A stretch of DNA of 64,000 nucleotides, from positions 64,001 to 128,000 of the forward strand of contig CAWHDT010000003.1 of NCBI GenBank assembly GCA_963828195.1, read 5' to 3'. The stretch is from Candidatus Bathyarchaeota archaeon. GTDB taxonomy: Archaea > Thermoproteota > Bathyarchaeia > Bathyarchaeales > Bathycorpusculaceae. A program made the translations under genes and the position numbers. Shown here one piece after another: positions 1 to 64,000 of this stretch; within the stretch, counting starts at the first letter, position 1; the number at the start of each line of letters is the position of its first letter. The notes below the pieces were generated by a model that was not told where the DNA came from, did no database searches, and saw nothing but the letters and a program-made list of their open reading frames with translations.

Positions 1-2
1 CA

Positions 3-614
3 AGCGACTATTTTTCTTTTCTGTCGGTTGGTATGCTGAGCTTTGTTGTTCTTTTTGCCTCAATTTTCAGCGGAATGGCTATAGTTTTTGATCGGCAATC
101 AGGTTTTCTAAAGAAGATGCTTGTATCCTCTGTCTCGCGTGGAAACATAATTATGAGCTATGTGTTTTCGACAGTGCTTAAAGCCCTCGTACAGGTTGCT
201 ATTCTCTTGATTGTGGCAGTACTGCTTGGTATGCAAACTTCAAACATAACAGCCGTTGGGTTAATAGCCGCATTTATTGCGGAAGCCTTGCTTGTTATAG
301 GTCTTTCTGCCTTTTTCACAATGATCGGTATTTTGTCAGCCGACCCGAACGTTCAGTTGGCCGTTATGAGCTTTATTAGTTTGCCGTTGCTGTTTGCCAG
401 CAACTCGTTGTTTCCAACAAGCTCTATGCCGCAGTGGCTTCAATGGGTTGCAAAGGCTAATCCTCTTAGCTACTCAAGCGACGCAGCAAGGCAGACGCTG
501 CTTGGAACCTCGGGAATGACAAGTCTCATGTTAGATTTTGCTGTCCTCGCTGTATTTGCCGTCGTGTTTTCCTTGCTAAGCGTAATGCTTTCTCTGAAGC
601 TTCTTTCAAAATAA
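3..614 (+). CDS. ABC-2 type transporter permease (5'-truncated by window edge)
   Basis: Multi-TM protein with DRQSGFLKKMLVS and FP..MPQWLQWVAKANPLSY motifs; frame is open to the window start. Confidence 0.85.
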   Translation, partial: SDYFSFLSVGMLSFVVLFASIFSGMAIVFDRQSGFLKKMLVSSVSRGNIIMSYVFSTVLKALVQVAILLIVAVLLGMQTSNITAVGLIAAFIAEALLVIGLSAFFTMIGILSADPNVQLAVMSFISLPLLFASNSLFPTSSMPQWLQWVAKANPLSYSSDAARQTLLGTSGMTSLMLDFAVLAVFAVVFSLLSVMLSLKLLSK

Positions 615-659
615 TTACAATTTAGCGAAAAACAAACATTTCGTGGGTGCAAGAGTTTT

Positions 660-1139
660 TTAGAACCCGCTTTTAATCCATGTTTTGACGGTTTCAAAGC
701 AGAATGCAACCGCACAGCCAGCAATTACCACGGTTGTAAAAAAGTATCCACTTGTAATAATTTGCGGTCTTAGCAAAGTTAGCTCAATTATTAGGGCGGC
801 GACGGTGAAGATGGCATAGAACAAATATCTTGGAACAAGGAAATGGCTGATTTTCACTTCATTGTCCAAGACGACTTTGTCGATGACGTATTCGCCGTTT
901 TCCCGTTTAAGAAGCCCTGCCTCTTCCAGCTTGGACATGTGGTACAATGCGAGTGAGGGCGAGCTGAGGTTGAGGGCTCTTTGAACCTCGCGGATTCCCA
1001 CAGGCTTGCCGCTTTTGAGCACGAAACGGTAGACTTCAAGCGTTGTCCCCTTAAGTACGCCGTCGGTTTTGTCTGAGCCCAAGTTACCCCCTGATACGTC
1101 CATTAATTGAATGATTGATTTAAGCAAATCTGTGTTCAA
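660..1139 (-). CDS. Winged-helix transcriptional regulator with C-terminal TM helices
   Basis: GIREVQRALNLSSPSLALYHMSKLEEAGLL wHTH plus two hydrophobic helices; start may be ATG at 1103. Confidence 0.75.
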   Translation of the reverse strand: MNTDLLKSIIQLMDVSGGNLGSDKTDGVLKGTTLEVYRFVLKSGKPVGIREVQRALNLSSPSLALYHMSKLEEAGLLKRENGEYVIDKVVLDNEVKISHFLVPRYLFYAIFTVAALIIELTLLRPQIITSGYFFTTVVIAGCAVAFCFETVKTWIKSGF

Positions 1140-1207
1140 AACTTTGAACAGACAAAAAAGGGAACAGGTGGGGTGTTCAAAACTGTAGAATTAAGTAGCT
1201 CCCTGCC

Positions 1208-1855
1208 ATGGGTAACTTACGAAATTTAGGAGAAACAACTGTGACCAATCAAACTGCAAAATCAAAGGTTCCGGCGGTTGCCTATGCTTTAATCGTCGTG
1301 GTCATAGTCGCGGGTTTCATTGGCTACAACATGACCCAGCTGAATTTTGGGAAGGCAGGGCTTCTGGTTAAGCTCGGCTTGGTAAAGACGACTCCTGTGA
1401 CAACATATCATGACCTCTTTGGCTCCACACCTATCGTAGGCGGCAACTATTCATTCTCTCCCCCAGTCACAATGTACCGTGCAGTTACAATTGGCTTGGA
1501 AAGCGACGGGTGGAACGCAAGCAGCTTAAACAACATGACGGTACATGTTTCCCTTAACTACTACATATTTTACACAAATGTTACCGCACTATACCAGCTA
1601 ATATCCAAAGACAACATAACTCTAACAGGTTTACCAGATCCAAATTTGACTGGAGCCGCATCTGGGTTCGAAATCATAAACGCGGTAACTGCCCCAGTTG
1701 ATAATTATCAGCCGCAAATCTTTAACGGGGTATCCTGCAGGTACATCTGGGCCATAGAGGTTGAGCAAAATTCAGGAATGTGCATGCCGCCTCCGGGATA
1801 TTATTTGGTGGATGCAGCAACAGCCCAACTTATCCCAACAGGACCCCTCATATAA
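1208..1855 (+). CDS. Membrane-anchored hypothetical protein
   Basis: N-terminal TM helix, 215 aa ORF. Confidence 0.6.
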   Translation: MGNLRNLGETTVTNQTAKSKVPAVAYALIVVVIVAGFIGYNMTQLNFGKAGLLVKLGLVKTTPVTTYHDLFGSTPIVGGNYSFSPPVTMYRAVTIGLESDGWNASSLNNMTVHVSLNYYIFYTNVTALYQLISKDNITLTGLPDPNLTGAASGFEIINAVTAPVDNYQPQIFNGVSCRYIWAIEVEQNSGMCMPPPGYYLVDAATAQLIPTGPLI

Positions 1856-1877
1856 AACAATCCGCAAGTGACAGTCT

Positions 1878-3245
1878 ATGAGCGCACAAAAAAACAAAAT
1901 TGCCATCGCCATAACGCTTGCAATAGTTTTAGTTCTGCTTTTAGGCGGAGTAAGCTTCACATTCTTTCCTTCAAAGGTAACGTCCACGGCGCATCAGACA
2001 CCAGTGGCTCCTGAGTCATTCTTGCCGGCCACCAACTCTTCAATTGACACGAATACTTTGCTATTCGAAGTTTATTTTGCTCCACCAATGAATACAACCA
2101 TCGCGATTGAAAACGATGGAAGCATCAACTCAACCACAGCGCCAATTCAAAGAGTCGGCGACACATACACAGTTACAGCAAACATTGTTAACGAAACAAT
2201 CCTAATTCAAAAAGATAACATTGTGTTAAATGGCGATGGGCACACGCTGGAAGGCTTCGGCAGCGGTTTTGTTTGGGCTTATGAAGCAATAGACTTGCAA
2301 AACGTAAAAAACGTCACTGTCGAAAATTTTGATGTTGATTCTTTCTGGCAGCCGATTCAAGCTCATGACTCATTAAACTTCCAAATTAAAGACAACAACT
2401 TGACAAATTGCGGTTCAGAGGCAATAATGCTTGATTCATGCAACGGCTCTGTCGTTTCAGGCAACATTTTGGAAGGATCAATCGACATATTCAACGGTGT
2501 GGCGCAATCAGCAACCAACGCTATAACCGGAAATACCCTGTATGATGCTGCGGAGGGCATCCAAATCTACGGAAGTTCCTTCAACATCATAAGTGGCAAC
2601 TTGCTCACAAACATCTATGACAACATCGGAGTAGACGGTAACTCAAGCGTAATTTCAAATAATGTTATGCTAAACGGGATTGAAGGTATTTTTGCAGGAG
2701 GCGACACAGTAATCTTTGGCAACACCGTGGATAATATGACTGATATTGGTTTAGAAGTCCAGGGTCAAAATAACACGATATATGCAAACACTGTTGAAAA
2801 CGCTAAATGCGGCGTTTCTCTGCAAATAAGCAATGGACCGGGAAGCACCGTTTTCTACGACAACAACTTCATCAATATCACGCAAAACCTTCAATTTGAC
2901 CAAGCTGCAGAACCCGCTCTTTGGGATAACGGCAAAGTAGGCAACTACTGGAGCAGCAACAACGGAACCACCGAAAACGGCGGAGTAGGCGACTCACCAT
3001 ACAATTTGGGAGGCAACAATGTAGATGAGTACCCGCTTATGCAGCCTTATGCTTACGCTGTTCCCCAATCAACCGCTATCGTGGCAGGTGGCTCCTCGAC
3101 TGGTCTGCTCTTCTTTACCTTTGCAATAATAGTGGCAGCTATCGGAGCCGTCGCGACGCTTTGCCTATACATTAGAAATAAAGCCGCTTTGAGACCCAAA
3201 AATGGGGATTTTCCCAGTTTCAACGGGGAGAAGAACAACATTTGA
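1878..3245 (+). CDS. Secreted right-handed beta-helix (NosD/CASH-like) surface protein
   Basis: Signal anchor, N/I-rich beta-helix repeats, WDNGKVGNYWS and D.YPLM motifs, C-terminal TM. Confidence 0.8.
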   Translation: MSAQKNKIAIAITLAIVLVLLLGGVSFTFFPSKVTSTAHQTPVAPESFLPATNSSIDTNTLLFEVYFAPPMNTTIAIENDGSINSTTAPIQRVGDTYTVTANIVNETILIQKDNIVLNGDGHTLEGFGSGFVWAYEAIDLQNVKNVTVENFDVDSFWQPIQAHDSLNFQIKDNNLTNCGSEAIMLDSCNGSVVSGNILEGSIDIFNGVAQSATNAITGNTLYDAAEGIQIYGSSFNIISGNLLTNIYDNIGVDGNSSVISNNVMLNGIEGIFAGGDTVIFGNTVDNMTDIGLEVQGQNNTIYANTVENAKCGVSLQISNGPGSTVFYDNNFINITQNLQFDQAAEPALWDNGKVGNYWSSNNGTTENGGVGDSPYNLGGNNVDEYPLMQPYAYAVPQSTAIVAGGSSTGLLFFTFAIIVAAIGAVATLCLYIRNKAALRPKNGDFPSFNGEKNNI

Positions 3246-3336
3246 ATTTAGGGTGTTGTTGTTCTTTCAAAAACCTTCAGAAATAGCGACGTCTTGACAT
3301 TTTTGCTTTTTCAAATTCAGATAACCTTATATTTAC

Positions 3337-3545
3337 GCCCTAAACAAAAAATAAAGCCAGAACAAGCCCTAAACTCTAAGCCACCAACCGACCTATAGAC
3401 CTACATACTATTTGCGCCAAAAAACAACCACAAAAAGCAAACAGTAGCAGAAGAAGAAAAAAACTTTTTACAGGCTTCTTCTTCTTTTAAAAAAATGTTG
3501 CCGAGAAGAGCAACAGTTGTTCCCCAAGTGTTGTTGTTCTTTTAA
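3337..3545 (+). repeat. Dispersed ~210-bp intergenic repeat, copy 1
   Basis: Colinear with the reverse complement of ~50135-50344 (ACAAGCCCT, CCTAT.GACCTAC.TACTATTTG, AGAAGAAGAAAAA, GCTTCTTCTTCTTTT, CAACAGTTGTT, GTGTTGTTGTTCTTT). Confidence 0.75.
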
Positions 3546-3782
3546 TTTAAAACTTGCTAACGAAAACCAGCCACAAAAAGATAAAAAATAAAAAAGGTAC
3601 TGAAAAGAGGAAGGTGTGTTATTTCATAATGACTTTTTGGTCTTTCGAAAAGGGGCAGCTAACGCTTGAGAAAAAAAGATTCTTGCAAGTGCTTTTTACT
3701 CGCCGTTTTGATTTTCGCGAGCTTTTTAACCCTGCCTAAGATTGAGAAAGCATTAAATCTCCACGCATTCCACTACTAACCC

Positions 3783-5189
3783 ATGAAAGCTTTTCTCGGT
3801 TACATCAAAGAGGAAAACATGGGGTTATTCACAGATTTTTATGAATTGACTATGTGTGCAAGTTATTTTGATAACAAAAATTTTGAACCCGCAACCTTCG
3901 ACTTGTTTATTAGACGACTGCCAGAAAACCGCTCCTACTTCTTATTCGCGGGGTTAGAAGAAGCCTTGCAGTACCTGGAAAGCGTCAGATTCACTGAGGA
4001 GCATTTGACTTATCTGAAAAAACAGGGGTTCAAAGAGGAATTTCTTGATTACCTGTGTGGATTTAGGTTCACGGGCGATGTCTTCGCTGTCCCAGAGGGC
4101 ACAGTTGTTTTTCCAAATGAACCCTTGATCCGCGTTACCGCACCGATAATTGAAGCCCAGCTGATTGAAACGTTTTTGCTAAACAGCGTTAACTTGCAAA
4201 CCATGATAGCGACAAAAGCCTCGCGGGTAGTGCATGCAGCAAAGGGAAAATCCGTGATTGAATTTGGCTTGCGGAGAGAACATGGCATCGACGCAGGCAT
4301 GAAAGTGGCGAGGAGCAGCTACATCGCTGGGTGCCAAGGCACCAGCAACGTTTTGGCAGGGCAAGCCTACGGCATCCCGGTTTTCGGAACCATGGCTCAC
4401 TCCTTCATAATGTCTTACCCCAAAGAGATTGATGCGTTCCGAGCTTTCGCCAAAACTTTCCCAAACAAATCCACACTTCTCATAGATACTTACGACGACA
4501 TTTCGGGCGCTGAAAAAGCCGCAATTGTAGCTAAAGAGCTTGAGGCCAAGGGCTTTAGGCTTGGAGGCGTCCGATTGGACAGCGGTGATTTAGAGAAAAC
4601 CAGCAAAAAAGTCAGAAAAATTCTTGATGCTCAGGGCTTGGAATATGTGAAGATTTTTGTAAGTGGCGACTTGGACGAATACAAAATTTCGGAGCTTCTC
4701 GGTGGGCGAGCAAAAATTGATTCGTTCGGGGTGGGAACAAAGATGGGAACGTCAGCTGATAGGCCTTACTTGGATGTGATTTACAAGCTCTGTGAAACCA
4801 TGGCGTCTGACGGCAGCTTTTCTCCGATTATGAAGTTAAGCAGGGACAAAATTACTTTGCCAGGTCGAAAACAGGTTTACCGCTTTACCGACGCGGCAGG
4901 GAATTTTGAAAAAGACACTATTGCCCTATATGATGAAAAAATGCTGGGTGAACCTTTGCTGGTTGAAGTTATGGAAAAAGGCAAATTGATCTATAAGTTG
5001 CCTTCGCTTGATACAATTCGAGCTGTTGCTACAGAGAATCTATCCAAGTTTCCTGAAGAGTATAAAGCATTAACCGATGCTCCTGTTTACCCCGTTGAGT
5101 TAAGCAGAAACTTGCTGAGCCTAGTTAAAACCTTAAAGCGCCAGTTAACTCTAAAAGAGGTAAATCGGGGTTCTGATCTTCACGCTTAA
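3783..5189 (+). CDS. pncB: Nicotinate phosphoribosyltransferase
   Basis: TDFYELTM, EFGLRR, GTSNV, GTMAHS, LIDTYD, VRLDSGD, DSFGVGT motifs. Confidence 0.95.
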   Translation: MKAFLGYIKEENMGLFTDFYELTMCASYFDNKNFEPATFDLFIRRLPENRSYFLFAGLEEALQYLESVRFTEEHLTYLKKQGFKEEFLDYLCGFRFTGDVFAVPEGTVVFPNEPLIRVTAPIIEAQLIETFLLNSVNLQTMIATKASRVVHAAKGKSVIEFGLRREHGIDAGMKVARSSYIAGCQGTSNVLAGQAYGIPVFGTMAHSFIMSYPKEIDAFRAFAKTFPNKSTLLIDTYDDISGAEKAAIVAKELEAKGFRLGGVRLDSGDLEKTSKKVRKILDAQGLEYVKIFVSGDLDEYKISELLGGRAKIDSFGVGTKMGTSADRPYLDVIYKLCETMASDGSFSPIMKLSRDKITLPGRKQVYRFTDAAGNFEKDTIALYDEKMLGEPLLVEVMEKGKLIYKLPSLDTIRAVATENLSKFPEEYKALTDAPVYPVELSRNLLSLVKTLKRQLTLKEVNRGSDLHA

Positions 5190-5392
5190 CTTTTCTTATT
5201 TTTCTCATGTTTCTTTTTTTTGTATTCCCCGCAGTAACTGTTGCCGCCTGCCCTGCATTGCTTAGAAACTTTATCGCATTCTTTTATGTATTCGCAGCTG
5301 TAAAAAAAGCCGTCAATTCTCTCTTGCAAACCAACAAATGCTCCCTTAACTCTTTCCAAGTGAAGCGCCCAATGAACTATCATTGTGTTCAC
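5186..5392 (-). CDS. Small Cys-rich hypothetical protein
   Basis: Four Cys (CEYIKECDKVSKQC...YC) and a Lys-rich tail; fills an intergenic gap. Confidence 0.35.
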   Translation of the reverse strand: MNTMIVHWALHLERVKGAFVGLQERIDGFFYSCEYIKECDKVSKQCRAGGNSYCGEYKKKKHEKNKKS

Positions 5393-5487
5393 TATATTAG
5401 GTAACCGCTATTTCGTGGAAATATGGCAAACCCTTAATAGCTCTTGTAGAAAAGGATAAGTGCTATTCAAAAAGGGAAGACGTAATT

Positions 5488-6693
5488 ATGCAAAATCGCC
5501 CAGCCATAGTTGGTGTTGGCAGAACAAAGTTTGGAGAGCATTATGGCAAAGAACCAGAAAAACTAATTGAGGAAGCCTGGCTTGCCGCTTCAAACGAATT
5601 TAATATAGAACGCAAAGACTTAGAAGCCTGTTACATGTCAGATTGTTTTCTTCCCATCACAAATAAACTGGGCTTAGAAGAAGGCTTCCTCTCGGAACTT
5701 ACCGAACTGCACGTTCCTATGGAGGTAACTCGCTCTTTCAGCGCAGCGTTATTAACCGCTTGCCACGCGATTCAAGCAGGAGTATACAACACGGTTCTGG
5801 TCGGCGGCATAGAAAAAATGACTGACCGCTGGGACAAAATACGCGATGACCTCATGCTTCTGGAAGATCCATGGAGCTACTATGCAGGCGGGACTCCCGA
5901 AGCAAACCATGAACTCCTGTTGAGAGCTTACATTAAAAAGCACAACATAACTGGCGAAAACCTTGACAAACTCAACATCGCTCTAGCTCAAGTCGCAGTT
6001 AAAAACCACGCGAACGCAACCAAAAACAAGTATGCTCAGTACCAAAGAAAAATCACTGTTGAACAAGTCTTGAACGCGCGGAAAGCAGCGCATAAATCCC
6101 TGGGACTCTACGATTTTGCCCCAATCTCTGATGGCGCATCAGCCTTGATTCTTACAAGCGAAGCAGTAGCCAAAAAATCGGTTGCCCATCCAGTTTACGT
6201 TTTAGGCTGCACTTCAGCGACCGATTACCTGAATTACTCAGCAAGAGACGATTTGTCTCATTTTATCGCGGCTGAAATCGCCATGAAGAATGCTTCTCAA
6301 ATGGCTAAAACAGCCGTCTCTGACATGCAGGTTATTGAAGTAAACGACCAGTCAACCATGATGGAGCTTGTTTCCCTCGAAGACTTAGGCTTCTGCGCGC
6401 CGGGAACAGCTTGGAAGAATATTTATGAAAGCTGCCAAAATAACCAAAATTGCTATGAAATTGGCGGCAGGCAACTTTACGTTAACACGGATGGCGGGTT
6501 AAAAGCAGATGGCAACCCGCTAGGCGCCACCGGCGGGGCACAAATTTTTGAGATTTACCGCCAGTTAAAAGGTGAAGCGGGCGAACGCCAAGTTAAAATC
6601 GCCAACGGTTCACCGAAAAATGGTTGTGTTCTTGAGTTTGAAGGCTTTGGAACTAAAGCTTACGTTAGCATCTTGGGAGAGAAGAAAGATTGA
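5488..6693 (+). CDS. Thiolase-fold protein (archaeal acetoacetyl-CoA thiolase family) with degenerate catalytic motifs
   Basis: IVGVGRTKFG, VAVKNHANA, PISDGASA, GGLKADGNPLGATG; nucleophilic Cys motif and both His motifs are altered. Confidence 0.85.
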   Translation: MQNRPAIVGVGRTKFGEHYGKEPEKLIEEAWLAASNEFNIERKDLEACYMSDCFLPITNKLGLEEGFLSELTELHVPMEVTRSFSAALLTACHAIQAGVYNTVLVGGIEKMTDRWDKIRDDLMLLEDPWSYYAGGTPEANHELLLRAYIKKHNITGENLDKLNIALAQVAVKNHANATKNKYAQYQRKITVEQVLNARKAAHKSLGLYDFAPISDGASALILTSEAVAKKSVAHPVYVLGCTSATDYLNYSARDDLSHFIAAEIAMKNASQMAKTAVSDMQVIEVNDQSTMMELVSLEDLGFCAPGTAWKNIYESCQNNQNCYEIGGRQLYVNTDGGLKADGNPLGATGGAQIFEIYRQLKGEAGERQVKIANGSPKNGCVLEFEGFGTKAYVSILGEKKD

Positions 6694-8198
6694 GTAGCGA
6701 ACCGATAGAGCGGCGGGTTTCTTATTTAGGCGATAGGTTACGGGCAAGCCGCTGTCAAAGCTGCGGCAAAGAATACTTTGAAGTTAGAGATTACTGCAGC
6801 AACTGCGGCAGAAAAAGCTACGGCAAAATGGCTAGCATAGATCTATTTTATGATAAAGGTAAACTTGAACTATGCACCCTCATCAACGAGCCTACCAATA
6901 AGTTCATGAAATTTCCCAGTTTCGTCTACGGCATCATTTCTTTCCACGATGGTAAAATTCGTGTTCCAGGAAGGTTAACTGATCAGTTGATAACTGACAG
7001 TGCGGATGTTGATTTTTCAAGCCTTGAGGGCAGAGAAGTGATTCCGCGTTTTAGAAGGCGCTATTCAGTCGGCAAAAACGACTTGATTCCAACCATCTCT
7101 TTAGCCTTCACTTTAGCCGACGAGTATTATCCCCATCAAGAATACAGTATGCTTGCGCCAAACAAAGAATATGAAATCCCCGGAGTGGTAGGCTACGGCG
7201 TTTACACATCTAAGTTTCGAATAAAAGAAAGCGGGTTGGAACGTGCTGTTCCCTTCATTGACGAAGATTCGGTGACAGCCGCTGTGGAAGCGGGAAAACT
7301 GGCTCTGATTCATTCAGGTGTTGACAGCAGGCTGGTTGGCAAAGTTTATGTTGGCTCCGAATCGAACCCCTATGCAGTTAAGCCAATTGCCTCAAAGGTG
7401 GCTCAAGTGCTTAAACTTGGCGAAGAAGACGGCGACATCCAAGGCGTGGACGCTGTAGACACCGAGTTTGCTTGTAAAGCAGCAACAAGCATGTTCAAAG
7501 ATGCAGCTGCCCTTGTCAGCTACCCAAGGTCAGGCATAAAATACACCATGGTTATCGGCGCCGATAACTCTCAAGCAGCACCCCGAGGCTGCCTCGGCGG
7601 CGAACTGGACGCGTTTGTTGGGTACGGCGGCGCCGCGTTTATTTTTGGGAAACATGACGTTATCGCTGAAGTCGAGGGATGGTACTCTTGCACGTCTGAT
7701 ACCCCCGATTTTTGGCGCAGAGACGGCGAACCTTTCCCGATGCATGGTGGAAGATTCACAGGCGACCCAGCCTATTTCAAGCATGTCAGAAAAGCGACGT
7801 GTAAACTTATGGAACGCTTTAACCTCAAAGCAAATGACTTGAACTATTTTGTGGCGCATCAGCCTAACCCCACGTTCCCAGTCAGGATGGCAAAGGAGCT
7901 GGGTTTTAAGGATGAGCAGTATTTGCCTGCGCTTCAAATTAACAAGTTCGGAAACACTTATTCCGGTTGCTCACCTGTTGGTTTAGCAGCCGTGTTAGAT
8001 GTCGCTGAGCCTGAACAACGCATCTTAGTTGCAAGTTACGGTTCAGGCGCGGGAAGCGACGCGTATTTACTTAGAACCACCAGCCAACTTCTTGACAAGC
8101 GAAGACGCCAAAAAGTTAACGTTAAATTTCAAGCAGAAAACCCGTTCATAGAGTACGTGGATTACCAGACTTATCGCCGATTTAAGCTTGGTATGTAA
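6690..8198 (+). CDS. DUF35 (Zn-ribbon/OB-fold) - HMG-CoA synthase fusion
   Basis: N-terminal CQSCG...CSNCG plus OB region; C-terminal archaeal HMGCS with GSESNPYAVKP, EFACKAAT, HQPN, GNTYSG, SYGSGAGSDA; overlaps the thiolase stop (TTGA). Confidence 0.9.
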   Translation: MSSEPIERRVSYLGDRLRASRCQSCGKEYFEVRDYCSNCGRKSYGKMASIDLFYDKGKLELCTLINEPTNKFMKFPSFVYGIISFHDGKIRVPGRLTDQLITDSADVDFSSLEGREVIPRFRRRYSVGKNDLIPTISLAFTLADEYYPHQEYSMLAPNKEYEIPGVVGYGVYTSKFRIKESGLERAVPFIDEDSVTAAVEAGKLALIHSGVDSRLVGKVYVGSESNPYAVKPIASKVAQVLKLGEEDGDIQGVDAVDTEFACKAATSMFKDAAALVSYPRSGIKYTMVIGADNSQAAPRGCLGGELDAFVGYGGAAFIFGKHDVIAEVEGWYSCTSDTPDFWRRDGEPFPMHGGRFTGDPAYFKHVRKATCKLMERFNLKANDLNYFVAHQPNPTFPVRMAKELGFKDEQYLPALQINKFGNTYSGCSPVGLAAVLDVAEPEQRILVASYGSGAGSDAYLLRTTSQLLDKRRRQKVNVKFQAENPFIEYVDYQTYRRFKLGM

Positions 8199-8252
8199 CA
8201 AATACTTTAATAAATCACGCGTTAATGTCTGATAGCGACGGAGCCAAAAGAA

Positions 8253-9533
8253 TTGATTCTCGACGACATACCGCAAGTTGTTTACGCACCTGCAAAAGCA
8301 TTCAAGAAAATAATTGAAAACCCCAAATACTTGGGTGCAATAGTAATTCTGGTTCTTTTCATAGGCTTACAGATTGCTTATAGCTATTCACAGTTCTCAA
8401 GCACTTACACAGAAAACACGTCCCCGTCAATTACTAATTTATCAAATTACGTCAATGCGACGGCGACCTCATCAGGGTTGCCGCTTTGGAACTCCATCTC
8501 CGGCGCATCTTTCAGCAACAACAATGTTGACTTCTACAACTACACCATTTACGTCCCCGCGATTGCGGAAAACTATACTTTGTTTGGCAACAGCAGCTTA
8601 GAAATCGACGCTGCAAACGCCACAGACGTTTCAGCTACATTAAGCAACGCTTTCGACGTGAACTGCGGCGCCGGCGGCTTTGAAAACCTTTCAATGGCGC
8701 TTCAACTGGTTGAGCCGCAGGCTGTGCCTCAAAGCGCAGCTTTAACACTTTACTCAGTTAATGCTTCAAACTACTACACATACGATTTGACTTCTTCACT
8801 GTCAAATCCCTCAGACATTAACCAGTGGAATAACCTAACGCTTCCAGTGGGTTCATCCGCGCAGGGCTGGACGCCCACAGGGAATCCTTCCTGGGGCAAC
8901 ATAACATCACTAATGTTAAACTTCAATTACCCATCCGCCACAAACGTAACCATCCTCATCGGCACCTTGTTCTTCCACGGTCAATACCAAACATTTAACC
9001 AAGCCTTCGGACCTACACCGCTAATCTCATTTTTAGAAGCGTACTCTTTGCAGTTCATTTTCAGTTGGTTCCTGTTAACAGCGTTGCTTTACATTTTCTT
9101 CAAAGCACTCAAAGCCAACATAACTTGGAAACCGATTTTCATCTCTACAGCTTTTGCATTATTCGTGATGGTTGTTCGATCCGTAGTAAATCTTATCGCG
9201 ACATTTACCTTGCCGGCAGTTTATTACCCCTACGATTTGTCGCTTGGAGTAACCTCGAACGTTTTTGGCGCGGTATCTGTTCCCTCAGCGGCGGCAACCA
9301 CCTATTCAGCGCAAACGCAAGCAATCCTCAGCCACATCACATCTCTGACTTCAACTTTCAACGGAATAATAGAAGTGATGTTTCTGGTTTCATACATTTG
9401 GTTAGGTGTCCTCTGCACAATAATTGTTGGAACACTCAAACCCGAGTTCTCAATGATGAAGCGCATAACCATTGCAGCGGTAAGCGTCGCAGTCACCCTG
9501 CTACTCCTACTACTATTCGTGGGCCTAGTGTAA
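8253..9533 (+). CDS. Yip1-like membrane protein with large extracellular insert
   Basis: VYAPAKAFKKI N-terminal motif, TM helices at both ends. Confidence 0.6.
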   Translation: MILDDIPQVVYAPAKAFKKIIENPKYLGAIVILVLFIGLQIAYSYSQFSSTYTENTSPSITNLSNYVNATATSSGLPLWNSISGASFSNNNVDFYNYTIYVPAIAENYTLFGNSSLEIDAANATDVSATLSNAFDVNCGAGGFENLSMALQLVEPQAVPQSAALTLYSVNASNYYTYDLTSSLSNPSDINQWNNLTLPVGSSAQGWTPTGNPSWGNITSLMLNFNYPSATNVTILIGTLFFHGQYQTFNQAFGPTPLISFLEAYSLQFIFSWFLLTALLYIFFKALKANITWKPIFISTAFALFVMVVRSVVNLIATFTLPAVYYPYDLSLGVTSNVFGAVSVPSAAATTYSAQTQAILSHITSLTSTFNGIIEVMFLVSYIWLGVLCTIIVGTLKPEFSMMKRITIAAVSVAVTLLLLLLFVGLV

Positions 9534-9798
9534 AAATCAACTAACCCCTAAGCAACCCCTATCTTCTTTTGCTTTTCACATCTTAAACACAGCAAAGTTA
9601 GGGCTTATCGAGGTTTCTGTCGGCGCTTTGTTTGGATTTTGTTTGTTGTGCGTTGGGTTGCTTTTTTGGTTTAGCGTTTGTTTTTTTGGCAGGTTGCGTT
9701 TTTTCCCGTTCGCTTCCGTTGTATCCCGTTGTTTCCCGTTGAACGCCGTTTCTATCCGTTTGTAAATGCCAAAGCAAGAAGAAATAAACAAGAACAAT

Positions 9799-10005
9799 AT
9801 GCCCTAACAGAAAAAGTCACCTTCACCGCCACGCTCCAAGCAGCCAACACCGTGCAGATCCCGAAGCTAATCCGTTGGCAATTCTTCTGCTCAAAAATCC
9901 GCAAAGACGACGCATAACGATCCCAAAACTGGTGCTCATCCACCTCCCAAACGAAAAAACAAACCTAACAGGCAACCCAGTAGAAATAACGCTTGAACCA
10001 GCATA
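9799..10005 (+). pseudogene. Decayed double AbrB/MazE-like regulator
   Basis: Frameshifted fragments (MP)LTEKVTFTATLQAANTVQIPKLIRWQF and KD(G)RITIPKLVLIHL...VEITLEPA. Confidence 0.5.
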
Positions 10006-10084
10006 CCAAAAATAAAAAAGACACCCCCGACAATTTGCAAAGCTGCCAACCAACCTCATAAAATAGACTATACCCAGCAAGCTT

Positions 10085-10175
10085 TAGTGGAAAAACTCCG
10101 AGGGAAGCATGCGGAATAACCATTGAAGGCGAAAACAAATGGAAAACTCTGATACAAAATGCGAGCAAAAACAAG
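10085..10175 (+). pseudogene. 3' remnant of IS6-like DDE transposase
   Basis: Encodes GKTPREACGITIEGENKWKTLIQNASK, closely matching the C-terminus of the intact transposase at 53372-54496. Confidence 0.8.
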
Positions 10176-10182
10176 CAAAATT

Positions 10183-10434
10183 CTACTCTTGCTTGACTAA
10201 GGTATAATGCCCGTAAATTATTCGTTTAATAACTCGTTCAGGCAAAATTATAGTTGTTTCTTCTATTTCAGAAGAACTGGTTTCGCCCATGCTTTTTGAA
10301 ATAACTTGATCTGGGTCAAATTTCACAAAGGAACCAACAATCTCAACGTTTTTTGTTATATACTTTACGTCACCTAGTTCAGATGTGGTTTGAATCTGGT
10401 ACCAATCAGCTTTCCATTTTTTTTCTTTAGACAA
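10183..10434 (-). CDS. Hypothetical passenger protein
   Basis: 83 aa ORF with GGTGA RBS, convergent on the transposase remnant. Confidence 0.6.
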   Translation of the reverse strand: MSKEKKWKADWYQIQTTSELGDVKYITKNVEIVGSFVKFDPDQVISKSMGETSSSEIEETTIILPERVIKRIIYGHYTLVKQE

Positions 10435-10643
10435 GATGATTCACCTAGCTAAGTTGTTCGGCATCGGAAATTATAAGTTTGCGCTAAGTTAAATAACTTA
10501 ACAGTGCCCGACAAAGTAAACAAGTAACAGACGAATTTTCACAAGATAAATCAGCAGTCACAAACTTCACAGAATCAAAGTTAGGGTTCTGTAAAGTCTC
10601 TAAGGGATAGTTCTCCATGTAAACTTTTGAGGGATAATAAAAA

Positions 10644-10907
10644 CTAAGGGATTATTTTCCCATTTTCATCGTACTTCGTGATGGATACCGATTCCGTAGC
10701 ATGTGCTGTATCGTTTAAGCCAATTCCAACTGACCGAGTAGTTTTGCCACAGACATCGCACCTGTATTCGATATCTGCTTTCTGATGTAGCCCTTGTTCT
10801 GGTCTTGGAACATATTCAAGATACCCTCCATGGCTTGTTAGGTAAAGTTTGCCTTTTCCGCAAAATGGACAGCTCTCTCCTGTTAATTCTTTGATTTCAT
10901 TAACCAA
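10644..10907 (-). CDS. Small Zn-ribbon protein (passenger)
   Basis: CPFCG and CDVCG motifs; GGAGG RBS upstream. Confidence 0.65.
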   Translation of the reverse strand: MVNEIKELTGESCPFCGKGKLYLTSHGGYLEYVPRPEQGLHQKADIEYRCDVCGKTTRSVGIGLNDTAHATESVSITKYDENGKIIP

Positions 10908-11018
10908 TTAATCGCCTCCCTATTCCATTCCCTATCTTATTTCCCCTTTTTTAGGTTTTACTACTATTGAGGGAGAAAATAAGTGGAAAACCCTAATACA
11001 AAATGCCAGCAAGAAAGC

Positions 11019-11198
11019 CTAAGTCATTTTGCTGGTTAATTCACGTTTTAAATATGCTGTTACCATAGCTGGATTTTCGCCGCTCCCAACAATTGCAATT
11101 AATTCCCAACCATTTTTTCCCAATTTGTTGAGTGCCTCTACTTGTTTTGGGGCTTCATTACCCATTAGAGTAGTAACAGTGTATTCCCATTTCGCCAT
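11019..11198 (-). CDS. DUF4177-like small protein (59 aa, not in ORF track)
   Basis: MAKWEYTVTT...LNKLGKNGWELIAIV...YLKR; GAGGTGA RBS upstream of ATG. Confidence 0.7.
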   Translation of the reverse strand: MAKWEYTVTTLMGNEAPKQVEALNKLGKNGWELIAIVGSGENPAMVTAYLKRELTSKMT

Positions 11199-11442
11199 TT
11201 TTTCACCTCACATGCTTCTTTTAATTTAGGGCTAAGTTGGCTTAAAGTTTACCGTTGCCCAAAGTAAATCAGAACCCCTTCCGACCCACCCCACAACCAG
11301 AATGTCCTTCCGAAAATTAGCAGACGAATTTTCACAAGATAAATCGGCAGACGCAGACTTCACAGAACCACAGTTAGCAAGATTTATATGATTGCAGGCT
11401 ACCTTTGCAAGATAAAAACCCTCACGGGAAATTTACAGTTAG

Positions 11443-11757
11443 GTGCTTAATATGTCGGCAAATGTTACACCAATTAAAGATTTGCAGAATGGAATGAAAC
11501 GGGTCAGCGTTGAAGCAAAAGTTGTTGAAAAAGGCGACCCCCGAGAAGTCAGATCACGCTTTAAAGATGAAACCTACAAAATAGTTGACGCTGTAGTTGC
11601 AGACGAAACAGGCAGCGTAAAGCTGACACTGTGGAACGAACAGATCGACCTAGTTAACGTGGGCGACAACGTCAAAATCGACAATGGCTACGTGACCAGC
11701 TTCAAAGGCGAACTTCAACTTAACGTGGGCAAATTCGGAAAACTAGTCGTTGGGTAA
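11443..11757 (+). CDS. Single OB-fold ssDNA-binding protein (SSB/RPA-like)
   Basis: IKDL...VEAKVVEK..PREV, VADETGSVKLTLW, NGYVTSFKGELQLNVGKFG. Confidence 0.9.
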   Translation: MLNMSANVTPIKDLQNGMKRVSVEAKVVEKGDPREVRSRFKDETYKIVDAVVADETGSVKLTLWNEQIDLVNVGDNVKIDNGYVTSFKGELQLNVGKFGKLVVG

Positions 11758-11928
11758 AAACTCAATCAATAATGCCTCTTTTCTATTTTAATGATTTTTT
11801 TGTTTTTTCAAATGTTTTAAGACACGGTCTATTGGCGCCTAAAATGGGCTCGGATTTAGTCAAGAAATCTTGTGGCAATGAATCTTTACAAAAACTCTCT
11901 TAAGAGCACACGCAATACCGTTAATTGA

Positions 11929-13455
11929 GTGAGTGTTATGGCAAAGACCAAGGCTTTTTTGAGCGCATTTTTGATTGTCCTTATGGTTAGCGGGTTAGCT
12001 TTCGTTGGTACGATGCATTTTGGGGCGGCTCAAAGCGGCACAGACGTAAGTTACATAATAAGTCAAGATTCTACGTGGACGCCTGCAGGTAATCCATATA
12101 CGCTTACAGGTGACACTCTTGTGTATCAAGGGGTAACATTAACCATCGAGCCAGGCGTCACAGTGAATCTTGGAAGCTACTACATCGAAGTAAACGGCAC
12201 CCTAAACGCAGTCGGCGGTCCATCTGACAAGATAACCTTCAACGGCGGACAAATAACATTCACCGCTTCCAGCAACGGTTGGAATGAACAGACCGATTCC
12301 GGCTGCATAATCGAAAACTCCATTATCGACCAAACTTCAATATCCAGCATCAACCCCATAAAAATTGATAGCTGCATCATAAACACCCAAATCACCGTCG
12401 CTTCGTCAATAATAACAAACAACATAGTAACTGGCAACATTAATAGCCAATCAGCAATACCAACATTGGGGCAGACTAATGCCCCCGTAGATACATCGGT
12501 AATTTCAGGCAATAACGTCAACGGTAACATAATTGTTGGGGCAGTCTCTTTAGGCGCCATTACAGCACCTTCAGAAGCATGCACAGTTTCCGACAACACA
12601 GTTACGGGTTCAATCATATCGGGCAGCCCCCAAGGTACACCTCAAATATTCAACAATACCGTCAGTGGGGGAGGAACCGAGGGAGGAATCGTGTGTGTTG
12701 GTTATGGCTCTATTTTTAACAATTACGTCTATGGATGCCAGGAGGGCATTAATCTTTTCACTGAGAGAGTTTTCGGCGGTGAACTTCCCTGTTACGCAAC
12801 AGTCGAAAACAACTTGGCAGTCGATAATACTCAAGGCATCAACATTGAGCTTACTTCCGTTTTTGGACCCGGCACCATATGTCCCACAGTTCTAAACAAC
12901 ACAATTTCAGGAAATTCCGTCGGAATATACCTATCTGAGAACTATTACAATTCAACGCCAACCATTCAATATAACAATCTGCAAAACAACTCCAACTACA
13001 ATTTTAACTTAGCCGCACCCAACAACATCGATTTGACCTACAATTGGTGGGGAACAACCGACCCGTCAGCTATCAGCAGCTCAATTTACGATTACAACCA
13101 AGACTTCAATTTAGGTCAAGTAACCTTTACGCCTTTCTTGACCGCTCCAAACCCCGAAGCCGCTTTAAACCCAAATGAGCCAATACCAACGCCAGCGCCT
13201 ACCTCAACCCCAGTGCAGTCTACAGGTCCATCTACTAACCAAACATCAACACAATCGCCGAATCCCCCTTCTTCAACGCCTTCGAAAACCGCTCCTTCAT
13301 CAAGCGCTTCTCCCAGCTCGTCGCCTTTAGCTTTACAATCGCAGAAACCGAGCTCATCGCTACCCACATGGCTGATAGTTGCAGCCGTCGTGATAGCCTT
13401 CATAGTAGTGGCAATTGGAGCATTCTCGTTAGGAAAGAGAGCAAGACCGAAATAG
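11929..13455 (+). CDS. Secreted beta-helix surface protein with P/S/T linker and C-terminal TM
   Basis: Signal peptide, TWT...PY, LTIEPGV, YNWWGTTD, S/T/P-rich stalk. Confidence 0.8.
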   Translation: MSVMAKTKAFLSAFLIVLMVSGLAFVGTMHFGAAQSGTDVSYIISQDSTWTPAGNPYTLTGDTLVYQGVTLTIEPGVTVNLGSYYIEVNGTLNAVGGPSDKITFNGGQITFTASSNGWNEQTDSGCIIENSIIDQTSISSINPIKIDSCIINTQITVASSIITNNIVTGNINSQSAIPTLGQTNAPVDTSVISGNNVNGNIIVGAVSLGAITAPSEACTVSDNTVTGSIISGSPQGTPQIFNNTVSGGGTEGGIVCVGYGSIFNNYVYGCQEGINLFTERVFGGELPCYATVENNLAVDNTQGINIELTSVFGPGTICPTVLNNTISGNSVGIYLSENYYNSTPTIQYNNLQNNSNYNFNLAAPNNIDLTYNWWGTTDPSAISSSIYDYNQDFNLGQVTFTPFLTAPNPEAALNPNEPIPTPAPTSTPVQSTGPSTNQTSTQSPNPPSSTPSKTAPSSSASPSSSPLALQSQKPSSSLPTWLIVAAVVIAFIVVAIGAFSLGKRARPK

Positions 13456-13579
13456 CCATGGCACAGTAATTTTTTTTAAGCAACTGAAAATATATCAGGT
13501 TTAAATCACCATTTTTTTGGAAAATACTTATTAAATCAATTCTTCTTTGGGTCATTTCTCTTAGTTGTGGAGAAGCACC

Positions 13580-15559
13580 ATGCAGTTTCAACTTGTCGCG
13601 CCATTTCAAATCTCGCCCGGTCAGGAAAAGGCAGTTGACCAGCTGGTTAAGAACTTCGCCACGAAAGATGAGCAGACGCTCTTGGGGTTGACGGGCAGCG
13701 GCAAAACCTTTGTGATGGCAAACGTCATCAACCGCCTGCAGAAACCAACCCTAATAATATCTCACAACAAGATTTTGGCGGCGCAACTTTACAGTGAGTT
13801 GAAAGCTTTTTTTCCAAACAACCGCGTGGAGTACTTCATCAGCTTCTACGACTTCTACCAACCCGAATCCTACCTGCCTGCGCAGGACATGTACATAGAG
13901 AAAGATTCAAGCGTAAATGAACAAATAGAAAAAATGCGCATGCACGCCGTCTCCAGCGTAGTCAGCCGAAACGACACCATCATAGTTGCAAGCATAAGCT
14001 GCATCTACAGCCTTGGAAACCCCGAGGACTTCAGAGCTATGGCGCTGAACTTGGAAGTTGGAAAACCACTTACAAGGCAGGGGCTAATCCGCTCGTTGGT
14101 TGATATGCAGTATGAGCGAAATGACATGGTCCTGGAACCCGGAAGGTTCCGCGTAAGAGGGGAAACCGTCGATGTGGTGCCTTCGTATGAGAGCGATATT
14201 TTGCGGGTTGAATTGGACGGAAACAAAGTTGCTAAGCTAAAAGAAGTCCATTTGCTGACGGGCGACGTTAAGGTTACGCTTGATAAGCTTACGCTTTACC
14301 CTGCACGCCAGTACGTCGTGCCAGAAGAGAAGCATGCCTTGGCTCTTGAGGCGATTAAACAAGAATTAGAAACCAGACTTCCCAATCTTCCTCCGCTTGA
14401 GGCGCAGCGGCTAAAACAACGGACAAATTACGATTTGGAAATGATAAGGGAAGTCGGTTTCTGCGCGGGAATGGAGAACTACAGCCGCCACTTTGACGGA
14501 CGCAAGCCGGGTGAGCCCCCGTTCACTTTGATGGATTATTTCCCTAAAGATTATCTTTTGATTATTGATGAAAGTCACCAGAGTATTCCTCAAGCCCACG
14601 CCATGTACAACGGTGACTACTCAAGAAAAAAGAACCTCGTAGACTTCGGCTTCAGACTCCCCAGCGCACTGGACAACAGACCTCTCAAGTTTGAGGAGTT
14701 CGAGCGGAAAATGGGCAAAACCCTCTTCGCATCCGCAACCCCCGCCGAGTACGAACTGGAAAAAAGCGGACCACCTGTTCAATTAATAACTCGGCCCACA
14801 GGTCTTTTAGACCCCGAAGTCGAAATTCACCCAATCGCTGGGCAGATGCAGCATTTAATGGCTGAAGCAAAGAAAACCATTGAGCGCGGAGACCGCGTTT
14901 TAGTTACAACGTTGACGAAGCGGATGGCTGAAGACTTGGCGGATTACCTTGTTAAGGAAGGTTTTCGCGTCCGCTACATGCACTCCGACATTGAAAGCTT
15001 AGACAGAATAGAGCTGGTGCGTGAGCTGCGTGTGGGCGAATTCGACATTTTAGTCGGCATCAACCTGCTCCGTGAAGGCTTAGATATTCCTGAGGTGGCA
15101 ACCATCTTCATCTTAGACGCTGACAAGGAGGGTTTTCTGCGGGACGAGCGGAGCCTCATCCAGACCATTGGGCGAGCGGCAAGAAACGTCAACGGCAGAG
15201 TCGTACTGTATGCTGACGTGGAAACGGCGTCAATTAAGCGAGCTATGAAAATAACAAAGCAACGTCGCGAATTTCAGAAACGGTTCAACAAAATCCACCA
15301 CATCACGCCTAAAACAATCGTTAAGAGTGTTTCCTTAAAAGAAAGCAAGATTAAAGGCACTAAGCACTTGGCGAAATCAGATATCCAGCACCAACTGATT
15401 GAGTTGGACGCGCAGATGAGGGCGTCCGCGGAGAAACTGGATTTTGAGCGGGCTATTGAACTTCGGGATACGATTACAGAGTTGAATTTGGCGTTGGCTA
15501 AGAAAGTGGAAAGTGAAGTGTATAACCAGAAAAAGATGGCTTTAGAGCAAAAAGGTTGA
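13580..15559 (+). CDS. uvrB: Excinuclease ABC subunit B
   Basis: GLTGSGKT, YDFYQPESY, IDESH, GINLLREGLDIPEV, QTIGRAARN. Confidence 0.97.
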   Translation: MQFQLVAPFQISPGQEKAVDQLVKNFATKDEQTLLGLTGSGKTFVMANVINRLQKPTLIISHNKILAAQLYSELKAFFPNNRVEYFISFYDFYQPESYLPAQDMYIEKDSSVNEQIEKMRMHAVSSVVSRNDTIIVASISCIYSLGNPEDFRAMALNLEVGKPLTRQGLIRSLVDMQYERNDMVLEPGRFRVRGETVDVVPSYESDILRVELDGNKVAKLKEVHLLTGDVKVTLDKLTLYPARQYVVPEEKHALALEAIKQELETRLPNLPPLEAQRLKQRTNYDLEMIREVGFCAGMENYSRHFDGRKPGEPPFTLMDYFPKDYLLIIDESHQSIPQAHAMYNGDYSRKKNLVDFGFRLPSALDNRPLKFEEFERKMGKTLFASATPAEYELEKSGPPVQLITRPTGLLDPEVEIHPIAGQMQHLMAEAKKTIERGDRVLVTTLTKRMAEDLADYLVKEGFRVRYMHSDIESLDRIELVRELRVGEFDILVGINLLREGLDIPEVATIFILDADKEGFLRDERSLIQTIGRAARNVNGRVVLYADVETASIKRAMKITKQRREFQKRFNKIHHITPKTIVKSVSLKESKIKGTKHLAKSDIQHQLIELDAQMRASAEKLDFERAIELRDTITELNLALAKKVESEVYNQKKMALEQKG

Positions 15560-15619
15560 AATCTTTCGTGATAAAACAGGGTATAATTTGAGAAGTGGAG
15601 AAGAGCACAGGTTTACGTT

Positions 15620-18523
15620 ATGAGAGATACTATTTCAATTAAGGGCGCAAGGGAACATAACCTCAAAAACATCGATGTGGACTTGCCCAGAAACAAGTTT
15701 ATAGTTATCACTGGGCTCTCAGGCTCAGGAAAATCCACTCTTGCATTTGACACCCTATACGCTGAAGGCCAAAGACGCTATGTTGAAAGCCTCTCAGCTT
15801 ATGCTAGGCAATTTCTCGGCTTAATGGATAAGCCAGATGTAGACTCTATCGACGGGTTATCTCCCGCAATCTCCATCGAGCAGAAAAGCACCAGCAAAAA
15901 CCCCCGCTCAACCGTCGGCACAGTAACCGAAATATATGATTACCTAAGGCTGCTTTTCGCCCGCATCGGCGTGCATCACTGCCCAAAATGCGGCAGCTCA
16001 ATTCACCCTCAGAGCCCCGAAAACATCACCAGCCTGGTTATGGCTGAGAAAAGAAAAACCCTTGTTTTTTTGGCTCCGATAATTCGGGGCATAAAGGGAA
16101 CGCATGAGCAAGTTTTTGAAGACCTAAAGAAGCAGGGGTACACCAAAATACGTGCGGACCAGAAAATTTACGATTCAGACTCAATCAAAGAAGAAGTTAA
16201 GCTGGTACGCTACGAGAAACACTGGATTGAAGCCGTTATTGACACGGTGAAAATCGTTGACGAGGAGCGGTCACGCATTTCTGAGGCTGTGGAGCAGGCG
16301 CTTCAAGTCGGCAAAGGAACCATGATTGTTATCGACGCAGAAAAAGAAGCGGATGCGGAAAAGAAGAAGGAGCTAGAACGTTTCCAAGATGAAACCATGT
16401 ACAGCACCTTCGGAGCCTGCCCAAACCATCCCGAAATCGTGTTTGAAAGCCTCGAACCCCGCATGTTCTCATTTAACTCGCCCTTCGGCGCCTGCACAAC
16501 CTGCCATGGCCTGGGCGAAATCACAGAAATATCCCAAGACAAAGTTATCCCCGACAAAAACCTCTCCATAATGGATGGAGCACTGGCGATTTACGGCAGC
16601 ATGGATCTTAGCTGGAGGGCGCAGCAGCTTGCAACAGTTGGGAAAAAACACGGATTCGACGTTTTCACCCCGATAAAAGATTTTACTGAACAGCAACTGC
16701 ACGTGTTATTGTACGGCGATCGGGAACCTCTGACTGGTCAATGGTCTAATGGGGCAAGCATGTGGATGCGTGACGGCTGGGAAGGCGTAATCCCACAAAC
16801 CATGCGGCTTTATCGGCAGACAGAAAGTGCGTGGCGAAAGGAAGACATTGAAAAATTCATGACATCGCGACCATGCAACGCCTGCAAAGGCAAAAAACTT
16901 CAACCTGTGGTTCTTGCAGTCAAAATCTTGGATAAAAGCATCATCGACACGACGGACCTTTCAATTGAAGAAGCCGTTGAATTCTTCCAGAATCTACCCG
17001 CTAAGCTGAACGAGAAAGAATTAGCCATAGCTAAGCAGGTGCTAAAGGAAGTTAACGAGCGGTTGGGTTTTCTTAAGAACGTTGGGTTAGGCTATCTTTC
17101 GCTTTCCCGCGCGGCAAAAACGCTTTCGGGCGGCGAGGCGCAGAGAATCCGTTTGGCAACGCAAATCGGTAGCAACCTGATGGGGGTCCTCTACATTCTT
17201 GATGAACCCAGCATCGGCTTACACCAACGCGACAACACTAAACTCATCAGCACACTGCACCGCCTCCGCGATTTAGGCAACACCCTCATAGTTGTTGAGC
17301 ACGACGAGGAAACCATACGCAACGCGGACTACATCGTTGACATGGGACCAGGAGCAGGCGTCCACGGAGGACACATCGTCGCGGAGGGTTCGCCTGAGGA
17401 AATCATGGCGAATAAGCGCAGCCTCACGGGGAAATACCTTTCAGGCGAATTAAAAATTGAAGTTCCCGAAACAAGACGCCAACCAGTCGGCTACATCACC
17501 GTTAAAGGAGCACAAGAAAACAACCTCAAAAACCTCACCGTGCAGCTGCCTTTGGGAGTACTTTGCGGAGTTACAGGTGTTTCGGGTTCAGGCAAGAGCA
17601 CGCTGATGAATTTAACCACCATCCCCGTTTTGCGGCAAATGTTCGGCGAACACATCGACAAAGTAGGCAAACACGAATCCATCGAGGTTCCCCCATTCGT
17701 CAGAAACGTCATAGTTATCGACCAAGACCCAATCGGCAGAACCCCCAGAAGCAACCCAGCAACTTACACCAAGCTTTTTGACGAGATCAGACGAATTTTC
17801 GCTTCAACTAAAGAAGCTAAAGCACGCGGGTACAAGGAAGGGCGATTCAGCTTTAACGTGAAAGGCGGCAGATGCGAAACCTGCCAAGGCGATGGAGTGC
17901 TGCGTATAGAAATGAATTTTCTGCCCGACGTCTACGTTCAATGCAGCGACTGCAAAGGCAAACGATACAACAAAGAAACCCTCAGCATACTCTTTAAAGG
18001 CAAAAACATCGCTGAAGTATTAGACATGACCGTTGAGGAAGCAGCAAAGTTCTTTGAGAATACCCCGAGAATTTCGCGCAAACTAACCACGCTCTTAGAC
18101 GTGGGACTCGGCTACATTAAGCTTGGTCAAAGCTCAACTACGTTGTCTGGCGGGGAAAGCCAACGCATCAAAATCACCCGTGAACTCAGCAAAAACAAGT
18201 CTGGGCACGTGGTTTACATGCTTGACGAACCCACCACGGGGCTGCATTTCGACGACACGAAACGGCTAATTAAGGTGCTGAATCGACTGGTTGACAACGG
18301 CAACACCGTTTACATTATCGAGCACAACCTAGATGTGATTAAAAGCTGCGATTACCTAATCGATTTGGGTCCTGAAGGCGGAGCGGCAGGCGGGGAACTA
18401 CTCGCTAAAGGAACGCCTGAAGAAGTTGCGCAGATGGATGTATGTTACACTGGCATGTTTTTGAAGAAAATACTTAACCGTCCACAAGAAGAAATTAGTT
18501 TGGCAGTGAAGCAGCCTGCATGA
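15620..18523 (+). CDS. uvrA: Excinuclease ABC subunit A
   Basis: [17 protein letters not shown], two LSGGE signatures, Zn fingers. Confidence 0.97.
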
Positions 18524-20124
18524 TCCAAATAACGTGTCCCAAAGACTTCAAAAGCCAAAATATGCCGACAAACCCGGGAGTTTACCTCTTCAGGAACGAG
18601 CTGGACGAAATCCTATACATCGGCAAAGCCAAAAGCTTGCGTTCCCGCGTTAAAAGCTACTTCGCAAACACGGACCAACCTGCGAAAACGCGGCAGCTGG
18701 TTTCCAGAATCCGCAGCATCGACTGGATCATCGTCAACAACGAGGTTGAGGCACTTCTTTTGGAGAACAAGCTGGTTAAGCAGCATACGCCCAAATACAA
18801 TATTGATCTCAAAGACGCTAAAACCTTCGCATACATCTCGCTGACAAGAGAACCTTACCCAAGGATTCTGACCAGCCGCAAAGTCTCGCGTAAACTCGAA
18901 TCATTCGGACCTTACACTGAGGGCTTCATACGCCAGGACCTTCAGCGACTTGTAACGCGGGTCTTCAAACTACGCACCTGCAAAACAATGCATCAACGCG
19001 CATGCTTAAACTACCACATCCACATTTGCACTGCACCCTGCATCCAAAAAGCCACGGCAGAACAGTACGCTGAGCAGGTCAAACAGGCACGGTCTTTTCT
19101 AAACGGCAACTACCAGCAAACAATCGAAGCGCTTAACTCTCAGATGCAAACCGCCTCTGAGCAGCGGCAATACGAGACCGCGCTTGACCTACGCAACCAA
19201 ATCGCATCAATCCGCCTCCTGACGCAACATCAGATTGTTGACCATGAACGGCGATTTGACCAGGACATCATGGCGTTTAAACGGGTCAGCGAGAAGATGC
19301 TGACGGTGCAGATGGGCGTGCGCAAGGGCGTCTTGCGAGGAAAAACTCAGTTCACCGTTGATCTTCAACCCCAGATTGAACAGGAATTCCTAAAAGCCTT
19401 CTACACAACCAACCAAATCCCACGCGAAATACTGCTAAACAAGCCCTGCTGGCAGGAACCTGAAGAGAAAAAAGCACTCGAAGAATTCCTCTCCACAAAA
19501 AGGTTGGCGCCCGTTTCCCTGACGATTCCAAGAAGAGCGGATAAGCTTGCGCTTGTAAAGTTGGCGGAGAAAAATCTTGAGTCCACCTTGGAAGTGGATA
19601 GTGCACTTGTTGATTTGCAGGCTGCGGTTAACTTGCCTGTGCTGCCGCGTGTGATTGAGTGCTTTGATGTTTCCAACTTGGGACAGGAACACGTGGTTTC
19701 AGGCATGGTCAGCTTCCGTGACGCGAAGCCGGACAAGAAAAACTACCGCAAATTCAAAATCAAAACCTTCTTGGGTCAAGATGATTTTGCCGCTGTCAAC
19801 GAGGTCGTTGCCCGCCGATACAAACGTTTAACTGAAGAGAAGGGTCAACTTCCAGATTTAGTTATGATTGACGGGGGACCCGGTCAGGTGAGCGCCGCAA
19901 AAGCTGCGTTGCAAACGCTTGGACTGCAGATTCCGCTTATCGGCTTAGCTAAGGCGCATGAGGAAATCTATTTGCCAAACGAGCCCACACCAAAAATCTT
20001 TGACAAGAACAGCCGAATGATGCTTCTGCTCAGAAAAATCCGCGATGCCGCACATGACTTCTCGCTGAGCTACAATCTTAAGAGGCGGCAGATGAAGATT
20101 AGGGAAGAATTTAAGCATCGATGA
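18520..20124 (+). CDS. uvrC: Excinuclease ABC subunit C (no C-terminal HhH domain)
   Basis: GIY-YIG (PGVYLF...YIGKAKSLRSRV), IECFDVSN, IDGG; ends shortly after RDAAH. Confidence 0.95.
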   Translation: MIQITCPKDFKSQNMPTNPGVYLFRNELDEILYIGKAKSLRSRVKSYFANTDQPAKTRQLVSRIRSIDWIIVNNEVEALLLENKLVKQHTPKYNIDLKDAKTFAYISLTREPYPRILTSRKVSRKLESFGPYTEGFIRQDLQRLVTRVFKLRTCKTMHQRACLNYHIHICTAPCIQKATAEQYAEQVKQARSFLNGNYQQTIEALNSQMQTASEQRQYETALDLRNQIASIRLLTQHQIVDHERRFDQDIMAFKRVSEKMLTVQMGVRKGVLRGKTQFTVDLQPQIEQEFLKAFYTTNQIPREILLNKPCWQEPEEKKALEEFLSTKRLAPVSLTIPRRADKLALVKLAEKNLESTLEVDSALVDLQAAVNLPVLPRVIECFDVSNLGQEHVVSGMVSFRDAKPDKKNYRKFKIKTFLGQDDFAAVNEVVARRYKRLTEEKGQLPDLVMIDGGPGQVSAAKAALQTLGLQIPLIGLAKAHEEIYLPNEPTPKIFDKNSRMMLLLRKIRDAAHDFSLSYNLKRRQMKIREEFKHR

Positions 20125-20426
20125 ACAGTTAAAGCTCTTAGAAGCGCAAGGCATGAGCTACGTTTTGCCCGCCAGAGTAGTTAAGTAACAAGCAACCTGT
20201 AGAGGTAAAACTGCCTTAATCAATTAAAGCAAGGGCAAAAAGTTCGAAGGCTCATAAGTATCTTGTAATTAAATAGCAAATTGGCGCCTTATTTGACCAG
20301 TTTCCACCGCTTCTTAATTCTGTACCGTGCGTTATTTTGTATGTCGCAAAAGCGAATTGGCGAAAGCTTAAAAGTAAAAGTGGTGTAGATGTCGTTTCAC
20401 AACATGGAAGAGAGGATAGACTAAAA

Positions 20427-21653
20427 GTGCAAAAACTACGTATTATTTTAGTGTTAGTCACTATTGGATGCATTTTAGGACCCATCGGAACTGTCGCGAT
20501 AATGTACCGAAATAATATTAGCCAGATGGTCGTTCCACCTCAGCTTCAGCAATTATTGTCCAAAAACGACTCCAATAATAACGGTAATAATAACAATAAT
20601 AACAATAGTGGGAATAACAACAATAACAATAACGGAAATAATAACAATAATTCTACCCCAAATAACAACAATAACAACCCCGGTAGCCCTAACCCAAATA
20701 ATAACGGAAACACCGGGGATAATTCAGGAAACGTAAATAACAATAATTCACCGATATCCAATCCAACAAGCAGTTTTGGAAGCTCAGGTCAATTTGATGT
20801 AACCGTTCAATCCAGTGGGAGCCAAGTTTCGGACCAAATGATGGCAAACATAAATTGCCAGGTTGAGCAAAACGGAAATAACATCCAAATAAGTTTAGAC
20901 TTGTTCCCACAAAATGTCCCAAGCGATCTTACGTCAACATTTAATCCAAGCAATGATTATGTTTTTAACTTTGATGGAACAACAACCAGCTCATCTTCTG
21001 GCACGCAAATCACAGCAAATGCTCAAGGCAACCTTAATTCAGGAGGCGCATTTAACATCAACCTCAACGGAGCAATCGACCAAAATCAGGACACATTCAC
21101 ATTCGCGCTAACGTCTGCAGGCAACGCCCAAGCAAGCATCACCACTCCTCAGGAAATAAGCGCGTACCCCAACAACAATAACAACAATGGGAACAACAAC
21201 AACCCGACCAGTACGAACAATCCTAACAGCAGCAATAATCCGAATAGCAGCAACAATCCTAACAACAACAGTCAAAACGGGCTTAATCCAACTTTCACCA
21301 GCGGACAAATCAACACAGTACAAAAAACAATAACATTGACTTTCCAAGTAACCAACACTCTGAGTCAGTCAACGACAATAAACTCAATGGGCGGTACAAT
21401 AGAAATAACTGCCGATCAATATCAACTGGGAACGGGCAGCTCTAATGGCGCCGTTACGATTCCCCAAGGACAAACTGGAACCATAACAGTTTCAGGCACT
21501 TTGACCCAGAATGGTCTGAACTACTTAAATGCTCACTACAGCCACGTCTCTTCATTGGATGTTTCCGTTCTTAATGGTCAAATGACTGAAGACGGCGTTT
21601 CAAATCAATCAACGCAAGCCCAAGATATAGGGAGCGTATCGGTGACCTGGTGA
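20427..21653 (+). CDS. Membrane-anchored Asn-rich extracellular protein
   Basis: N-terminal TM (probable GTG start), two poly-Asn tracts encoded by AAT/AAC runs. Confidence 0.7.
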   Translation: MQKLRIILVLVTIGCILGPIGTVAIMYRNNISQMVVPPQLQQLLSKNDSNNNGNNNNNNNSGNNNNNNNGNNNNNSTPNNNNNNPGSPNPNNNGNTGDNSGNVNNNNSPISNPTSSFGSSGQFDVTVQSSGSQVSDQMMANINCQVEQNGNNIQISLDLFPQNVPSDLTSTFNPSNDYVFNFDGTTTSSSSGTQITANAQGNLNSGGAFNINLNGAIDQNQDTFTFALTSAGNAQASITTPQEISAYPNNNNNNGNNNNPTSTNNPNSSNNPNSSNNPNNNSQNGLNPTFTSGQINTVQKTITLTFQVTNTLSQSTTINSMGGTIEITADQYQLGTGSSNGAVTIPQGQTGTITVSGTLTQNGLNYLNAHYSHVSSLDVSVLNGQMTEDGVSNQSTQAQDIGSVSVTW

Positions 21654-22225
21654 TTATGATGCAAAAAATTAATTTTATCGGTTTAGCGGCTGGAATTTCA
21701 AGTTTGCTCCTCATCGCCATTTCGTACTTTGTCCCGTGGTGGCATCTCTCAGCCGGCAGTCCAGCAAATTTCCAACTTAACTTTTCTCCCGTTAACTTCA
21801 ACATAACCCATTCGGGTACTGGCGTCGCCATACCCTTAGTTTTGGCTTTGAACATAGCGTGCCTACTGACCCTGTTGGCAGGCGGCATCACACTTACAAT
21901 CTACGCATTAAAACCAACCCAATCTTACTCGAAACAGCTGCTTGGATTCGGATATACAAAACCCATCTTCACTCTCGCGGCTTTCATTGCAATATTGATT
22001 ATTGTGCCAATTGTTCTGCAGGTATTTATCAGAGTAAGCTTGCCCGTTAACGGTTCAGCAATCATAAGTCCAAACGGATCAAGCCAAAGCGCAAGCGTTT
22101 CAACCTCTTTAAACTGGCCCTTCTACTTCGCCATCGCAGTCACAGCATTAAGCATCGCAACACGATTCTACCATCGAAACCTAATGAAATCAGCAATCGT
22201 GACTCCGACACCGCCTCTAACATAA
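21650..22225 (+). CDS. Four-TM membrane protein
   Basis: Hydrophobic helices, PWW motif, overlaps upstream stop. Confidence 0.7.
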   Translation: MIMMQKINFIGLAAGISSLLLIAISYFVPWWHLSAGSPANFQLNFSPVNFNITHSGTGVAIPLVLALNIACLLTLLAGGITLTIYALKPTQSYSKQLLGFGYTKPIFTLAAFIAILIIVPIVLQVFIRVSLPVNGSAIISPNGSSQSASVSTSLNWPFYFAIAVTALSIATRFYHRNLMKSAIVTPTPPLT

Positions 22226-22302
22226 AAATTGACAGATCTGACGGGAACCAATGCTGGACAACCGCATTTTATACTGCAATACCTCGCTTTTTCTTTTGAC
22301 CT

Positions 22303-22597
22303 TTACTCCAGAAGCGCCTCCACAATGTGGCTGCTGTCCCCAACTATCAGCGATTTCTGTCCTCGCGAATCATTCGCACTATTTCGTCAGTAGACATTTT
22401 ATGGGATTCTTTGCTTGGAGCTCCTTAAGTTTGGCGAGGGTATCTTCGTATTTTTTGTTGTTCAGATAGAGTTTTATGGCTTCCCTTAGAGTGCTGGATA
22501 GACTTCCGTACTTCAATAATTCCAGTTTTTCCTCTTCCGTGATTCTAACACAAACTGAAGTCATAGACTTCGTCATACATAATGTAAAATAATTCAT
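22303..22597 (-). pseudogene. Decayed vapBC-like toxin-antitoxin pair
   Basis: Antitoxin-like MTSVCVRITEEEK...; adding one A in the A-run gives ...PIKMSTDEIVRMIREDRNR*; overlapping PIN-like stub LIVGDSSHIVEALLE*. Confidence 0.55.
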
Positions 22598-22660
22598 ATA
22601 AAATATTGCAGAGGAAAAGTAGCCGGAAGGAAAAAAATCTTGATTAGGCGGCAGTTGGAT

Positions 22661-22738
22661 TGGCGGGCCCGACGGGAATTGAACCCGCGACCTACGGATT
22701 AAGAGTCCGCCGCTCTAGCCTGACTGAGCCACGGGCCC
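22661..22738 (-). tRNA. tRNA-Lys(CUU), CCA encoded
   Basis: GGGCCCG acceptor stem, anticodon arm GCGGA-CTCTTAA-TCCGT, T-arm GGTTCAATTCC, 3' GCCA. Confidence 0.95.
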
Positions 22739-22858
22739 GCATGGCTTGCTTTTGAAAAAGGTTCCACTGGATAATATAGAGCTTACGGTTGTTGTTGCAG
22801 CTTGATGCAATGAAAAACTAATAACATACCAGCCCCGTAGCTTTAATGGAGAAGTTTT

Positions 22859-23785
22859 ATGGCAAACTCTTCGGGAGAAGTTTTCATTCTAAAAACTACG
22901 GATCGCGCAACAGGTGTTCCTGCACTGCTCAAAAAGTTTGACCTAAACGATTACGTGGGAAAGCAGGTGGCGTTGAAAGCGAATTTTAACAGCGCTGACC
23001 CGTTTCCCGCTTCAACCCACTTGGATACGTTACGAGCTATCGTTGGAACCATAAAAAACGCTGGAGCAGGCGGCATAACCATGGCTGAACGCAGCGGTAT
23101 GGGTGACACAAAGCAGGTTCTGGAGGAAATGGGCGTTTTATCCCTGTCAAGGGAGCTGGGGTTCAAGGCGGTTGTTTTAAATGACGTGCCCAAAGATGAG
23201 TGGGTCAAGATTGAGCGGGGTGGCACCCACTGGATTAAAAGGTTCTACATGGCGAAGGTATTCCATGATGCGGACAAGGTGGTGCAGACCTGCTGCTTGA
23301 AAACTCACAGGTTCGGCGGCCACTTCACGCTTTCGCTAAAAAACTCGGTTGGGTTGGTTGCAAAAAGGGTTCCGGGCGGAATGTACGATTACATGTGGGA
23401 GCTGCATGGGTCGCCTTATCAACGTCAGATGATTGCTGAAATAAACAGCCACTACAACGTGGACTTTGTTTTGATGGATGGAATAAAAGCCTTTGTTACC
23501 GGTGGTCCCGATAAGGGCACGTTGGTTGAGCCGAATCTTTTACTTGCAAGCCGCGACAGAGTAGCCATCGACGCGGTGGGCGTTGCGATTCTTAAAATGT
23601 ACGGGGCGAAAGGCAAAGTTGGCGAAGCAGACGTTTTTGAGCAAGACCAACTCAAGCGGGCAGCAGAGCTGGGCTTCGGCGTAAAATCAGTCGCTGAAAT
23701 ACAGTTGACGCCTCTAAACGATGGAAGCCGAGCTGAAGCGGAGCGGATAGAGCGGGTTCTTAAAATGCAGGTTGCTATGCATTGA
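22859..23785 (+). CDS. DUF362 family protein
   Basis: KQVALKANFNS, LKTHRFGGHFTLSLKNSVG, DRVAIDAVG. Confidence 0.85.
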   Translation: MANSSGEVFILKTTDRATGVPALLKKFDLNDYVGKQVALKANFNSADPFPASTHLDTLRAIVGTIKNAGAGGITMAERSGMGDTKQVLEEMGVLSLSRELGFKAVVLNDVPKDEWVKIERGGTHWIKRFYMAKVFHDADKVVQTCCLKTHRFGGHFTLSLKNSVGLVAKRVPGGMYDYMWELHGSPYQRQMIAEINSHYNVDFVLMDGIKAFVTGGPDKGTLVEPNLLLASRDRVAIDAVGVAILKMYGAKGKVGEADVFEQDQLKRAAELGFGVKSVAEIQLTPLNDGSRAEAERIERVLKMQVAMH

Positions 23786-24464
23786 GCTTCATTAGAATGT
23801 CTGGTTTGTCGCTGGCTATGCCGTCCACGCCTTTCTTCGCGTAATCTTCTGCTTCCTCTGGCGTGTTTATGGTCCAAACGACCACTTTTAAGCAGCATTC
23901 ATGAGCTTTCTCAACGTTAGCGGTGTGGGTGAACCTGTAGAGCGCAAATAGATAGTTGGCTTTTAGCTCCAGCGCTGCCTTAAGCGGATTCTTGTGCTTC
24001 GCATAAATCAAGCCAGTCTCAATATCCATGTTGAGTTCCCTAACTTTCTTTAACGCATCTTCAAGAAAAGAAATGATAACAACATTCTTCTCCAATTTTT
24101 TCGCATGCACTATCGAAAGCACCTGCTCTTCAATGCCCACTTCTTTAAGCTCAACAAACACCTTCACCTTCTTATCCAAAAAATCCAGCGTTTCCTCCAA
24201 AGTCGGAATTTTCTCGCCGTCAGCGGAAAGGTTTTTGATTTCCTTAAGCGTAAGCTCGCTTACCAAGCCTTCGCCGTTGGTTGTCCGCTTAACATCCGCA
24301 TCGTGAATAACGACGATTTGGTTATCTTTAGTTTTTCTAACGTCCAACTCAACCGCGTCCACTCCAATTTCTAATGCCTTCTTAAAACTCGCCAACGTAT
24401 TCTCAGGCGAATAAGCTCTCGCGCCCCTATGACCAATACGTAACATAATAAATTGATTTCTCAA
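23775..24464 (-). CDS. Glycerophosphodiester phosphodiesterase
   Basis: IGHRGA...PENTLASF, ELDV, HD, WTIN, GVDGIASD; start probably 24446. Confidence 0.92.
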   Translation of the reverse strand: MRNQFIMLRIGHRGARAYSPENTLASFKKALEIGVDAVELDVRKTKDNQIVVIHDADVKRTTNGEGLVSELTLKEIKNLSADGEKIPTLEETLDFLDKKVKVFVELKEVGIEEQVLSIVHAKKLEKNVVIISFLEDALKKVRELNMDIETGLIYAKHKNPLKAALELKANYLFALYRFTHTANVEKAHECCLKVVVWTINTPEEAEDYAKKGVDGIASDKPDILMKLNA

Positions 24465-24570
24465 CGAAGAATAATACTTTTTGCAAGTTCCCTCTTTACA
24501 TAACTAAGTAGTTCCAAACCTGATGAAAAAAGTTAAGTGAAGTACACTATATCTTAATTGTGGGATTTCA

Positions 24571-25290
24571 TTGGAATATAAAGGAGAATCCAAAATAGAC
24601 GAGTGCGTGGAATGTTGTGTCAGGGACAATGATTTCTCTAAAAAGAAGGTATTTCTGTGTAATTTTTGTAATAGATGGCTTTGTGAAAAACATATTGAAC
24701 CTAGAGTAGCGTTTATTCCAAATTTTAATCCTACAAACTATCCACCACAGATAAAAGTGTTATATGAACAAGAATACAGACACAAAGGCGGACACCCTGA
24801 TTGGAATTTTAGCCGTAAGAAATTTGAAGACCTTGATATTGAAGAGAAAACACGGAATGAATTGGTAAAACAAGCCTTGGATAGAATGTTGAATCCTGAA
24901 GAGTCTTTTGAAGAGGATACGGATGCAAACAGGCAAAAAAGAATGGTCATGACGCAAGAACGCGAATTTGACGGGAGAATAAGAAAAGAGAACAAAAAAG
25001 AATGTCCCAAAAACGATAGAGAAGATACAGACAAAACTGTGGAAATACCCCTTCAGGAAGAGAGCAACATTATGTGGCATCCAGAAAAGGTATTTGTCGG
25101 ATATACAAAAACAGTTGGTAACATTCATAAATATAATTACATAGTTCCGACAAGAATTTACTATGATGAACAATACCGCAAAAGGCTTGATAAAGCAGAA
25201 ACGTTGGCGGAAGTAGAGCAAATCATTAGAGATTATGATAAGCATCATCGAACAGAACAAGGAGATAAACAGAGTAAGAAACATTGGTGA
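24571..25290 (+). CDS. Hypothetical protein with N-terminal AN1-like Zn finger
   Basis: CVEC...FLCNFCNRWLCEKH; AT-rich. Confidence 0.55.
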   Translation: MEYKGESKIDECVECCVRDNDFSKKKVFLCNFCNRWLCEKHIEPRVAFIPNFNPTNYPPQIKVLYEQEYRHKGGHPDWNFSRKKFEDLDIEEKTRNELVKQALDRMLNPEESFEEDTDANRQKRMVMTQEREFDGRIRKENKKECPKNDREDTDKTVEIPLQEESNIMWHPEKVFVGYTKTVGNIHKYNYIVPTRIYYDEQYRKRLDKAETLAEVEQIIRDYDKHHRTEQGDKQSKKHW

Positions 25291-25402
25291 TGATGGCGAT
25301 TAAACTACTAAGCCAAACAACTTGGCGATGCAAAAACTTAAACCAGTTATCAGAAAATAATTAAGTCCTTGTAGAATGTAAACAGAGAAAGAGGAAATAC
25401 TA

Positions 25403-25867
25403 ATGGTTTACAACCGCAGAAGAGGTACTGCTATAGTCGAGTTTCCCGAAGGCATTTTGGTTGTTAGTCAAGGAAGCGAATCATTTATGCTTGCAGGTGG
25501 CGGGGCGAACAAAGGTGAAAGCCGAAGAAAAGCTGCAATGCGAGAACTTCAAGAAGAAACAGGTTTAAAGCCTTTAGATTCAAAATATTTGTTTTCTTAC
25601 ACAGGTAGACTTCACAAAGACTTTAAGGGCAGAGAGCCTTTTCGAGATAACCACAAGGTCTTTTTAATCAAGGCAGACGGCACTCCTACACCTCAAAGAG
25701 AAATTAAGCGCATAGCATTTTTCAAAGAAGGTTCAGGTCTGAAATTAGTATATTCTACAAAAGAAATCATTGAAAAGTTCTTGGTTATGAAAGGTGAGGG
25801 CTTCAAACCTTTAGTTTGTAAGGAGTGTGGAGGGAAGACTTTTTTTACCTTCACAAAAAACCGATAA
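25403..25867 (+). CDS. NUDIX hydrolase (C-terminal Zn ribbon frameshifted)
   Basis: GGGANKGESRRKAAMRELQEETGL Nudix box; second CxxC lies in another frame ending at 25913. Confidence 0.85.
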   Translation: MVYNRRRGTAIVEFPEGILVVSQGSESFMLAGGGANKGESRRKAAMRELQEETGLKPLDSKYLFSYTGRLHKDFKGREPFRDNHKVFLIKADGTPTPQREIKRIAFFKEGSGLKLVYSTKEIIEKFLVMKGEGFKPLVCKECGGKTFFTFTKNR

Positions 25868-26209
25868 TGCACTCGAATGTGACCATTGTGGAACGACATA
25901 TAAAAAAAGCTGAATTAAAATTAAGCTTCCATCGAAAGTTTTCCTATGGTAAAAAGTCTTAAATCTGCATAGCGTAGAAATAGGGCTGATAGGCTATTTT
26001 TAGCCAATTAAATTGTGTTCTAAAAAATTATAATGACAATTTGTTTTTTAACTTTTTTTAAAAGAAAATTAGCACGTCGGGATAGGGTATCAATTAGCAA
26101 TTGAATTTCTCCGACAAAATTGACCGGTAGAGCGTAATTTTTGCGTGTCTCTATTGACGTGGAGCGGGCAGCTATATTTTTTGAAGGCACTTTTTATACA
26201 AACATGATT

Positions 26210-27040
26210 TTATGCTTCTGCTTTCAGTGTTTTTAGCATGCTTCCCGATCGGAAGCCCTCCAAATCAAATGTCACATATTTGAATCCTAATTTTGTGAGA
26301 TCCTCAGCTACCTTATCCAAAACATCGACGTTACAAAGGAGGTTTCTTTCAGCTTTACCAACCTCTATCCTCGCCAACCCATTATGGTCTCTAACTCGAA
26401 TCTGCTTAACCCCAGTTATTGCCTTTACAGCTTGCTCCGCCTTGTCAATTCTGCTCAGTTTCTCAGCCGTAATTCTCTCGTTAAACGGTATTCTCGAAGC
26501 CAAACACGCTAAAGCAGGCTTGTCATGAACGCTAAGCCCCATTGTTTTGGCTACTTGGCGAATCTCATCCTTGCTAAACTTGTTAATCATCCATGGACTA
26601 TACACGCTTTCTGCTTCCTGAACGGCTTTGAATCCTGGTCGGTGATCGTTTAAATCAGTGAAGTTTGTGCCTTCAAAAACCGCTTTGAACCCCATTTCAT
26701 GTGCGAAGTTGACGAGCGATTGGAGTAGTTCGGTTTTGCAGTAGTAGCAGCGGTTTTCAGGGTTTTTAGCAAAATCTTCGTTGGTTAACTCGTTGGTTTC
26801 AATCACGCATAGTTTGATGCCGATGTCTTCGGCTATTTTTTTGGCGTCTTTCAGTTCTTCCGACGTGTAAGTTGGGCTCTGTGCGATAACAGCTACAGCT
26901 TTTTCGCCGAGAACTTCATGGCTAACAGCAGCCAATGTCGAACTGTCTACGCCTCCGGAAAAAGCAATTACTACTCCGCCTTTTCCTTTTTCTTTGATGA
27001 AGCGTTTGAGCTCTTCAAGCTTGCCGTTTAAATCTTCCAT
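26210..27040 (-). CDS. larE: ATP-dependent sacrificial sulfur transferase
   Basis: AFSGGVDS, NRCYYCK, DHRPG, ACLASRIP, RVRDH, GFRSGSM. Confidence 0.92.
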   Translation of the reverse strand: MEDLNGKLEELKRFIKEKGKGGVVIAFSGGVDSSTLAAVSHEVLGEKAVAVIAQSPTYTSEELKDAKKIAEDIGIKLCVIETNELTNEDFAKNPENRCYYCKTELLQSLVNFAHEMGFKAVFEGTNFTDLNDHRPGFKAVQEAESVYSPWMINKFSKDEIRQVAKTMGLSVHDKPALACLASRIPFNERITAEKLSRIDKAEQAVKAITGVKQIRVRDHNGLARIEVGKAERNLLCNVDVLDKVAEDLTKLGFKYVTFDLEGFRSGSMLKTLKAEA

Positions 27041-27045
27041 TTAGA

Positions 27046-28299
27046 TCACTTTGTTTGGTTGAAAACTTCTTTTGCCCTCGAAATTACGAGCTCCGAAAGC
27101 TCCCTAAGAGGCTTGTTAGTTTTTTCCGCCAACCCTTTAAGGTCATCGTATTCGGGTTTTATGCGGATTATTATTCCATTCCGATTTTTGGAAACTTTAA
27201 CCTTAACTGTTTCTTTAACGTCGCCGATCAGCACGTCAACAAACTGGGTTTCTTGAGTAACAATATGTCGTTCACACAGGTAAACTCTAACTCCCAGCGT
27301 GCCTGTTTCATTAATTAGCACGTCTGAGAGGTGCCCGATGTCTTTTTGGTCAGCAATCACTTTGATAATTTGTCCAGGTCTATTCTTTTTAGTGAACATC
27401 GGGATGACGCTTACGTCTTTAGCGCCTTCCACGAGAAGCCTGTCAACGGTGTGACCTACAATTTCGCCTGACACATCGTCAACGTTGGTTTCCAACACGG
27501 CAATCTGATCCTTTATCAACGAATCTTCTAAAGGTTTACCAACAATTATTCGAAGAACGTTAGGTATTTCAGGAAACTCTTTGCCGCCCGCACCATAACC
27601 GACCTTGACGGGAGCCATTTCAGGGTAAAACCTGCTTACTTCGTCTGCCAAATTAACTATTATTGATGCTCCAGTGGGCGTTGCAAGTTCTGACTCGACT
27701 GGTCCGCCTTTGATCGGGAAATTTTTTGATTGAAAAATAGCCAACGCTGCGGGGGCTGGGCTAGATACGGTGCCATGCGAGAACTGGAACAGCCCTCCGC
27801 CAACGGATACTGGTGACGCAACTATTTTTGCGTTGAAGAAGCCCAGGTCTTCCATGGCAACTGCTGAACCGATAATTTCAGCGGCGGTATCAACTAAACC
27901 GACTTCATGCAGATGAGCATCAGATAAGTGGTGCCCGTGAAGTTTCGATTCTGCATCAACCAACGTATGAATCACATTTGAAGCAAACTGCTTTGCTTTT
28001 ACTGAAAGCTTAAGGTTTTCTGCTGTTTTTTCAACTATTTCGATCAGTTGTTTTCCGTCTTTTCGGGATTTTCCTTCCGCTGTAACATCGACTTTGGTGG
28101 CTCTGAACTCCTTACGCATCACATGTTTGATTTCAACAGCAACATTCTTGTAGCCGTATTCTGCGTTCTCCAGACTTTTTATTGCGGAAGTAACCTTGTT
28201 CACGTCTGCTCCAAGATCCAGAAGAGCGCCAAGCATCATGTCGCCTGAAACTCCAGCGACTTGGCAATCAATCATAACTATTTGGGAAAACTCAGTCAT
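27046..28299 (-). CDS. larC: Nickel-pincer cofactor cyclometallase
   Basis: GVSGDMMLGAL, HLHEVG, PAPA, TPTGA, ETNVDD, KKNRPG, KPEYDD. Confidence 0.92.
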   Translation of the reverse strand: MTEFSQIVMIDCQVAGVSGDMMLGALLDLGADVNKVTSAIKSLENAEYGYKNVAVEIKHVMRKEFRATKVDVTAEGKSRKDGKQLIEIVEKTAENLKLSVKAKQFASNVIHTLVDAESKLHGHHLSDAHLHEVGLVDTAAEIIGSAVAMEDLGFFNAKIVASPVSVGGGLFQFSHGTVSSPAPAALAIFQSKNFPIKGGPVESELATPTGASIIVNLADEVSRFYPEMAPVKVGYGAGGKEFPEIPNVLRIIVGKPLEDSLIKDQIAVLETNVDDVSGEIVGHTVDRLLVEGAKDVSVIPMFTKKNRPGQIIKVIADQKDIGHLSDVLINETGTLGVRVYLCERHIVTQETQFVDVLIGDVKETVKVKVSKNRNGIIIRIKPEYDDLKGLAEKTNKPLRELSELVISRAKEVFNQTK

Positions 28300-28374
28300 T
28301 TTTTTCGACCGCTTGCTAATACTAAAAAGCAAAAACGATATATTGCTTGCGGTTCTTGAGAAAGTGACCCAATC

Positions 28375-29157
28375 ATGTCAACAGTAAAAGAGATTCTTGA
28401 AAAAACCGCGAAAAACGAGTTAACAGTTGAGGAAGCAGAAAAACTGTTACGTATGCTATCAATCGCTGAAGTTGAAGACATAGCAAAAATCGACGCCAAC
28501 AGGGAACACAGAAAAGGCATACCTGAAATAATTCTAGCCGAAAACAAAACAAAAAAAGACCTAGTTGAAATAACTCTTCGGATGCTCAGCGAAAACGGCA
28601 GGGTGATAGTGAGCAGATGCAGCCAAGAACAAGTTCATGCCCTCAACCAAGCGCTGCCTGCCAATGCAACCTGCAATATTAACGAGAAAGCAAGAATGGT
28701 TGTTATAAAAAAGAAAAACCACTCAGTTAAAAGCACGGGTGGAAAGATTGGGCTTTTAACCGCAGGCACCTCGGATATTCCGGTGGCTGAAGAGGCCAAG
28801 GTGATTGCGGAGGAAATGGGCTGCCAAGTTTACACGTCGTATGATTTGGGTGTAGCAGGGATCCACAGGGTTATGCAGCCTCTGAAAGATTTGATAATGA
28901 AGGACGTTGACGTTATTGTCGTGGTTGCAGGCAGGGAAGGCGCTTTGTCCTCAGTGGTCGCCGGCATGGTCAATGTACCCGTGATTGCGGTTCCAACCTC
29001 CAACAGCTACGGTTTCGGCGAAAAAGGCGTAAGCACCCTGATGGCTATGCTTCAGTCTTGTTCACTGGGTTTGGCGGTGGTAAACATCGACGCGGGGGTT
29101 GCCGCTGGCGCTGTAGCAACGTTGATCGCGAATCGCGCCGCAAAATTCAGAAGCTGA
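28375..29157 (+). CDS. larB: NPN cofactor biosynthesis carboxylase/hydrolase
   Basis: TAGTSDIPVAEEA, DLGVAGIHR, AGREGAL, PTSNSYG, VVNID. Confidence 0.92.
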   Translation: MSTVKEILEKTAKNELTVEEAEKLLRMLSIAEVEDIAKIDANREHRKGIPEIILAENKTKKDLVEITLRMLSENGRVIVSRCSQEQVHALNQALPANATCNINEKARMVVIKKKNHSVKSTGGKIGLLTAGTSDIPVAEEAKVIAEEMGCQVYTSYDLGVAGIHRVMQPLKDLIMKDVDVIVVVAGREGALSSVVAGMVNVPVIAVPTSNSYGFGEKGVSTLMAMLQSCSLGLAVVNIDAGVAAGAVATLIANRAAKFRS

Positions 29158-29252
29158 AGACATTTTTCTTTTTAGTAAACGTTAGTCAAGCTTATTGGCG
29201 ATCAGTAGAATGCTTAAATAGTGTTTGAGTCTACTCAGAAACGAGGGTTTTC

Positions 29253-29717
29253 ATGGAGAATAGTCAAGACGAAATCTTGTTGAACCCGATAGGCACCGTC
29301 AAAACCGAAGCTGTCGGCGATGAAGTTAAAGATAAATCCAGAATATGCCAGATTATTATCCGTGAGGAATTTGCTGCAGCTTTAGATGGGGTTGATGGTT
29401 TTTCGCATCTGTTTGTGCTATTTTGGCTCAACAAAGTTTCCGGCAAGCAACGAATGACTTTGAAGGTTCATCCCAGAGGCAGAATGGATATGCCTTTGCT
29501 TGGAGTTTTCGCAACCCGAACCAACATTCGACCCAACCCCATAGGCTTAACCCTTGTTGAGTTGTTAAATGTTGAAGGCGACACTTTGACTGTTCGCGGA
29601 TTGGACGCTTTCGACGGCACACCCGTCTTGGATATCAAGCCTTTTGATTCATGGGACACCGCGGAGAAGGCACGTGTTCCTGACTGGTGGATTAAACTAA
29701 ACATGGAAAAACGTTGA
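29253..29717 (+). CDS. tsaA: tRNA m6t6A37 methyltransferase TrmO/TsaA family
   Basis: GVFATR...RPNPIGLT, GLDAFDGTPVLDIKP. Confidence 0.9.
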   Translation: MENSQDEILLNPIGTVKTEAVGDEVKDKSRICQIIIREEFAAALDGVDGFSHLFVLFWLNKVSGKQRMTLKVHPRGRMDMPLLGVFATRTNIRPNPIGLTLVELLNVEGDTLTVRGLDAFDGTPVLDIKPFDSWDTAEKARVPDWWIKLNMEKR

Positions 29718-29719
29718 TG

Positions 29720-30220
29720 CTACAGCAATTCTTGGATTCCGTATTTTGTGTTAAGTATTTTTAGCATTTCTGTTCTGAGCTCTTCTCCTTTTAGGCCCGT
29801 CGCTTTAACGCCGCCAATTTCTTTTGCAAGCTCTGGCTCTTTGTAAGCTTCTTTTAGCCAGTTTTCAAAGTCGCCTCTGTAGAGGTGAAATTCCAGCGAA
29901 CCTGCATTGATTTGCTGTATTGCCAAGTAAAACTCCCGTAGCGTGTTGGCTTTGAATTCTGAAGGTTGATTGACACCAAAGTAAAAGTGAAAACTCATTC
30001 CGATAGGAACAGCTGTGAGGGCTTTAAGAGCCTCTTTCCCTTTTTCTGAGACACTAAATCCTCTTTCGTTTCTCTGCAGAAAACCTTCTTTTGCCAACTC
30101 TTGGAACTGCTGTATAGTTTCGGTAGGAGTTAAATTTGCTTTTTTAGCAAACATATTCAAATCCATGCGGCCTGTCGCTTCGCTCATTGTTTTTAAAACT
30201 TTAAACTGCTGCTCTTTCAA
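29720..30220 (-). CDS. wHTH + DUF5752-like protein
   Basis: N-terminal wHTH; FHFY...A.TL.EF...SLEFHLYRGDFENWL. Confidence 0.7.
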   Translation of the reverse strand: MKEQQFKVLKTMSEATGRMDLNMFAKKANLTPTETIQQFQELAKEGFLQRNERGFSVSEKGKEALKALTAVPIGMSFHFYFGVNQPSEFKANTLREFYLAIQQINAGSLEFHLYRGDFENWLKEAYKEPELAKEIGGVKATGLKGEELRTEMLKILNTKYGIQELL

Positions 30221-30404
30221 ACGGCTTCCCTCAACGCCTATTATTGTCTAAACGGAAATTTAAACATCTTAACCATCTAAATAAGCAATTTCCCCGAAAA
30301 GGCAAAACACAGCTAAGCCAGTTCACTTCGCAAAACAAAAACGGCGTTTTCTCTCTGAAGCTTGTTTTTTAAGCGTAAGAGTCTTATGTTTTGTTGTCCA
30401 CTTG

Positions 30405-30475
30405 GTGTTTCGGATGATGAGCACTAGAGTCTGAGCTTAAGCAGTGAGATGGACTCGACGGGCGAACTGACACTT
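30405..30475 (+). ncRNA. Putative C/D box sRNA
   Basis: Box C ATGATGA (30414-30420), 10-nt spacer, D' CTGA (30431-30434), D CTGA (30467-30470); C' box is degenerate. Confidence 0.5.
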
Positions 30476-30552
30476 TCAAGCGGAAAACTTATCTGTGAAG
30501 CAGTTATGGAAATGTACGCTGCAGGCAAGTTATTAGGCTGACTTGAACCGAG

Positions 30553-30846
30553 GTGAATATGAAAATGGTTGAAATGAAAGTCGATACTTCCGAACTTAAA
30601 GGCGACGAAGCCAAATTAATCGAGAAACTAGCGGATTTCCTCAAGGAGAAAACAGGCGGGGAAGTAGTAACAGGCGATAAAATCTTAACGGTGAAAGGCG
30701 AAGGCGAGGGACTCAGCAAAAAATACGTACGCATAACATTGAAAAAGTTCCTCTACAAGTATGCGCTTACAGAGTCTTTCAGAGTAATAGGCAACGAAGA
30801 GAACACGCTTAAAATAAAACAGAGAAAACTTGAAGAAGAAGATTAA
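30553..30846 (+). CDS. rpl22e: Ribosomal protein eL22-like
   Basis: LADFLKEK, SKKYVRITLKKFLYK and FRVI motifs, acidic EEED tail. Confidence 0.75.
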   Translation: MNMKMVEMKVDTSELKGDEAKLIEKLADFLKEKTGGEVVTGDKILTVKGEGEGLSKKYVRITLKKFLYKYALTESFRVIGNEENTLKIKQRKLEEED

Positions 30847-30997
30847 CCAGTCCTTTTTTTCCAAATTTAATTAATTCTTTATTTTTGCCATCAAACAAAC
30901 CATGCCCGCCTGCTGTCTATTTTCTGAACAGAATGTTCCACAGCTTAGCATTAAATCAAAAAGGCGCTAACTATGCATTGAGCAGGAGAGACTCAAG

Positions 30998-31171
30998 TTG
31001 CGCCACAAAAAAATAGCTGCCAGTGCGGTAGTTACAGTTTCAACAATAGCCTTTTTGGGGTTGACTGGGGAAACGGGCATAGCACTTCGAGGCGTGGACC
31101 CAGTAGCTGTAATTGCAGCCGTGGCAGTTGCGGTTATAGGTATAGTCTGGTTCAAAAAAACAGTTAGTTAA
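30998..31171 (+). CDS. Small two-TM protein (57 aa, not in ORF track)
   Basis: MRHKKIAASAVVTVSTIAFLGLTG...VAVIAAVAVAVIGIVWFKKTVS; AGGAG RBS upstream of TTG. Confidence 0.5.
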   Translation: MRHKKIAASAVVTVSTIAFLGLTGETGIALRGVDPVAVIAAVAVAVIGIVWFKKTVS

Positions 31172-31213
31172 AACGGCTTGTGGCTAAGCCTTGGCTGTGA
31201 TGAAACAAGAAAA

Positions 31214-33406
31214 CTAGATTTTTAACTTCTTATAAATGTGGAGAAATACTTTTTCGCCTTCGGGCACTGGTTCTTTGAACTTGACTGAGACTTCGCTTGG
31301 TGACAGTGAAGTCCTGATTTCGCCTGTAACTCCTGATGAAGTAAGGACTTTTTCGCCCATGAATTTGGAGGCAGCTTCCGAGGTGCCGAAGAGACCGTTC
31401 ACTGAGTACTCGTTGGCTTCACTTTTCTGTCCAACGGTTCCTTGCTTGGTCTTTTTTGAATAGAACTCTAATTTGCTGTCTGTTTCAGTGATTCTTCCTC
31501 CACCTATTATTCGGAATTCTCGGGCTTGGAGTCCAGGGTTCATCAAGAGAACGTGGTCTCCCCTTTCAGCCACGACCTGCTGCCTGAGTTCTATGTAAAC
31601 TAAGCATTTTTCAGGAGCCTTCACCTGGGTTTTCACGACGAACTTGCCGTCTTCCATGACTCCGGGCACAATGTTTCCCAGCACTTCATAAGACCCAACA
31701 AACACGTCTACATCGCTATACAGTGTCAACGGACGCAGATAGTACTTGTCCACTTCTAACTCGATTACCACACTGCGGGTCGAACTGATGGAGCCAGGAG
31801 AAACGGCTACATAACCCCTGTGAGCGTCAGCAGGTTTCAGGTCTTTGACGGCAACGCCCACTCTGTCTCCAGCGATAGCTTCCTCTTTGTCCTCCCCGAA
31901 GGACCGCAGCGAACGTACTTGACCTTTTTTGTCGATGGGTTTGATTTCAACAACATCTTTCACCTTAACTTTCCCACGGTGTACCGTGCCAGTCAAGACG
32001 GTTCCTACTCCGGCTATGGTGAATGCGTGGTCGATAGGCATCTTGAACGGACCATTCCATTGGCGAATAGGCGGACTGATTGAATCCTGCAGTGCCTTCT
32101 TGAGGTCGTCAATTCCCTTACCTGTTAAGGCTGAGACCTCCACAATCTTTGCCTTCTCATAGGGCGTTCCCCTCAGAAGAAGCTGGATTTTCTGCTTGAC
32201 CTCCTCAATTCTCTCACGGGAAGCCAAATCAACCTTGTTTAGGGCGACTACAAGATTTTTTATTCCGACGTCTTTGATTATTGCGAAATGCTCCACACTT
32301 TGAACCTGAAGACCAAGATCAGCAGCCACAACCAGCACCGCTGCGTCAATTATGTTAGCGCCTGCCACTGCATGCCTAACCAGGCTGAAGTGCCCTGGCA
32401 AATCAACAAGAGTAGCCAGATAGGGACCTAACGTGAAAGCGGAGAAGCCCATGTCCAGCGTCATCCCCCGCCGGGCAGCGTCTGGCGCCTTGTCCAGAGC
32501 AGCCGTCGAAGGTTTTTCAGTAAGCTGGATAGCGAGCATTGTTTTGCCGTGGTCAACATGCCCGAAAAGACCAACATGAACTGGGATAAGTCCTTTGCCT
32601 TCAGTCATGGTGTAACTTTTTGCGACTGCGTTTGCTTCTCTGAGGAATAATTCCACCGCATCAACAGACTTCAACCCGTCTGCCAGCGCCTTGTGCACCA
32701 CTTCTTTTCTGATTACTGAAAGAGAAATGCCTAAGTCCGGGTTCTTGTACCGAGTCATAACCTCCATCATGGCTTTTCGGGTTTCCCTCTCGATTCCCCT
32801 TGCCCTAAGTGATTTCTCGTCTTCCACAACTTTTTTGGGCTTGGACCTGATTGGCGCTTCAAGCCTTTTGAGAACCGCGGCAACGATGGTGTTGGCGATC
32901 TCTTCGATGCTTTGCTTGCTTGGATCGACTACGGCGAGTGGTGTGTCCCATTTGTAATCGCCCTTGGGCGGGTCAAGTTTCTGGTTGATTTCCTCAATGA
33001 GAGACTGCGGTATGGGCGATCCTCGTTCGTGGTTCCATTTAGTAGCTACCTCAATGGGCGTATCAACATAGACTATGTCGTAGTCAGAGCCTGCTCGTTT
33101 GGCAATCTGCCTCAGCTCGCTCCTCATCGACTTGTAGTAGTTTAAGTCATCGCTGATGACGAGAAAACCATTCTCCAAACCAGTTGCAATCGCCTTCTCA
33201 TAAAGAGCCTTCACCGACGCTTCCCGTTCAGGTTTGAATCCTTTGGAGGAGTACGAGAGCATCTCCCGAAAATCGTCCGAGCTGACAACCATGGTCGATA
33301 TCCCATGTTTGTCCTCAAGCAGGGAAGCGACGTTTTTGCTGATGGTGGACTTTCCCGAAGAGGGCAATCCGCACATTATAAGCAGGTAAGGATAACTCTG
33401 AGACAC
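31214..33406 (-). CDS. pstK-selB: PSTK (O-phosphoseryl-tRNA(Sec) kinase) - SelB (Sec-specific elongation factor) fusion
   Basis: N-terminus GLPSSGKST, DDLNYYKSMR, PP...YKWDTP; C-terminus GHVDHGKT, RGMTLDMGFSAF, DLPGH, NKVD, DHAF...GTVLTG and short archaeal-type domain IV; probable GTG start at 33406. Confidence 0.92.
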   Translation of the reverse strand: MSQSYPYLLIMCGLPSSGKSTISKNVASLLEDKHGISTMVVSSDDFREMLSYSSKGFKPEREASVKALYEKAIATGLENGFLVISDDLNYYKSMRSELRQIAKRAGSDYDIVYVDTPIEVATKWNHERGSPIPQSLIEEINQKLDPPKGDYKWDTPLAVVDPSKQSIEEIANTIVAAVLKRLEAPIRSKPKKVVEDEKSLRARGIERETRKAMMEVMTRYKNPDLGISLSVIRKEVVHKALADGLKSVDAVELFLREANAVAKSYTMTEGKGLIPVHVGLFGHVDHGKTMLAIQLTEKPSTAALDKAPDAARRGMTLDMGFSAFTLGPYLATLVDLPGHFSLVRHAVAGANIIDAAVLVVAADLGLQVQSVEHFAIIKDVGIKNLVVALNKVDLASRERIEEVKQKIQLLLRGTPYEKAKIVEVSALTGKGIDDLKKALQDSISPPIRQWNGPFKMPIDHAFTIAGVGTVLTGTVHRGKVKVKDVVEIKPIDKKGQVRSLRSFGEDKEEAIAGDRVGVAVKDLKPADAHRGYVAVSPGSISSTRSVVIELEVDKYYLRPLTLYSDVDVFVGSYEVLGNIVPGVMEDGKFVVKTQVKAPEKCLVYIELRQQVVAERGDHVLLMNPGLQAREFRIIGGGRITETDSKLEFYSKKTKQGTVGQKSEANEYSVNGLFGTSEAASKFMGEKVLTSSGVTGEIRTSLSPSEVSVKFKEPVPEGEKVFLHIYKKLKI

Positions 33407-33615
33407 CGTTTTCCCCAATTGTCTAACCCATCTTGGGTTTATAATTCTGCCGAACGTCAGACTTGATGATTTCAAGTCGCTTAGCTAGTTTGGGCTAAGA
33501 ACATCAAAAATCACATTAAGCAACGCCATCTTAACGGCTTGCAGTATGAAGACCGGACCGTTGCAACGATATTAGCGCGGAGCGCAAAGTGTAGACACAA
33601 GCACATTTTAAGAGT

Positions 33616-34197
33616 TCATTTTGAGTTGGTCGGCTGATAGGTTGCTACTATAACTCCCTTGTCAGTCGTCTTGGAGCTAACGAGCTTCAATGAAGTGAAA
33701 GGAACACCGTCGGCAAAAAGACGACGCCCTTCTCCCAGAACCAGCGGATGAATTAAAAGAACATACTCGTCTATCAGATTGCTATGCATTATTGACCGTA
33801 TCAACCCGCCGCTGCCCATTATTACAAGATCCTTTTCTAGCTCTTTCTTCAGCTTAAAAAGCGTCTCTTCAACGTCGCCATTAATCAGCGTGGAATTTTT
33901 CCATGGCAAAGGTTGCTTTAACGTTCTGGATACGACATACTTTTGCGTGTTATCCATATATGATGAGTAAGGGCTATCTGTTCGCTTGGGCCAGACTTTA
34001 AAAAAGCCCTCATAAGTCGTTCGGCCAAGCAGCAAACCGCCTGCATTAGCCATTGCCTCTCCTGCTGAAGGCATGGCTGCATACGGCGCACCCCATCCGC
34101 CACGTGTAAAGCCACCACGAGTATCCTCGTCAGGTCGCGCCGGCGCCTGCATAACCCCATCTAAAGTCAAATTCATGAATACAATGATTTTACCCAT
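33616..34197 (-). CDS. RibD C-terminal/dihydrofolate reductase-like protein
   Basis: TLDGVMQAP, LLGRTTY, GSG.L, LIDEY.L.IHP.VLG.G.RLF. Confidence 0.9.
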   Translation of the reverse strand: MGKIIVFMNLTLDGVMQAPARPDEDTRGGFTRGGWGAPYAAMPSAGEAMANAGGLLLGRTTYEGFFKVWPKRTDSPYSSYMDNTQKYVVSRTLKQPLPWKNSTLINGDVEETLFKLKKELEKDLVIMGSGGLIRSIMHSNLIDEYVLLIHPLVLGEGRRLFADGVPFTSLKLVSSKTTDKGVIVATYQPTNSK

Positions 34198-34199
34198 TC

Positions 34200-34590
34200 T
34201 TAGAAAGCTCCAGCAGCATTAGGCATATTCGGCAGTATCTGTTGTGTAATATCCCAGTACTCGACGATTTTATCGCCTTTGATGCTGGTATAAGTGAACC
34301 TGCCTCAACCCTCCTTCGCCGGGTTTAGATTTGGAGTTCAGAAATTCAGTGTGCGCTGCGACCAAGTCTCCGTCAACAAGGACATTTTTGACGAAAAATC
34401 CAGGTTCCATGTTCTGTGTATTTAGACCTTTACTTGCTGCAATCTGGGCATCGACCAAGTTTTCTATGCTTCCAGAAGTGAATGGATTATGTGTTTTACA
34501 GTCAGGCGCGAAAAAGCGTAAGCCTTCCTTGAACTTTCCCGAGCCTACTAATTTAAAATACTCTGCAACAATTTTTTTACGGTCTTCCAT
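34200..34590 (-). pseudogene. SnoaL/NTF2-like protein, frameshifted
   Basis: Removing one base near 34286 restores ...VHLYRIKGDKIVEYWDITQQILPNMPNAAGAF*, ending 2 nt before the next ATG. Confidence 0.7.
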
Positions 34591-34649
34591 TTTTCAAATA
34601 ACCACCTAAAAATTAACATTTTACTAAAAATAGCCTACTTTAATAAACC

Positions 34650-34760
34650 TTTGCTGACGGCGATTTTTCCTGAAGAAGGCAATCTGCGCGTTACAAGCAG
34701 GTGAGATAACTCTGAGACATCCGTTTCCCCAACGTCTATTCAATCTTCAGTCTATAATTG
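34650..34760 (-). pseudogene. Degenerate duplicate of the pstK-selB 5' end and upstream region
   Basis: Colinear with 33335-33446 (shared GATAACTCTGAGACA, AAGCAGGT, GGCAATC, TTTCCCCAA, TATAATT). Confidence 0.75.
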
Positions 34761-34884
34761 TGTCACATCTCACCCTTTGGCAAACGCTTGCTTGAAACTT
34801 GTGAGTTTACGCTGAGAAAAAACAGGAAAACATGTGAAAAAATAAAAGGGATAGATGGTATTTCTAGCATAGGAGAATGACCTT

Positions 34885-35493
34885 TTGAGGAAAATTATTG
34901 TTTTGTCGTTTATAACGCTCGATGGCGTCATGCAGGCGCCGGGTGGTCAAACGGAGGATACAAGCGGCGGCTTCAAGTACGGCGGCTGGGCATTTCCGCA
35001 TTTTGATGATTTTCTGGGTAAGGTTATGAGTGATCAAATGGGGCATCCTTTTGATCTATTGCTCGGTCGAAAGACCTACGACATCTGGGCCGACTATTGG
35101 CCCATGCACAATGACGAAAGGGACCCTGTTGGTTCGGGCATTAACAAAGCGACAAAGTTCGTGGCTTCGCATTCGCCTGTAAAATCCAGCTGGCCCACTA
35201 CTGTGCAATTACAGGGAGATGTTGCTGAAGCAGTTAAGAAGTTGAAACATCAAGATGGGCCTGAACTTCAAGTTCACGGAAGCGGCAACCTTATTCAGAT
35301 GCTCTTGAAAGAGGATTTGGTCGATGAGATGTGGCTAAAGATTTTTCCGATAACGCTCGGTTCAGGAAAACGCTTGTTTGCCGAAGGCACAATGCCTGCA
35401 GCATTTACTCTTATGGAATCCAGAACCTCGCCGAAGGGAGTAATCATAGCTTCTTACAGGCGAAGCGGAAAAGTGGAAACAGGATCGTTTTGA
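34885..35493 (+). CDS. RibD C-terminal/dihydrofolate reductase-like protein
   Basis: TLDGVMQAPG, LLGRKTY, HGSGNL, LVDE, GSGKRLF. Confidence 0.9.
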   Translation: MRKIIVLSFITLDGVMQAPGGQTEDTSGGFKYGGWAFPHFDDFLGKVMSDQMGHPFDLLLGRKTYDIWADYWPMHNDERDPVGSGINKATKFVASHSPVKSSWPTTVQLQGDVAEAVKKLKHQDGPELQVHGSGNLIQMLLKEDLVDEMWLKIFPITLGSGKRLFAEGTMPAAFTLMESRTSPKGVIIASYRRSGKVETGSF

Positions 35494-35614
35494 GGCGAAC
35501 GCAAGTTACAAAAAAATGCCGTCGTAGCAGGCAAGCAGCGTATTATACAAAGCAATAAAAGAACAATCTGAGCATTTACTGCCAAGGAGCTCGAGAACGC
35601 CAGAGGTTTGTTTC

Positions 35615-36928
35615 GTGTTGCCGTTTGATAAGTTGAAGGCCACAATCCCCAAGAGCATACTTGACAGAGGCTTAACAGTGTTAGGCACGGAGTCAGAGCC
35701 GATAAAACTGCTTTTCGAGCAAAGACGTGTGCCCCAAGAAGGCTGGAAAGACAGCCAAATCGAAGAACTGCTGAATTTGCTGGCTACGATGGATTCTGAC
35801 AAGGACAGCAAAGCAGTTTTTCTTGGCGAAAGAGAGGGCAGGGTTGCGTCCCCAGCAGTTTCAAAGTTGGCAGCTGCATTTCACCATGGGGTAGGAAGGT
35901 CAGGCGACCTCACCGAAGCCCAGCCTAAAGCGGCAGGCGCGTCTCTGATGTATTTCTTCGCTAACAAATTGGCAACTGACGCCCTGAAAAGGTTCGGTGC
36001 GCCAAACATCAAGAAGGCAGTGGTTTTTCCTGTGGCAACGGGAATGACGCTTGCTCTTGCCTTATGCGCCGCAAGAAACCAAACTGGGGGAAAAGAGGTT
36101 GTTTACCCGCAGATTGACCTCAAGACTCCTTTGAAGGCGATTCGTCTTGCTGGCCTTCAAGAAAGAATAGTTGCAGGAGAAGTCTACGGAGACGCAGTAA
36201 ACGTTCCCACAGAAGAGATAGAAAAAGCAGTTAACGAAAATACTGCCGCGATTCTGTCAACAACCACGTTCTTTGCTCCCAGAGAACCCGATAAGATCAA
36301 AGAAATCGCAAAAATCGCGGAGGAGAAAAAAGTACCGCATATCATAAACAACGCGTTTGGAGTGCAGAGCCGCGAGATCATGAAGCTGGTGAGAGGCGCA
36401 GTTGACGCGGGACGCGTAGACGCCATAGTGCAGAGCACAGACAAGAATTTCCTCACCCCGGTCGGGGGAGCAATAGTCGCTTCGCCAAACGAAGAATTCT
36501 TAGACGCCGTTTCTGAAACCTATGCGGGGAGAGCAACAGCCGCGCCCATAGCGCAGTTCTTGGCAGCCGTGCTGTCGATTGGGCTGGAAGGCTACGAGAA
36601 GCTGAGAACCCAGCAAGAAGAGAACCGAAAGTTCCTTGAATCAGCCTTGAAGGAAGTTGCAGAGAGGCATTCGCAGCGTATACTGAATGTTTATAATCCG
36701 ATATCCGTGGCTATGACGCTGGATGGATTGGACGCCAAGAAAATAGGCAAAGCCTTGTACGCGGCAAGAGTCAACGGTGCAAGAGCGCTGGAGAAAAATG
36801 ATTTCGGAGTATGCTGCCCACAGTATGTCTCATCCTACATTAACTTTGACGCCAGCATAGGAATACAAAAAAACGAAATCACCCTGGCGGCAGAGAGGTT
36901 AGACAAGGTTTTGGAAACAGTGGCGTAG
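35615..36928 (+). CDS. spcS: O-phosphoseryl-tRNA(Sec) selenium transferase (SepSecS)
   Basis: GEREGRV, HGVGRSGDL..QPKAAG, PVATGM, HIINNAFG, GRVDAIVQSTDKNF (PLP lysine). Confidence 0.95.
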   Translation: MLPFDKLKATIPKSILDRGLTVLGTESEPIKLLFEQRRVPQEGWKDSQIEELLNLLATMDSDKDSKAVFLGEREGRVASPAVSKLAAAFHHGVGRSGDLTEAQPKAAGASLMYFFANKLATDALKRFGAPNIKKAVVFPVATGMTLALALCAARNQTGGKEVVYPQIDLKTPLKAIRLAGLQERIVAGEVYGDAVNVPTEEIEKAVNENTAAILSTTTFFAPREPDKIKEIAKIAEEKKVPHIINNAFGVQSREIMKLVRGAVDAGRVDAIVQSTDKNFLTPVGGAIVASPNEEFLDAVSETYAGRATAAPIAQFLAAVLSIGLEGYEKLRTQQEENRKFLESALKEVAERHSQRILNVYNPISVAMTLDGLDAKKIGKALYAARVNGARALEKNDFGVCCPQYVSSYINFDASIGIQKNEITLAAERLDKVLETVA

Positions 36929-37018
36929 TGGCGGCGTCCAAGGGGAATCGGACCCCGAGACCTTGCGGGCTCATCGGATTTGAAGTCCGATGCTAGGACC
37001 ACCTAGCCGTGGGACGCC
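36929..37018 (-). tRNA. selC: tRNA-Sec (anticodon UCA), 9/4 fold, CCA encoded
   Basis: GGCGTCCCA-CG-GCTAGG TGGT CCTAGC-ATCGGA CTTCAAA TCCGAT-GAGCCC GCAA GGTCTC-GGGG TCCGATT CCCC-TTGGACGCC-GCCA; AT-rich TATA-like box ~30 nt upstream. Confidence 0.95.
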
Positions 37019-37131
37019 TCAATTGATGCTTTTCTGGTGTTGAAAGAATATATAATTTATCTATTCGTTGGCTGCAAAGCGCGTTTTCTCAGAATTTTTG
37101 GGGAGCGAGACAGCGGAGTTAAGGGAAGGCG

Positions 37132-37455
37132 TTATCCATCTCTGGGCACTATCTCTCTTATCTCCACGGTGCCGTTATTCTCAAGTATTGGACAGCCTTT
37201 GGCTATTTCAACTGCTTTTTCATAACTGTCAGCCTCCACGATTATGTACCCGCCTACAGTATCGCTGCCGAAGTCCATTGTCCTCACGCCTTTTTTGGAA
37301 ATTACCCTGCCCTCCTGCTTAAACCTGCTTCCTGGAATCTTGCCGGAAGCAACCTTACCTGCCCACTCCACAAAACGGCTTGAATATTCCAAAGTCAGTT
37401 CGCTCGTTCGCAAGCCCCCTTTGAAAAGAAACGCATATAAAGTCAACCGATTCAC
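37132..37455 (-). CDS. YciI-like protein
   Basis: VGGYIIVEADSYEKAVEIAKGCP...G.VEIREI. Confidence 0.8.
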   Translation of the reverse strand: MNRLTLYAFLFKGGLRTSELTLEYSSRFVEWAGKVASGKIPGSRFKQEGRVISKKGVRTMDFGSDTVGGYIIVEADSYEKAVEIAKGCPILENNGTVEIREIVPRDG

Positions 37456-37679
37456 CGAAATATCTTGCCCTATGCATCATAAAAAACCTATTGGCTATCT
37501 GCCACAGCGCGCTGGTCTGTCCCTGAAATCGTTTAATGTCTGTTTTTGAATTGGTTTATGCGTTGACAGGTTGACTTTACATTCTGCAACCTTTTACTCG
37601 CGTAGTTCACAAAAAGGTTCTGCCCAAGCACTTATAACTAATCTATGTCATATATGGAAACTTGAGGGAGAGGTGAAGC

Positions 37680-38852
37680 ATGTTGGCCTGTCCAGGGCGA
37701 AGATTTCGCTTGAGACTAAAGACATCGGTTACGGCTGTTCTTTTAATATCAGTTTTCCTTTCAAGCAGTATTCTCGTTCAAAGCGCGCATGCCTCAACAG
37801 CAACGGACCCGCTATTCACCAACCTTTCGCCGCTGACTATGATTCCAAATGTGGGGTCCTGCAACCCCTTCGCCAATTCCCTCGCCATTTCCGAAGGCTT
37901 CTTGTATGCAAGCGGCTATGAAGACCTCTCCACTAACAATACCAATTCACAGAGCGGTGATGGTGAGAGCTCTATAACGGGTTCCGGCCAAGTAGTGCGA
38001 GAGGCAGCCGTCTATGCCAACGGAAATGAGCCCATGGCCGTAGCTATCGTCTATGCAAGTTTGACGGGAGAGCTCCCTAACGGTGTTGGCGGTTTAGTCG
38101 GCGAAACATATGGATTGGCAAGTGCGTTTTTACTGGATTGGCCATATCTAATCTTTGACAAGACAACGGGAAAACCTTTGGATTCCAAAACATATTACTC
38201 CAACATCCCTCTTGACCTCAACTACCGCTTTTCTATGACCCCTACGGGGTGGGATGCATTAGCGCAGGGAATTATCTCGTTCGGAAATAACATAACGGCA
38301 GAGTATGAAGAAGGAATAGGAGAATCTGCTGGTGTTCCATCTGGAGGATCTCCTGAGGGAACACTTTCCTTCAATTATTCTGGATATGGCGGCAGCTCAC
38401 ATTATTTAATAATTGAGGCAACAGCCATAGCAGATTCTGAGGTAAGTTTGGACGCACAAGGGTACGGCGTTAATTCGCCTGTCTCTGAGGCGCAAGCGGT
38501 TGTGGATCCATATTTATATGTTGATCCATCATCTCCCTTGGCGGGTCAGATGCAAGTTTACGTGGGCACCACCGCCAACGCCAACCCAAGTGATCCTTCA
38601 CAGTGGACGCCGTCAGTTCAAACGCCGATAGACTTGAATAACATCCTTCCGTTGGCAACTCCATTTGCAAATTCAACTGCGTCTCCTTCATCTAGTTCAA
38701 CTCCAACTGTTTCCACGTCCCCCATAGTTCCAGAGTTTTCTAGCAAATTGCTAGGAATTACGTTAGTTGCCTCTATGCTCATAGTTTTGTCTGCGGTTAT
38801 CATTGCAAAGAAGAAAATAACCTGGAAAACCCAACGCGGTCAGCATTCTTGA
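37680..38852 (+). CDS. Secreted protein with VPEF (PEF-CTERM-like) sorting signal
   Basis: Signal peptide, S/T linker, VPEF + TM + basic tail. Confidence 0.75.
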   Translation: MLACPGRRFRLRLKTSVTAVLLISVFLSSSILVQSAHASTATDPLFTNLSPLTMIPNVGSCNPFANSLAISEGFLYASGYEDLSTNNTNSQSGDGESSITGSGQVVREAAVYANGNEPMAVAIVYASLTGELPNGVGGLVGETYGLASAFLLDWPYLIFDKTTGKPLDSKTYYSNIPLDLNYRFSMTPTGWDALAQGIISFGNNITAEYEEGIGESAGVPSGGSPEGTLSFNYSGYGGSSHYLIIEATAIADSEVSLDAQGYGVNSPVSEAQAVVDPYLYVDPSSPLAGQMQVYVGTTANANPSDPSQWTPSVQTPIDLNNILPLATPFANSTASPSSSSTPTVSTSPIVPEFSSKLLGITLVASMLIVLSAVIIAKKKITWKTQRGQHS

Positions 38853-39082
38853 AGAAACGATTTGTACCTGACTCACTCTTTTGTTTTGCGTTTCAGGGCG
38901 TCTTTCAAAATTAACAGGCGCCCGCGCTCGAAAGGCAACCACTGGAAGATATGAGAAGCAGTTTCCCAAACTTCAATGCATAACATCGGGACAAGTCAGC
39001 GCGCATTTTTTATAAAACCAGGAAACTATACATCATTTTTATTAACCTATAGCCAGAGACTGTTTTTGAGTGGCGAATTCAG

Positions 39083-39526
39083 ATGGCGAATTTGTTTAAA
39101 ATCTCAAAATACGCTGTGGCTCTTTTAGTAGCTGGCGGGCTCGCCTGGTTTATTGCAGGATTGTTCTTTGGCGGATCCGTTGCGATCTCTTATTTTTCAA
39201 CCGGTTCTCTCGCGAAGGCGGGCATTGCAACCCCTGGCTACCCAGCCAATGCAGTGCGCCAGATGGCCTGGGATCAATTTTACATCAACCTCTATTCCGC
39301 TGTAATCGGGTTGTTCGCAATCATGATTGGACTGACGGCGTTCAGACGAGCGGAGAAATGGGCGTGGTATGCAACATTGGTCTTGGTCATAAATGGGGTG
39401 ATTACAAGCGTCTTTGATTATTTGAGTTGGGGCGGTTGGTACACCATATTCATTACTTCTTTGCCGGCGCTTCTTGCTTTGTTGTTCTCTGCCAAAAGCT
39501 TCTTCCCAGATGCGCGTCAAACATGA
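39083..39526 (+). CDS. Membrane protein
   Basis: Four TM helices, AFRR.EKWAW motif. Confidence 0.7.
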   Translation: MANLFKISKYAVALLVAGGLAWFIAGLFFGGSVAISYFSTGSLAKAGIATPGYPANAVRQMAWDQFYINLYSAVIGLFAIMIGLTAFRRAEKWAWYATLVLVINGVITSVFDYLSWGGWYTIFITSLPALLALLFSAKSFFPDARQT

Positions 39527-39912
39527 AACCGATTGGCGGTCAATTACAAAATTAGGACACACATTCACGCTCGTAGGGCAAGTGGCAAGCCCCAGCCGCC
39601 ATCGTGCCGCACTTAATCGAACGAAATCGCCTTGGCGGCAGAGCCCGTTTGGTGCTTGGTTATGGGGCTGCAACGTATTTTGGGGAGCCGTCGGCAATTC
39701 AGGTATAAACCGATTGATACCTGCTTTTCTTGCTGCTTTTTATTTTCTGCACGGGGAACAGAAAAGCTTCAGCTTGATTTGGGTTCTGAACCAAAAAACC
39801 AGCTTAAATCAACCCTGACAAGATTAAGCCTACCCTAAGAGGATCTCTAGTATTTGCATCAAAATTCCAACGCAAATATGGGTTGAAAAACGAAAAAGAA
39901 GAAAGGGTTGGT

Positions 39913-39942
39913 TTCGTCCTCCCGCGACGGCTCAAGAACGAA
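39913..39942 (-). promoter_or_regulatory. Candidate archaeal SECIS element in the hdrA-mvhD 3' UTR
   Basis: TTCGTTCTT-GAG-CCG-TCG-CGG-GAGGACGAA hairpin 8 nt after the TAG stop, followed by a U-rich tract. Confidence 0.55.
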
Positions 39943-39950
39943 TTCTTCGC

Positions 39951-42458
39951 CTACTTTGCTGCGGGTTGAGGGACGGGTTTAACCACAGGGGCTGGGGCTG
40001 CTGCTTTGCGTTTGAGCATGTTCTCTAAGGTTGGTTGAAGCTTTGCGTTTTCCGCTTGTATCTTTTCTTTTCCCAGTGCCTCCATCTGCTCGTTCATTTC
40101 CTTGACGATACTGACGAATTTCTCTCCTTCAGCTGATGAAACATAATCAACCCTGAATCTTTCTTTGCTCAATCCAAGCTTTGTCAGCATTCCAGCTAAG
40201 GCATCCATGCGCGCTTTCATCCTGATGTTTCCTGAGATGTAGTGGCAGTCGCTGGGAAGATGGCAGGCGGTTATCAGTACCCCTGCGGCTCCCAGCCTAA
40301 ATGCTTCCATAACGAAGTCCCGATCTACCCGCCCAGTGCACATTACCCTTATCGCCCTTGTAGTAGGAGGGTATTCCAGCCGGCTCGTCCCCGCTCGGTC
40401 CGCGCCGGCGTAACCTCACCAGTTACACATAAACGTCAGTATCTTATCCTCGGGTTTGTTTTCTAAAGCAGCTCTGATTTGCGAGGTTATTTGTTCATCT
40501 GTAAAGTGCATCTGACTTATGGCGTCTTGTGGGCATTCAGCAACGCAGGTTCCGCATCCGTGGCATTGGGCTGCATTTATCTGGGCTGGTTGTCCCTCAG
40601 CCGCGGTTATGGCTCCGAAGGGACAGCTTTTCACGCAGACCCCGCATTTTGCCTTCACGTTTCTGCATTTGGCGATGTCTACTATTGAGACAATTGGCTC
40701 TATCTTCCATTTCGGCTGCGAAAGGATGGTTGCAGCTCTCGCCGCCGCGCCGCTTCCTTGCGCTACGCTGTAGGGTATGTCCTTTGGTCCCTGGCAAGCA
40801 CCTGCTAGGAATACTCCGTCCATAGGTGTGTCCATTGGTTTGAGCTTCGGGTGGCTTTCCATGAAGAACCCGTCTGATCCACGCGTTATGTGCAGGATGC
40901 TGGCCAATTCTTCGGCTCCTTTGCTGGGTATGGCGGCGGTGCTTAGCACAACAAGTTCGGCTTCGACTTCGATGGGTTGTCCAAGCGTCGAGTCCTCTGC
41001 TCGGATAGTCAAGTTTTTGGTTTTTGGGTCTTCCATTATTTGGGACGGTTTTCCCCTGATGAAGATGATTCCCATTTCACGGGCTCTTCGGTAGAATTCT
41101 TCGTAGCCTTTGGAGGGAGTGCGTATATCTATGTAGAAAAGGTAGACTTCCACTTCGTTATGGTAGTGTTCTTTGAGAAGGATGGCTTCTTTTAGCCCAT
41201 ACATGCAGCAGAAACCTGAACAGTACTCGTACTTCTTTACGTCTCTTGAGCCGACGCATTGGATGATGGCAACGCTTTTCGGTCTCTTTCCATCGGATGA
41301 GCGGACTACGTGTCCAGCTGTCGGGCCGCCTGCTGTAATGAGTCTCTCAAACTCCAGAGCTGTAATTACGTTATCGTATTTTCCATAGCCATACCTTGGA
41401 TCGTCATATGGTAGATAAATGTCGCAGCCTGTTGTTGCTATGATTGCTCCAACTTCCAACTCAACTTCTTCTGGCTTTTGATTAAAGTTGATGGCTTCAC
41501 GCGCGCCGCAGGCATCCACGCATTTGAAGCACTCTATGCAGTAATCCCTGTTTATCGAGTAGATAAGAGGCACTGCCTGATCAAACGGAATGGAGATGGC
41601 TTTTCTCACGCCTAAGTTCATATCCCACTCATTGGGGTATTCTATTGGGCAGGCGTCTTTGCATTCTCCGCAGCCAGTACATTTGTCGGCCATAACATAT
41701 TTCGGGTTTTTGCGAACTTTAACTCTGAAGTTGCCTACAAACCCCTCTACTTTGAGGATGTCCGCATTGGTTATTACTTGGACCTTAGGATGGCGCAGTA
41801 CTTCCACCATCCTAGGTCCTTCAATTCATATGCTGCAATCCAAAGTTGGAAAAGTCTTGTCGAGCTGTGCCATGTGTCCTCCTATGCTTGTGTTCTTCTC
41901 GACAAGGTATACTTGGAACCCCATATTAGCCAGATCCAGAGCGGAGTTGATGCCGGCAATGCCGCCGCCGATAACCAAGGCGTTTTTGGTTACAGGGACA
42001 TCCATGGGTTCAAGAGGCTTAAGCAGCCTCGCCTTGGCCACCGCCATCTTTATGGTATCTTTTGCTTTTGCTGTGGCTTCTTTTGGATTACTGGGATGGC
42101 ACCACGAAGCGAACTCACGTATGTTCGCCATTTCAAACACATAGGGATTTAGCCCTGCTTCACTTACGGTTTTCCTAAATGTTGGCTCATGCATCCTTGG
42201 GCTGCAAGCGGCTACGACGACACGGTTCAATCTGTGTTCTTTTATTGCTTTTCTGATTTCTTCTTGTCCCGGGTCAGCGCAGGTGTAGCGGTTTTCTTTA
42301 ACGTAGACTACGTCAGGTATAGTTTTTGCGTACTCGGCGACTGAAGGCACGTCCACGGTTCCTGCGATGTTCATGCCGCAGTGGCAGACGAAAACGCCAA
42401 TCCGTAGCTCTTCTGATTTTTGGGTTTCAGTTTGTTTTTGGGTTTCTGGGCTGCTCAT
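39951..42458 (-). CDS. hdrA-mvhD: HdrA-MvhD fusion selenoprotein (835 aa, Sec at codons 211 and 681)
   Basis: Three ORF-track pieces share one frame, separated only by TGA at 41826-41828 ([16 protein letters not shown]) and 40416-40418 ([22 protein letters not shown]); GGGIAG FAD motif, ferredoxin motifs, MvhD MCTGRVD and DCHY. Confidence 0.93.
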
Positions 42459-43390
42459 TTCACTATCTCCACTAAGTTGAATCTTTTTGAAACTACATTA
42501 TGCCTATTCTCGCCAGCGACAGCTCTAAATTCTTTAGCAGCGTCGGTTGGTGAAGTTAGTCTTTCCAGGGCTTTGTTCCATGTGCCTGAATGAATTGAGG
42601 TATGTCTTATTTTTGTTCGTTTAAGAGTTAACGCTTCAGGCACGGGGCAAACGTTTTTGCATGCGCCGCAGTAAGTGCAGAATAATTCGTTAATGTGAAC
42701 TTTCTTGTCTTCGCCCAGCGTTAAGGCGCCGGGGATGGGGCAGATGTCGAGGCAGTCTTGGCATCCTTCGGGGCATTTTTCCTGATTGATTGCGATTACG
42801 CCTTCAAACGTTTTTTTGACTTTTATGGTGCCAGGACTGCATTTGAACTCGCATACTCTGCAAGTTGGGCAATACTCTTTTTGAATGTCAAGGCTGAGTT
42901 GGACGCGTGTCTTCTCGGTAGGTGATAAAGCCTCAAAGTTTTCGATTGGTCTGCCGTCATAACCAACCTTGGAGACTTTAATTAGCGATAGCGGGCAGGC
43001 TTTTTCGCAGTCTACGCATTCTTTCTGGCACTGGCTCGTGTCAACTTTTATGTCGCGGACCAGCTGCGGGTAACTTTCTTTCGCCAGCACAGATAGATCA
43101 TGTGCGCCGTTCAAAGTAACTTTGACTGCGCCATACGGACAGGTGACATCGCAGACGCCGCAGAAATTGCATTTTGCCAAATCAACGTCTATTTTGGCTT
43201 TTTTTGCTTTTTCCCCTTGAATTTTAGGCTGCTTCTGTATGCTTATGGCTTCTTTAGGGCAAGCCAAACTGCATATTTGGCAGCTAACACAGCGTTTTTT
43301 GTCAAGCGTTAACTTGTAATTCTTAACTTGCAAACCCCATTCTAACGTTAAAGCATCTGCCGCATCTTTCTTTACGTTTTTAAACGGCAT
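42455..43390 (-). CDS. fwdF: Polyferredoxin, FwdF-like
   Basis: Six CxxCxxCxxxCP-type motifs; stop overlaps the hdrA start (ATGA). Confidence 0.8.
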
Positions 43391-43657
43391 TTATTTTATC
43401 ACCGAGAGGTTCTTTCCCGCAAAGTCAATTAGTTTAGAGCCCGAACAGGTTAATTAGAATGATTGGAGTACAGAGCTTTTGATATAAATATTGCTTGAAA
43501 AAACAACCGTTTTCCTCATAACAAACTACAAATCTTCTCCATTCCATTTTAGATTCTGATAGAGCGAATTGACCGTAAATATTAAAGATGTATCTGGCGT
43601 AATAATGCTGAACTTGAGTAATGCTGATCTATGCTTTGTTTAAGCATTAAAGGTTGA

Positions 43658-44281
43658 TTGGATGGTGGAAAAGTGAAGGTTTGTCTAGTTTCCTGTAGTG
43701 TTCTTAAAGAGGAGATAAAGGAATTAATCAAACAGGAACGCTTAGCTGGCGACGTAGTTTATGTGAGCAAATACTTCCATGTGGATTATGAACTTGTGGA
43801 GAAAAACGTTCGAAAAGTCCTGGAAAAAACCGTGCCGAAATATTTTGGAAAAGTAGTACTCGTATATGGAGATTTTTGTTTAGGCCAAGATAACGAAATG
43901 AAAAAGCTCGCTGAAGAATACGGAATTGTTAAAGTTGACGCAGTGAACTGCGTTGATTGTCAGCTTGGCGGAAAAGGCGCTTTTCTTGAAGCAGACCCAA
44001 ATCATAACCTTATGTTTATGGGTCCAGGAATGATAGAGTTCTTCAAGTACATGAAAGAAAAAATGCTGAAAGAAGGGGTTGATGAGGCAACCTTTGCGAA
44101 CATGTTCAGCGGCATTAAAGGCATCGTGCTACTAGTTACTTGTGGAAACGCAGAAAAATACAAAGAAGAGCTGAAAAAAATAGGCGTTGGGCTTCCAATT
44201 CTGGAAACAAGAGAAATAGGTTTAGAAAACTTTAGACAAGTTATTTCTGATGCACTTGAACGTGTAAGTGGAGCTCCTTGA
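43658..44281 (+). CDS. DUF1638 family protein
   Basis: SCSVLKEE, YGDFC, AVNCVDC.LGG motifs. Confidence 0.7.
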   Translation: MDGGKVKVCLVSCSVLKEEIKELIKQERLAGDVVYVSKYFHVDYELVEKNVRKVLEKTVPKYFGKVVLVYGDFCLGQDNEMKKLAEEYGIVKVDAVNCVDCQLGGKGAFLEADPNHNLMFMGPGMIEFFKYMKEKMLKEGVDEATFANMFSGIKGIVLLVTCGNAEKYKEELKKIGVGLPILETREIGLENFRQVISDALERVSGAP

Positions 44282-44365
44282 CTCTTTAACGCTTGAAACT
44301 TAAGTAATTGAATGCTTGAACATCAAGGGATGAACCGCAAATATTAAAGACGCATCCGCACAATA

Positions 44366-47300
44366 ATGCATTCTATTACGTGTGGATGTGCTTTAATGAC
44401 GCAAACGGTTACCTCTCAACCTATGAAGCGAGTTGAAGATTGGAAGTCACGGTTAATCGACCTCTCAAAAAGAAACAATCTCTTATTTTTCCATAAGGCA
44501 AAACGCGGAAACCTTGCTGTCACGCAGCCTGAACAGCAGGCAATATTCAATATGTTAGTTTTGAAGAAACGACGTTTAGAGTTCTGGATGCCTCCTGAAG
44601 AGAAAAAGCCTGAGATACAAGGCAAGGCAAAAGTTAAAGGAAAAGCTAAGGCTAAAACAGCCAAAAGCAACGTAACCGCAGCAGTTAAGCCCGATAGCGA
44701 TGCTGAAGTGCCGGAAGCATCAAAGCAGCGCCCAACCGCCAATCAGCTGGTCTGTGGGAACCTGTCTCGTACTGACCTTGAAAGAACTCTTAAAGGGTTG
44801 CAGTGGCGTTCTCTTCTTGATTACCGCGAACGAGGAGTTCGCATTCTGCATGCTGCATTCGGCACTTTGAACTGGGTAGATTTGGAGACAAAAGAAAACG
44901 TTCAGTCCCCCCTAATTCTTGTACCTTTAGAATTAACGCGGGATTCTATACGCAAACCCTACGAGATCGCGGTGCCGCCAGTTGAAGAAGAAGCAGTCCT
45001 AAACCCTGCATTGCAGGTTAAACTGAAAAACGACTACAAAATTGAGTTGCCGCCTTTGCCTGATGAGTGGGAAAACCAAAACTTGACAGACTACTTTAGC
45101 ACGGTAAATCAAGCTGTTGCTGAAATGGGTTGGAAGGCTGAGCCGTCGGTTGACCTTGGCCTTTTTTCATTCCAAAAACTCGTTATTTACAAAGACTTGG
45201 AGGCGAACGCTGATTTAGTTACCCAGCATCCGATAATTCGAGCAATCGCCGGCATAAAAGAAGACAACCTTATCTTGGAAGGCTTGCCTGACGAGAAAGA
45301 CGTGGACAAAATTGAGGCTCCAGAAAAAACCTATCAAGTTCTTGATGCCGACAGCAGCCAACGGGTTGCGATTGAGTATGCGTTGCGGGGACAAAGCTTT
45401 GTCATGAAAGGTCCGCCTGGAACGGGAAAAAGCCAAACTATCGCAAACATAATTGCTGAATGTATTGCTAACGGAAAATCTGTGCTTTTTGTTAGCGACA
45501 AGATGGCTGCTCTGGAAGTGGTTTATAAGAGGTTAAGTGAGGTTGGTTTAGCTCATTTCTGCCTTGAACTTCACAGCAGCAAAGCTAACAAGCAGCAAGT
45601 TGTGGCTGAACTCAAACGTAGTCTTGACGAAAACCTTGTTCCCCGTAAACTGCCGTCGCCTCATGAGTTCGAGCGGATGACTGAATACCGTGAAGCATTA
45701 AATGGTTATGTTACTGCGTTGCATGAGAAACGTCCATACTTGCAGAGAAGCGCTTATGAAGTTTTAAGCTTGATTTCAAGCCTTGAACGGGTTGCCTTTG
45801 TACCGGTGGGCTTAACTGAACTGGGTACCTTGACGCCTCAGAAGATGCATGAGCTTGAAGAACTTGTTTCTCAATTAAGCAAAGTGTGGCAGGTTATAGA
45901 AGAACCAGATTTTCCATGGCTAGGTTACCGCGCAAACACCTATAATCTTGAAATTCGCTCAGAAGTGTTAACCGAGCTTGAAAACATAAGCGAAACATTG
46001 CACGAACTGCAGCTGGAAAACGAAGATTTTTCCGCCAAATTTGGCGTGTTTCCGCCCGAGACGTTTGCGCGGTTAAAATGGCTTCTTGAAGTCAGCAAGT
46101 TTCTCTATGAAAGCCCCAAGCCAGAAGCTTCTTGGTTAACGAACCCTGACATTGAAAAACTCTTAAACGAAGCAAAAACCTACAATGACACTGCCGTCTG
46201 GATTAAGAACACCCGCATCAACCTTATGGAACGTTATCACCCATCATTATTCAACCTGGTCCTCAACCGGTCAACGGAAATAAAACAGCAACTTGACGCG
46301 CTCGACAGGATGTTGCCAGCGGTAGAGTTGGAAGAAAGCGAGTTTTTGCACAAACAAGAGCAGCTCTTAGCTTACCTAAGGCACACACAGTTATCATTAA
46401 AGAAGTGGCGTGAAACCTCGCAAGCGCTTGCTCCGATGCTTGGATTAGATAGCGAAGGCTTGACGATTAATCAATTAAAAGAATTATCTAAAATGGCGCT
46501 GTTATGTTTCGCAGAGGACAAACCTGAGCCTCAATGGTTCGACGCCGGCTATTTCAGGCAAGTTCAAGAAACAGTTTCAAAAGCAAAACGGCTCTACCAA
46601 GACCACAACTTGCTGAAAAGCAGGCTTGACCAAACCTACACGGACGGCATTTACGAGCTTGACCTTGACGGACTCATCGAAAGATACAACGAGTACCAAG
46701 GCTCTCTGAACATATTTAATTCCGCTTACCGCAGCGACCAAAAACAAATCGCCAGAGTAACCAACGACGGCAAAGTTCCGAAAACCGTGCTAACCGACCT
46801 CATCGACGCCCGCAAAGTCAAAAAGCTGCACACCCAGATTGAGGAGTCAGCTGAAACAGTCAGAACCTTGCTTGGTCACTACTATCATAAGTCCAAAACA
46901 GATTTTCAGGGCGCAGAAAAAGCGATGGAGTTAACTGCTGAAATTCGCAAGCTTTCTTGGGCAACCCAAATTCCAGAAAACCTCTTGAAACTAATAACTA
47001 ACACTTCCAGCCCTTCGCCGATGATTAAGAATTTAGGCTTAGAGCTTCAGGAGTCCGTTGATAAGTGGGAGCAGCTTGGCAAAGATCTGGAGCCGCTTAT
47101 ACCTCCAAGCATTCCTAAATCAGCAACCGCTATTACTCAAACGCCATTGCAGCTGCTTGAGGAATGGGCGACTGAGACAGAAAAACAACTGAACTCCCTG
47201 TTCACGCTGACCAAAGAGACAATGGCAACATGTAAGCAGGAACCTCAGAACTACAAGCAACTTTTGAAAGACCTAAGAGACGCTGAAGATATACGGAAAA

Positions 47301-50071
47301 AAGAAGCCGCCATAATAGGCGAAAAAACCCAGCTTCAAGCAAAATTCGGCTCACGCTTCCATGAGTTAGAAACGGATTGGCAAGATATTTTAGCCGTTCT
47401 AGGCTGGTCAAAAATCGTTCAAGCAGCTTTCCTTGACATCCCGATTCCACAAGCCTACGCAAGTATTGCGAGTCAGGGCCCCGCCGCCGCGCCATTAAAT
47501 ACGGAACTTAACCAAAAATTCAACGCTTCATTAAATGTTCTGTCAGCTTTTGAAGCCCGTTTTGAATCGGAAATGAAATATCAAAACCGAAGGCTGAAGG
47601 ATTTAGAAATTAAAGTAATCGGCGAAAGAATAAAAGCCCTTCGGGACCGAGTTGACGACTTGCAAGTTTGGATTGACTTCAAAGACATCAAAAACCGCTT
47701 TGCCCTAAGGGGCTTAGACCAATTCTTTAATCGTTTGGCGGAGCAGCATATTATGGCTGATGACTTAGTTGATGTTTTCCGCAGAGGAGTCTATCAAGAA
47801 TGGATAAACAACCTCTACAGTGAAGATCAGAAGTTGGGTAGGTTTAGAAGGGAAAATCATGAGCAGGTAGTTGAGGACTTCAGGAAATTAGACCAAGACC
47901 TTATTCACTTGACCTCCAGCATGGTTATTGAACAGGCAAACAGCCGAAAACCCCAGGACATACTGGTTCAGGCAGCCGACAGCGAAGCCAACATTTTGCT
48001 TAAAGAAGCCGCAAAGAAGAGGCAGTTAATGCCGATTCGCACGCTGCTGCAGAAGATTCCTAACCTGCTTGTTAAACTAAAGCCTTGCCTATTAATGAGC
48101 CCAATAACCGTCAGCCAGTTCCTGCCCCCTGAAAGCAACAAGTTTGACTTAGTTTTGTTTGATGAGGCTTCGCAGATTGTTCCTGAAGACGCCATCGGCT
48201 CAATTTACCGTGGAAAAACCTTGGTTGTTGCAGGCGATAACAAGCAGTTGCCGCCAACATCTTTCTTCCAGAAAAACCTCATTGACGACGTTGACTGGGA
48301 CGAGTTAAGCGACGAGGACCTGGAAGTCTTCGACAGCATACTTGATGAGTGTTTAGGCATCGGGTTACCAGTTAAAACTTTGAAGTGGCACTACCGAAGC
48401 AGACATGAAGACTTAATTGCATTCTCAAACCACCGCTTCTACGACGACAACCTTATAACTTTTCCCGCGGCAAAAGCCCAAACAGATAGCTTAGGCGTAA
48501 AATTAATCTATGTTCCTGACGGCGTCTATGACCGCGGCGGCAAAAGAAACAACCCGAATGAAGCAGAAAAAGTAGCCGACCTCGTTTTCGAACACTTCCG
48601 CCTGTACCCCAAGAAAACCTTGGGGGTTGTAACCTTTAGCGTGGCGCAGATGGAAACCGTTGAAGAAGCCATAGATCGCCGACTTAAAGAGCACCCTGAC
48701 TTCGAGCAGTTCTTTAAAGAAGATCGGCTGGAAGGCTTTTTCGTTAAGAACTTGGAGAACGTGCAAGGCGACGAGCGGGATGTTATATTCTTCAGCGTCG
48801 GCTACGGTTATGACCAGCAGAAACAAATGGCGATGAACTTTGGGCCATTAAACAAGCCTGGCGGCGAACGACGCTTAAACGTTGCCGTTACCCGTGCCCG
48901 CGAAAAAGTAGTTCTAATCACCTCGATTAAAGCCACGGATATTGATGCTGAAACTAAAGCAGTCGGAGTCCAAACGCTACGTTACTACCTTGACTACGCA
49001 GAGCATGGGCCTGAAACGTTAGAGTCAGTTAAGTCTAAAGAAGGCGAGTTTGAGTCAGCTTTAGACGAAGATGTAGCGGCGGAAATAAAGAAGATGGGGT
49101 ATGAAGTAGTTCCGCAGGTAGGCTGCAGCGGCTACCGAATAGACATCGGCGTGGTCAACCCAGTTAACCCTGGAAACTACCTGTTAGGCGTAGAATGCGA
49201 CGGCGCCACATACAAATCCAGCAGCAGCGCACGAGACAGAGACCGACTCCGCGAGCAAGTGCTCAGGCAACTAGGCTGGCGCATCCACCGCATTTGGTCT
49301 CCAGCTTGGGTTGCAAGACGCGACTCTGAAATCCGACGACTAAAAGACACTCTTGAACAAGCAAACAAATTACAACTTGAAAAAGACACCCAGAAACCAA
49401 TCATTGACACAAAAGAAAATATGGCTCCGAAAACCGATGTTCAGAAAAACCATTTTGCAGGTGTAGAAAAAATCGGGCAGCCCTACAAGATTTACCCGCT
49501 TAAAGCAACCTTTAACCCGTACATTAAAGTTGCGACAGCCCAATCCACGTATGATTCGCGTCAGAAAAACGAGTTTCACTTTCCCGAAAACAGGGAAGCT
49601 CAAACAAAACTTCTCGCTGAGCTTGTGCAAAATGAGGGTCCGGTGCATTTTGACTATGCTGTTGAACGTTTAGCTGCTGCGTGGGGTGCTAAGCAGGTGA
49701 CGCCGCAGATAACTCACGCGGTAAAGGAAGCGCTCAACAACTTGATAAGGGAACAGAAAGTGGTGATTAAAGGCAGTTTCCTTTGGCCGCTTGGACTTAA
49801 AGAAACGCCGATCCGCGTTCCAGTGCAGGGCATTCCTGAATCCAAACGCAAAGCCGAGTACATTGCTCCTGAAGAAATTGAATCCGCCATGACGCTGGTT
49901 GCTCAGTACGCGCTAGGCATAAGTGAAGATTCGTTGATTGCTGAGACCGAAAAAGTGTTCGGTGTCAACCATTCAGGCGAAGAAGGCAAAGCGGTGTTCT
50001 CTGAAATACTGAAGCGGCTAATGAGAGACAGAAAACTCGTCAGCAAAGACGACGTCGTCACCGCCGCTTAA
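44366..50071 (+). CDS. DUF4011 - SF1 (DNA2/NAM7-like) helicase - Vsr-like nuclease - DUF3320 protein
   Basis: W..RLIDLS.RN.L, GPPGTGKSQTI, FDEASQ, GDNKQLPP, WHYRS, VQGDERD, RRLNVAVTRA, RIDIGV...GVECDG, RIWS. Confidence 0.9.
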   Translation: MHSITCGCALMTQTVTSQPMKRVEDWKSRLIDLSKRNNLLFFHKAKRGNLAVTQPEQQAIFNMLVLKKRRLEFWMPPEEKKPEIQGKAKVKGKAKAKTAKSNVTAAVKPDSDAEVPEASKQRPTANQLVCGNLSRTDLERTLKGLQWRSLLDYRERGVRILHAAFGTLNWVDLETKENVQSPLILVPLELTRDSIRKPYEIAVPPVEEEAVLNPALQVKLKNDYKIELPPLPDEWENQNLTDYFSTVNQAVAEMGWKAEPSVDLGLFSFQKLVIYKDLEANADLVTQHPIIRAIAGIKEDNLILEGLPDEKDVDKIEAPEKTYQVLDADSSQRVAIEYALRGQSFVMKGPPGTGKSQTIANIIAECIANGKSVLFVSDKMAALEVVYKRLSEVGLAHFCLELHSSKANKQQVVAELKRSLDENLVPRKLPSPHEFERMTEYREALNGYVTALHEKRPYLQRSAYEVLSLISSLERVAFVPVGLTELGTLTPQKMHELEELVSQLSKVWQVIEEPDFPWLGYRANTYNLEIRSEVLTELENISETLHELQLENEDFSAKFGVFPPETFARLKWLLEVSKFLYESPKPEASWLTNPDIEKLLNEAKTYNDTAVWIKNTRINLMERYHPSLFNLVLNRSTEIKQQLDALDRMLPAVELEESEFLHKQEQLLAYLRHTQLSLKKWRETSQALAPMLGLDSEGLTINQLKELSKMALLCFAEDKPEPQWFDAGYFRQVQETVSKAKRLYQDHNLLKSRLDQTYTDGIYELDLDGLIERYNEYQGSLNIFNSAYRSDQKQIARVTNDGKVPKTVLTDLIDARKVKKLHTQIEESAETVRTLLGHYYHKSKTDFQGAEKAMELTAEIRKLSWATQIPENLLKLITNTSSPSPMIKNLGLELQESVDKWEQLGKDLEPLIPPSIPKSATAITQTPLQLLEEWATETEKQLNSLFTLTKETMATCKQEPQNYKQLLKDLRDAEDIRKKEAAIIGEKTQLQAKFGSRFHELETDWQDILAVLGWSKIVQAAFLDIPIPQAYASIASQGPAAAPLNTELNQKFNASLNVLSAFEARFESEMKYQNRRLKDLEIKVIGERIKALRDRVDDLQVWIDFKDIKNRFALRGLDQFFNRLAEQHIMADDLVDVFRRGVYQEWINNLYSEDQKLGRFRRENHEQVVEDFRKLDQDLIHLTSSMVIEQANSRKPQDILVQAADSEANILLKEAAKKRQLMPIRTLLQKIPNLLVKLKPCLLMSPITVSQFLPPESNKFDLVLFDEASQIVPEDAIGSIYRGKTLVVAGDNKQLPPTSFFQKNLIDDVDWDELSDEDLEVFDSILDECLGIGLPVKTLKWHYRSRHEDLIAFSNHRFYDDNLITFPAAKAQTDSLGVKLIYVPDGVYDRGGKRNNPNEAEKVADLVFEHFRLYPKKTLGVVTFSVAQMETVEEAIDRRLKEHPDFEQFFKEDRLEGFFVKNLENVQGDERDVIFFSVGYGYDQQKQMAMNFGPLNKPGGERRLNVAVTRAREKVVLITSIKATDIDAETKAVGVQTLRYYLDYAEHGPETLESVKSKEGEFESALDEDVAAEIKKMGYEVVPQVGCSGYRIDIGVVNPVNPGNYLLGVECDGATYKSSSSARDRDRLREQVLRQLGWRIHRIWSPAWVARRDSEIRRLKDTLEQANKLQLEKDTQKPIIDTKENMAPKTDVQKNHFAGVEKIGQPYKIYPLKATFNPYIKVATAQSTYDSRQKNEFHFPENREAQTKLLAELVQNEGPVHFDYAVERLAAAWGAKQVTPQITHAVKEALNNLIREQKVVIKGSFLWPLGLKETPIRVPVQGIPESKRKAEYIAPEEIESAMTLVAQYALGISEDSLIAETEKVFGVNHSGEEGKAVFSEILKRLMRDRKLVSKDDVVTAA

Positions 50072-50134
50072 GCACCCCTTTTTTGTGTGCTTTATTGTAA
50101 AAAAGCGCTCGAAGCGTTTGAGATATTGGTTTAG

Positions 50135-50344
50135 TTTTTTGAAAGAACAACAACACCCGAAAAACAACTGTTGTTCTTCTTCAATATTTTTCAAAAGAAG
50201 AAGAAGCTTGGTGAAAGTGTTTTTCTTCTTCTATGGTCCTGTTTCTTTTTTGTTGTTGTTTTTTTGCACAAATAGTAGGTAGGTCCATAGGTGGGTCGGC
50301 TGCTTAGGTCCAGGGCTTGTTTTGGTTGATTTTTGAGTTTAGGG
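50135..50344 (-). repeat. Dispersed ~210-bp intergenic repeat, copy 2 (inverted)
   Basis: Reverse complement aligns with 3337-3545. Confidence 0.75.
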
Positions 50345-50477
50345 ACATTTGCCTTGGGTTTTGGTGCTGGCATCAAAAATCACATATAAAATACTCTCAA
50401 AGACCCATTTAATGTTTTGAGGAATCGCTGTTGTGCTGAATATCTTCGTGCCCAAGCCTTCAAAGCTAAAGTGAAGC

Positions 50478-52457
50478 TCAATCTGAGGAGTCTATTTCGT
50501 CACTGGCATTTCCTTCAACTTTTACCTTTTTTTGAAAAGCAAGAACAACTACGACAACTGCGATAAAGATTACGGCTGCAACTGCTCCAAAAATTTCTTT
50601 TGCAACTAGACTTTGAGATTGAGTTTGTGTTGATAGATCCAGTGGATTCTGAGAAGGCAACGGCGTTGCTGATGGGTTGGGAGTAGTTGATCCTGATGTT
50701 GAAATGGAAGTTGCTGTGGGCATAGGCGTTGAAGTTGATTCGGGGGTTGGGGTGGCGGTGGGAGAAGGATTTGGTGTCGGTGACAGGCTTGGAGTTGATG
50801 TTGTCGTTGGGGTGGGAGTGGTTGTAGAAATAGTTGTTGGGGTTGGCGTCGCGGTTGGCGCTGGAGTAGAGGTTGGGGTCGGAGTGGCGGTTGGCTGAGG
50901 TGATGGAGACGGTGCTGGAGAGTCCACTGTAACCGAGGCGGCATTAGAGGCAGGAGAGGTAACTGGAGTTGAAGCGCTGTCAGTCACCTTGCAGGTAACC
51001 GTATGTGAGGTTCCCGCGGCAGTGTAAGAATAGCTTGCGCTGTTTGAGCCCACTTCAGAGCCATCCAAGTACCATTGATAATTAATGGTGCCTGAACCGC
51101 CGCCAGCTGTTGCGGTGAAGGTTTGAATCTGACCCGCAGTTAATGTAAGCGGGCCAACAGGAGTTATGCTCACAGTCGGCGAAGCAGCAACAGTAATCGT
51201 TGCAGCAGCGGACTTAACTGAAGTTACACCTAAACTGTCAGTAACCGTCACAGCAATAGAGTAAGGACCCAAAGAAACAAAAGAATAAGCAAGTGTTGAC
51301 GCGGTCTGGCCAGATAGCAAAACCCCATTCACATACCACTGATAACTCATGAAAGTTCCTGAACCACCGCTTGGAGTGGCAGTAAACGTCTCAGTCTGAC
51401 CATCATCCATAGCCAATGAAGTAGGCGACACACTTGCAGTTGGAGCAGAATTCGCTGTAACCGTTGCAGACGCAGTATCAGAACTGGCGTCAGTTACAAC
51501 GACAAATTGGGCACCGGTAGTGGAAGGAGTCACAGTAAAAGTCATATCCGAAGGAAGATTACCAGTCGTGCTTGTAGTGTGTGACCCGCTGAGGCTGACT
51601 GTGGAGCCACCGAAAGTAGCTGAAAGCAATGAGTTAGCGGCAAAGCCACTGCCAGTTACTGTAACTGTAATTGGCGAACCAATATCCCCCTCAAATGGAC
51701 TCAAGAAAATAGAAGTTGGAGTTATTGCGTCTCCGAACATCCACCAACTGCCGGCGGAGTAGCTGTAGCTAACGCTTTGTGTGCCTGCTGCAGTATTGAT
51801 TTGGTATTCTTGACCAGCGTTGATATTGCTTAGTTGAGCTTTGTCGTTGCCGCTTAAGTTTTGATTGTTGGGGTTGCTATTTGAGGTCCCCATTATGATG
51901 CCTACAATCAAATCATTGGAATTAATTGTTTTAACGGATACCGATTCAGAAGATCCGGTTCCCGACGCCTGAACTGGAGTAGCTAGGTTGCTGTCAAAGG
52001 GGCTGTTTGGATTTACGTTTGAGATTGATAAGCCCTCAAGAATCATTTCCCCAGTCGCTCCCATGCTCAATGTAATTGAATATTGAGTGTTGCTTGTCAA
52101 AGAAGCAGTGTTAACGTACCATGCAGTCAAAATGTAATTCGTTCCGCTAACTGTTTGCACCCCCGTTGTTGCCCTCTGGATCCACGTTAATCCGGAAGGA
52201 CCGCTTATAGTTGGGGTTGTTATTGATGAAGTGGATTCTACCGTTCCAAAAACGTAATAAATGCCCGAACTAGGTGCCTTAAGATTCAGGCTTAGACTAG
52301 TCACCGAGTTTGCACTCGTCTGTTGGTGGTCGGCTATGGCGATTGGAGTAGCTGGTGAAGCCTTAACTTGAAAATTCGCCGATGCGCAAATTATCAGCAA
52401 AACAAGAAGTGCTATTGTTATCATAATTTTTGGTTTCTTCAAGTTTTTTCCCACCAT
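50478..52457 (-). CDS. Secreted surface protein with Ig/PKD-like repeats, PT-rich stalk and C-terminal TM
   Basis: Signal peptide, repeated FTAT..GGSG...YQWY modules, PTATPTPT linker. Confidence 0.8.
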   Translation of the reverse strand: MVGKNLKKPKIMITIALLVLLIICASANFQVKASPATPIAIADHQQTSANSVTSLSLNLKAPSSGIYYVFGTVESTSSITTPTISGPSGLTWIQRATTGVQTVSGTNYILTAWYVNTASLTSNTQYSITLSMGATGEMILEGLSISNVNPNSPFDSNLATPVQASGTGSSESVSVKTINSNDLIVGIIMGTSNSNPNNQNLSGNDKAQLSNINAGQEYQINTAAGTQSVSYSYSAGSWWMFGDAITPTSIFLSPFEGDIGSPITVTVTGSGFAANSLLSATFGGSTVSLSGSHTTSTTGNLPSDMTFTVTPSTTGAQFVVVTDASSDTASATVTANSAPTASVSPTSLAMDDGQTETFTATPSGGSGTFMSYQWYVNGVLLSGQTASTLAYSFVSLGPYSIAVTVTDSLGVTSVKSAAATITVAASPTVSITPVGPLTLTAGQIQTFTATAGGGSGTINYQWYLDGSEVGSNSASYSYTAAGTSHTVTCKVTDSASTPVTSPASNAASVTVDSPAPSPSPQPTATPTPTSTPAPTATPTPTTISTTTPTPTTTSTPSLSPTPNPSPTATPTPESTSTPMPTATSISTSGSTTPNPSATPLPSQNPLDLSTQTQSQSLVAKEIFGAVAAVIFIAVVVVVLAFQKKVKVEGNASDEIDSSD

Positions 52458-52835
52458 ATTTGTGCTGAATAAAAATCTGATGCCTCAAATGGCACTACGC
52501 TCAGAACTGAACGTTTCAAAAAACTGGAATTGGTTAATTATCGGTGAAAAGCAGAGTATTCTTAATTTATATAGATTGTTCAGGTCTTTTAAAGTTGTCG
52601 TCTGCTCGGTTTCTCTGTCAAAAACCGTCTGCTACTGATATTTTTCTCTTTTTCTTTTGAGGTTGAACTGTTTGAGTTACCGAAAACAAGCTAAAAGTAG
52701 GTGCGGAAGCCACAAACCCAGAGCATCTAGCGGTGCAAAAAGAGCGAGTGAAAAAATCTTTGAGCCAAGAACGATTAGCCACAGCGAAAGAATGCAAAAC
52801 CTAAATCGCCATAGGTTTTCAGGAGTTACCCACTG

Positions 52836-53021
52836 ATGACAGAAGAAAAGAAACTTGACAATTTAGATGTAACCTTGCAATTCAAAAAAGAAAACGGTGT
52901 TATAGTGACAGTATCGGCTAAATGTGGGTACTGGGAGAACATGCAAAAATTCTTAAGCGATTTCGAGAATACCCTTCTAAAGGGTAACGATGGAAAACCA
53001 CAACATAACAGCGAAACATAA
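52836..53021 (+). CDS. Small hypothetical protein (IS-associated)
   Basis: AGGAG RBS upstream, convergent on the transposase. Confidence 0.45.
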   Translation: MTEEKKLDNLDVTLQFKKENGVIVTVSAKCGYWENMQKFLSDFENTLLKGNDGKPQHNSET

Positions 53022-53202
53022 CATCAACATAGAAGTTAATGCTCCATGTCCGAAATGTGAAAAGGGGCATCTTTTACCTTTTATTCGTGCACGATACAAA
53101 AACGAAACGTCATATAACCCAGAAAAAGAGTTTGACCACTACGAAATATTTTATCGCTGTTCAAACTGCAACTACGCAGTAGAAAGCAATTCGTTCTTTT
53201 AG
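52990..53202 (+). CDS. Small Zn-ribbon protein (IS-associated)
   Basis: CPKC and CSNC motifs. Confidence 0.55.
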   Translation: MENHNITAKHNINIEVNAPCPKCEKGHLLPFIRARYKNETSYNPEKEFDHYEIFYRCSNCNYAVESNSFF

Positions 53203-53371
53203 CGCCATTTTTTCTATTGGTGTTGAATTTGGCAAAGATTGATTTGGGTAGAAGTGAACTTAAGGCTTTCGTAAAAAGCGACAATTTTCTAAAGAAACCA
53301 GAAGAATTTGAGAAACTGTTAAGCGAATACGAAAAAAACCTAATAGAATTAGCTACGTAACTGCTTCTGCG

Positions 53372-54496
53372 TCATTCTTTTTGTGAGAGGCAGTTTTTGT
53401 GTTTGCTTGCGTTCTGAATTAATGTTACCCACTTGTTTTTTCCCTCAATCGTTATTCCGCAAGCCTCGCTTGGAGTTTTGCCGTCTAGTGCCATGTGGGG
53501 TCTAATGTAGTTATGATAAAGTTGGTAGCCCTGCAATATTGCAGTTTCGTTGATTTTTAAGCCTCTCATTGTTTTTTCTCTGTCTCTAATTTCTCCGTTC
53601 ATCCTTTCCATTTTATTGTTGTGGATTGCACCTTTTAGCTGGATTTCTCGTATGTGGTTTGTTCCAGCAAAAACTTGTTGGCTTGCAACTGAATAGCTCG
53701 GCAGTGCATCAGTTATGAGGGTTTTGGGTTGTTTCCCCATCAACCGTTTAGCTTCCGTAAACAGTTTTCTTGCATCATGTTTATTCTTTGTTTCTGCGAC
53801 TTCTTGAGCTATCCAGAACCGTGTCTCATCATCCATCATAGCAAACAAATACTTCATGTTACCGTTAACTTTTACCCATAATTCGTCTGCTCTCCATTTA
53901 TCTGAAACATCGGGTTTGAATTGGTCAGCGTATTCCTTCATGAGTTTAACGTATTTGTTTATCCAGTTATAGACGGTTTGATGTGAAACCTCGACGCCTA
54001 ACAACCGCAAAGACGCCATTGTATTTCTTAACGATTCACCTGAAAAGTATAGTTGCATGGCAGATGTGATTGCTTGAGGATTATGCTTCATGCGTTCAAA
54101 ACCGATGTTGACTGTGAAGTAGTGGTGGCATTCTCGGCAATAGAATTTCTGGATGTTTCCTGTTTTGTTTTTTCGTTTGCCGTCTTTTTTGAGGTTGCTT
54201 GAACCGCAAAACTGGCAGATTCCAACGTTGACTTCTTGGATAACTCGGTTAGCATGAACCTCTTTTCTTAATGAGACTGAGAAGTCAACGGCGTAGATGT
54301 GTTTGCAGATTAGGTGTCGGTGCTGGTTGTCGGGGCAACTGCAAACCCATTCATCGTTGACCTTGCTTACGGTGTACTCTCCATTGTGGGATTGCGATTT
54401 TACGGTGTAGGTGTTTGCGTCTATGCGTCTGACTTGACCGTTTAGTTGGGCGATTGCTTGACCCCGTTCTTCCCGACTTGTTGTTAATGTTGCCAT
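53372..54496 (-). mobile_element. IS6-like DDE transposase with N-terminal SWIM finger and Zn ribbon
   Basis: CSCPD...CKH (SWIM), CQFCG...CRECH, WRADE, ITD, NNKMER, YHNYIRPH...GKTP; TIR-like AACTTGACAGCACC at 55517-55530. Confidence 0.88.
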
Positions 54497-54618
54497 TATA
54501 CTACACTTCTATTTTGTAGTATTAGTGATAACAGTTATAAATACTTTACTACACACGACATAACAACAACAAAAATAATAAATACTACAACAACATAACA
54601 GTTATTGGTGAAATAAAA

Positions 54619-54783
54619 GTGTCATTAGACGATAAAAAACAATTAGTAACTTCTTTACGGATAGACCCTGAAATCTGGAAAGAAGCAAAAGTAGCCGCAA
54701 TCCAAAACGACATGACCCTGACGCAATTGGTTGAGGAGGCAATAGAATGCTGGATAAAGACGAGGCAAGAAAACAAAAAATAG
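54619..54783 (+). CDS. Ribbon-helix-helix protein (54 aa, not in ORF track)
   Basis: VTSLRIDPEIWKEAKVAAIQNDMTLTQLVEEAI; GGTGA RBS; divergent from the transposase. Confidence 0.7.
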   Translation: MSLDDKKQLVTSLRIDPEIWKEAKVAAIQNDMTLTQLVEEAIECWIKTRQENKK

Positions 54784-55259
54784 CCCAAAAACCAATTAAC
54801 GGCATAGACCTGCACTTTGCCTACGAATACACAGACTCCTTAAAAGAGTATTTTGAAAATGTAGATAAAGCTGAGACAAGGGATTTAGCGGTAATCGATA
54901 AAAAAGCTAAAGCCATGTTTTCTGATAAAACAACGCTATCTTACCTTCGCAATCTTGTAATTGAAGCTCATGAAAGTGCAAAAAACAATATGCTAACCAT
55001 TTTGGCTTGTGATTGCATTTATACGAAAATGGAGATTCTATCAAAAGCAGTTGTGGTATTGCTTGATAAAGTCAAGGAACTGCCTGACGCAAAAGATGTA
55101 CGGGAATTAAAGGATTTGCAGCAAAGATTAACCGTTATAGACTCAATCATGCAACAAGTGCAATCCCGAATAACTGCAAATGACAAAAACGCAGAACCAG
55201 AATCCAAAGCAAAAGACGCCACAAAAACGATTATAGGAGACAGTAGTTATGTCCGTTAA
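54747..55259 (+). CDS. Hypothetical helical protein (IS passenger)
   Basis: 170 aa ORF overlapping its neighbours operon-style. Confidence 0.55.
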   Translation: MLDKDEARKQKIAQKPINGIDLHFAYEYTDSLKEYFENVDKAETRDLAVIDKKAKAMFSDKTTLSYLRNLVIEAHESAKNNMLTILACDCIYTKMEILSKAVVVLLDKVKELPDAKDVRELKDLQQRLTVIDSIMQQVQSRITANDKNAEPESKAKDATKTIIGDSSYVR

Positions 55260-55686
55260 TGCAATTGACGAAATTATAGATACATTTACTGAACTTAAGA
55301 GGGTTCATAACCTAAACATAGAGTTGCTAGAGCAACTTGACGTAGCATGCTCTTGGCTCTTAAGTCAAAACTCCTACTTGCCGAATGCTGAAAAATTGTA
55401 TGCCCTGCTTGCTAAAACTAAAGCGGTACTTACTGAGATTCAATCAGACGAACCCCGAACGCTTCAGTACAAAAAGATAACAGACGAAACTTTACATGAC
55501 CCCACAAACAGCCACGAACTTGACAGCACCATTGTTCAACGTTTAAAAAGTTGTTGGAGAGACCTACGATTAAATTCTGTTATGATGAAGTTAGTAAAAT
55601 CAGGTTTCTACGGATGGCAAATTAAACCGCGGCTTGAGCCTTATTTAGCTCCTTTATCAGCACGGGTAAATCCGTCAAAGAAGTAA
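55249..55686 (+). CDS. Hypothetical protein running through the element end
   Basis: GGAG RBS; segment LQYKKITDETLHD...ELDST resembles the end segments at 10525-10576 and 11310-11369. Confidence 0.5.
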   Translation: MSVNAIDEIIDTFTELKRVHNLNIELLEQLDVACSWLLSQNSYLPNAEKLYALLAKTKAVLTEIQSDEPRTLQYKKITDETLHDPTNSHELDSTIVQRLKSCWRDLRLNSVMMKLVKSGFYGWQIKPRLEPYLAPLSARVNPSKK

Positions 55687-56323
55687 CAAGGTAGTTCGCG
55701 CCGTTATTCTTCAGCTGCTCCATTGACGATACACCCGTCGGCATACCCACCGCGACGACCTTCAGTTCTCTCGCACTCTGCATGTCCACTACGCTGTCGC
55801 CGATGATAACCGCGGTCTGCGGGTTTGCACCTAACTCTTTAAGTGCAACTTCAAACTGCTCCGAATCAGGCTTAACGTACTTCACCTTGTCCCTTGCAAC
55901 CACAACATCGAAGCAGTCACATATCTTGAAGCGTTTAAGTATGTAACTTGCCGATTTCTCACTGCTTGTCGTGCACAAACCAATCTTTAGCCCCATCTGC
56001 TTAAGCTCCTTGAGCGTTTCAACGGCGCCTGGCATCAAGCTTGTACCGGCGGCAGCTTCCATCTCATATTTCTCAGCGATGGCCATCACTTGACCGCGGA
56101 TTTCATCAAACGCTAAGGGGAGTTTACCGTGTTTTCCGTTGTTTTTGACAAAAATTTCTGTTTTTGTGAGCATTTCAAAAATGCTTTCATTAACGTTTAG
56201 GAGCGACGCGGGAACGCCTGTCCGCATAAGGTACGTTCTGACTTCCGAGCGAAGAGTCTTGAAGTCCAAGTTAAAATTGGCAAGTGTCCCATCTAAATCA
56301 AAGATTACTGCTTCAATAGGCAA
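55622..56323 (-). CDS. HAD-family hydrolase (phosphoglycolate phosphatase-like)
   Basis: FDLDGTL, KP, IGDS..D. Confidence 0.9.
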   Translation of the reverse strand: MPIEAVIFDLDGTLANFNLDFKTLRSEVRTYLMRTGVPASLLNVNESIFEMLTKTEIFVKNNGKHGKLPLAFDEIRGQVMAIAEKYEMEAAAGTSLMPGAVETLKELKQMGLKIGLCTTSSEKSASYILKRFKICDCFDVVVARDKVKYVKPDSEQFEVALKELGANPQTAVIIGDSVVDMQSARELKVVAVGMPTGVSSMEQLKNNGANYLVTSLTDLPVLIKELNKAQAAV

Positions 56324-56460
56324 AGATTACTGGCTCCTTAGAGGGTGAAACTGGGTTAACACTAACTCTAGCAGACATATACTTTGCGGTAAAATTTTAT
56401 CTCCCAATTTTTCAGAAAATTCATGAAGTTTGGATAATCTGACCCGAAAAAAATAAGCTT

Positions 56461-57861
56461 TCAATTGCTTTTTGCTTTGGGAAGCCGTATAAAGAATTTG
56501 GTGCCCTTCCCCACTTCGCTTTCAAAGGTGACGGTGCCTCCTAACGCGTCAGTCATACGTTTAACAACGGCTAATCCGAAACCTTGACCTTTAGACTTTG
56601 TTGTAAACAGCGGCATGAAAAGCCTGCTTTCCGCTTCTTTGGGAATTCCGCAGCCCGTGTCGTCAACAGATAAGATGATGTCGCCGCCGTTTTGAAAGGC
56701 TCTTATGCATAGTTTCCCCCCTTCAGGCATAGCTTGAACTGCGTTAGTTATCAGATTAACCATAACCCGCTTTATTATATCGGGGTCAGAAGACAATTTT
56801 TTGGCGTCAGGTTCAACTTGGCAACAGGTCACCACGTTTTCTGGAATTTTAGCTTGTGAAAGCAATTCGTGGCAAACATTCTCCAGGTCAATTTCTTTCA
56901 TGTTCGGCTTAATCGGTTTGGCGTAGTCTTGGAGGTCCTGGACTATTTTGTTCACGTAGTCTATCTGGTTCTCTATCATGTCGAGGCTTTCTTTGAGGGA
57001 TTTCTTGGTTACGCTGTCTGAAAGGTCTTTCAACGCCTCCTGCGCCAAAAACACTTCACCAGCAATTGTCTGCAGAGGATTGCGGATATCATGCCCAACC
57101 ATACCTGCAGTAGCTCCAATAGCAGCTAACCGCTCCGCGTTTTTGCGTTCAGTTATATTCACGTTCGACTCGAAAATCTCAAGTATGTTACCGTTCCCGT
57201 CAAATTTAGCCAGCCAATAACTTTGAATTGAAACCTCGCGGCCAGATTTTGTTTCATGGCAGAGCTCGCCTGACCATTTCCCTTGTTTTTTGAGCTGTTC
57301 TTCTATGTTTTGAAATGATGATGAGAATTTTGTTTTAAAGAGCGCTCGACTTTTTTTGCCCAGAGCTTCCTCTTTTGTATAGCCGTAGAGTTTTTCTGCG
57401 CCTAAACTCCAGAAAGTTATCTTATCTTCAAGGTCTTTTATGATGATGGCGTCGGGGCTGAGATCTATAAGGGCAGCTTGCCTTTGAACTGCCTCATCTA
57501 GCTTTTTGCGTTCAACTGCATAGGTGATAGCGCGGGCCAAAAGAGCCCCCTCAAGTTTTCCTTTGTTTAAGTAATCCTGTGCACCTCTGCGAACCGCTTC
57601 GACGGCTTGAGCGTCATCTTTAAACCCAGTCAATACCACAATCGGCACCTGCGGGGCTACGGAATGTATATTCTCAAATGTGGCTAGTCCTTGGCTGTCT
57701 GGCAAGCCGAGGTCCAGCAATACAGCGTTAACGGAGCCTTCTGATAGGCGGCTTTGCCCTTTTGAGAGTCTATCCACATGCTCGATATTTTTCGCTGAGA
57801 ACTTTTCTTCTTTTAGCATCTCCTGAATTAGGCGGGCATCGCCAGGATTATCCTCAATCAA
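56461..57861 (-). CDS. Hybrid REC-PAS histidine kinase
   Basis: EDNPGD...LLDLGLPD, PAS, HDIRNPL, NAVQAM, DTGCGI, GFGL. Confidence 0.9.
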   Translation of the reverse strand: MIEDNPGDARLIQEMLKEEKFSAKNIEHVDRLSKGQSRLSEGSVNAVLLDLGLPDSQGLATFENIHSVAPQVPIVVLTGFKDDAQAVEAVRRGAQDYLNKGKLEGALLARAITYAVERKKLDEAVQRQAALIDLSPDAIIIKDLEDKITFWSLGAEKLYGYTKEEALGKKSRALFKTKFSSSFQNIEEQLKKQGKWSGELCHETKSGREVSIQSYWLAKFDGNGNILEIFESNVNITERKNAERLAAIGATAGMVGHDIRNPLQTIAGEVFLAQEALKDLSDSVTKKSLKESLDMIENQIDYVNKIVQDLQDYAKPIKPNMKEIDLENVCHELLSQAKIPENVVTCCQVEPDAKKLSSDPDIIKRVMVNLITNAVQAMPEGGKLCIRAFQNGGDIILSVDDTGCGIPKEAESRLFMPLFTTKSKGQGFGLAVVKRMTDALGGTVTFESEVGKGTKFFIRLPKAKSN

Positions 57862-57879
57862 GAGAATTTTAATGGGTTT

Positions 57880-58320
57880 TTACTCCTTCGGCGGCAGCTT
57901 AACTATGGTGAACCAAAACTCGTTTAATACATGTATTATTTCTGCGAAACGGTTGAGGTCAACTGGCTTTGTAATGTAGGCGTTGGCATGCAGGTTATAC
58001 GTCTTAATTATGTCTTCGTCAGCCTTAGAGGTCGTCAGCACCACTACTGGAATATGCTTAAGGTTTGGGTCTTGTTTGATTTCAGCAAGTACTTCGCGGC
58101 CGTCTTTTCTTGGCAAGTTGAGGTCAAGCAGTATCATGTCCGGCAGCGGTGCCTGTGAAAATCGGCCTTTTCTATGCAAAAATTCCATTGCCTCCACGCC
58201 GTCTTTAGCGACAAAGATTTCGTTTAGTACTTTTGCGTCTCTTAGTGCTTCTTTGGTTAAGCGGACGTCTCCGGGGTTGTCTTCAACGAGCAAAATGTCT
58301 ACGGGTCTTACTTCATTCAT
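57880..58320 (-). CDS. Single-domain response regulator (Rcp1-like)
   Basis: ILLVEDNPGD, LLDLNLP, LTTS, YITKP, FW; start ATG 58320. Confidence 0.92.
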   Translation of the reverse strand: MNEVRPVDILLVEDNPGDVRLTKEALRDAKVLNEIFVAKDGVEAMEFLHRKGRFSQAPLPDMILLDLNLPRKDGREVLAEIKQDPNLKHIPVVVLTTSKADEDIIKTYNLHANAYITKPVDLNRFAEIIHVLNEFWFTIVKLPPKE

Positions 58321-58324
58321 ATTC

Positions 58325-61300
58325 TCACAACTTCCTTTTACTGAGTGTAAAATAAATAGTTGAACCTTTCCCCGCCTGCGACTCGATCCAGATGCGTCCG
58401 CCATGGCGCTCCACGATTTTTTTGCAGACCGCCAACCCGATTCCGGACCCAGGATATTCTTCTCTGGTGTGCAGTCGCTGGAAAATCTTGAAGAGACGGT
58501 CATAGTACTGCGGGTCAATGCCGATTCCGTTGTCTCTTACCGCAAACTGGTATTCCGTGCCTTTATCCTTGGCTGAAACATGCACACAGGGCGGTTCTTT
58601 GCCGTGGAATTTGATGGCGTTGCCGATTAAATTCTGGAATAGCTGAACAAGTTGCCCTCCGTCCGCGCTGATAACTGGGAGTTTGTCGCGGGTTATGGTG
58701 GCTTTGTTTTCTGCGATTGATGCTTGCAGATTTTTAACAACGATGTCCAATGTTGACTCGAGGTTAGTCGGTTCAAATGGTTTGCCAAGCCTTCCAACCC
58801 GCGAATACGTCAAAAGATCATCGATTAATCCCCTCATCCGGTTGGCGCCATCCACAGCATATCCGATGAATTCGTCCGCTTCAGGATCCAATTTCCCCTG
58901 ATATCTGCGTTGAAGCAGCTGGACATAGCTTGCAACCATGCGAAGAGGCTCCTGCAGGTCATGCGAGGCAACGTAAGCGAACTGTTCCAGCTCAGAGTTG
59001 GATTGCCTGAGTTTTTCCATTGTCTGCCTAAGCTCGTTCTCCATGGCAACACGTTGAGTAATGTCTCTTGCCGCTGCAAAGACTCCCTGGATTCCGCCCT
59101 TTGGATCCCGATAGACTGATGCGTTGTATACGACATCGATTGTTTTTCCAGATTTATCCCTTATCGCTAAGGGATAATCCTTGACGAAGCCTTCTGTGAA
59201 AACCTGTTCGTACCCTGCTTTGGCTTTTTCGGGCTCGGTGAAGTAATCTGAAAAGTCGCTGCCGATAAGTTGTGTGCGTGAGCAGCCTGTGACGTCTTCA
59301 GTTGCTTTGTTTACGTCTGTTATTTTTCCTTCTGCACTAATAGTTACCAGTGGGTCAAGACTTGCTTCTAATAGGCTTCTTGAGTATAGAGATGCGGCTC
59401 TAAGTTCCTCTTCTGCTTTTTTGCGTCGAGTAACGTCAATGTCCATCTCAAGGATTAAGGGTGATCCGTCAACGTCGCTAAACGGAAAATCGTAAGCTTC
59501 AATGATACTGCCATCTGGACCAGTAACTTCCCACTGATGAGGCTTTCCGGTTTCCAATACCTTATAGCTTTCACAGAAGCTGCAGGGCTCTTTCTTTCCA
59601 AAACAATAATCGTAGCAGTGTCTGCCCTCGGACTCTCCGAATTTTTCACGGAAACTGCGGTTGGCAAAGACTACATGATGGTCAGGTGTTAGTAAGCAGA
59701 CCATGGTTGGCAGAGTTTCCAACACGTCAAAGAATCTTTTGCGTTCAGTTTGAGCCGCTGCTTCTGCCTTCTTGCGGGCAGTGACATCTCTCGCTGCGGC
59801 AAAAACTCCCTGGATCGTTCCCTTTTCATTTCGGTAAAGGTTAGCGTTGTACAGGACGTCAGTGACTTTACCTGATGTGTGGCGGATAGCCAGCGGATAA
59901 TCTTTTACGAATCCTTTGACAAAAACTTCTTGGTATCCTGCTTTGGCTTTTTCTGGTTCAGTGAAGTAATCGGAGAAGTCGCTTCCGACGAGTTCTTCTC
60001 TGGAAATGCCCGTTGCTTGTTCAGTAGCTTGGTTCACGTCTGTGATTTTTCCTTCGGCATTGATGGTTACTAGTGGATCTAAGCTCGCTTCAAGAAGGCT
60101 TCTGGCGTATTTTGAAGCGATACTTGCAGCCTCGCTCTTTCTGGCTGCTTCTTCAGCTTTTTTGCGTTGAGTGATGTCTGATCCGTAAATATTGACGTAT
60201 CCTTCGGAAAGAACTGGCGCTACCTTAAACTCGAACCAGCGCCCTCCAGCACTTTCTTCAAAGTCTAACCTACAGTTAGAAGTTAAGGCTTCGGTTACAT
60301 GACTGCGCCATTGCGTTCGGACGATTTGACCAACCTGCACGCTGATTGGCTTTGGAAGCCGCAAACTTTCCGCATTAGCGTACATAACCGTGCCGTCCCT
60401 GAAGATTCTGAGCACAGCAAAAGGATTTTCCGATGGAAACTTTGCGAGATTAAAAAGATCTTTTTCCGCTTTTTTGCGTTCCGTTATGTCGCGGAATATA
60501 AGCACCACACCCGAAATTTCTCCGTCTTTGCGCTTTATGGGTGCGCCGCTGTCGTCGATTGGAACCTCTTTTCCATCCTTTGTTATCAGCACCGTATGGT
60601 TAGCCAACCCAACTGTCACGCCTTCTTTGAGCACGCGCGTTACTGGATTCGCAACCTCGCTACGCGTCTGCTCGTTTACTATATGGAAGATTGTTTTCAA
60701 GGGCTTCTTTGAAGCCTCGGTCAGAGTCCACCCAGTTAACTTTTCTGCCACATTATTCATGAAAGTTATTTTGCCAGCTGTGTCCGTCGCAATAACAGCA
60801 TCCCCGACGCTGCTCAAGGTCGTTTGCCAGCTTTGCTCTCTTTCTAATAAGGCGTTCTGCTCTTTCTTGCGTTCTACAGCATTTTCAACTAGAACCCATT
60901 TTTTTCCCTGTTTAAGCAAAGTGCCTGCATGGTTTCTAACAACGTCCACCACGTCATTTCCGCTTGCGTTCTTGAGGCAATAAGTACATAACGCTAGCAT
61001 CCTATGTTGACCAATGACCGAGTTCACTGCTTCTTCGTAGTTAACAAAACTTTTCCAAAGGCTTCGTTCAACCCAAAATGTGTTGCCGGTAAGCCTAAGT
61101 CCCTCAAAACCATGTTTCAATGCGTCGGTTTCTTTTTTCACCCATCCTTGCAGCACCCGATCCGCATCGAATTTGCCGCCTAAAAGATACCAGTTCTCGT
61201 ATGAAACTATCTCTATCTGACCCTTCCGCAAATAAGCATCCAAGTCGGGAACGGCTTTTCGAAGCGCTTCTTCAGCTTCAGAGGCTTCCAGAGGCGAAGA

Positions 61301-61474
61301 AGTGACCCACATGCAAAACTCGTTACTGCGTAAGCCTTCAGCAAAATAGGGAACCAAAACATCGATTAAATCTTTTTTTGACTCGTAAAATTGGCAAAGA
61401 TGCGTTCCCCATGCAACATAACCTACAATCTCAATGCCAAAGTTTCGAAGAGAAGCTGAAATAGAAGATTCCAT
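58325..61474 (-). CDS. MEDS - multi-PAS sensor histidine kinase
   Basis: HLCQFY MEDS domain, duplicated PAS (SLLEASLDPLVTI twice), SHDLQEPLR, GNAIKF, DNGIGI, GSGIGL. Confidence 0.92.
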   Translation of the reverse strand: MESSISASLRNFGIEIVGYVAWGTHLCQFYESKKDLIDVLVPYFAEGLRSNEFCMWVTSSPLEASEAEEALRKAVPDLDAYLRKGQIEIVSYENWYLLGGKFDADRVLQGWVKKETDALKHGFEGLRLTGNTFWVERSLWKSFVNYEEAVNSVIGQHRMLALCTYCLKNASGNDVVDVVRNHAGTLLKQGKKWVLVENAVERKKEQNALLEREQSWQTTLSSVGDAVIATDTAGKITFMNNVAEKLTGWTLTEASKKPLKTIFHIVNEQTRSEVANPVTRVLKEGVTVGLANHTVLITKDGKEVPIDDSGAPIKRKDGEISGVVLIFRDITERKKAEKDLFNLAKFPSENPFAVLRIFRDGTVMYANAESLRLPKPISVQVGQIVRTQWRSHVTEALTSNCRLDFEESAGGRWFEFKVAPVLSEGYVNIYGSDITQRKKAEEAARKSEAASIASKYARSLLEASLDPLVTINAEGKITDVNQATEQATGISREELVGSDFSDYFTEPEKAKAGYQEVFVKGFVKDYPLAIRHTSGKVTDVLYNANLYRNEKGTIQGVFAAARDVTARKKAEAAAQTERKRFFDVLETLPTMVCLLTPDHHVVFANRSFREKFGESEGRHCYDYCFGKKEPCSFCESYKVLETGKPHQWEVTGPDGSIIEAYDFPFSDVDGSPLILEMDIDVTRRKKAEEELRAASLYSRSLLEASLDPLVTISAEGKITDVNKATEDVTGCSRTQLIGSDFSDYFTEPEKAKAGYEQVFTEGFVKDYPLAIRDKSGKTIDVVYNASVYRDPKGGIQGVFAAARDITQRVAMENELRQTMEKLRQSNSELEQFAYVASHDLQEPLRMVASYVQLLQRRYQGKLDPEADEFIGYAVDGANRMRGLIDDLLTYSRVGRLGKPFEPTNLESTLDIVVKNLQASIAENKATITRDKLPVISADGGQLVQLFQNLIGNAIKFHGKEPPCVHVSAKDKGTEYQFAVRDNGIGIDPQYYDRLFKIFQRLHTREEYPGSGIGLAVCKKIVERHGGRIWIESQAGKGSTIYFTLSKRKL

Positions 61475-61597
61475 TTGTATCCCTGAACGGAATGAATTGT
61501 ATATCCTGTCTTTTCTTCCCTAAAAAGCATTTCTGAACGCAGTGGAATTGGTGATTTGCCAGATTCGTCACTTAGCTTTTTCCTTTAGTTTTGCACG

Positions 61598-62395
61598 TCA
61601 AATAACGAAGTTTAAACCGAACTTCAAAAACATCTGTACACTTATAAAAATAAGTAACGCAAACAAAATCCAACGGAGCGTTTTGCTTTTTGTAATTCTG
61701 CAAAGATGAGCGCCAACTAAACCTCCAAACATCGAGCCCGAACCTATCAGCAATGCATATTCGATATTTATGTTTCCCACGCTGATATGTTGAGCCGCCC
61801 CCGCCAACGAAATGAAAACCATTGTGAAAACCGAAGTTGCCGCCACTGTCTTAAACGGCATGCGTAAAATCAAAACCATAATGGGTACCAGCAACACGCC
61901 TGGAATGCTCAGCAATCCACCTATTAAACCAGCAAAAAAGCAGAGAAAAACACCTAGGGCAACTTGTCTTTTCTGAGAGAGCAGTTCTTTTTCAGAAAAA
62001 CCCGAATCCTGCTCTGAATTTTCACAACTATTTGCTGTTCCTTTTCTGGAGACCATTTGCCACGCCACAAAAGCCAGGAAAACGCCGATAAGCAACCCTA
62101 AAATCTGCTCTGGCACTGCTGTCGTTAAGTAGCTTCCCAATATCGCGCCTGGCACAGCTGCAACTGCTAGAATTAAACCAATTTTATAGTATGTTTGCTT
62201 CTGTTTTGAATAGTATGCTGAGGCAACAGCGGTTGTCATGAGAATCGTTGTTAAGCCTGTTCCGACGGCGTTTGAAGGCGACATCGCGTAGACTAACGTC
62301 AAGAGAGGAACCACTAAAAATCCTCCTCCAAGGCCAACCATAACCGAAACTAGCCCGATCAGAAATCCTATAACGGGCAAAACTGCTTCCCACAC
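61598..62395 (-). CDS. TauE/SafE (TSUP) family permease
   Basis: GLGGGFLVVP, AVGT, AATS; about 8 TM helices. Confidence 0.85.
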   Translation of the reverse strand: MWEAVLPVIGFLIGLVSVMVGLGGGFLVVPLLTLVYAMSPSNAVGTGLTTILMTTAVASAYYSKQKQTYYKIGLILAVAAVPGAILGSYLTTAVPEQILGLLIGVFLAFVAWQMVSRKGTANSCENSEQDSGFSEKELLSQKRQVALGVFLCFFAGLIGGLLSIPGVLLVPIMVLILRMPFKTVAATSVFTMVFISLAGAAQHISVGNINIEYALLIGSGSMFGGLVGAHLCRITKSKTLRWILFALLIFISVQMFLKFGLNFVI

Positions 62396-62571
62396 AAGGG
62401 TTCCCTCGACTCGAATAACTTACGTGGTTCTATTTATAAAATGTTGATTTCTGGCAACTAACATGACGTTTACTTGTCTGCCTAATAGGGCCATTCGATA
62501 AGCCGTTTTGACTTAACAGCTAGAACAAAGTTTGGCGGCAAGGCAAGCAGCGAAGGCGACGGCTTGAATGG

Positions 62572-63573
62572 TTAGAGGTTGTTTTCAATTATCACTTTCA
62601 AAGGCTTTTCGGTTGGGTTGTCAACAATTTCTAATGCTTTTTCAAACTCTTCAAACTTGAACTTGTGGGTAACTAGCCCTTTCACGTCAACAAGTTTCCT
62701 TGCAATCAACTCAACAGCAGACGGATACTCAACTGGGGAAATGTAAATCGTAAAAAACAATGCTTCGTCTGCATTCTCCAAATTCAAGCGTCCCTTGGAT
62801 TCACCCACCAACGCGACTTTGCCCGCTTTCCTCACCAAATAAGGCGTCTGCTCCACTGTGCGGATGTTTCCCGCTGCTTCAATCACCAAGTCTGAGCCTA
62901 TTTTTGTAAGTTTTTTCACGGTTTTGACTACGTCTTCGTGTTTAGCGTTTATGGTTGCGTCTGCACCGTACTTCTCGCTGAGTTCAAGCCTGTAATCCTC
63001 AAGGTCCACTGCGATGACTCGGCATCCCTTCAACAGCGCAACCTGCGTCATAAGCAAACCTATGGCTCCCTGCCCAATCACAGTGACCCAATCGCCCAAA
63101 TTCGGCTTCATGTAATCAAGTACGCGAAGCGCCAAAGCAACAGGCTCCACCACTGCCGCTTCCTCATCGCTGACCGTTGAGGGTACAGGAATTAGGCTTC
63201 GTGGCAGCATAGCTTTGGATTCGGCGAAGAAGCCGTCCCGCGTTAAACCGTAAAACTTGCCTCGGACACAATAAGTCGGCAACCCCCGCAGGCAAAAATA
63301 GCAGTGACCACAATTTACAATCGGCACCATAACAACCCGTTCACCCGTGTCCTCGCGGATTCCCCAAGCGTCATGACCCAGGATTCTGCCCTTCTTCATC
63401 CACTTCCACTCGCCCCGGTAAAGGTGCATGTCGGTGCCGCATATGCTTCCAGCCTTAAATTTCACCAGCACCCTTCTGCCCGTAACTTGGGGCTCTGGGA
63501 CTTCTTCGATTTTGATGTTGTGAGGTCCACGATAAACAGCTGCTTTCAAAAAGACGCCTTCTCTAATAATCAA
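62572..63573 (-). CDS. Zn-dependent alcohol dehydrogenase (MDR family)
   Basis: ICGTD, GHD, CGHCYFC...C, GQGAIG. Confidence 0.9.
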   Translation of the reverse strand: MIIREGVFLKAAVYRGPHNIKIEEVPEPQVTGRRVLVKFKAGSICGTDMHLYRGEWKWMKKGRILGHDAWGIREDTGERVVMVPIVNCGHCYFCLRGLPTYCVRGKFYGLTRDGFFAESKAMLPRSLIPVPSTVSDEEAAVVEPVALALRVLDYMKPNLGDWVTVIGQGAIGLLMTQVALLKGCRVIAVDLEDYRLELSEKYGADATINAKHEDVVKTVKKLTKIGSDLVIEAAGNIRTVEQTPYLVRKAGKVALVGESKGRLNLENADEALFFTIYISPVEYPSAVELIARKLVDVKGLVTHKFKFEEFEKALEIVDNPTEKPLKVIIENNL

Positions 63574-63668
63574 GCTGTATCGGCGAGGTATTAAGTTATT
63601 GCAGGTTGATTTGCGCGTTTTTGCGTTAGGTTAATAACCCATTTAGCGTATGCATGGTTTGAAAGCGT

Positions 63669-63893
63669 ATGAATTTAGAAGGGTACACTAAAGAGAATTT
63701 GTGGCAGCTGCTTGTTCAAACAGCTCACGCTTCCGTCATGTACCCAACTCATAAAGCTTACACCCGCGACTGCATTTTGCCGCAAAAAGCGGATGTTACC
63801 GCAAACGAGCTTGCGGAAAGGCTTGGCATGCCGCTTGGGGAAGCACTGGTAATTCTAGATGAACTGGCAGAAGAACGAAAGTGCCCAACATAG
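63669..63893 (+). CDS. Small HTH-like hypothetical protein
   Basis: ELAERLGMPLGEALVIL. Confidence 0.6.
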   Translation: MNLEGYTKENLWQLLVQTAHASVMYPTHKAYTRDCILPQKADVTANELAERLGMPLGEALVILDELAEERKCPT

Positions 63894-64000
63894 ATGCTTC
63901 TGCAGTATTTTGTTGGTGAGAATTAATAGGATTAATGAAAAAACGAAAGATTTGTGCGTAGGCTTGCGTGGCAATCGTTATATTTATATAAACACATCGA

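Follow-up and report, generated by a model that had tools for sequence, protein, structure and literature searches.

A Bathyarchaeial selenocysteine gene cluster with a conserved hairpin after each UGA codon of its HdrA::MvhD gene

A selenocysteine (Sec) decoding cluster was analyzed in a 64,000-nt stretch of DNA from a Candidatus Bathyarchaeota archaeon of soil (the window), and our preferred reading, to which we give a probability of roughly 60%, is that of a working Sec module of the published Bathyarchaeial type in which hairpins within the coding sequence mark the Sec codons. The machinery was already described. What is new is the conserved hairpin in the coding sequence after each Sec codon, a position familiar in bacteria and not in archaea, and no report of such archaeal hairpins was found in the main texts that could be searched.

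Selenocysteine machinery

The preliminary description, made from the sequence letters, had named a pstK::selB fusion, SepSecS, a tRNA with anticodon UCA and a gene with two in-frame UGAs, and all four were recovered in their places by ARAGORN, Rfam, Pfam, NCBIfam and read-through translation (Table 1). Its assignment of the host to Bathyarchaeia also held: the nearest relatives lie in records titled Candidatus Bathyarchaeota or Bathyarchaeia.

Table 1. Features of the Sec cluster, in positions of the window
Feature	Position	Strand	Remarks
PSTK::aSelB fusion gene	31214..33406	-	730 aa, GTG start more likely
SepSecS (O-phosphoseryl-tRNA(Sec) selenium transferase)	35615..36928	+	437 aa; PF05889, TIGR03531
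tRNA-Sec, anticodon UCA, with G73 and encoded CCA	36929..37018	-	ARAGORN, Rfam RF01852
Start of decayed, frame-broken second MvhD domain remnant	39910..39953	-	nhmmer, directly 3' of stop
Selenoprotein gene hdrA::mvhD, Sec211 and Sec681	39951..42458	-	835 aa; stop TAG at 39951-39953
Hairpin 2	40379..40409	-	begins 6 nt past Sec681 UGA
UGA codon, Sec681, motif CNWUGY	40416..40418	-	read-through translation, ortholog alignment
Hairpin 1	41780..41819	-	begins 6 nt past Sec211 UGA
UGA codon, Sec211, motif LDCSIU	41826..41828	-	read-through translation, ortholog alignment
Polyferredoxin gene	42455..43390	-	311 aa; partial FwdF- and VhuB-like matches, under cut-offs

The open frame of the fusion covers 31214-33475 (minus strand), with a TTG at 33475 as its upstream limit, and the shorter extent in Table 1 is likelier because the aligned homologs begin 23 codons inside this frame. 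Pfam placed KTI12 at residues 31-243 and GTP_EFTU, D2 and aSelB_III at residues 300-664; NCBIfam TIGR00475 (selB) scored 276.3 with a cut-off of 242.25 and TIGR03574 (PSTK) scored 153.1, under its cut-off of 290.5. Residues 276-723 align to residues 20-476 (of 482) of the M. maripaludis SelB 4AC9, and both P-loops are conserved in an alignment of 14 sequences. Judged by these domains, the N-terminal part is an O-phosphoseryl-tRNA(Sec) kinase and the C-terminal part a Sec-specific elongation factor. Many Bathyarchaeota-titled genome records contain full-length matches to the fusion, and among the best 120 clusters listed nearly all are about 730 aa long with both domain sets.

SepSecS scored 392.9 bits with PF05889 and 482 bits with TIGR03531 (cut-off 224.85); it can be aligned end to end to M. 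maripaludis SepSecS 2Z67 (316.5 bits), with the S-x-D-K-N stretch conserved. The tRNA-Sec is convergent with SepSecS and abuts its stop codon. Its body (36933-37016, minus strand) was given the anticodon UCA by ARAGORN and 65.8 bits by RF01852 (gathering score 47), and it folds at -42.4 kcal/mol (z -3.31). Read by eye, it has a 9/4 acceptor/T arrangement with a C:U mismatch at the eighth acceptor pair, and a D arm of a 6-bp stem and a 4-nt loop. SepSecS with an adjoining tRNA-Sec recurs in 15 of the 27 related loci scanned.

The gene selD, whose absence had been named as a refuting observation, was found elsewhere in the genome (G000:C7:117717-118580; 232.8 bits, cut-off 125) and is of the Cys type. 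CysRS is also encoded. No SepRS scored above cut-off in this genome or in nine other fusion-bearing Bathyarchaeia genomes (best 82.6 bits against 380.65), and SepCysS was not found in this genome; SepRS is present (813.5 bits) in an Archaeoglobi MAG that also carries the fusion. On its gene content the Sec system here is real and complete, selD included, and it is very probably functional. In this respect the earlier interpretation stands; its suggestions of novelty and of a transferable island are not supported, as discussed below.

The selenoprotein gene and its neighbours

As had been predicted, standard gene calling splits hdrA::mvhD, here into three table-11 ORFs which TGA read-through joins into one frame. 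The HdrA part (residues 16-663) aligns with HdrA 5ODC_A at 837.7 bits, with residue 211 opposite Cys197 of that chain, and the MvhD part (residues 670-803) aligns with MvhD 5ODC_D at 135.2 bits. Both TGAs are conserved in 12 related loci, and 13 Sec orthologs have TGA at both positions. The claim that the UGAs stand at Cys positions is borne out by four Cys paralogs, which have TGC or TGT there; the paralogs in loci L014 and L015 have TGC at both positions, and the partial Cys copy in L017 has Cys at the first position only. It is the sole selenoprotein gene found in the genome.

The polyferredoxin gene adjoins HdrA::MvhD in related loci, whether Sec or Sec-less, and probably belongs to the same operon because the TGA that ends it overlaps the start codon ATG of hdrA. 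The hdrA::mvhD product appears to be a flavin/iron-sulfur electron-transfer protein, its gene apparently co-transcribed with that of the polyferredoxin.

Hairpins after the two UGA codons

Each UGA is followed, at the same spacing, by a hairpin. In the first, a stem of 13 bp with a single bulged A closes a variable loop of 13 nt; the second has a stem GCCGGC/GCCGGC, followed by CG/CG, an internal loop GA/GA, CC/GG and a loop of 5 nt. In 48-nt windows they fold at -26.7 and -24.3 kcal/mol respectively (gene mean -8.1, sd 4.1) and are the two most stable places of the gene: hairpin 1 is the lowest of 816 windows, and hairpin 2 ranks fourth, the three lower windows all lying at hairpin 1. As a 66-nt fold, hairpin 1 reaches -27.3 kcal/mol (z -4.26, 0/200 shuffles as good) and hairpin 2 only z -2.02 (8/200 shuffles as good). 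Of the 100,313 TGA trinucleotides in the genome, 6,531 are in open context (preceded by 30 open codons and followed by 20), and among these the two Sec codons rank first and second by downstream fold, the second rank being tied with C7:188873, a non-coding-looking site with coding scores of about 0.

Conservation follows the Sec codon. In 13/13 Sec orthologs the fold energy is no higher than -20.7 at either site, and 0-8 of the roughly 790 distant windows match it; in 4/4 Cys paralogs the energies at these places range from -6.7 to -16.3, and 24-561 of the roughly 775 distant windows match them. The stem sequence of hairpin 1 is near-invariant across the 13 Sec orthologs and absent from the four Cys paralogs, from which hairpin 2 is absent as well. 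The two windows of lowest synonymous diversity in the Sec clade start at codon 682 (0.044; hairpin 2, rank 1/833) and codon 213 (0.073), against a mean of 0.30. At site 1 this reduction is not Sec-specific, because the Cys clade (n=4) shows a lowering too (0.295 vs 0.50, rank 17/794). The HdrA and MvhD stems yield no covariation of their own because they hardly vary.

Hairpins are also found at some of the Sec codons in other Bathyarchaeial genes. For Sec-type SelD, 5/9 loci have one at +6, a count biased upward since the non-HdrA Sec sites were chosen partly by eye from a list showing the energies. No compact hairpin was found within 48 nt at the other four SelD sites (L021, L027, L032, L044) or at the UGSC site of L032; in 90-nt folds a long stem begins at +6 in L032, and stems begin at about +17 in L021 and L044. 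The Bathyarchaeial Sec genes of a secreted-protein family carry an 11-bp hairpin at +7, 94.5% paired, with compensatory changes at three pairs and a covariation score of 0.418 (shuffled 0.240; 0/500 as high).

We infer that the hairpins are a recoding signal, which either resembles the bacterial one in position or is similar to the Sec redefinition element (SRE) of SEPN1. They probably act in cis on Sec insertion; that they are the only recoding signal is somewhat less likely than not.

Search for a signal outside the coding sequence

The hairpins could instead be mere helpers, as in an SRE, which delay the ribosome or impede the release factor at UGA while the true SECIS, archaeal or Asgard-like, sits in a UTR where it was missed. 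The 6-nt spacing equals that of the SEPN1 SRE, and the aSelB half lacks a SECIS-binding extension. The archaeal SECIS elements described in the accessible text of PMC9499178 and PMC4989117 are all in UTRs. Rfam returned nothing at E<=10, and loose eSECIS-like patterns, which cannot prove absence, matched in 12/16 downstream regions, but at differing places and with no common sequence, and in 4/16 not at all. No UTR SECIS was found by these searches. The Asgard genes for which UTR elements are described (Huang et al. 2024, accessible text) have no such hairpins.

The sole conserved block 3' of the hdrA::mvhD stop was considered as a SECIS and rejected, being a dead MvhD fragment. Its nhmmer match is at C3:103953-103910 (E 1.8e-7); tblastn identifies the equivalent region of eight related loci as MvhD-like with stops and frameshifts, and gives no match at E<1 for the remnant of the window itself. 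In Sec-only relatives about 260-270 nt in all separate the gene from tRNA-Sec, and most of this is taken by this remnant and the tRNA promoter. A purely helping role beside a missed UTR element is on this evidence unlikely.

Origin of the cluster

The preliminary description had suggested a transferable selenium island, that is, a recent horizontal arrival in this genome. The trait is patchy (full-length fusion in 9/251 sampled genomes of the class and 1/12 other genomes of the genus), machinery and target lie inside 12 kb, flank synteny is poor even within the genus, and the Archaeoglobi MAG has the fusion as well. Against this, the scanned ORFs, flanking and internal, revealed neither an integrase or transposase nor any repeat-bounded structure. 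G214 and G193, two genomes of this genus that lack Sec, keep a Cys-type HdrA::MvhD, the polyferredoxin and a 97-aa gene at the equivalent locus; Sec and Cys forms separate into two clades with 100/100 support, and the Cys copies of Sec-less genomes cluster with those from tandem Sec+Cys loci. The MvhD remnant that follows the Sec gene suggests loss of a former neighbouring copy. Ancient duplication with differential loss fits better than a mobile island because of the Cys-type gene at the same locus and the Sec/Cys split, the Sec and Cys forms of HdrA::MvhD being old paralogs; we regard the island as improbable.

Proposed decoding mechanism

That the hairpins are unrelated to Sec, as chance folds, a codon-usage side effect of a conserved active site or an mRNA stability element, is hardly credible: the protein is highly conserved around both sites and the Cys clade shares the lowered synonymous diversity at site 1, but the two best open-context folds coincide with both Sec codons at identical spacing, Cys paralogs and Asgard Sec orthologs with similar peptides have no hairpins, and comparable ones occur in unrelated genes with compensatory changes.

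The order of the pathway is established for the SerRS, PSTK, SepSecS and SelB families. Here tRNA-Sec would be charged with serine by SerRS, the PSTK half of the fusion would phosphorylate the seryl-tRNA-Sec, and SepSecS would convert it to Sec-tRNA-Sec with selenophosphate from the Cys-type SelD. The aSelB half would then bring Sec-tRNA-Sec to both UGAs of hdrA::mvhD, and these Sec codons would be marked by the hairpin in the coding sequence rather than by a 3'-UTR SECIS. With the UGA in the A site, a hairpin at +6 stands where the mRNA enters the ribosome, the position which bacterial SECIS and eukaryotic SRE occupy, and the 6-nt spacing would put both hairpins there. Insertion of Sec would presumably require them, and some factor may bind them.

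Comparison with known systems

The machinery is not new: for Bathyarchaeota, Mukai et al. 2022 (Front Genet, PMC8762117) reported both the fusion of PSTK with aSelB and a "typical gene cluster", the review PMC9499178 repeats the fusion system, and a 2017 paper (PMC5424206) already reported that TACK archaea use Sec. The remark that Sec use in Bathyarchaeia is sparsely documented was fair; the accessible text of two selenoproteome papers (2024 and 2026) has no mention of Bathyarchae-, and the only groups named in the 2026 review are Methanococcales, Methanopyrales and Asgard. The present system resembles the one of PMC8762117 in host group, in the one-ORF PSTK and aSelB, and in adjacent SepSecS and tRNA-Sec clustered with a user gene. 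The main text of that paper does not contain the words SECIS, hairpin or HdrA. According to its proposal, the fusion protects Sep-tRNA(Sec) against SepCysS when SepCysE is lacking, a setting unlike the present genome, which has CysRS and neither SepRS nor SepCysS.

With Methanococcales and Methanopyrus the system shares the PSTK, SepSecS, aSelB and SelD pathway, HdrA and VhuD/MvhD as selenoproteins, and Sec at the HdrA Cys197 position. Sec and Cys isoforms occur there side by side (Vhu/Vhc), and their coexistence is a further likeness. In those archaea PSTK and SelB are separate, whereas here they are fused, as are HdrA and MvhD, and SelD is Cys-type. The methanogen SECIS, a hairpin with a GAA_A bulge, lies in the 3' UTR (5' UTR for fdhA), and one such element serves both VhuD UGAs (PMC4989117, PMC9499178, accessible text); in contrast, no GAA_A-type UTR element was found here and a separate hairpin in the coding sequence follows each UGA.

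In Asgard archaea (Loki-, Thor-, Sif-/Borrarchaeia), too, HdrA and MvhD/FrhD are selenoproteins, and Sec occupies the same position in both motifs. The SECIS described for them is eukaryote-like, a kink-turn-like AUGA...GA element that follows the gene and is common to hdrA and vhuD (PMC4989117; Huang et al. 2024, accessible text). Unlike the hairpin-bearing Bathyarchaeial UGAs, none of seven Asgard Sec sites (four HdrA/MvhD of Borrarchaeum; three SelD of Borrarchaeum and Thorarchaeota) has an outstanding downstream hairpin.

The eukaryotic SEPN1 SRE is similar in that a hairpin a few nucleotides past the UGA (6 nt) aids recoding. The SRE acts jointly with a 3'-UTR SECIS and SBP2, and here neither a UTR element nor an SBP2-like factor was identified. 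The element is named in PMC4989117.

Bacteria differ in making Sec through SelA, while here PSTK and SepSecS would serve. Bacterial SelB reads the SECIS via a C-terminal winged-helix extension, and the aSelB half ends as the M. maripaludis aSelB does, without it. The likeness is in the element: bacterial SECIS is a stem-loop in the coding sequence directly past the UGA, one per Sec codon (PMC4989117), and each of the two Sec codons of hdrA::mvhD is followed by its own stem-loop in the same manner.

Selenocysteine genes of the window

The window (G000:C3:64001-128000) belongs to a genome of 2.83 Mb in 9 contigs, which is estimated to be about 96% complete. The preliminary description proposed a clustered selenocysteine (Sec) system with a target gene carrying two UGA codons. 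This was confirmed, as the PSTK::aSelB fusion, SepSecS, tRNA-Sec and hdrA::mvhD are all present. The features are collected in the table.

Features of the window, of its genome and of related loci (positions refer to the window unless contig C7 of the same genome or a related locus, L, is named; scores are followed by their cut-offs)
Feature	Position	Strand	Description
97-aa ORF	30553-30846	+	weak ribosomal L22e-like match (22.8 bits, under 23.6)
PSTK::aSelB	ORF 31214-33475	-	P-loop kinase of KTI12/PSTK type, then translational GTPase over the NCBIfam selB cut-off
SepSecS	35615-36928	+	TIGR03531, 482 vs 224.85
tRNA-Sec, UCA anticodon	36929-37018	-	ARAGORN call; RF01852, 65.8 vs 47
MvhD remnant	39910-39953, on to ~39560	-	degraded copy of the latter half of MvhD, its frame broken
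hdrA::mvhD	39951-42458	-	three table-11 ORFs, one 835-aa protein with TGA read as Sec
Hairpin 2	40379-40409	-	after the UGA of Sec681
Hairpin 1	41780-41819	-	after the UGA of Sec211
Polyferredoxin gene			upstream neighbour in the cluster; its TGA stop overlaps the hdrA start
1,901-aa protein	44366-50071	+	DUF4011, helicase AAA_11/AAA_12, REase_MTES_1575, DUF3320
selD	G000:C7:117717-118580		TIGR00476, 232.8 vs 125
Sir2-like ORF	near G000:C7 253363	-	in-frame TGA at a non-Cys position (KLHGSLN-TGA-LHCSYCN)
Repeat-protein ORFs	L027:3927-6557 and 641-1705; L028:3699-5255; L029:72-974; L037:4026-5516		secreted-looking, beside Sec machinery
Candidate selenoproteins	L032:6439-7113; L038:215-1945; L044:3427-5085; L023:15283-16560		UGSC-like (DUGSC, DUGAC) and one with a SUGCP motif
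Spacer before the Cys copy	L014:4359-4643; L015:10077-10415; L017:6669-7053		common motif GTTTTCC[A/G]TG[A/G]G[A/G]ATT

PSTK and aSelB are encoded in one uninterrupted ORF with no internal stop, and the gene was taken as 31214-33406 because aligned homologs start 23 codons inside the ORF. The N-terminal PSTK half matches Pfam KTI12 (128.1 vs 22) with the P-loop kept, and its score for the TIGR03574 equivalog (153.1) is under the cut-off of 290.5. The aSelB half exceeds the cut-off of TIGR00475 (276.3 vs 242.25), aligns from end to end with the aSelB structure of M. maripaludis (4AC9) and is of archaeal type with a short domain IV. The S-x-D-K-N stretch of SepSecS, with the PLP lysine, aligns with the M. 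maripaludis structure 2Z67. The tRNA-Sec gene abuts the SepSecS stop on the opposite strand, and by eye it has a 13-bp acceptor/T domain in a 9/4 arrangement with one C:U mismatch at the eighth acceptor pair. Its D stem, also by eye, has 6 bp with a 4-nt loop, and the CCA is genome-encoded; a D stem of 7 bp is given for most archaeal tRNA-Sec in the available text of a review (PMC9499178). The selD gene, proposed earlier as a check on the system, was found on contig 7 and encodes a Cys-type SelD (N-terminal motif HGCSCK). CysRS is encoded in the genome, and neither SepRS (best 47.2 vs a cut-off of 380.65) nor SepCysS (41.1 vs 365.25) was found in it.

The cluster region also has small genes unrelated to the system, namely two RibD_C genes and a SnoaL-like gene. 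Further ORFs of the cluster are a YCII-like one, one of 390 aa without any family match or any homolog in the related loci, and one of 147 aa, membrane-bound-looking by eye, with a homolog in L009 only; on this ground the ORFs do not belong to the Sec system. Just past the cluster, the 1,901-aa protein looks like a defence-type helicase-nuclease. One Bathyarchaeota genome (a 3.05-Mb chromosome record; L021, L023) has PSTK::aSelB twice, with identities of 68% and 53% to the gene of the window, and the second copy has its own tRNA-Sec beside it.

Target gene and selenoproteome

The hdrA::mvhD gene is broken into three ORFs by standard gene calling, as had been anticipated. Both parts of the protein have counterparts in a solved complex of M. 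thermolithotrophicus, residues 16-663 in its HdrA (837.7 bits) and residues 670-803 in its MvhD (5ODC_D, 135.2 bits). The earlier placing of both UGAs at Cys positions was borne out: Sec211 is opposite Cys197 of HdrA (5ODC_A), and Sec681 lies within CNWUGY (motif CNW[U/C][G/S]Y), where four paralogs have Cys. TGA is found at both positions in 12 related loci, and TGC or TGT at both in the paralogs of L014, L015 and two Sec-less genomes of the same genus; a partial Cys copy in L017 spans the first position only.

Five FlpD/MvhD-domain matches were found in the genome, with TGA in the window's copy only; its NiFe hydrogenase large subunits have no internal stops, and no molybdopterin enzyme was found in it. 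Together with the hairpin scan, these results suggest that hdrA::mvhD, with its two Sec, makes up the whole selenoproteome, in a genome about 96% complete. A coding-potential scan for more in-frame TGAs gave 3,617 candidates, of which 224 passed (reviewed by eye only), and no counts were taken from a stricter filter because known Sec sites were lost by it. The Sir2-like ORF outside the window, with 252 codons before its TGA and 140 after, is absent from the hairpin-scan list and is probably a broken gene or two ORFs.

Parts of the stretch were present in 20 of 22 listed sequencing runs, and no run contained as much as half of its words. The DNA runs among those listed are labelled as soil or peat metagenomes; run X1 (6 of 7 contigs at 99% or more) may be the source sample and is not independent evidence. 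From a single study, two metatranscriptome runs (X19, X20) gave 48 and 19 contigs at 88-99% likeness in 25 and 22 of 30 bins, and none of the RNA contigs listed spans a UGA with 31 letters on both sides. These contigs cover much of the gene and give no more than a hint that relatives transcribe it, DNA carry-over being possible.

Hairpins next to the UGA codons

Hairpins stand next to both UGAs of hdrA::mvhD, and as a feature they are real, specific and conserved. In 13 genes of the Sec clade (copies with TGA codons), the 15-codon windows of lowest synonymous diversity start at codons 682 (0.044) and 213 (0.073), against a mean of 0.30, and both are directly 3' of the two UGAs. UGA-211 is followed by six nucleotides and a stem of 13 bp in which one A is bulged, GGACCUAGGAUGG ... 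CCAUCCUAAGGUCC, and UGA-681 by six nucleotides and GCCGGC-g-CG-GA-CC-GAGCG-GG-GA-CG-a-GCCGGC. Each Sec UGA is followed directly by a stem-loop in the coding sequence, as in a bacterial-type SECIS. Among the 48-nt windows of the gene, the two at the hairpins fold best (-26.7 and -24.3 vs a mean of -8.1, sd 4.1). Both were present in all 13 Sec orthologs and in L106, a more distant Bathyarchaeial copy, and neither was present in any of the four Cys paralogs.

Under the hairpin rule, both true Sec codons were the best two of the 6,531 open-context TGAs of the genome, the second rank being tied with a site without coding signal. The other 26 TGA sites at -18 kcal/mol or below have coding scores of -1.1 to +0.3 per codon, and 22 of them score 0 or less on both sides. 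The stems of HdrA and MvhD are nearly invariant and so offer no covariation. Four more genomes (G103, G110, G037, G220) were searched for diverged Sec copies to test covariation, and no Sec-type HdrA/MvhD was found in them, the FlpD matches being without TGA and G103 without a match. At site 1 synonymous diversity is lowered in the small Cys clade too, and hairpin 2 in a 66-nt context folds only moderately better than shuffles. No report of such hairpins for archaea was found in the searchable literature, which does not cover supplements.

Search for a UTR element

A SECIS in the 3' UTR, as in the archaeal/eukaryotic route that the preliminary description had cited, was not recovered. Rfam gave no SECIS family in the whole window at gathering score or in 38800-43600 at E<=10. 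The first 131 nt past the hdrA::mvhD stop fold with a z of -0.86, and with RNAalifold nine UTRs yielded 5 pairs (-0.73 kcal/mol). Sixteen downstream regions were scanned with patterns that follow the Huang et al. 2024 rules; type-I-like (eSECIS-like) matches occurred in 12 at differing places and not in L008, L009, L013 and L022, and the GAA_A-type pattern matched in none of the 16. Nothing convincing was thus found as a conserved 3' or 5' UTR SECIS of this gene by Rfam, RNAalifold and pattern scans, and its absence is not proven.

A conserved 45-nt block right past the stop, at first a SECIS candidate, is a dead MvhD-domain fragment; a second block, conserved in L012, L013, L016 and L022 and missing from the window, belongs to the same remnant; and a motif of L014 (GUGAAACCGC... 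hairpin) was not found elsewhere. The MvhD remnant lies behind the HdrA::MvhD stop in the window and likewise in L010, L012, L013, L016, L017, L022, L024 and L025, and overlaps the C-terminal tail of hdrA::mvhD in another frame. By eye, the copy of the window is interrupted and resumes about 300 nt further; that of the relatives reads as MvhD, broken by stops and frameshifts, as far as the promoter of tRNA-Sec.

Asgard controls and other Bathyarchaeial genes

Asgard genes have similar peptides around the same Sec positions and are reported to use UTR elements in the available text of Huang et al. 2024 (PMC11227280). No outstanding hairpin was found at the Borrarchaeum sites of HdrA (-3.4, -11.0) and MvhD (-5.5, -12.7) or in SelD of Borrarchaeum and two Thorarchaeota (-4.3, -12.7, -4.0). 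In Sec-type SelD (GUxCK) encoded beside the fusion gene, a hairpin at +6 was found in 5 of 9 loci; in 90-nt folds a long stem starts from +6 in L032 and stems start from about +17 in L021 and L044, with no clear stem in L027. UGSC-like genes have a hairpin at +5 in two cases and none in the third (L032), and in a secreted Ig-like protein family, whose motifs are CU or UxxC, a hairpin of 11 bp starts at +7 and three of its pairs are compensatory. These non-HdrA sites illustrate the pattern and do not count it, because they were partly picked by eye from a list showing energies.

The repeat-protein ORFs have an N-terminal hydrophobic stretch, in some a dockerin-like end, and in each an in-frame UGA that lies within CU or UxxC and has, at +7, an 11-bp hairpin showing compensatory changes; these secreted-looking proteins of other Bathyarchaeia may be an undescribed selenoprotein family. 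Among the other candidate selenoproteins, those of L038, L044 and L023 have a hairpin 5-6 nt past the UGA and that of L032 has none.

Island or inheritance

Of 251 genomes sampled from the class, 9 carry the full-length fusion (the G232 copy is broken by a TAA); within the genus of the window's genome, only 1 of 12 further genomes has it. The remaining 27 matches to the fusion query are GTPase-domain matches to other factors. The order polyferredoxin, HdrA::MvhD(Sec), tRNA-Sec, SepSecS and fusion is kept in close relatives, and L014, L015 and L017 have a Sec and a Cys copy in tandem. The transferable selenium island proposed earlier is not supported. Sec-less genomes have the Cys copy at the equivalent locus: G214 and G193, of the same genus, have the Cys copy only, with the same polyferredoxin and 97-aa neighbour (in a third, G157, only the 97-aa gene was found within the 18 kb examined). 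In a tree of 17 full-length copies, from which L008, L010, L025 and the L017 Cys copy (frame-broken or partial) and also L106 were omitted, a 100/100 branch separates Sec from Cys, and the tandem-locus Cys copies are grouped with those from Sec-less genomes. The ORFs scanned include no mobility genes. Our reading of these sequence comparisons is that an old pair of Sec and Cys genes underwent differential loss. The module would then be dispensable and self-contained rather than a mobile island; its transfer among relatives is possible.

The 97-aa ORF adjoins the locus in Sec-bearing and Sec-less genomes of the genus. The common motif of the tandem-locus spacers lies within an imperfect palindrome upstream of a TATA-like box, and may serve to regulate the Cys form.

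Role of the fusion and mode of decoding

The nearest relatives of the fusion are 81-94% identical and stand in records titled Candidatus Bathyarchaeota or Bathyarchaeia; a few bins are labelled otherwise, probably in error. The preliminary description took Sec use in Bathyarchaeia/TACK archaea to be at most sparsely documented. The machinery is already in print: in the available texts, Sec use in a TACK group dates from 2017 (PMC5424206), and Mukai et al. 2022 (PMC8762117) describe the PSTK-aSelB fusion, with a typical gene cluster, for 'diverse Bathyarchaeota' and for one Archaeoglobus, as restated in a review (PMC9499178). Thin documentation does stand, since 'Bathyarchae-' is absent from the available text of two selenoproteome papers, of which Huang et al. 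2024 (PMC11227280) calls Sec use by other archaea unclear, while the other, a review of 2026 (PMC13188914), mentions no groups but Methanococcales, Methanopyrales and Asgard. The Sec machinery is a further member of a described, thinly documented kind.

The available text of Mukai et al. 2022 (PMC8762117) offers the idea that the fusion shields Sep-tRNA(Sec) from SepCysS. An Archaeoglobi MAG with the fusion has SepRS, and SepRS is over its cut-off in none of 10 fusion-bearing Bathyarchaeia genomes (that of the window and nine others, 84-98% complete where stated), so this shielding cannot be the reason for the fusion here. The fusion may instead channel the tRNA from kinase to elongation factor, and it may read the UGA-adjacent hairpin. 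We tentatively propose, with a probability of roughly one in three, that Bathyarchaeia make Sec in the archaeal/eukaryotic way and mark its codons in the bacterial way, by a hairpin six or seven nucleotides past the UGA, with no UTR SECIS and with the fusion coupling hairpin, tRNA and ribosome.

Significance

We know of no solution to how the archaeal ribosome tells a Sec UGA from a stop. No archaeal SECIS-binding protein is known according to the available text of PMC9499178. If true, the proposal would mean that archaea decode Sec in a third way, not described before, and would provide a simple rule for finding Bathyarchaeial selenoproteins, unannotated secreted ones included. A signal next to the codon would make this lineage easier to dissect, and would alter the textbook view that SECIS position and form are wholly different between the three domains. 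The available texts of recent selenoproteome papers omit the Bathyarchaeia, yet records from soil and peat often contain the fusion gene, and the published reason for the PSTK-SelB fusion fails in the genomes tested here.

Comparison with known systems

The locus matches the class of Mukai et al. 2022 in its one-ORF fusion and differs from it in the context of SepRS-SepCysS without SepCysE. Bacterial SelB carries a C-terminal winged-helix extension that binds the SECIS, whereas the SelB half of the window ends at the archaeal domain IV (residues 20-476 of 482 in 4AC9) and matches bacterial SelB (4ZU9) over residues 281-594 only. Archaeal/eukaryotic Sec synthesis is matched in tRNA-Sec, SepSecS, the archaeal-type elongation factor and selD. 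HdrA/MvhD selenoproteins are matched in the Sec at a conserved Cys position, and the bacterial SECIS is matched in the coding-sequence stem-loop after the UGA.

Follow-up and report, generated by a model that had tools for sequence, protein, structure and literature searches.

A natural PSTK-SelB fusion protein in the selenocysteine system of a Bathyarchaeota archaeon, and possible reasons for its retention

Introduction

Why would a cell make PSTK, a kinase, and SelB, an elongation factor, as a single polypeptide chain? In the selenocysteine (Sec) systems that have been characterised experimentally, among them those that delivered Methanocaldococcus jannaschii PSTK, Methanococcus maripaludis SelB, and their human counterparts, these are separate proteins, as the original prediction for this locus correctly held. 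Here, they are found in one open reading frame in the genome of a Candidatus Bathyarchaeota archaeon (assembly GCA_963828195.1). The window analysed is a stretch of 64,000 nucleotides, positions 64,001 to 128,000 of contig CAWHDT010000003.1, and all coordinates below refer to it.

The existence of the fusion is, of course, not news, even though the original prediction implied that it was. Mukai et al. (Front Genet 2022, PMC8762117) described a PSTK and an archaeal SelB (aSelB) in one ORF from "diverse Bathyarchaeota and one Archaeoglobus", and a review of the same year (PMC9499178) repeats the report, citing "Mukai et al. 2017". The available 2017 mBio text contains no mention of PSTK or SelB and was rejected as the source, which is the Front Genet paper; literature searches delivered no primary description beyond PMC8762117. 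The gene examined here is a member of the class described in 2022, and its architecture was already known.

What matters is the reason for the fusion. New in this respect are its exact co-occurrence with SepSecS, the placement of the fused kinases on one branch of the PSTK tree, the conserved length of the junction, and the rarity of SepRS and SepCysS among the genomes that carry it.

The gene and its reading frame

By the list of open reading frames, the longest frame at the locus runs over 31214..33475 on the minus strand (as do all parts of the gene given below) and would encode 753 amino acids from an upstream TTG. A GTG at 33404..33406, however, lies in an alignment column that also holds a GTG in seven of 13 homologues (G000 included). 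It is preceded, 7-10 nt to its 5' side, by a GGGG (33413..33416) that resembles a Shine-Dalgarno element and may, to judge from the sequence, serve as one. Because of the shared column and the GGGG, the gene is taken to be 31214..33406, encoding 730 amino acids and ending in a stop codon at 31214..31216.

This frame contains neither a stop nor a frameshift, in agreement with the uninterrupted reading of about 730 residues that had been proposed. Each of the motifs quoted in that proposal is in its place: GLPSSGKST (residues 13-21), DDLNYYKSMR (86-95), and YKWDTP (151-156) on the kinase side, and GHVDHGKT (282-289), GMTLDMGF (314-321), and NKVD (390-393) on the SelB side.

The kinase module

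Residues 1-262 correspond to a whole PSTK. A kinase domain (residues 1-185; 32852..33406), delimited by its phmmer alignment to M. jannaschii PSTK (3adb) and by the secondary structure of an AF2 model, is joined to a C-terminal domain by a flexible linker (residues 186-196; 32819..32851). In that linker, the model's pLDDT falls under 50 at residues 187-194, and the mean majority fraction per alignment column is 0.35. The C-terminal domain (residues 197-262; 32621..32818) is helical and predicted to bind tRNA. It is a trait of PSTK otherwise common to Kti12 alone, and it is recognised here from the alignments to 3adb and 3a4l, which reach chain residues 245-248 of 259-260, and from AF2 helices at 197-220, 223-243, and 247-262. 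In PSTK, this domain binds the D arm of the tRNA (PMC9499178).

Pfam KTI12 matches the fusion protein far beyond chance (5.8e-37). The archaeal PSTK model of NCBIfam (TIGR03574) scores best among the kinase families (153.1 bits, E 8.6e-45; 156.3 bits in the genome search), against 73.3 bits for the eukaryotic PSTK model; this score lies under the equivalog cut-off of 290.5, and membership in PSTK by that cut-off therefore fails. When the N-terminal 290 amino acids are compared by phmmer with the PDB, the best matches are M. jannaschii PSTK, as 3adb (107.5 bits, E 7.1e-30) and 3a4l (106 bits), followed by APS kinases with no more than 33 bits. None of the 20 PDB matches at E<=0.001 bears the name Kti12; structures of Kti12 are present in the PDB. 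Within the genome, only this protein matches the PSTK model, and the other matches to KTI12 reach 24.5 and 19.1 bits.

The P-loop (33344..33370), for which PMC2275090 gives the pattern GxP(G/A)xGK(S/T), is found as G13-L-P-S-S-G-K-S20-T21, with G13, P15, G18, and K19 conserved at 90% or more in an alignment of 39 sequences. Asp44, conserved to the same degree, aligns as the Walker-B residue with the Asp of "GSDLIRE" (D41) in M. jannaschii PSTK. Where RNxxR is expected, the fusion has WNHER (residues 124-128; 33023..33037), so that the distal Arg is present (R128) and the proximal one is replaced by Trp; W124, N125, and R128 are invariant in the 39 sequences. In M. jannaschii PSTK, where RNxxR comprises R116 and R120, the distal Arg is essential, while the R116A replacement only weakened complementation (PMC2275090).

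The elongation factor module

Residues 274-730 (31217..32587) form an archaeal SelB with a G domain and domains II, III, and IV, as identified by phmmer, Foldseek, and the NCBIfam selB model. That model (TIGR00475) gives 276.3 bits, above its curated cut-off of 242.25, whereas the models for EF-1alpha and aIF2-gamma give 115.9 bits (cut-off 540.1) and 139.1 bits (cut-off 514.5); the choice among these three factors, which had been marked for checking, thus falls to SelB. In a search of the whole genome, the fusion (278.2 bits) is the sole protein above the selB cut-off, the runner-up having 123.9 bits.

Pfam recognises GTP_EFTU (2.3e-32), GTP_EFTU_D2 (1.4e-12), and aSelB_III (4.6e-06; 27.1 bits against a cut-off of 19) in this half, together with eEFSec_4th at 19.1 bits, under the cut-off of 27. 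The M. maripaludis SelB chain 4ac9 aligns over residues 20-476 of its 482 with residues 276-723 of the fusion (245.5 bits by phmmer), and Foldseek gives target-normalised TM scores of 0.76-0.84 to 4ac9 and 4acb. From this coverage and the structural match, domains II and III and the domain IV that is specific to Sec factors are all present. So are the five GTPase motifs: G1 GHVDHGKT, G2 RRGMTLD, G3 DLPGH, G4 NKVD, and G5 SAL. Among the 39 sequences, H283, G287, K288, T289, P337, G338, and K391 are invariant, and H339 and D393 are conserved at 90% or more. The domain searches thus bear out the reading of the locus as a kinase of the PSTK type, rather than Kti12, joined to a complete archaeal SelB.

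The junction

The two modules meet in an 11-residue linker (residues 263-273; 32588..32620) that the AF2 model leaves without regular secondary structure, within the interval of about 32550-32650 that had been predicted for it. Its length is kept and its sequence is not. In 32 of 39 sequences, 22 residues separate F254 from H277, with a range of 20-23, while the conservation of the junction columns is 0.36. The AF2 model of the fusion has a mean pLDDT of 85.5 and a pTM of 0.65; the latter value leaves the position of the PSTK module relative to the SelB module undefined. A complex prediction of SelB (274-730) against PSTK (1-262) gave a median score of 0.49, and an unrelated control gave 0.42.

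The selenocysteine system of this genome

The fusion gene has the company that a Sec system would require. SepSecS, the O-phosphoseryl-tRNA(Sec) selenium transferase, is encoded on the plus strand at 35615..36928 (start codon approximate), with 482 bits to TIGR03531 against a cut-off of 224.85 and a match to Pfam SepSecS at 1.7e-117. In this genome it is divergent from the fusion gene, 2.2 kb off and outside its operon. Beside it, on the minus strand at 36933..37018, lies a tRNA-Sec with anticodon UCA, found by ARAGORN and by Rfam (RF01852, 65.8 bits against a gathering score of 47). This tRNA has 9/4 acceptor/T arms, a D stem of 6 bp with a 4-nt loop, and a C-U mismatch at the eighth acceptor pair. 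The two genes together sit 2.2-3.6 kb from the fusion gene, and SelD is found in the genome at 232.8 bits.

A gene that needs this machinery is also nearby. At 39951..42458 on the minus strand, a fused HdrA-MvhD/FlpD gene is interrupted by in-frame TGA codons at 41826..41828 and 40416..40418; translating TGA as U gives one frame with U211 and U681, whose pieces match Pfam FlpD, Fer4, and FAD-binding families. To judge from these codons, HdrA-MvhD is a user of the Sec machinery. A SECIS element was looked for 3' of the gene and not recognised: the 83 nt there fold no better than their shuffles (z 0.14), and Rfam has no match at E<=1 in 39400..40000.

In this genome, which is 96% complete, the fusion is the one candidate for PSTK and the one candidate for SelB. 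Within that same completeness, SepRS and SepCysS are absent, the best scores being 47.2 bits against a cut-off of 380.65 for the former and 41.1 bits against 365.25 for the latter. CysRS is present (503.2 bits).

Distribution and descent of the fusion

The original prediction had called for a survey of homologues. Such a survey finds the collinear frame in 24 genomes of the order and class samples, and in 21 of these it is about full length and in one frame; of the damaged copies, those of G262 and G610 are broken by stop codons inside SelB, and that of G575 ends at the end of its contig. The best 120 public protein clusters include 118 that carry both PF08433 and PF00009, and these public homologues are labelled Candidatus Bathyarchaeota or Bathyarchaeia. 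Collinear homologues have 40-92% identity, with both halves conserved.

Among the 401 genomes of the class sample, the fusion and SepSecS (above cut-off) occur in the identical 13, and the other 388 have neither. The fused form is thus the only form seen among the sampled Bathyarchaeia that bear SepSecS (13/13), with no reversion to separate genes among those 13. In four of the 13 genomes (G136, G039, G075, and G250), the SepSecS frame starts 17 nt or less from the fusion stop, on the same strand. These four represent distant lineages.

A quick tree, with support from SH-aLRT only and with the near-copies G387, G217, G401, and G247 left out, separates the 16 fused PSTK modules from the other rows at a branch of SH-aLRT 99. 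Their nearest relatives are standalone PSTKs of Asgard-labelled archaea; the standalone rows consisted of P0129-P0170 of 230-330 amino acids and of G036, and contained no Kti12 and no named methanococcal PSTK. The tree is consistent with a single origin, and the fused PSTK modules probably arose once.

Four genomes of the genus lack Sec. They are missing the DNA for the fusion, SepSecS, and tRNA-Sec, and they have a homologue of the HdrA region. Bounding a "Sec island" by synteny with these genomes was abandoned, as gene order is too scrambled and identity is 66-79%. In G016, a match of 44 residues at 84% identity was considered as a remnant of a fusion since lost. Its position, however, is the extreme end of contig C10, a contig collinear with 22067..31350 of the window, and a contig break explains it equally well; a search of the rest of G016 found no SepSecS or SelB. 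A further search of contigs, with an alignment of 13 sequences, was keyed on the universal GTPase pattern GHVDHGKT and so concerned the SelB/EF-Tu part only; its 80 retained loci were all bacterial, and the PSTK module was covered in none.

What the protein probably does

The most probable reading by far is that the gene encodes a bifunctional PSTK-aSelB protein, of the known fusion class, and that the archaeal selenocysteine system it serves is complete. Given what these families are known to do, SerRS would place Ser on tRNA-Sec, and the N-terminal module of the fusion would phosphorylate the product to give Sep-tRNA-Sec. SepSecS, with selenophosphate from SelD, would convert this to Sec-tRNA-Sec. 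The C-terminal GTPase module would then bind Sec-tRNA-Sec and deliver it to UGA, for example to the two UGA codons of the neighbouring HdrA-MvhD gene.

Against this reading stand two others about what the locus is. The N-terminal module might be a Kti12-like ATPase of tRNA modification, or another P-loop kinase; the matching Pfam family does bear the name KTI12, the PSTK equivalog cut-off is missed, and the proximal Arg of RNxxR has become Trp. Yet the closest solved relatives are M. jannaschii PSTK, with no match named Kti12, and the archaeal PSTK model is preferred over the eukaryotic one. Further, the module co-occurs exactly with SepSecS, the genome, with its SepSecS, its tRNA-Sec, and its genes that contain TGA, offers no alternative PSTK, and PMC2275090 reports Kti12 itself from eukaryotes only. 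A kinase other than PSTK is accordingly highly improbable. Still harder to credit is an artefact of sequencing or assembly, in which a stop or frameshift at the junction was missed. This is excluded by the collinear frame, free of a junction stop, in the 24 independently assembled genomes and by the architecture shared across those 118 of the best 120 public clusters, which come from several sources; where copies are disrupted, in G262 and G610, the break is away from the junction.

Why the modules might be fused

The published rationale of Mukai et al. (2022) is that the fusion replaces the adapter SepCysE, keeping Sep-tRNA-Sec from SepCysS and preventing the incorporation of Cys at Sec codons. 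It was proposed for archaea that run both Sep-tRNA pathways, having SepRS and SepCysS without SepCysE, and the paper gives explicit co-occurrence for one Archaeoglobus (PMC8762117). One carrier found here comes with both enzymes: G587 has adjacent genes for SepRS (477.1 bits) and SepCysS (553.5 bits), beside a tRNA-Cys. A 64-aa ORF directly upstream of its SepCysS, conceivably SepCysSn, matches no Pfam or NCBIfam family. G587 is, however, the only one of 24 carriers with SepRS and SepCysS above cut-off (none of the 13 in the class sample, one of the other 11), these carriers being related and thus non-independent, and seven of the 24 genomes being less than 90% complete. Nor is SepRS enriched in carriers, as 41 of the 401 class-sample genomes have it but none of that sample's 13 carriers does, and both halves of the fusion are conserved even where there is no SepCysS. 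In the genome studied here, the host context of the rationale is lacking: shielding from SepCysS cannot explain the retention of the fusion in a genome that encodes no SepCysS. As a present-day reason it is refuted here, unless SepCysS lies in the unassembled 4%, and as an account of the fusion it is very improbable. Because most carriers lack SepRS and SepCysS, the only published explanation is removed for them, and tethering and dosage become the live hypotheses.

Dosage belongs to an explanation, a neutral or solely regulatory fusion, that comes fairly close to an even chance. Here, two adjacent, co-transcribed genes simply lost the stop codon between them, and the enzymes remain independent, with equal dosage but no kinetic coupling. 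Such adjacency does exist, since PSTK and aSelB ORFs parted by just a stop codon are reported from Sifarchaeia (PMC8762117). The sequence of the junction is unconserved, the nearest relatives of the fused PSTKs stand alone, and the pTM of the AF2 model gives no fixed geometry between the modules. It is less easily reconciled with a fused state that all 13 genomes with SepSecS in the class sample have, without reversion, and that persists down to 40% identity with a linker of constant length in most sequences. None of this evidence of retention, of course, excludes a neutral ratchet.

Tethering is a tentative idea. The tRNA-binding domain of PSTK lies between the flexible linker of the kinase and the junction linker, which is short and of conserved length. 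By holding tRNA-Sec close to SelB, this domain might allow capture in cis of what SepSecS produces; this may well not be so. Channelling of tRNA-Sec, which the original prediction also suggested, would agree with the short junction of conserved length and with the directly downstream SepSecS in four distant lineages. At a minimum, the fusion would supply the first and the last factors specific to tRNA-Sec in a 1:1 ratio.

A stronger form of the idea is unlikely. Here, the fusion would be the obligatory form of the Bathyarchaeia Sec machinery, a scaffold dedicated to tRNA-Sec rather than a device against crosstalk. The C-terminal domain of PSTK would hold the D arm from phosphorylation through the conversion by SepSecS; SelB, on its linker of fixed length, would capture Sec-tRNA in cis; and the kinase module would ride along to the ribosome. 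If this were true, the proposed PSTK-SepSecS-tRNA-Sec complex would have a covalent counterpart in this protein, and physical cooperation would be expected between unfused PSTK and SelB/EFSec in other archaea and in eukaryotes. A natural covalent PSTK-SelB offers a handle on how tRNA-Sec, in archaea and eukaryotes, is transferred from PSTK to SepSecS and on to the elongation factor, and on whether these form a complex.

Comparison with known systems

The nearest known system is the fusion described by Mukai, Amikura, Fu, Soll, and Crnkovic (PMC8762117). It has the same PSTK at the N-terminus and aSelB at the C-terminus of one ORF, the same Bathyarchaeota label, and a Sec gene cluster of the same type, with SepSecS and tRNA-Sec. 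From that description, the proteins do not differ. The context does, as neither SepRS nor SepCysS is present here or in 23 of the 24 sampled carriers. The Sifarchaeia pair has the same order, PSTK and then aSelB, in adjacent genes; by the published description these are two ORFs, and here there is one.

The separate enzymes resemble the corresponding halves. Both domains of M. jannaschii PSTK (3adb, 3a4l) are alignable, residues 6-250 of the fusion with chain residues 11-245 of 259, and the P-loop, the Walker-B Asp, and the distal Arg are common to both proteins. The M. jannaschii enzyme is, however, a standalone protein of 259 aa, and it has RNxxR in the place of the WNxxR that is invariant in the fusion family. 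Likewise, M. maripaludis aSelB (4ac9, 4aca, 4acb; TM 0.76-0.84) and human eEFSec (5izk-5izm; fold TM 0.66-0.68) share the four-domain layout and the GTPase motifs of the SelB half. In both of these the N-terminus is free, whereas in the fusion 273 residues of PSTK and linker come before the G domain.

The transsulfursome (SepRS-SepCysE-SepCysS) and the transamidosome are analogous in function only, as scaffolds that stop misacylated tRNA from diffusing (PMC8762117). Those assemblies are non-covalent and join consecutive steps. The fusion, known from its gene, is covalent and joins steps two and four, skipping the step of SepSecS that lies between them.

The fusion gene and its two halves

The minus strand carries a single open frame from 33475 to 31214 (753 aa in the ORF listing of the window). 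Here, position 33406 is a GTG, in an alignment column shared by seven of 13 homologues (counting that of G000, the genome that holds the window), and a GGGG stands 7-10 nt 5' of it. Because the GTG is conserved in homologues and has this GGGG upstream, the fusion gene is placed at 31214..33406 (730 aa). An internal ATG start (MCGLPSSGKST) was rejected; it would lose the first beta-strand that aligns with the M. jannaschii PSTK. The original prediction of one uninterrupted frame of about 730 aa at 31214-33406 is borne out, on the minus strand and with a GTG start, and each motif that it quoted is found in the protein.

The C-terminal half is of the SelB type. Pfam finds in the 753-aa frame GTP_EFTU (2.3e-32), GTP_EFTU_D2, aSelB_III and, weakly, domain 4 of eEFSec. 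The NCBIfam selB model gives the frame 276.3 bits and so passes its cut-off (242.25), whereas the EF-1alpha and aIF2-gamma models, the alternatives considered at the outset, give 115.9 and 139.1 bits, far under their cut-offs of 540.1 and 514.5. Against solved structures, the part of the protein beyond PSTK matches the SelB of M. maripaludis (4ac9) end to end (245.5 bits, chain 20-476 of 482).

For the N-terminal half, the choice lay between PSTK and Kti12. Pfam assigns residues 31-243 of the frame to KTI12 (5.8e-37). The archaeal PSTK model of NCBIfam is the top kinase model (153.1 bits, E 8.6e-45), yet does not reach the equivalog cut-off of 290.5. Among solved structures, residues 1-290 find M. 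jannaschii PSTK (3adb, 107.5 bits) with both domains aligned (query 6-250, chain 11-245 of 259); next come APS kinases, none above 33 bits, and none of the 20 matches is named Kti12. The strongest argument for PSTK is genomic, an exact co-occurrence with SepSecS. The fusion, full-length or nearly so, occurs in 13 of the 401 genomes of the class sample, SepSecS occurs in the identical 13, and the other 388 have neither.

An AlphaFold2 model built from 39 homologues (mean pLDDT 85.5, pTM 0.65) predicts a kinase domain (residues 1-185), a disordered stretch (187-194), a PSTK C-terminal domain of three helices (197-262), a linker (263-273) and SelB from residue 274 onward. In the Foldseek comparison the top match is M. 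maripaludis SelB (target-normalised TM 0.76-0.84), and human eEFSec comes next.

Catalytic motifs and the junction

For the PSTK active site, Sherrer et al. (2008; PMC2275090) name a P-loop GxP(G/A)xGK(S/T), a Walker-B Asp (D41) and 116-RNxxR-121. In the fusion, G13..T21 form the P-loop, D44 is the Walker-B Asp and R128 the distal Arg, but where that PSTK has the proximal Arg of RNxxR, the fusion has Trp; W124, N125 and R128 are invariant in 39 of 39 aligned fusion proteins. They report that in M. jannaschii PSTK R120A is dead, while R116A is weakened, no more. Because they also describe how, in related kinases, the proximal Arg stacks on the ring of adenine, the Trp could stack on it in the same way. 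The SelB half keeps all of its GTPase motifs, G1 to G5.

Between F254 and H277, 32 of 39 sequences share a spacing of 22 residues, and the whole set ranges over 20-23. Column conservation is 0.36 in the linker and 0.60-0.73 in the PSTK C-terminal domain and the SelB G domain. The linker is conserved in length, not in sequence, and the two halves are under comparable constraint.

One genome of the same genus, G413, has two fusion genes. Its copy b (L039:1501-3696, minus strand, in locus L039 = G413:C1:2825866-2831052; 53% identical) shows decay in its GTPase motifs: GHCKHGKT, a lost switch-I Thr, EMPGN for DLPGH and SKID for NKVD. A second tRNA-Sec(UCA) gene (L039:3773-3858, minus strand) lies 77 nt upstream of it, so to speak as a tRNA of its own, and copy b may be a paralogue with impaired GTPase function that is paired with this tRNA.

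The selenocysteine pathway of the genome

In G000 (2.83 Mb, 9 contigs, 96% complete), the fusion is the sole candidate for both PSTK and SelB. Across the genome, the selB model gives it 278.2 bits and the runner-up 123.9, the PSTK model has a single match, and the remaining KTI12 matches reach 24.5 and 19.1 bits. SepSecS lies at 35615..36928 (482 bits, NCBIfam cut-off 224.85), tRNA-Sec(UCA) at 36933..37018 (minus strand), and SelD on a different contig (G000:C7:117717-118580, 232.8 bits). Fusion and SepSecS are divergent and 2.2 kb apart; between them lie a SnoaL-like ORF (34270..34590, minus) and two RibD_C-like genes, one on the minus strand (33616..34197) and one on the plus strand (34885..35493). 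In another genome, G217, the gap is about 0.8 kb. In four distant carriers (G136, G039, G075, G250), fusion and SepSecS share a strand, and the SepSecS open frame starts no more than 17 nt from the fusion stop.

A predicted user of the system is an HdrA-MvhD/FlpD gene (39951..42458, minus strand), a single frame via two TGA codons at 41826..41828 and 40416..40418 (contexts LDCSIUIEG and FMCNWU). It would be a fused double selenoprotein if both were read as Sec; no SECIS was recognised in its 3' region. Downstream of the Hdr-like cluster is a 1901-aa ORF (44366..50071, plus strand). Elsewhere in the window, Pfam places three adjacent genes in NAD_synthase/PP-loop (26210..27040), Ni_insertion (27046..28332) and AIR carboxylase (28375..29157), together a putative LarE/LarC/LarB set for the nickel-pincer cofactor.

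In the tRNA-Sec, the D stem is 6 bp long with a 4-nt loop, where a 2022 review (PMC9499178) gives 7 bp as usual for archaea. Its eighth acceptor pair is C-U, against U-U in G413 and G259 and A-U in G075; with equivalent numbering assumed, the mismatch is probably the 'U6-U67 mismatch' reported for wetland Bathyarchaeota. Among the 13 class-sample carriers, 11 have a tRNA-Sec at or above the Rfam gathering score, and the other two have weaker matches beside Sec genes. SelD passes its cut-off in 12 of the 13; six of these 12 (G075, G039, G247, G259, G413, G136) have one in-frame TGA and six, including G000, have none. Sec and non-Sec SelD alternate between close relatives.

Distribution and origin

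The architecture of the original prediction recurs. The second sample, drawn at the level of the order (401 genomes), holds 22 carriers, 11 of them new, for 24 overall; within the genus the trait is patchy (seven of 88 sampled genomes, plus G000). Among the best 120 of 701 public protein clusters (E<=1e-30), 118 have both PF08433 and PF00009, and the two exceptions, of 413-419 aa, come from contigs just 1.5-1.8 kb long. The public homologues bear the labels Candidatus Bathyarchaeota or Bathyarchaeia. When HMMER searched the whole library with the PSTK module alone, seven fused representatives (704-737 aa) and one 189-aa fragment came first, with standalone proteins of about 250-270 aa below the fused ones.

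In a quick, unrooted maximum-likelihood tree of 57 PSTK modules (four near-copies left out), a single branch (SH-aLRT 99) sets the 16 fused modules apart from the rest, which is consistent with one fusion event. The set nearest to them includes standalone proteins labelled Freyarchaeota and Helarchaeota.

Two fusions are broken in the SelB part: G262:C14:57121-59306 by one TAA near residue 546, and G610:C6:3-2155 by one TGA and one TAA. These stops come either from decay of the Sec trait or from errors in sequencing. A genome of the same order, G036 (86% complete), has a standalone 256-aa PSTK-like gene (L008, on G036:C39, 1370..2140, plus strand) that shares the KWNRER motif; its next ORF is unrelated, and SepSecS and SelB were not found in that genome. 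The gene is either an orphan PSTK homologue or a sign of an incomplete bin.

Why fuse PSTK to SelB?

By family, the N-terminal module would make Sep-tRNA-Sec, SepSecS would convert it to Sec-tRNA-Sec, and the C-terminal module would carry this to the ribosome. The tRNA-binding PSTK C-terminal domain would have a flexible linker on one side and a short one of fixed length on the other. The reading preferred here, tentatively, is that this domain could keep tRNA-Sec tethered beside SelB. Its main rival, that adjacent genes fused neutrally or for the sake of dosage, is rated slightly more probable, at somewhat less than an even chance.

A further explanation is the one in print. The fusion is already known, since Mukai et al. 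(2022; PMC8762117) published it; the observation behind the original prediction was correct, and the protein real, but not new. Their account of the fusion shows a typical Bathyarchaeota Sec gene cluster and, in Sifarchaeia, a PSTK/aSelB version with a separating stop; the review (PMC9499178) restates it, and literature searches found no other primary description. They propose that, without SepCysE, the fusion guards Sep-tRNA-Sec against SepCysS.

G000 has a normal CysRS; its best matches to SepRS (47.2 bits, cut-off 380.65) and SepCysS (41.1, cut-off 365.25) indicate absence. Both are missing from all 13 class-sample carriers, and the 41 of 401 class-sample genomes with SepRS are all among the 388 non-carriers. 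Of the 11 further carriers one, G587, has SepRS and SepCysS, adjacent and with a tRNA-Cys nearby, so that the indirect Cys pathway occurs in one of 24 carriers, a count without statistical claim, as relatives are not independent and seven carriers are less than 90% complete. The compact G587 cassette (L136, G587:C11:15500-23500) holds SepRS (minus), a 64-aa ORF that matches no family, SepCysS (plus), a 208-aa fragment matching the C-terminal part of CysRS only, and tRNA-Cys(GCA).

Many genomes thus keep the fusion and conserve both of its halves with no SepCysS present to guard against. Fusion and SepCysS do coexist, in line with what the authors state for some lineages. Insulation of Sep-tRNA-Sec may play a part in such cases, or may have done so when the fusion arose. 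The near-absence of SepRS and SepCysS among carriers weakens the sole explanation in print. To the published fusion, the present analysis adds exact co-occurrence with SepSecS, a single-branch tree, and a length-conserved junction in carriers that nearly all lack SepRS and SepCysS.

Follow-up and report, generated by a model that had tools for sequence, protein, structure and literature searches.

Stable coding-region hairpins follow both UGA codons of a predicted double-selenocysteine HdrA–MvhD gene in Bathyarchaeia

The window, a stretch of 64,000 nt from a Candidatus Bathyarchaeota contig, carries on its minus strand a fused hdrA–mvhD gene (39951..42458) that, judged by its sequence, almost certainly encodes a genuine double selenoprotein, the selenium itself being predicted. 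Each of its two in-frame UGA codons is followed, within the coding sequence (CDS), by a stable hairpin that begins 6 nt past the UGA, and we predict that these hairpins probably take part in recoding. In the explanation that we favour, to which we give a probability of about 0.75 as a whole and with its recoding part included, the product would be a flavin-containing, electron-bifurcating Hdr subunit fused to the MvhD electron-input module.

A fused gene read through two UGA codons

As the original prediction had stated, three open reading frames share one frame at this locus, and reading through TGA gives a protein of 835 aa; with TGA read as U the minus-strand translation is unbroken and ends at TAG. 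Pfam and NCBIfam place the HdrA and MvhD domains in a single chain, with Pfam FAD-binding, 4Fe-4S and FlpD/MvhD (residues 673–796) matches. The NCBIfam HdrA2 model (NF040770) spans residues 19–799 at 1079.1 bits, and because this does not reach the cut-off of 1100 we term the protein HdrA2-like rather than file it as HdrA2. The nearest solved relative is HdrA of PDB 5ODC, and the C-terminal tail aligns with MvhD chains. We aligned the product with HdrA and MvhD homologs, as had been suggested, and found by hand count that U211 (UGA 1, 41826..41828, minus strand) lies opposite Cys197 of 5ODC HdrA, the canonical HdrA Sec position (197 in methanococcal numbering), and that U681 (UGA 2, 40416..40418, minus strand) lies opposite the second Cys of the MvhD CNWC motif, in a CxxU motif (CNWUGYAGAD) at the start of the MvhD domain. 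The proposal that both UGAs are Sec in one polypeptide, at canonical positions, is thus borne out by the homologs.

Other parts of that proposal need amending. Both residues had been placed at Fe–S-ligand Cys positions, which is uncertain for U211, since the 2026 structure of Methanococcus maripaludis HdrA, in which residue 197 is Sec, is described in its accessible text as having a Cys–Sec pair between cluster A3 and FAD (PMC13518236). The likeness to VhuD holds for the CxxU position, which is Sec, but not for the second VhuD Sec position, which is Cys here (C732, its place inferred from the 50-codon spacing given in PMC4989117). The fusion had also been presented as unusual, which was overstated: the accessible text of PMC5296606 describes it as the HdrA2 subclass, and it is the normal Cys form in relatives. 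HdrA2 of Methanosarcina acetivorans has the same fused architecture (PMC5296606), from which the window gene differs in its two UGA/Sec codons, its operon with a polyferredoxin gene and the location of hdrB-type genes elsewhere in the genome.

By analogy with homologs, electrons would enter via the MvhD [2Fe-2S] centre, go on to FAD and there be split between HdrBC on one side and ferredoxin or the neighbouring polyferredoxin on the other, with Sec211 working in a Cys–Sec relay as in M. maripaludis. The polyferredoxin gene (FwdF/MvhB-like by Pfam and NCBIfam; 42455..43390, minus strand) is the first of the operon and overlaps the hdrA start by 4 nt; such a gene lies directly upstream of hdrA in 6 of the 13 loci fetched. 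An archaeal BRE/TATA-like promoter box of the operon, at approximately 43481..43497 (minus strand, hand-counted), is conserved in an alignment of 31 upstream regions. More distant HdrA paralogs lie on contig C5 of the source genome, near hdrB-type and hydrogenase genes.

We surveyed related genomes for both forms of the gene (below, G000 is the source genome, other G numbers are relatives and L numbers are further loci). Among the best 30 loci from 41 genomes, 28 carry the same HdrA–MvhD fusion with TGC or TGT at both positions and no stop between them, and two (G000 and G009) carry TGA at both. Intact two-TGA genes occur in 17 other genomes at 83–93% identity. Across the family the first UGA site is present in 22 of 332 genomes; of the 21 Sec-form genomes inspected further, 18 have an intact two-TGA gene, one has it split over two contigs and two have it frameshifted (G217 and G550). 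A metagenome scan returned 57 loci, 42 of them of the double-Sec type. All 23 double-Sec genes group together (SH-aLRT 100), away from the family's Cys copies, in a quick tree of 69 sequences that fixes neither the root nor the direction of change. The UGAs have therefore not arisen as recent nonsense mutations in the ortholog of the genus. Single-Sec HdrA–MvhD fusions in the same tree (n = 13) have Cys in MvhD. A Cys-form copy lies directly downstream of the Sec gene in six genomes and about 15 kb away in one.

The metagenome scan also yielded a sister group of the polyferredoxin–hdrA–mvhD operon (15 of the 57 loci, for example L244:1556-4851 and L259:1197-4507), with Sec at site 1 and, in the seven loci that reach it, Cys at site 2. 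These operons have a short bacterial-type hairpin and adjoin genes that look bacterial, suggesting that the operon has passed between domains and changed its recoding signal. Separately, both the Sec-hdrA and its hairpin are of bacterial type on a contig titled Ca. Bathyarchaeota (L120:3001-3036), through contamination or transfer.

Selenocysteine machinery and its clients

Three components of the Sec pathway lie within 9 kb of hdrA–mvhD. They are a tRNA-Sec with anticodon UCA (36933..37018, minus strand; found by ARAGORN, and 65.8 bits against a gathering score of 47 for Rfam RF01852), the archaeal/eukaryotic-type Sec synthase SepSecS (35615..36928, plus strand; PF05889, 393 bits; TIGR03531, 482 bits, above cut-off) and, by profile matches, a fusion of the kinase PSTK with the Sec elongation factor aSelB (31214..33475, minus strand), whose translation may really begin some 22 codons downstream of the start given here, homologs being about 731 aa long. 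With SelD, encoded on a separate contig (G000:C7:117717-118580) and itself carrying Cys at its own Sec position, the genome holds a complete set: tRNA-Sec, PSTK, SepSecS, aSelB and SelD. SepSecS matches are found in 15 of 401 class genomes, 13 of them strong, and in 23 of 332 family genomes. The Sec-form gene and SepSecS occur together in 20 of the 22 Sec-form genomes and 20 of the 23 SepSecS genomes, counts in which kin are not independent; the two UGA-site genomes without SepSecS are 56% and 82% complete.

A Bathyarchaeota Sec cluster with a PSTK–aSelB fusion has already been reported (Mukai et al. 2022, PMC8762117), from the same lineage and with the same fused factor as in the window. The accessible text of that paper names neither a selenoprotein nor a SECIS, although its Fig. 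9B may already show the gene. The fusion is proposed there to give protection from SepCysS, a role that it cannot have in the five genomes that we searched (G000, G387, G459, G259 and G413), because SepCysS was found in none of them; their PSTK–aSelB fusions are left unexplained by the published rationale, as far as the accessible text sets it out.

These data bear on the alternative that the gene is a pseudogene or an assembly error, or that UGA is read as Cys or Trp. Other in-frame TGAs do lie inside Pfam domains of G000, for example in a topoisomerase and a CDGSH protein, and two relatives have frameshifted copies. Against this, the same codons recur across many assemblies, at known Sec positions and close to tRNA-Sec, and each flank of each UGA is under purifying selection: dN/dS against 22 other Sec genes is 0.048 before (over 48 columns only), 0.087 between and 0.086 after the UGAs. 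Assembly error and relaxed selection, which had been named as grounds for rejecting the gene, thus both failed to materialize, with dN/dS below 0.1 on all three segments. UGA is a normal stop genome-wide, since 666 of 2744 script-called G000 genes end in TGA, and the failure to find SepCysS in all five genomes searched also tells against this alternative, which we regard as very improbable. Contigs from public runs had a best share of 0.34, and RNA contigs were mostly 87–94% alike; they were uninformative both for the TGAs and for expression.

We found no other selenoprotein in G000 among SelD, Fdh-like proteins, peroxiredoxins, UGSC families and NiFe hydrogenase large subunits, the last having Cys in both DPCxxCxxH motifs. 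Inspection of the 14 top read-through candidates of G000 (eight of them Pfam-scanned) gave no further selenoprotein, with the proviso that short or novel ones could escape. The Sec machinery may therefore serve HdrA–MvhD alone, as far as these imperfect screens go. Single in-frame TGAs without hairpins in a topoisomerase, a CDGSH protein, a polyketide-cyclase-like protein and a PAS protein (G000:C3:368374, C5:824407, C5:615784 and C5:805465) are probably nonsense changes or assembly errors. In a relative, a UGSC-family protein with an in-frame TGA lies near selD and SepSecS (L101:4300-4860; G075:C8:31277-31711, minus strand); its match to NF041046 (120.8 bits) is just below cut-off, and the accessible texts do not list this selenoprotein family for archaea. 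SelD, mostly in its Cys form, is present in 94 of 332 family genomes as against 23 for SepSecS, an excess that points to a second use of selenium; the family's selD mostly lies beside a 2-hydroxyacyl-CoA dehydratase-like gene, so labelled by sequence appearance.

Unrelated genes are interspersed in the Sec cluster of the window (33616-35493, 37132-37455 and 37680-39526), encoding two RibD C-terminal proteins, SnoaL-like, YCII-like and membrane proteins; the cluster is more compact in relatives. A small open reading frame (30553-30846, plus strand) with a weak match to ribosomal protein L22e (22.8 bits against a cut-off of 23.6) is syntenic with the Sec cluster in two relatives. On the far side of the operon, 44366-50071 (plus strand) encodes a 1901-aa DUF4011/AAA helicase/MTES_1575 restriction-endonuclease-like/DUF3320 protein, possibly a defence gene.

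Hairpins downstream of the UGA codons

Hairpin 1 (41780..41819, minus strand) spans +7 to +46 after UGA 1, with about 15 bp and a folding energy of −26.7 kcal/mol (z −5.81); hairpin 2 (40379..40409, minus strand) spans +7 to +37 after UGA 2, contains a tandem GA/GA internal loop and folds at −22.3 kcal/mol (z −3.17). The two share their position and no common sequence. None of 200 shuffles was as stable as the native sequence at either site, and only 1 of 2000 synonymous recodings at each site folded as well. Among 668 TGA read-through candidates of G000, UGA sites 1 and 2 rank first and second in hairpin strength, and an equally stable fold follows none of 8540 Cys codons in the genome. At site 1, folds range from −20.7 to −27.4 in the first 10 Sec loci versus −4.1 to −17.2 in 42 Cys loci. 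The corresponding ranges at site 2 are −22.8 to −24.3 (first 10 Sec loci) versus −7.3 to −22.8 (40 Cys loci), and since one Cys homolog reaches −22.8, energy alone does not fully separate the two forms there.

Synonymous sites are most constrained at the hairpins. In 11-codon windows across eight full-length Sec genes, synonymous change is lowest at codons 220–230 (0.051) and 684–694 (0.084), against a mean of 0.315; eight Cys genes have no such dip. Fourteen of 211 four-fold columns are invariant in 23 Sec genes, ten of them within the two hairpins, and none of 132 is invariant in 30 Cys genes; because the latter are more divergent, it is the within-gene comparison that carries weight. All 12 scored stem positions of hairpin 2 are invariant among 11 distinct variants. 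Hairpin 1 is less rigid, its outermost pair being broken in 8 and pair 9:44 in 6 of 27 variants, and locus L253 has no lower stem. Neither hairpin has a two-sided compensatory change (27 and 11 distinct variants, one frameshifted row included), which leaves folding energy, frozen synonymous sites and one-sided changes as the evidence for the structures; covariation is limited because protein and RNA constraints overlap.

The selD gene offers a third Sec site for comparison. A clear hairpin at about +7 to +36 is present in 3 of 12 Sec-type selD genes (G039, G136 and G620), and the other nine have no strong one. In six similar Sec-type selD genes of the family, synonymous divergence over codons +3 to +13 is 0.03 versus 0.50, the lowest value among 296 windows, and Cys-type selD has no dip at that position. 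A shared selD geometry pairs 73.6% of cells versus 21–48% in slid controls; many of these pairs also form in Cys-type selD, and the covariation test falls short of significance, its observed values being reached by 30 and by 233 of 500 shuffles.

The hairpins might serve a purpose other than recoding, such as hiding an internal AUG at codon 216 or pausing for Fe–S loading. An in-frame AUG does lie under hairpin 1, preceded by a purine-rich stretch, but there is none under hairpin 2. Moreover, Cys homologs, which have the same fold and the same Met, lack such conservation, and the equivalent position is constrained in Sec-type and not in Cys-type selD. We consider such a purpose improbable.

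With the hairpins taking part in recoding, as we favour, each UGA would be served by a separate local signal. While UGA occupies the ribosomal A site, a hairpin starting 6 nt downstream would lie where the mRNA enters the ribosome; there it could slow termination and favour delivery of Sec-tRNA by PSTK–aSelB, acting like a eukaryotic Sec redefinition element (SRE) or a viral read-through stimulator. A conserved stem-loop 6 nt past the Sec UGA, the mark of an SRE by the spacing in the accessible text of PMC3628699, is present at both sites. The SRE of eukaryotic SelN is likewise a coding-region stem-loop at this distance (PMC3628699), but SelN mRNAs also bear a 3′-UTR SECIS, which we did not find here, and we do not claim homology.

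A different mode of action is that the hairpins are sequence-specific binding sites, analogous to the bacterial SECIS and read by PSTK–aSelB or an adaptor, rather than generic stimulators. Their position fits the bacterial definition as given in the accessible text of PMC4989117, namely a single CDS stem-loop directly after the UGA with a G early in, or starting, the loop; all 23 genes agree at a four-fold site within the hairpin 1 loop; and the six selD genes keep their sequence without a strong fold. Bacterial SECIS elements in Sec-HdrA are also coding-region hairpins just past the UGA, one per Sec codon, but they have 6–7-bp stems starting near +16 or +21 and are read by SelB winged-helix domains, and this bacterial SECIS-binding domain has no Pfam match in PSTK–aSelB, nor do the domain lists show it for any of the 120 homologs listed. 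Loops differ between the two sites and vary within each. Among the matches listed, nearly all bacterial by title, 117 of 121 folded GTDB Sec-HdrA loci have short hairpins with a later start; none of these has a +7 stem or reaches −20 kcal/mol. Binding of this kind seems unlikely to us. Descent of hairpin 1 from a bacterial SECIS was considered and rejected: the 3′ arms fall on different codons, and we therefore read the likeness as convergent.

Search for a UTR SECIS and relation to known systems

Archaeal SECIS elements have been placed in untranslated regions, according to the accessible texts of PMC9499178, PMC11227280, PMC9622424 and PMC4989117. Searching with the Rfam SECIS families returned nothing in the window and nothing in 10 loci at E values up to 10. 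With self-made patterns, used without a positive control, the euryarchaeal form (UTR, GAA/A bulge, three S–S pairs) matched 1 of 24 flanks against 0.3 expected and none in G000, and the Asgard eukaryote-like form (3′-UTR AUGA/GA kink-turn core and upper stem) matched 7 of 24 against 6.5 expected, at unrelated positions. The 3′ flanks show no conservation as such among Sec loci. In 12 of 24 they match the hdrA–mvhD CDS, one over 15 nt only, and so contain pseudogene debris; in the window, the segment 39571..39612 (minus strand) is what is left, in decayed form, of the MvhD portion of a tandem Cys-form copy since lost (84% over 43 nt to a Cys-form CDS, E 4e-6). We rejected a 3′-UTR SECIS because the likeness between flanks is this decayed Cys paralog, and the folding of the G000 flank does not stand out from that of its shuffles (z −0.89). 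A 5′ leader hairpin is not supported as a SECIS either, being variable across operons and missing in G000 (z +0.9). Leaders homologous to 43391-43466 (minus strand) fold, in some genomes though not in G000, into a long hairpin (z down to −4.4), which is a possible regulatory element of the operon.

It may nevertheless be that the protein is a genuine selenoprotein whose recoding needs a distal SECIS of a new type, undetected in the 5′ leader, the upstream gene or far 3′, with the hairpins raising efficiency as the SelN SRE does. Described archaeal SECIS elements reside in UTRs and can act at long distance, as the accessible parts of PMC9622424 and PMC9499178 have it; eukaryotic SREs are described as cis elements additional to a SECIS (PMC3541580); a stable leader hairpin is found in some operons; and most family selD elements fold weakly. 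The state of the flanks, unconserved and half of them pseudogene debris, speaks against it, as do the variability of the leader hairpin and its absence from G000. No other window of the hdrA CDS is equally constrained, the polyferredoxin gene having been compared by overall identity only. We hold a distal SECIS to be a substantial possibility, although a doubtful one, and that the hairpins are the only cis signal is a proposal with a little less than an even chance.

Sec HdrA and VhuD/MvhD of Methanococcales, Methanopyrus and Asgard archaea use the same Sec positions (HdrA ~200; VhuD CxxU) and archaeal-type machinery too, and some of those genomes hold Cys backup copies, such as Vhu/Vhc. There the genes are separate neighbours with a 3′-UTR SECIS, common to both in Asgard (PMC4989117 and PMC11227280, in their accessible text), whereas here we find one polypeptide, one of the VhuD Sec positions, CDS hairpins and no detected UTR SECIS. 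RNAz applied to Loki coding sequences and flanks reportedly gave only 3′ elements (PMC4989117, accessible text), and the accessible texts of PMC9499178 and PMC4989117 state that no archaeal SECIS-binding factor is known. A 2026 review limits Sec users to Methanococcales, Methanopyrales and Asgard, leaving Bathyarchaeia unmentioned (PMC13188914). We found no description of a double-Sec HdrA–MvhD or of archaeal coding-region recoding hairpins in the open literature, as far as its accessible text goes; subscription papers, figures and supplements may hold one. The fusion, each Sec position and the Sec machinery of Bathyarchaeia are already known, and their combination is of modest novelty. What is likely new is the probable recoding signal, conserved UGA-proximal CDS hairpins without a detectable UTR SECIS.

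Tentatively, and at not quite even odds, we suggest that Bathyarchaeia have a third archaeal way of recoding UGA, with no UTR SECIS, a codon-local hairpin 6 nt past each UGA, and an archaeal-type elongation factor joined to the tRNA kinase and devoid of the SECIS-binding domain of bacteria, the machinery of G000 serving essentially one protein. Gene calling splits these genes into three pieces, so that the Hdr complexes of about 7% of the family's genomes are probably mis-annotated as broken. If the reading is true, archaeal/eukaryotic-type machinery working with in-CDS signals would blur the split between bacterial and archaeal/eukaryotic systems, and the hairpins would be a prokaryotic counterpart of the eukaryotic SRE, in a compact four-gene system that could be tested in Methanococcus.
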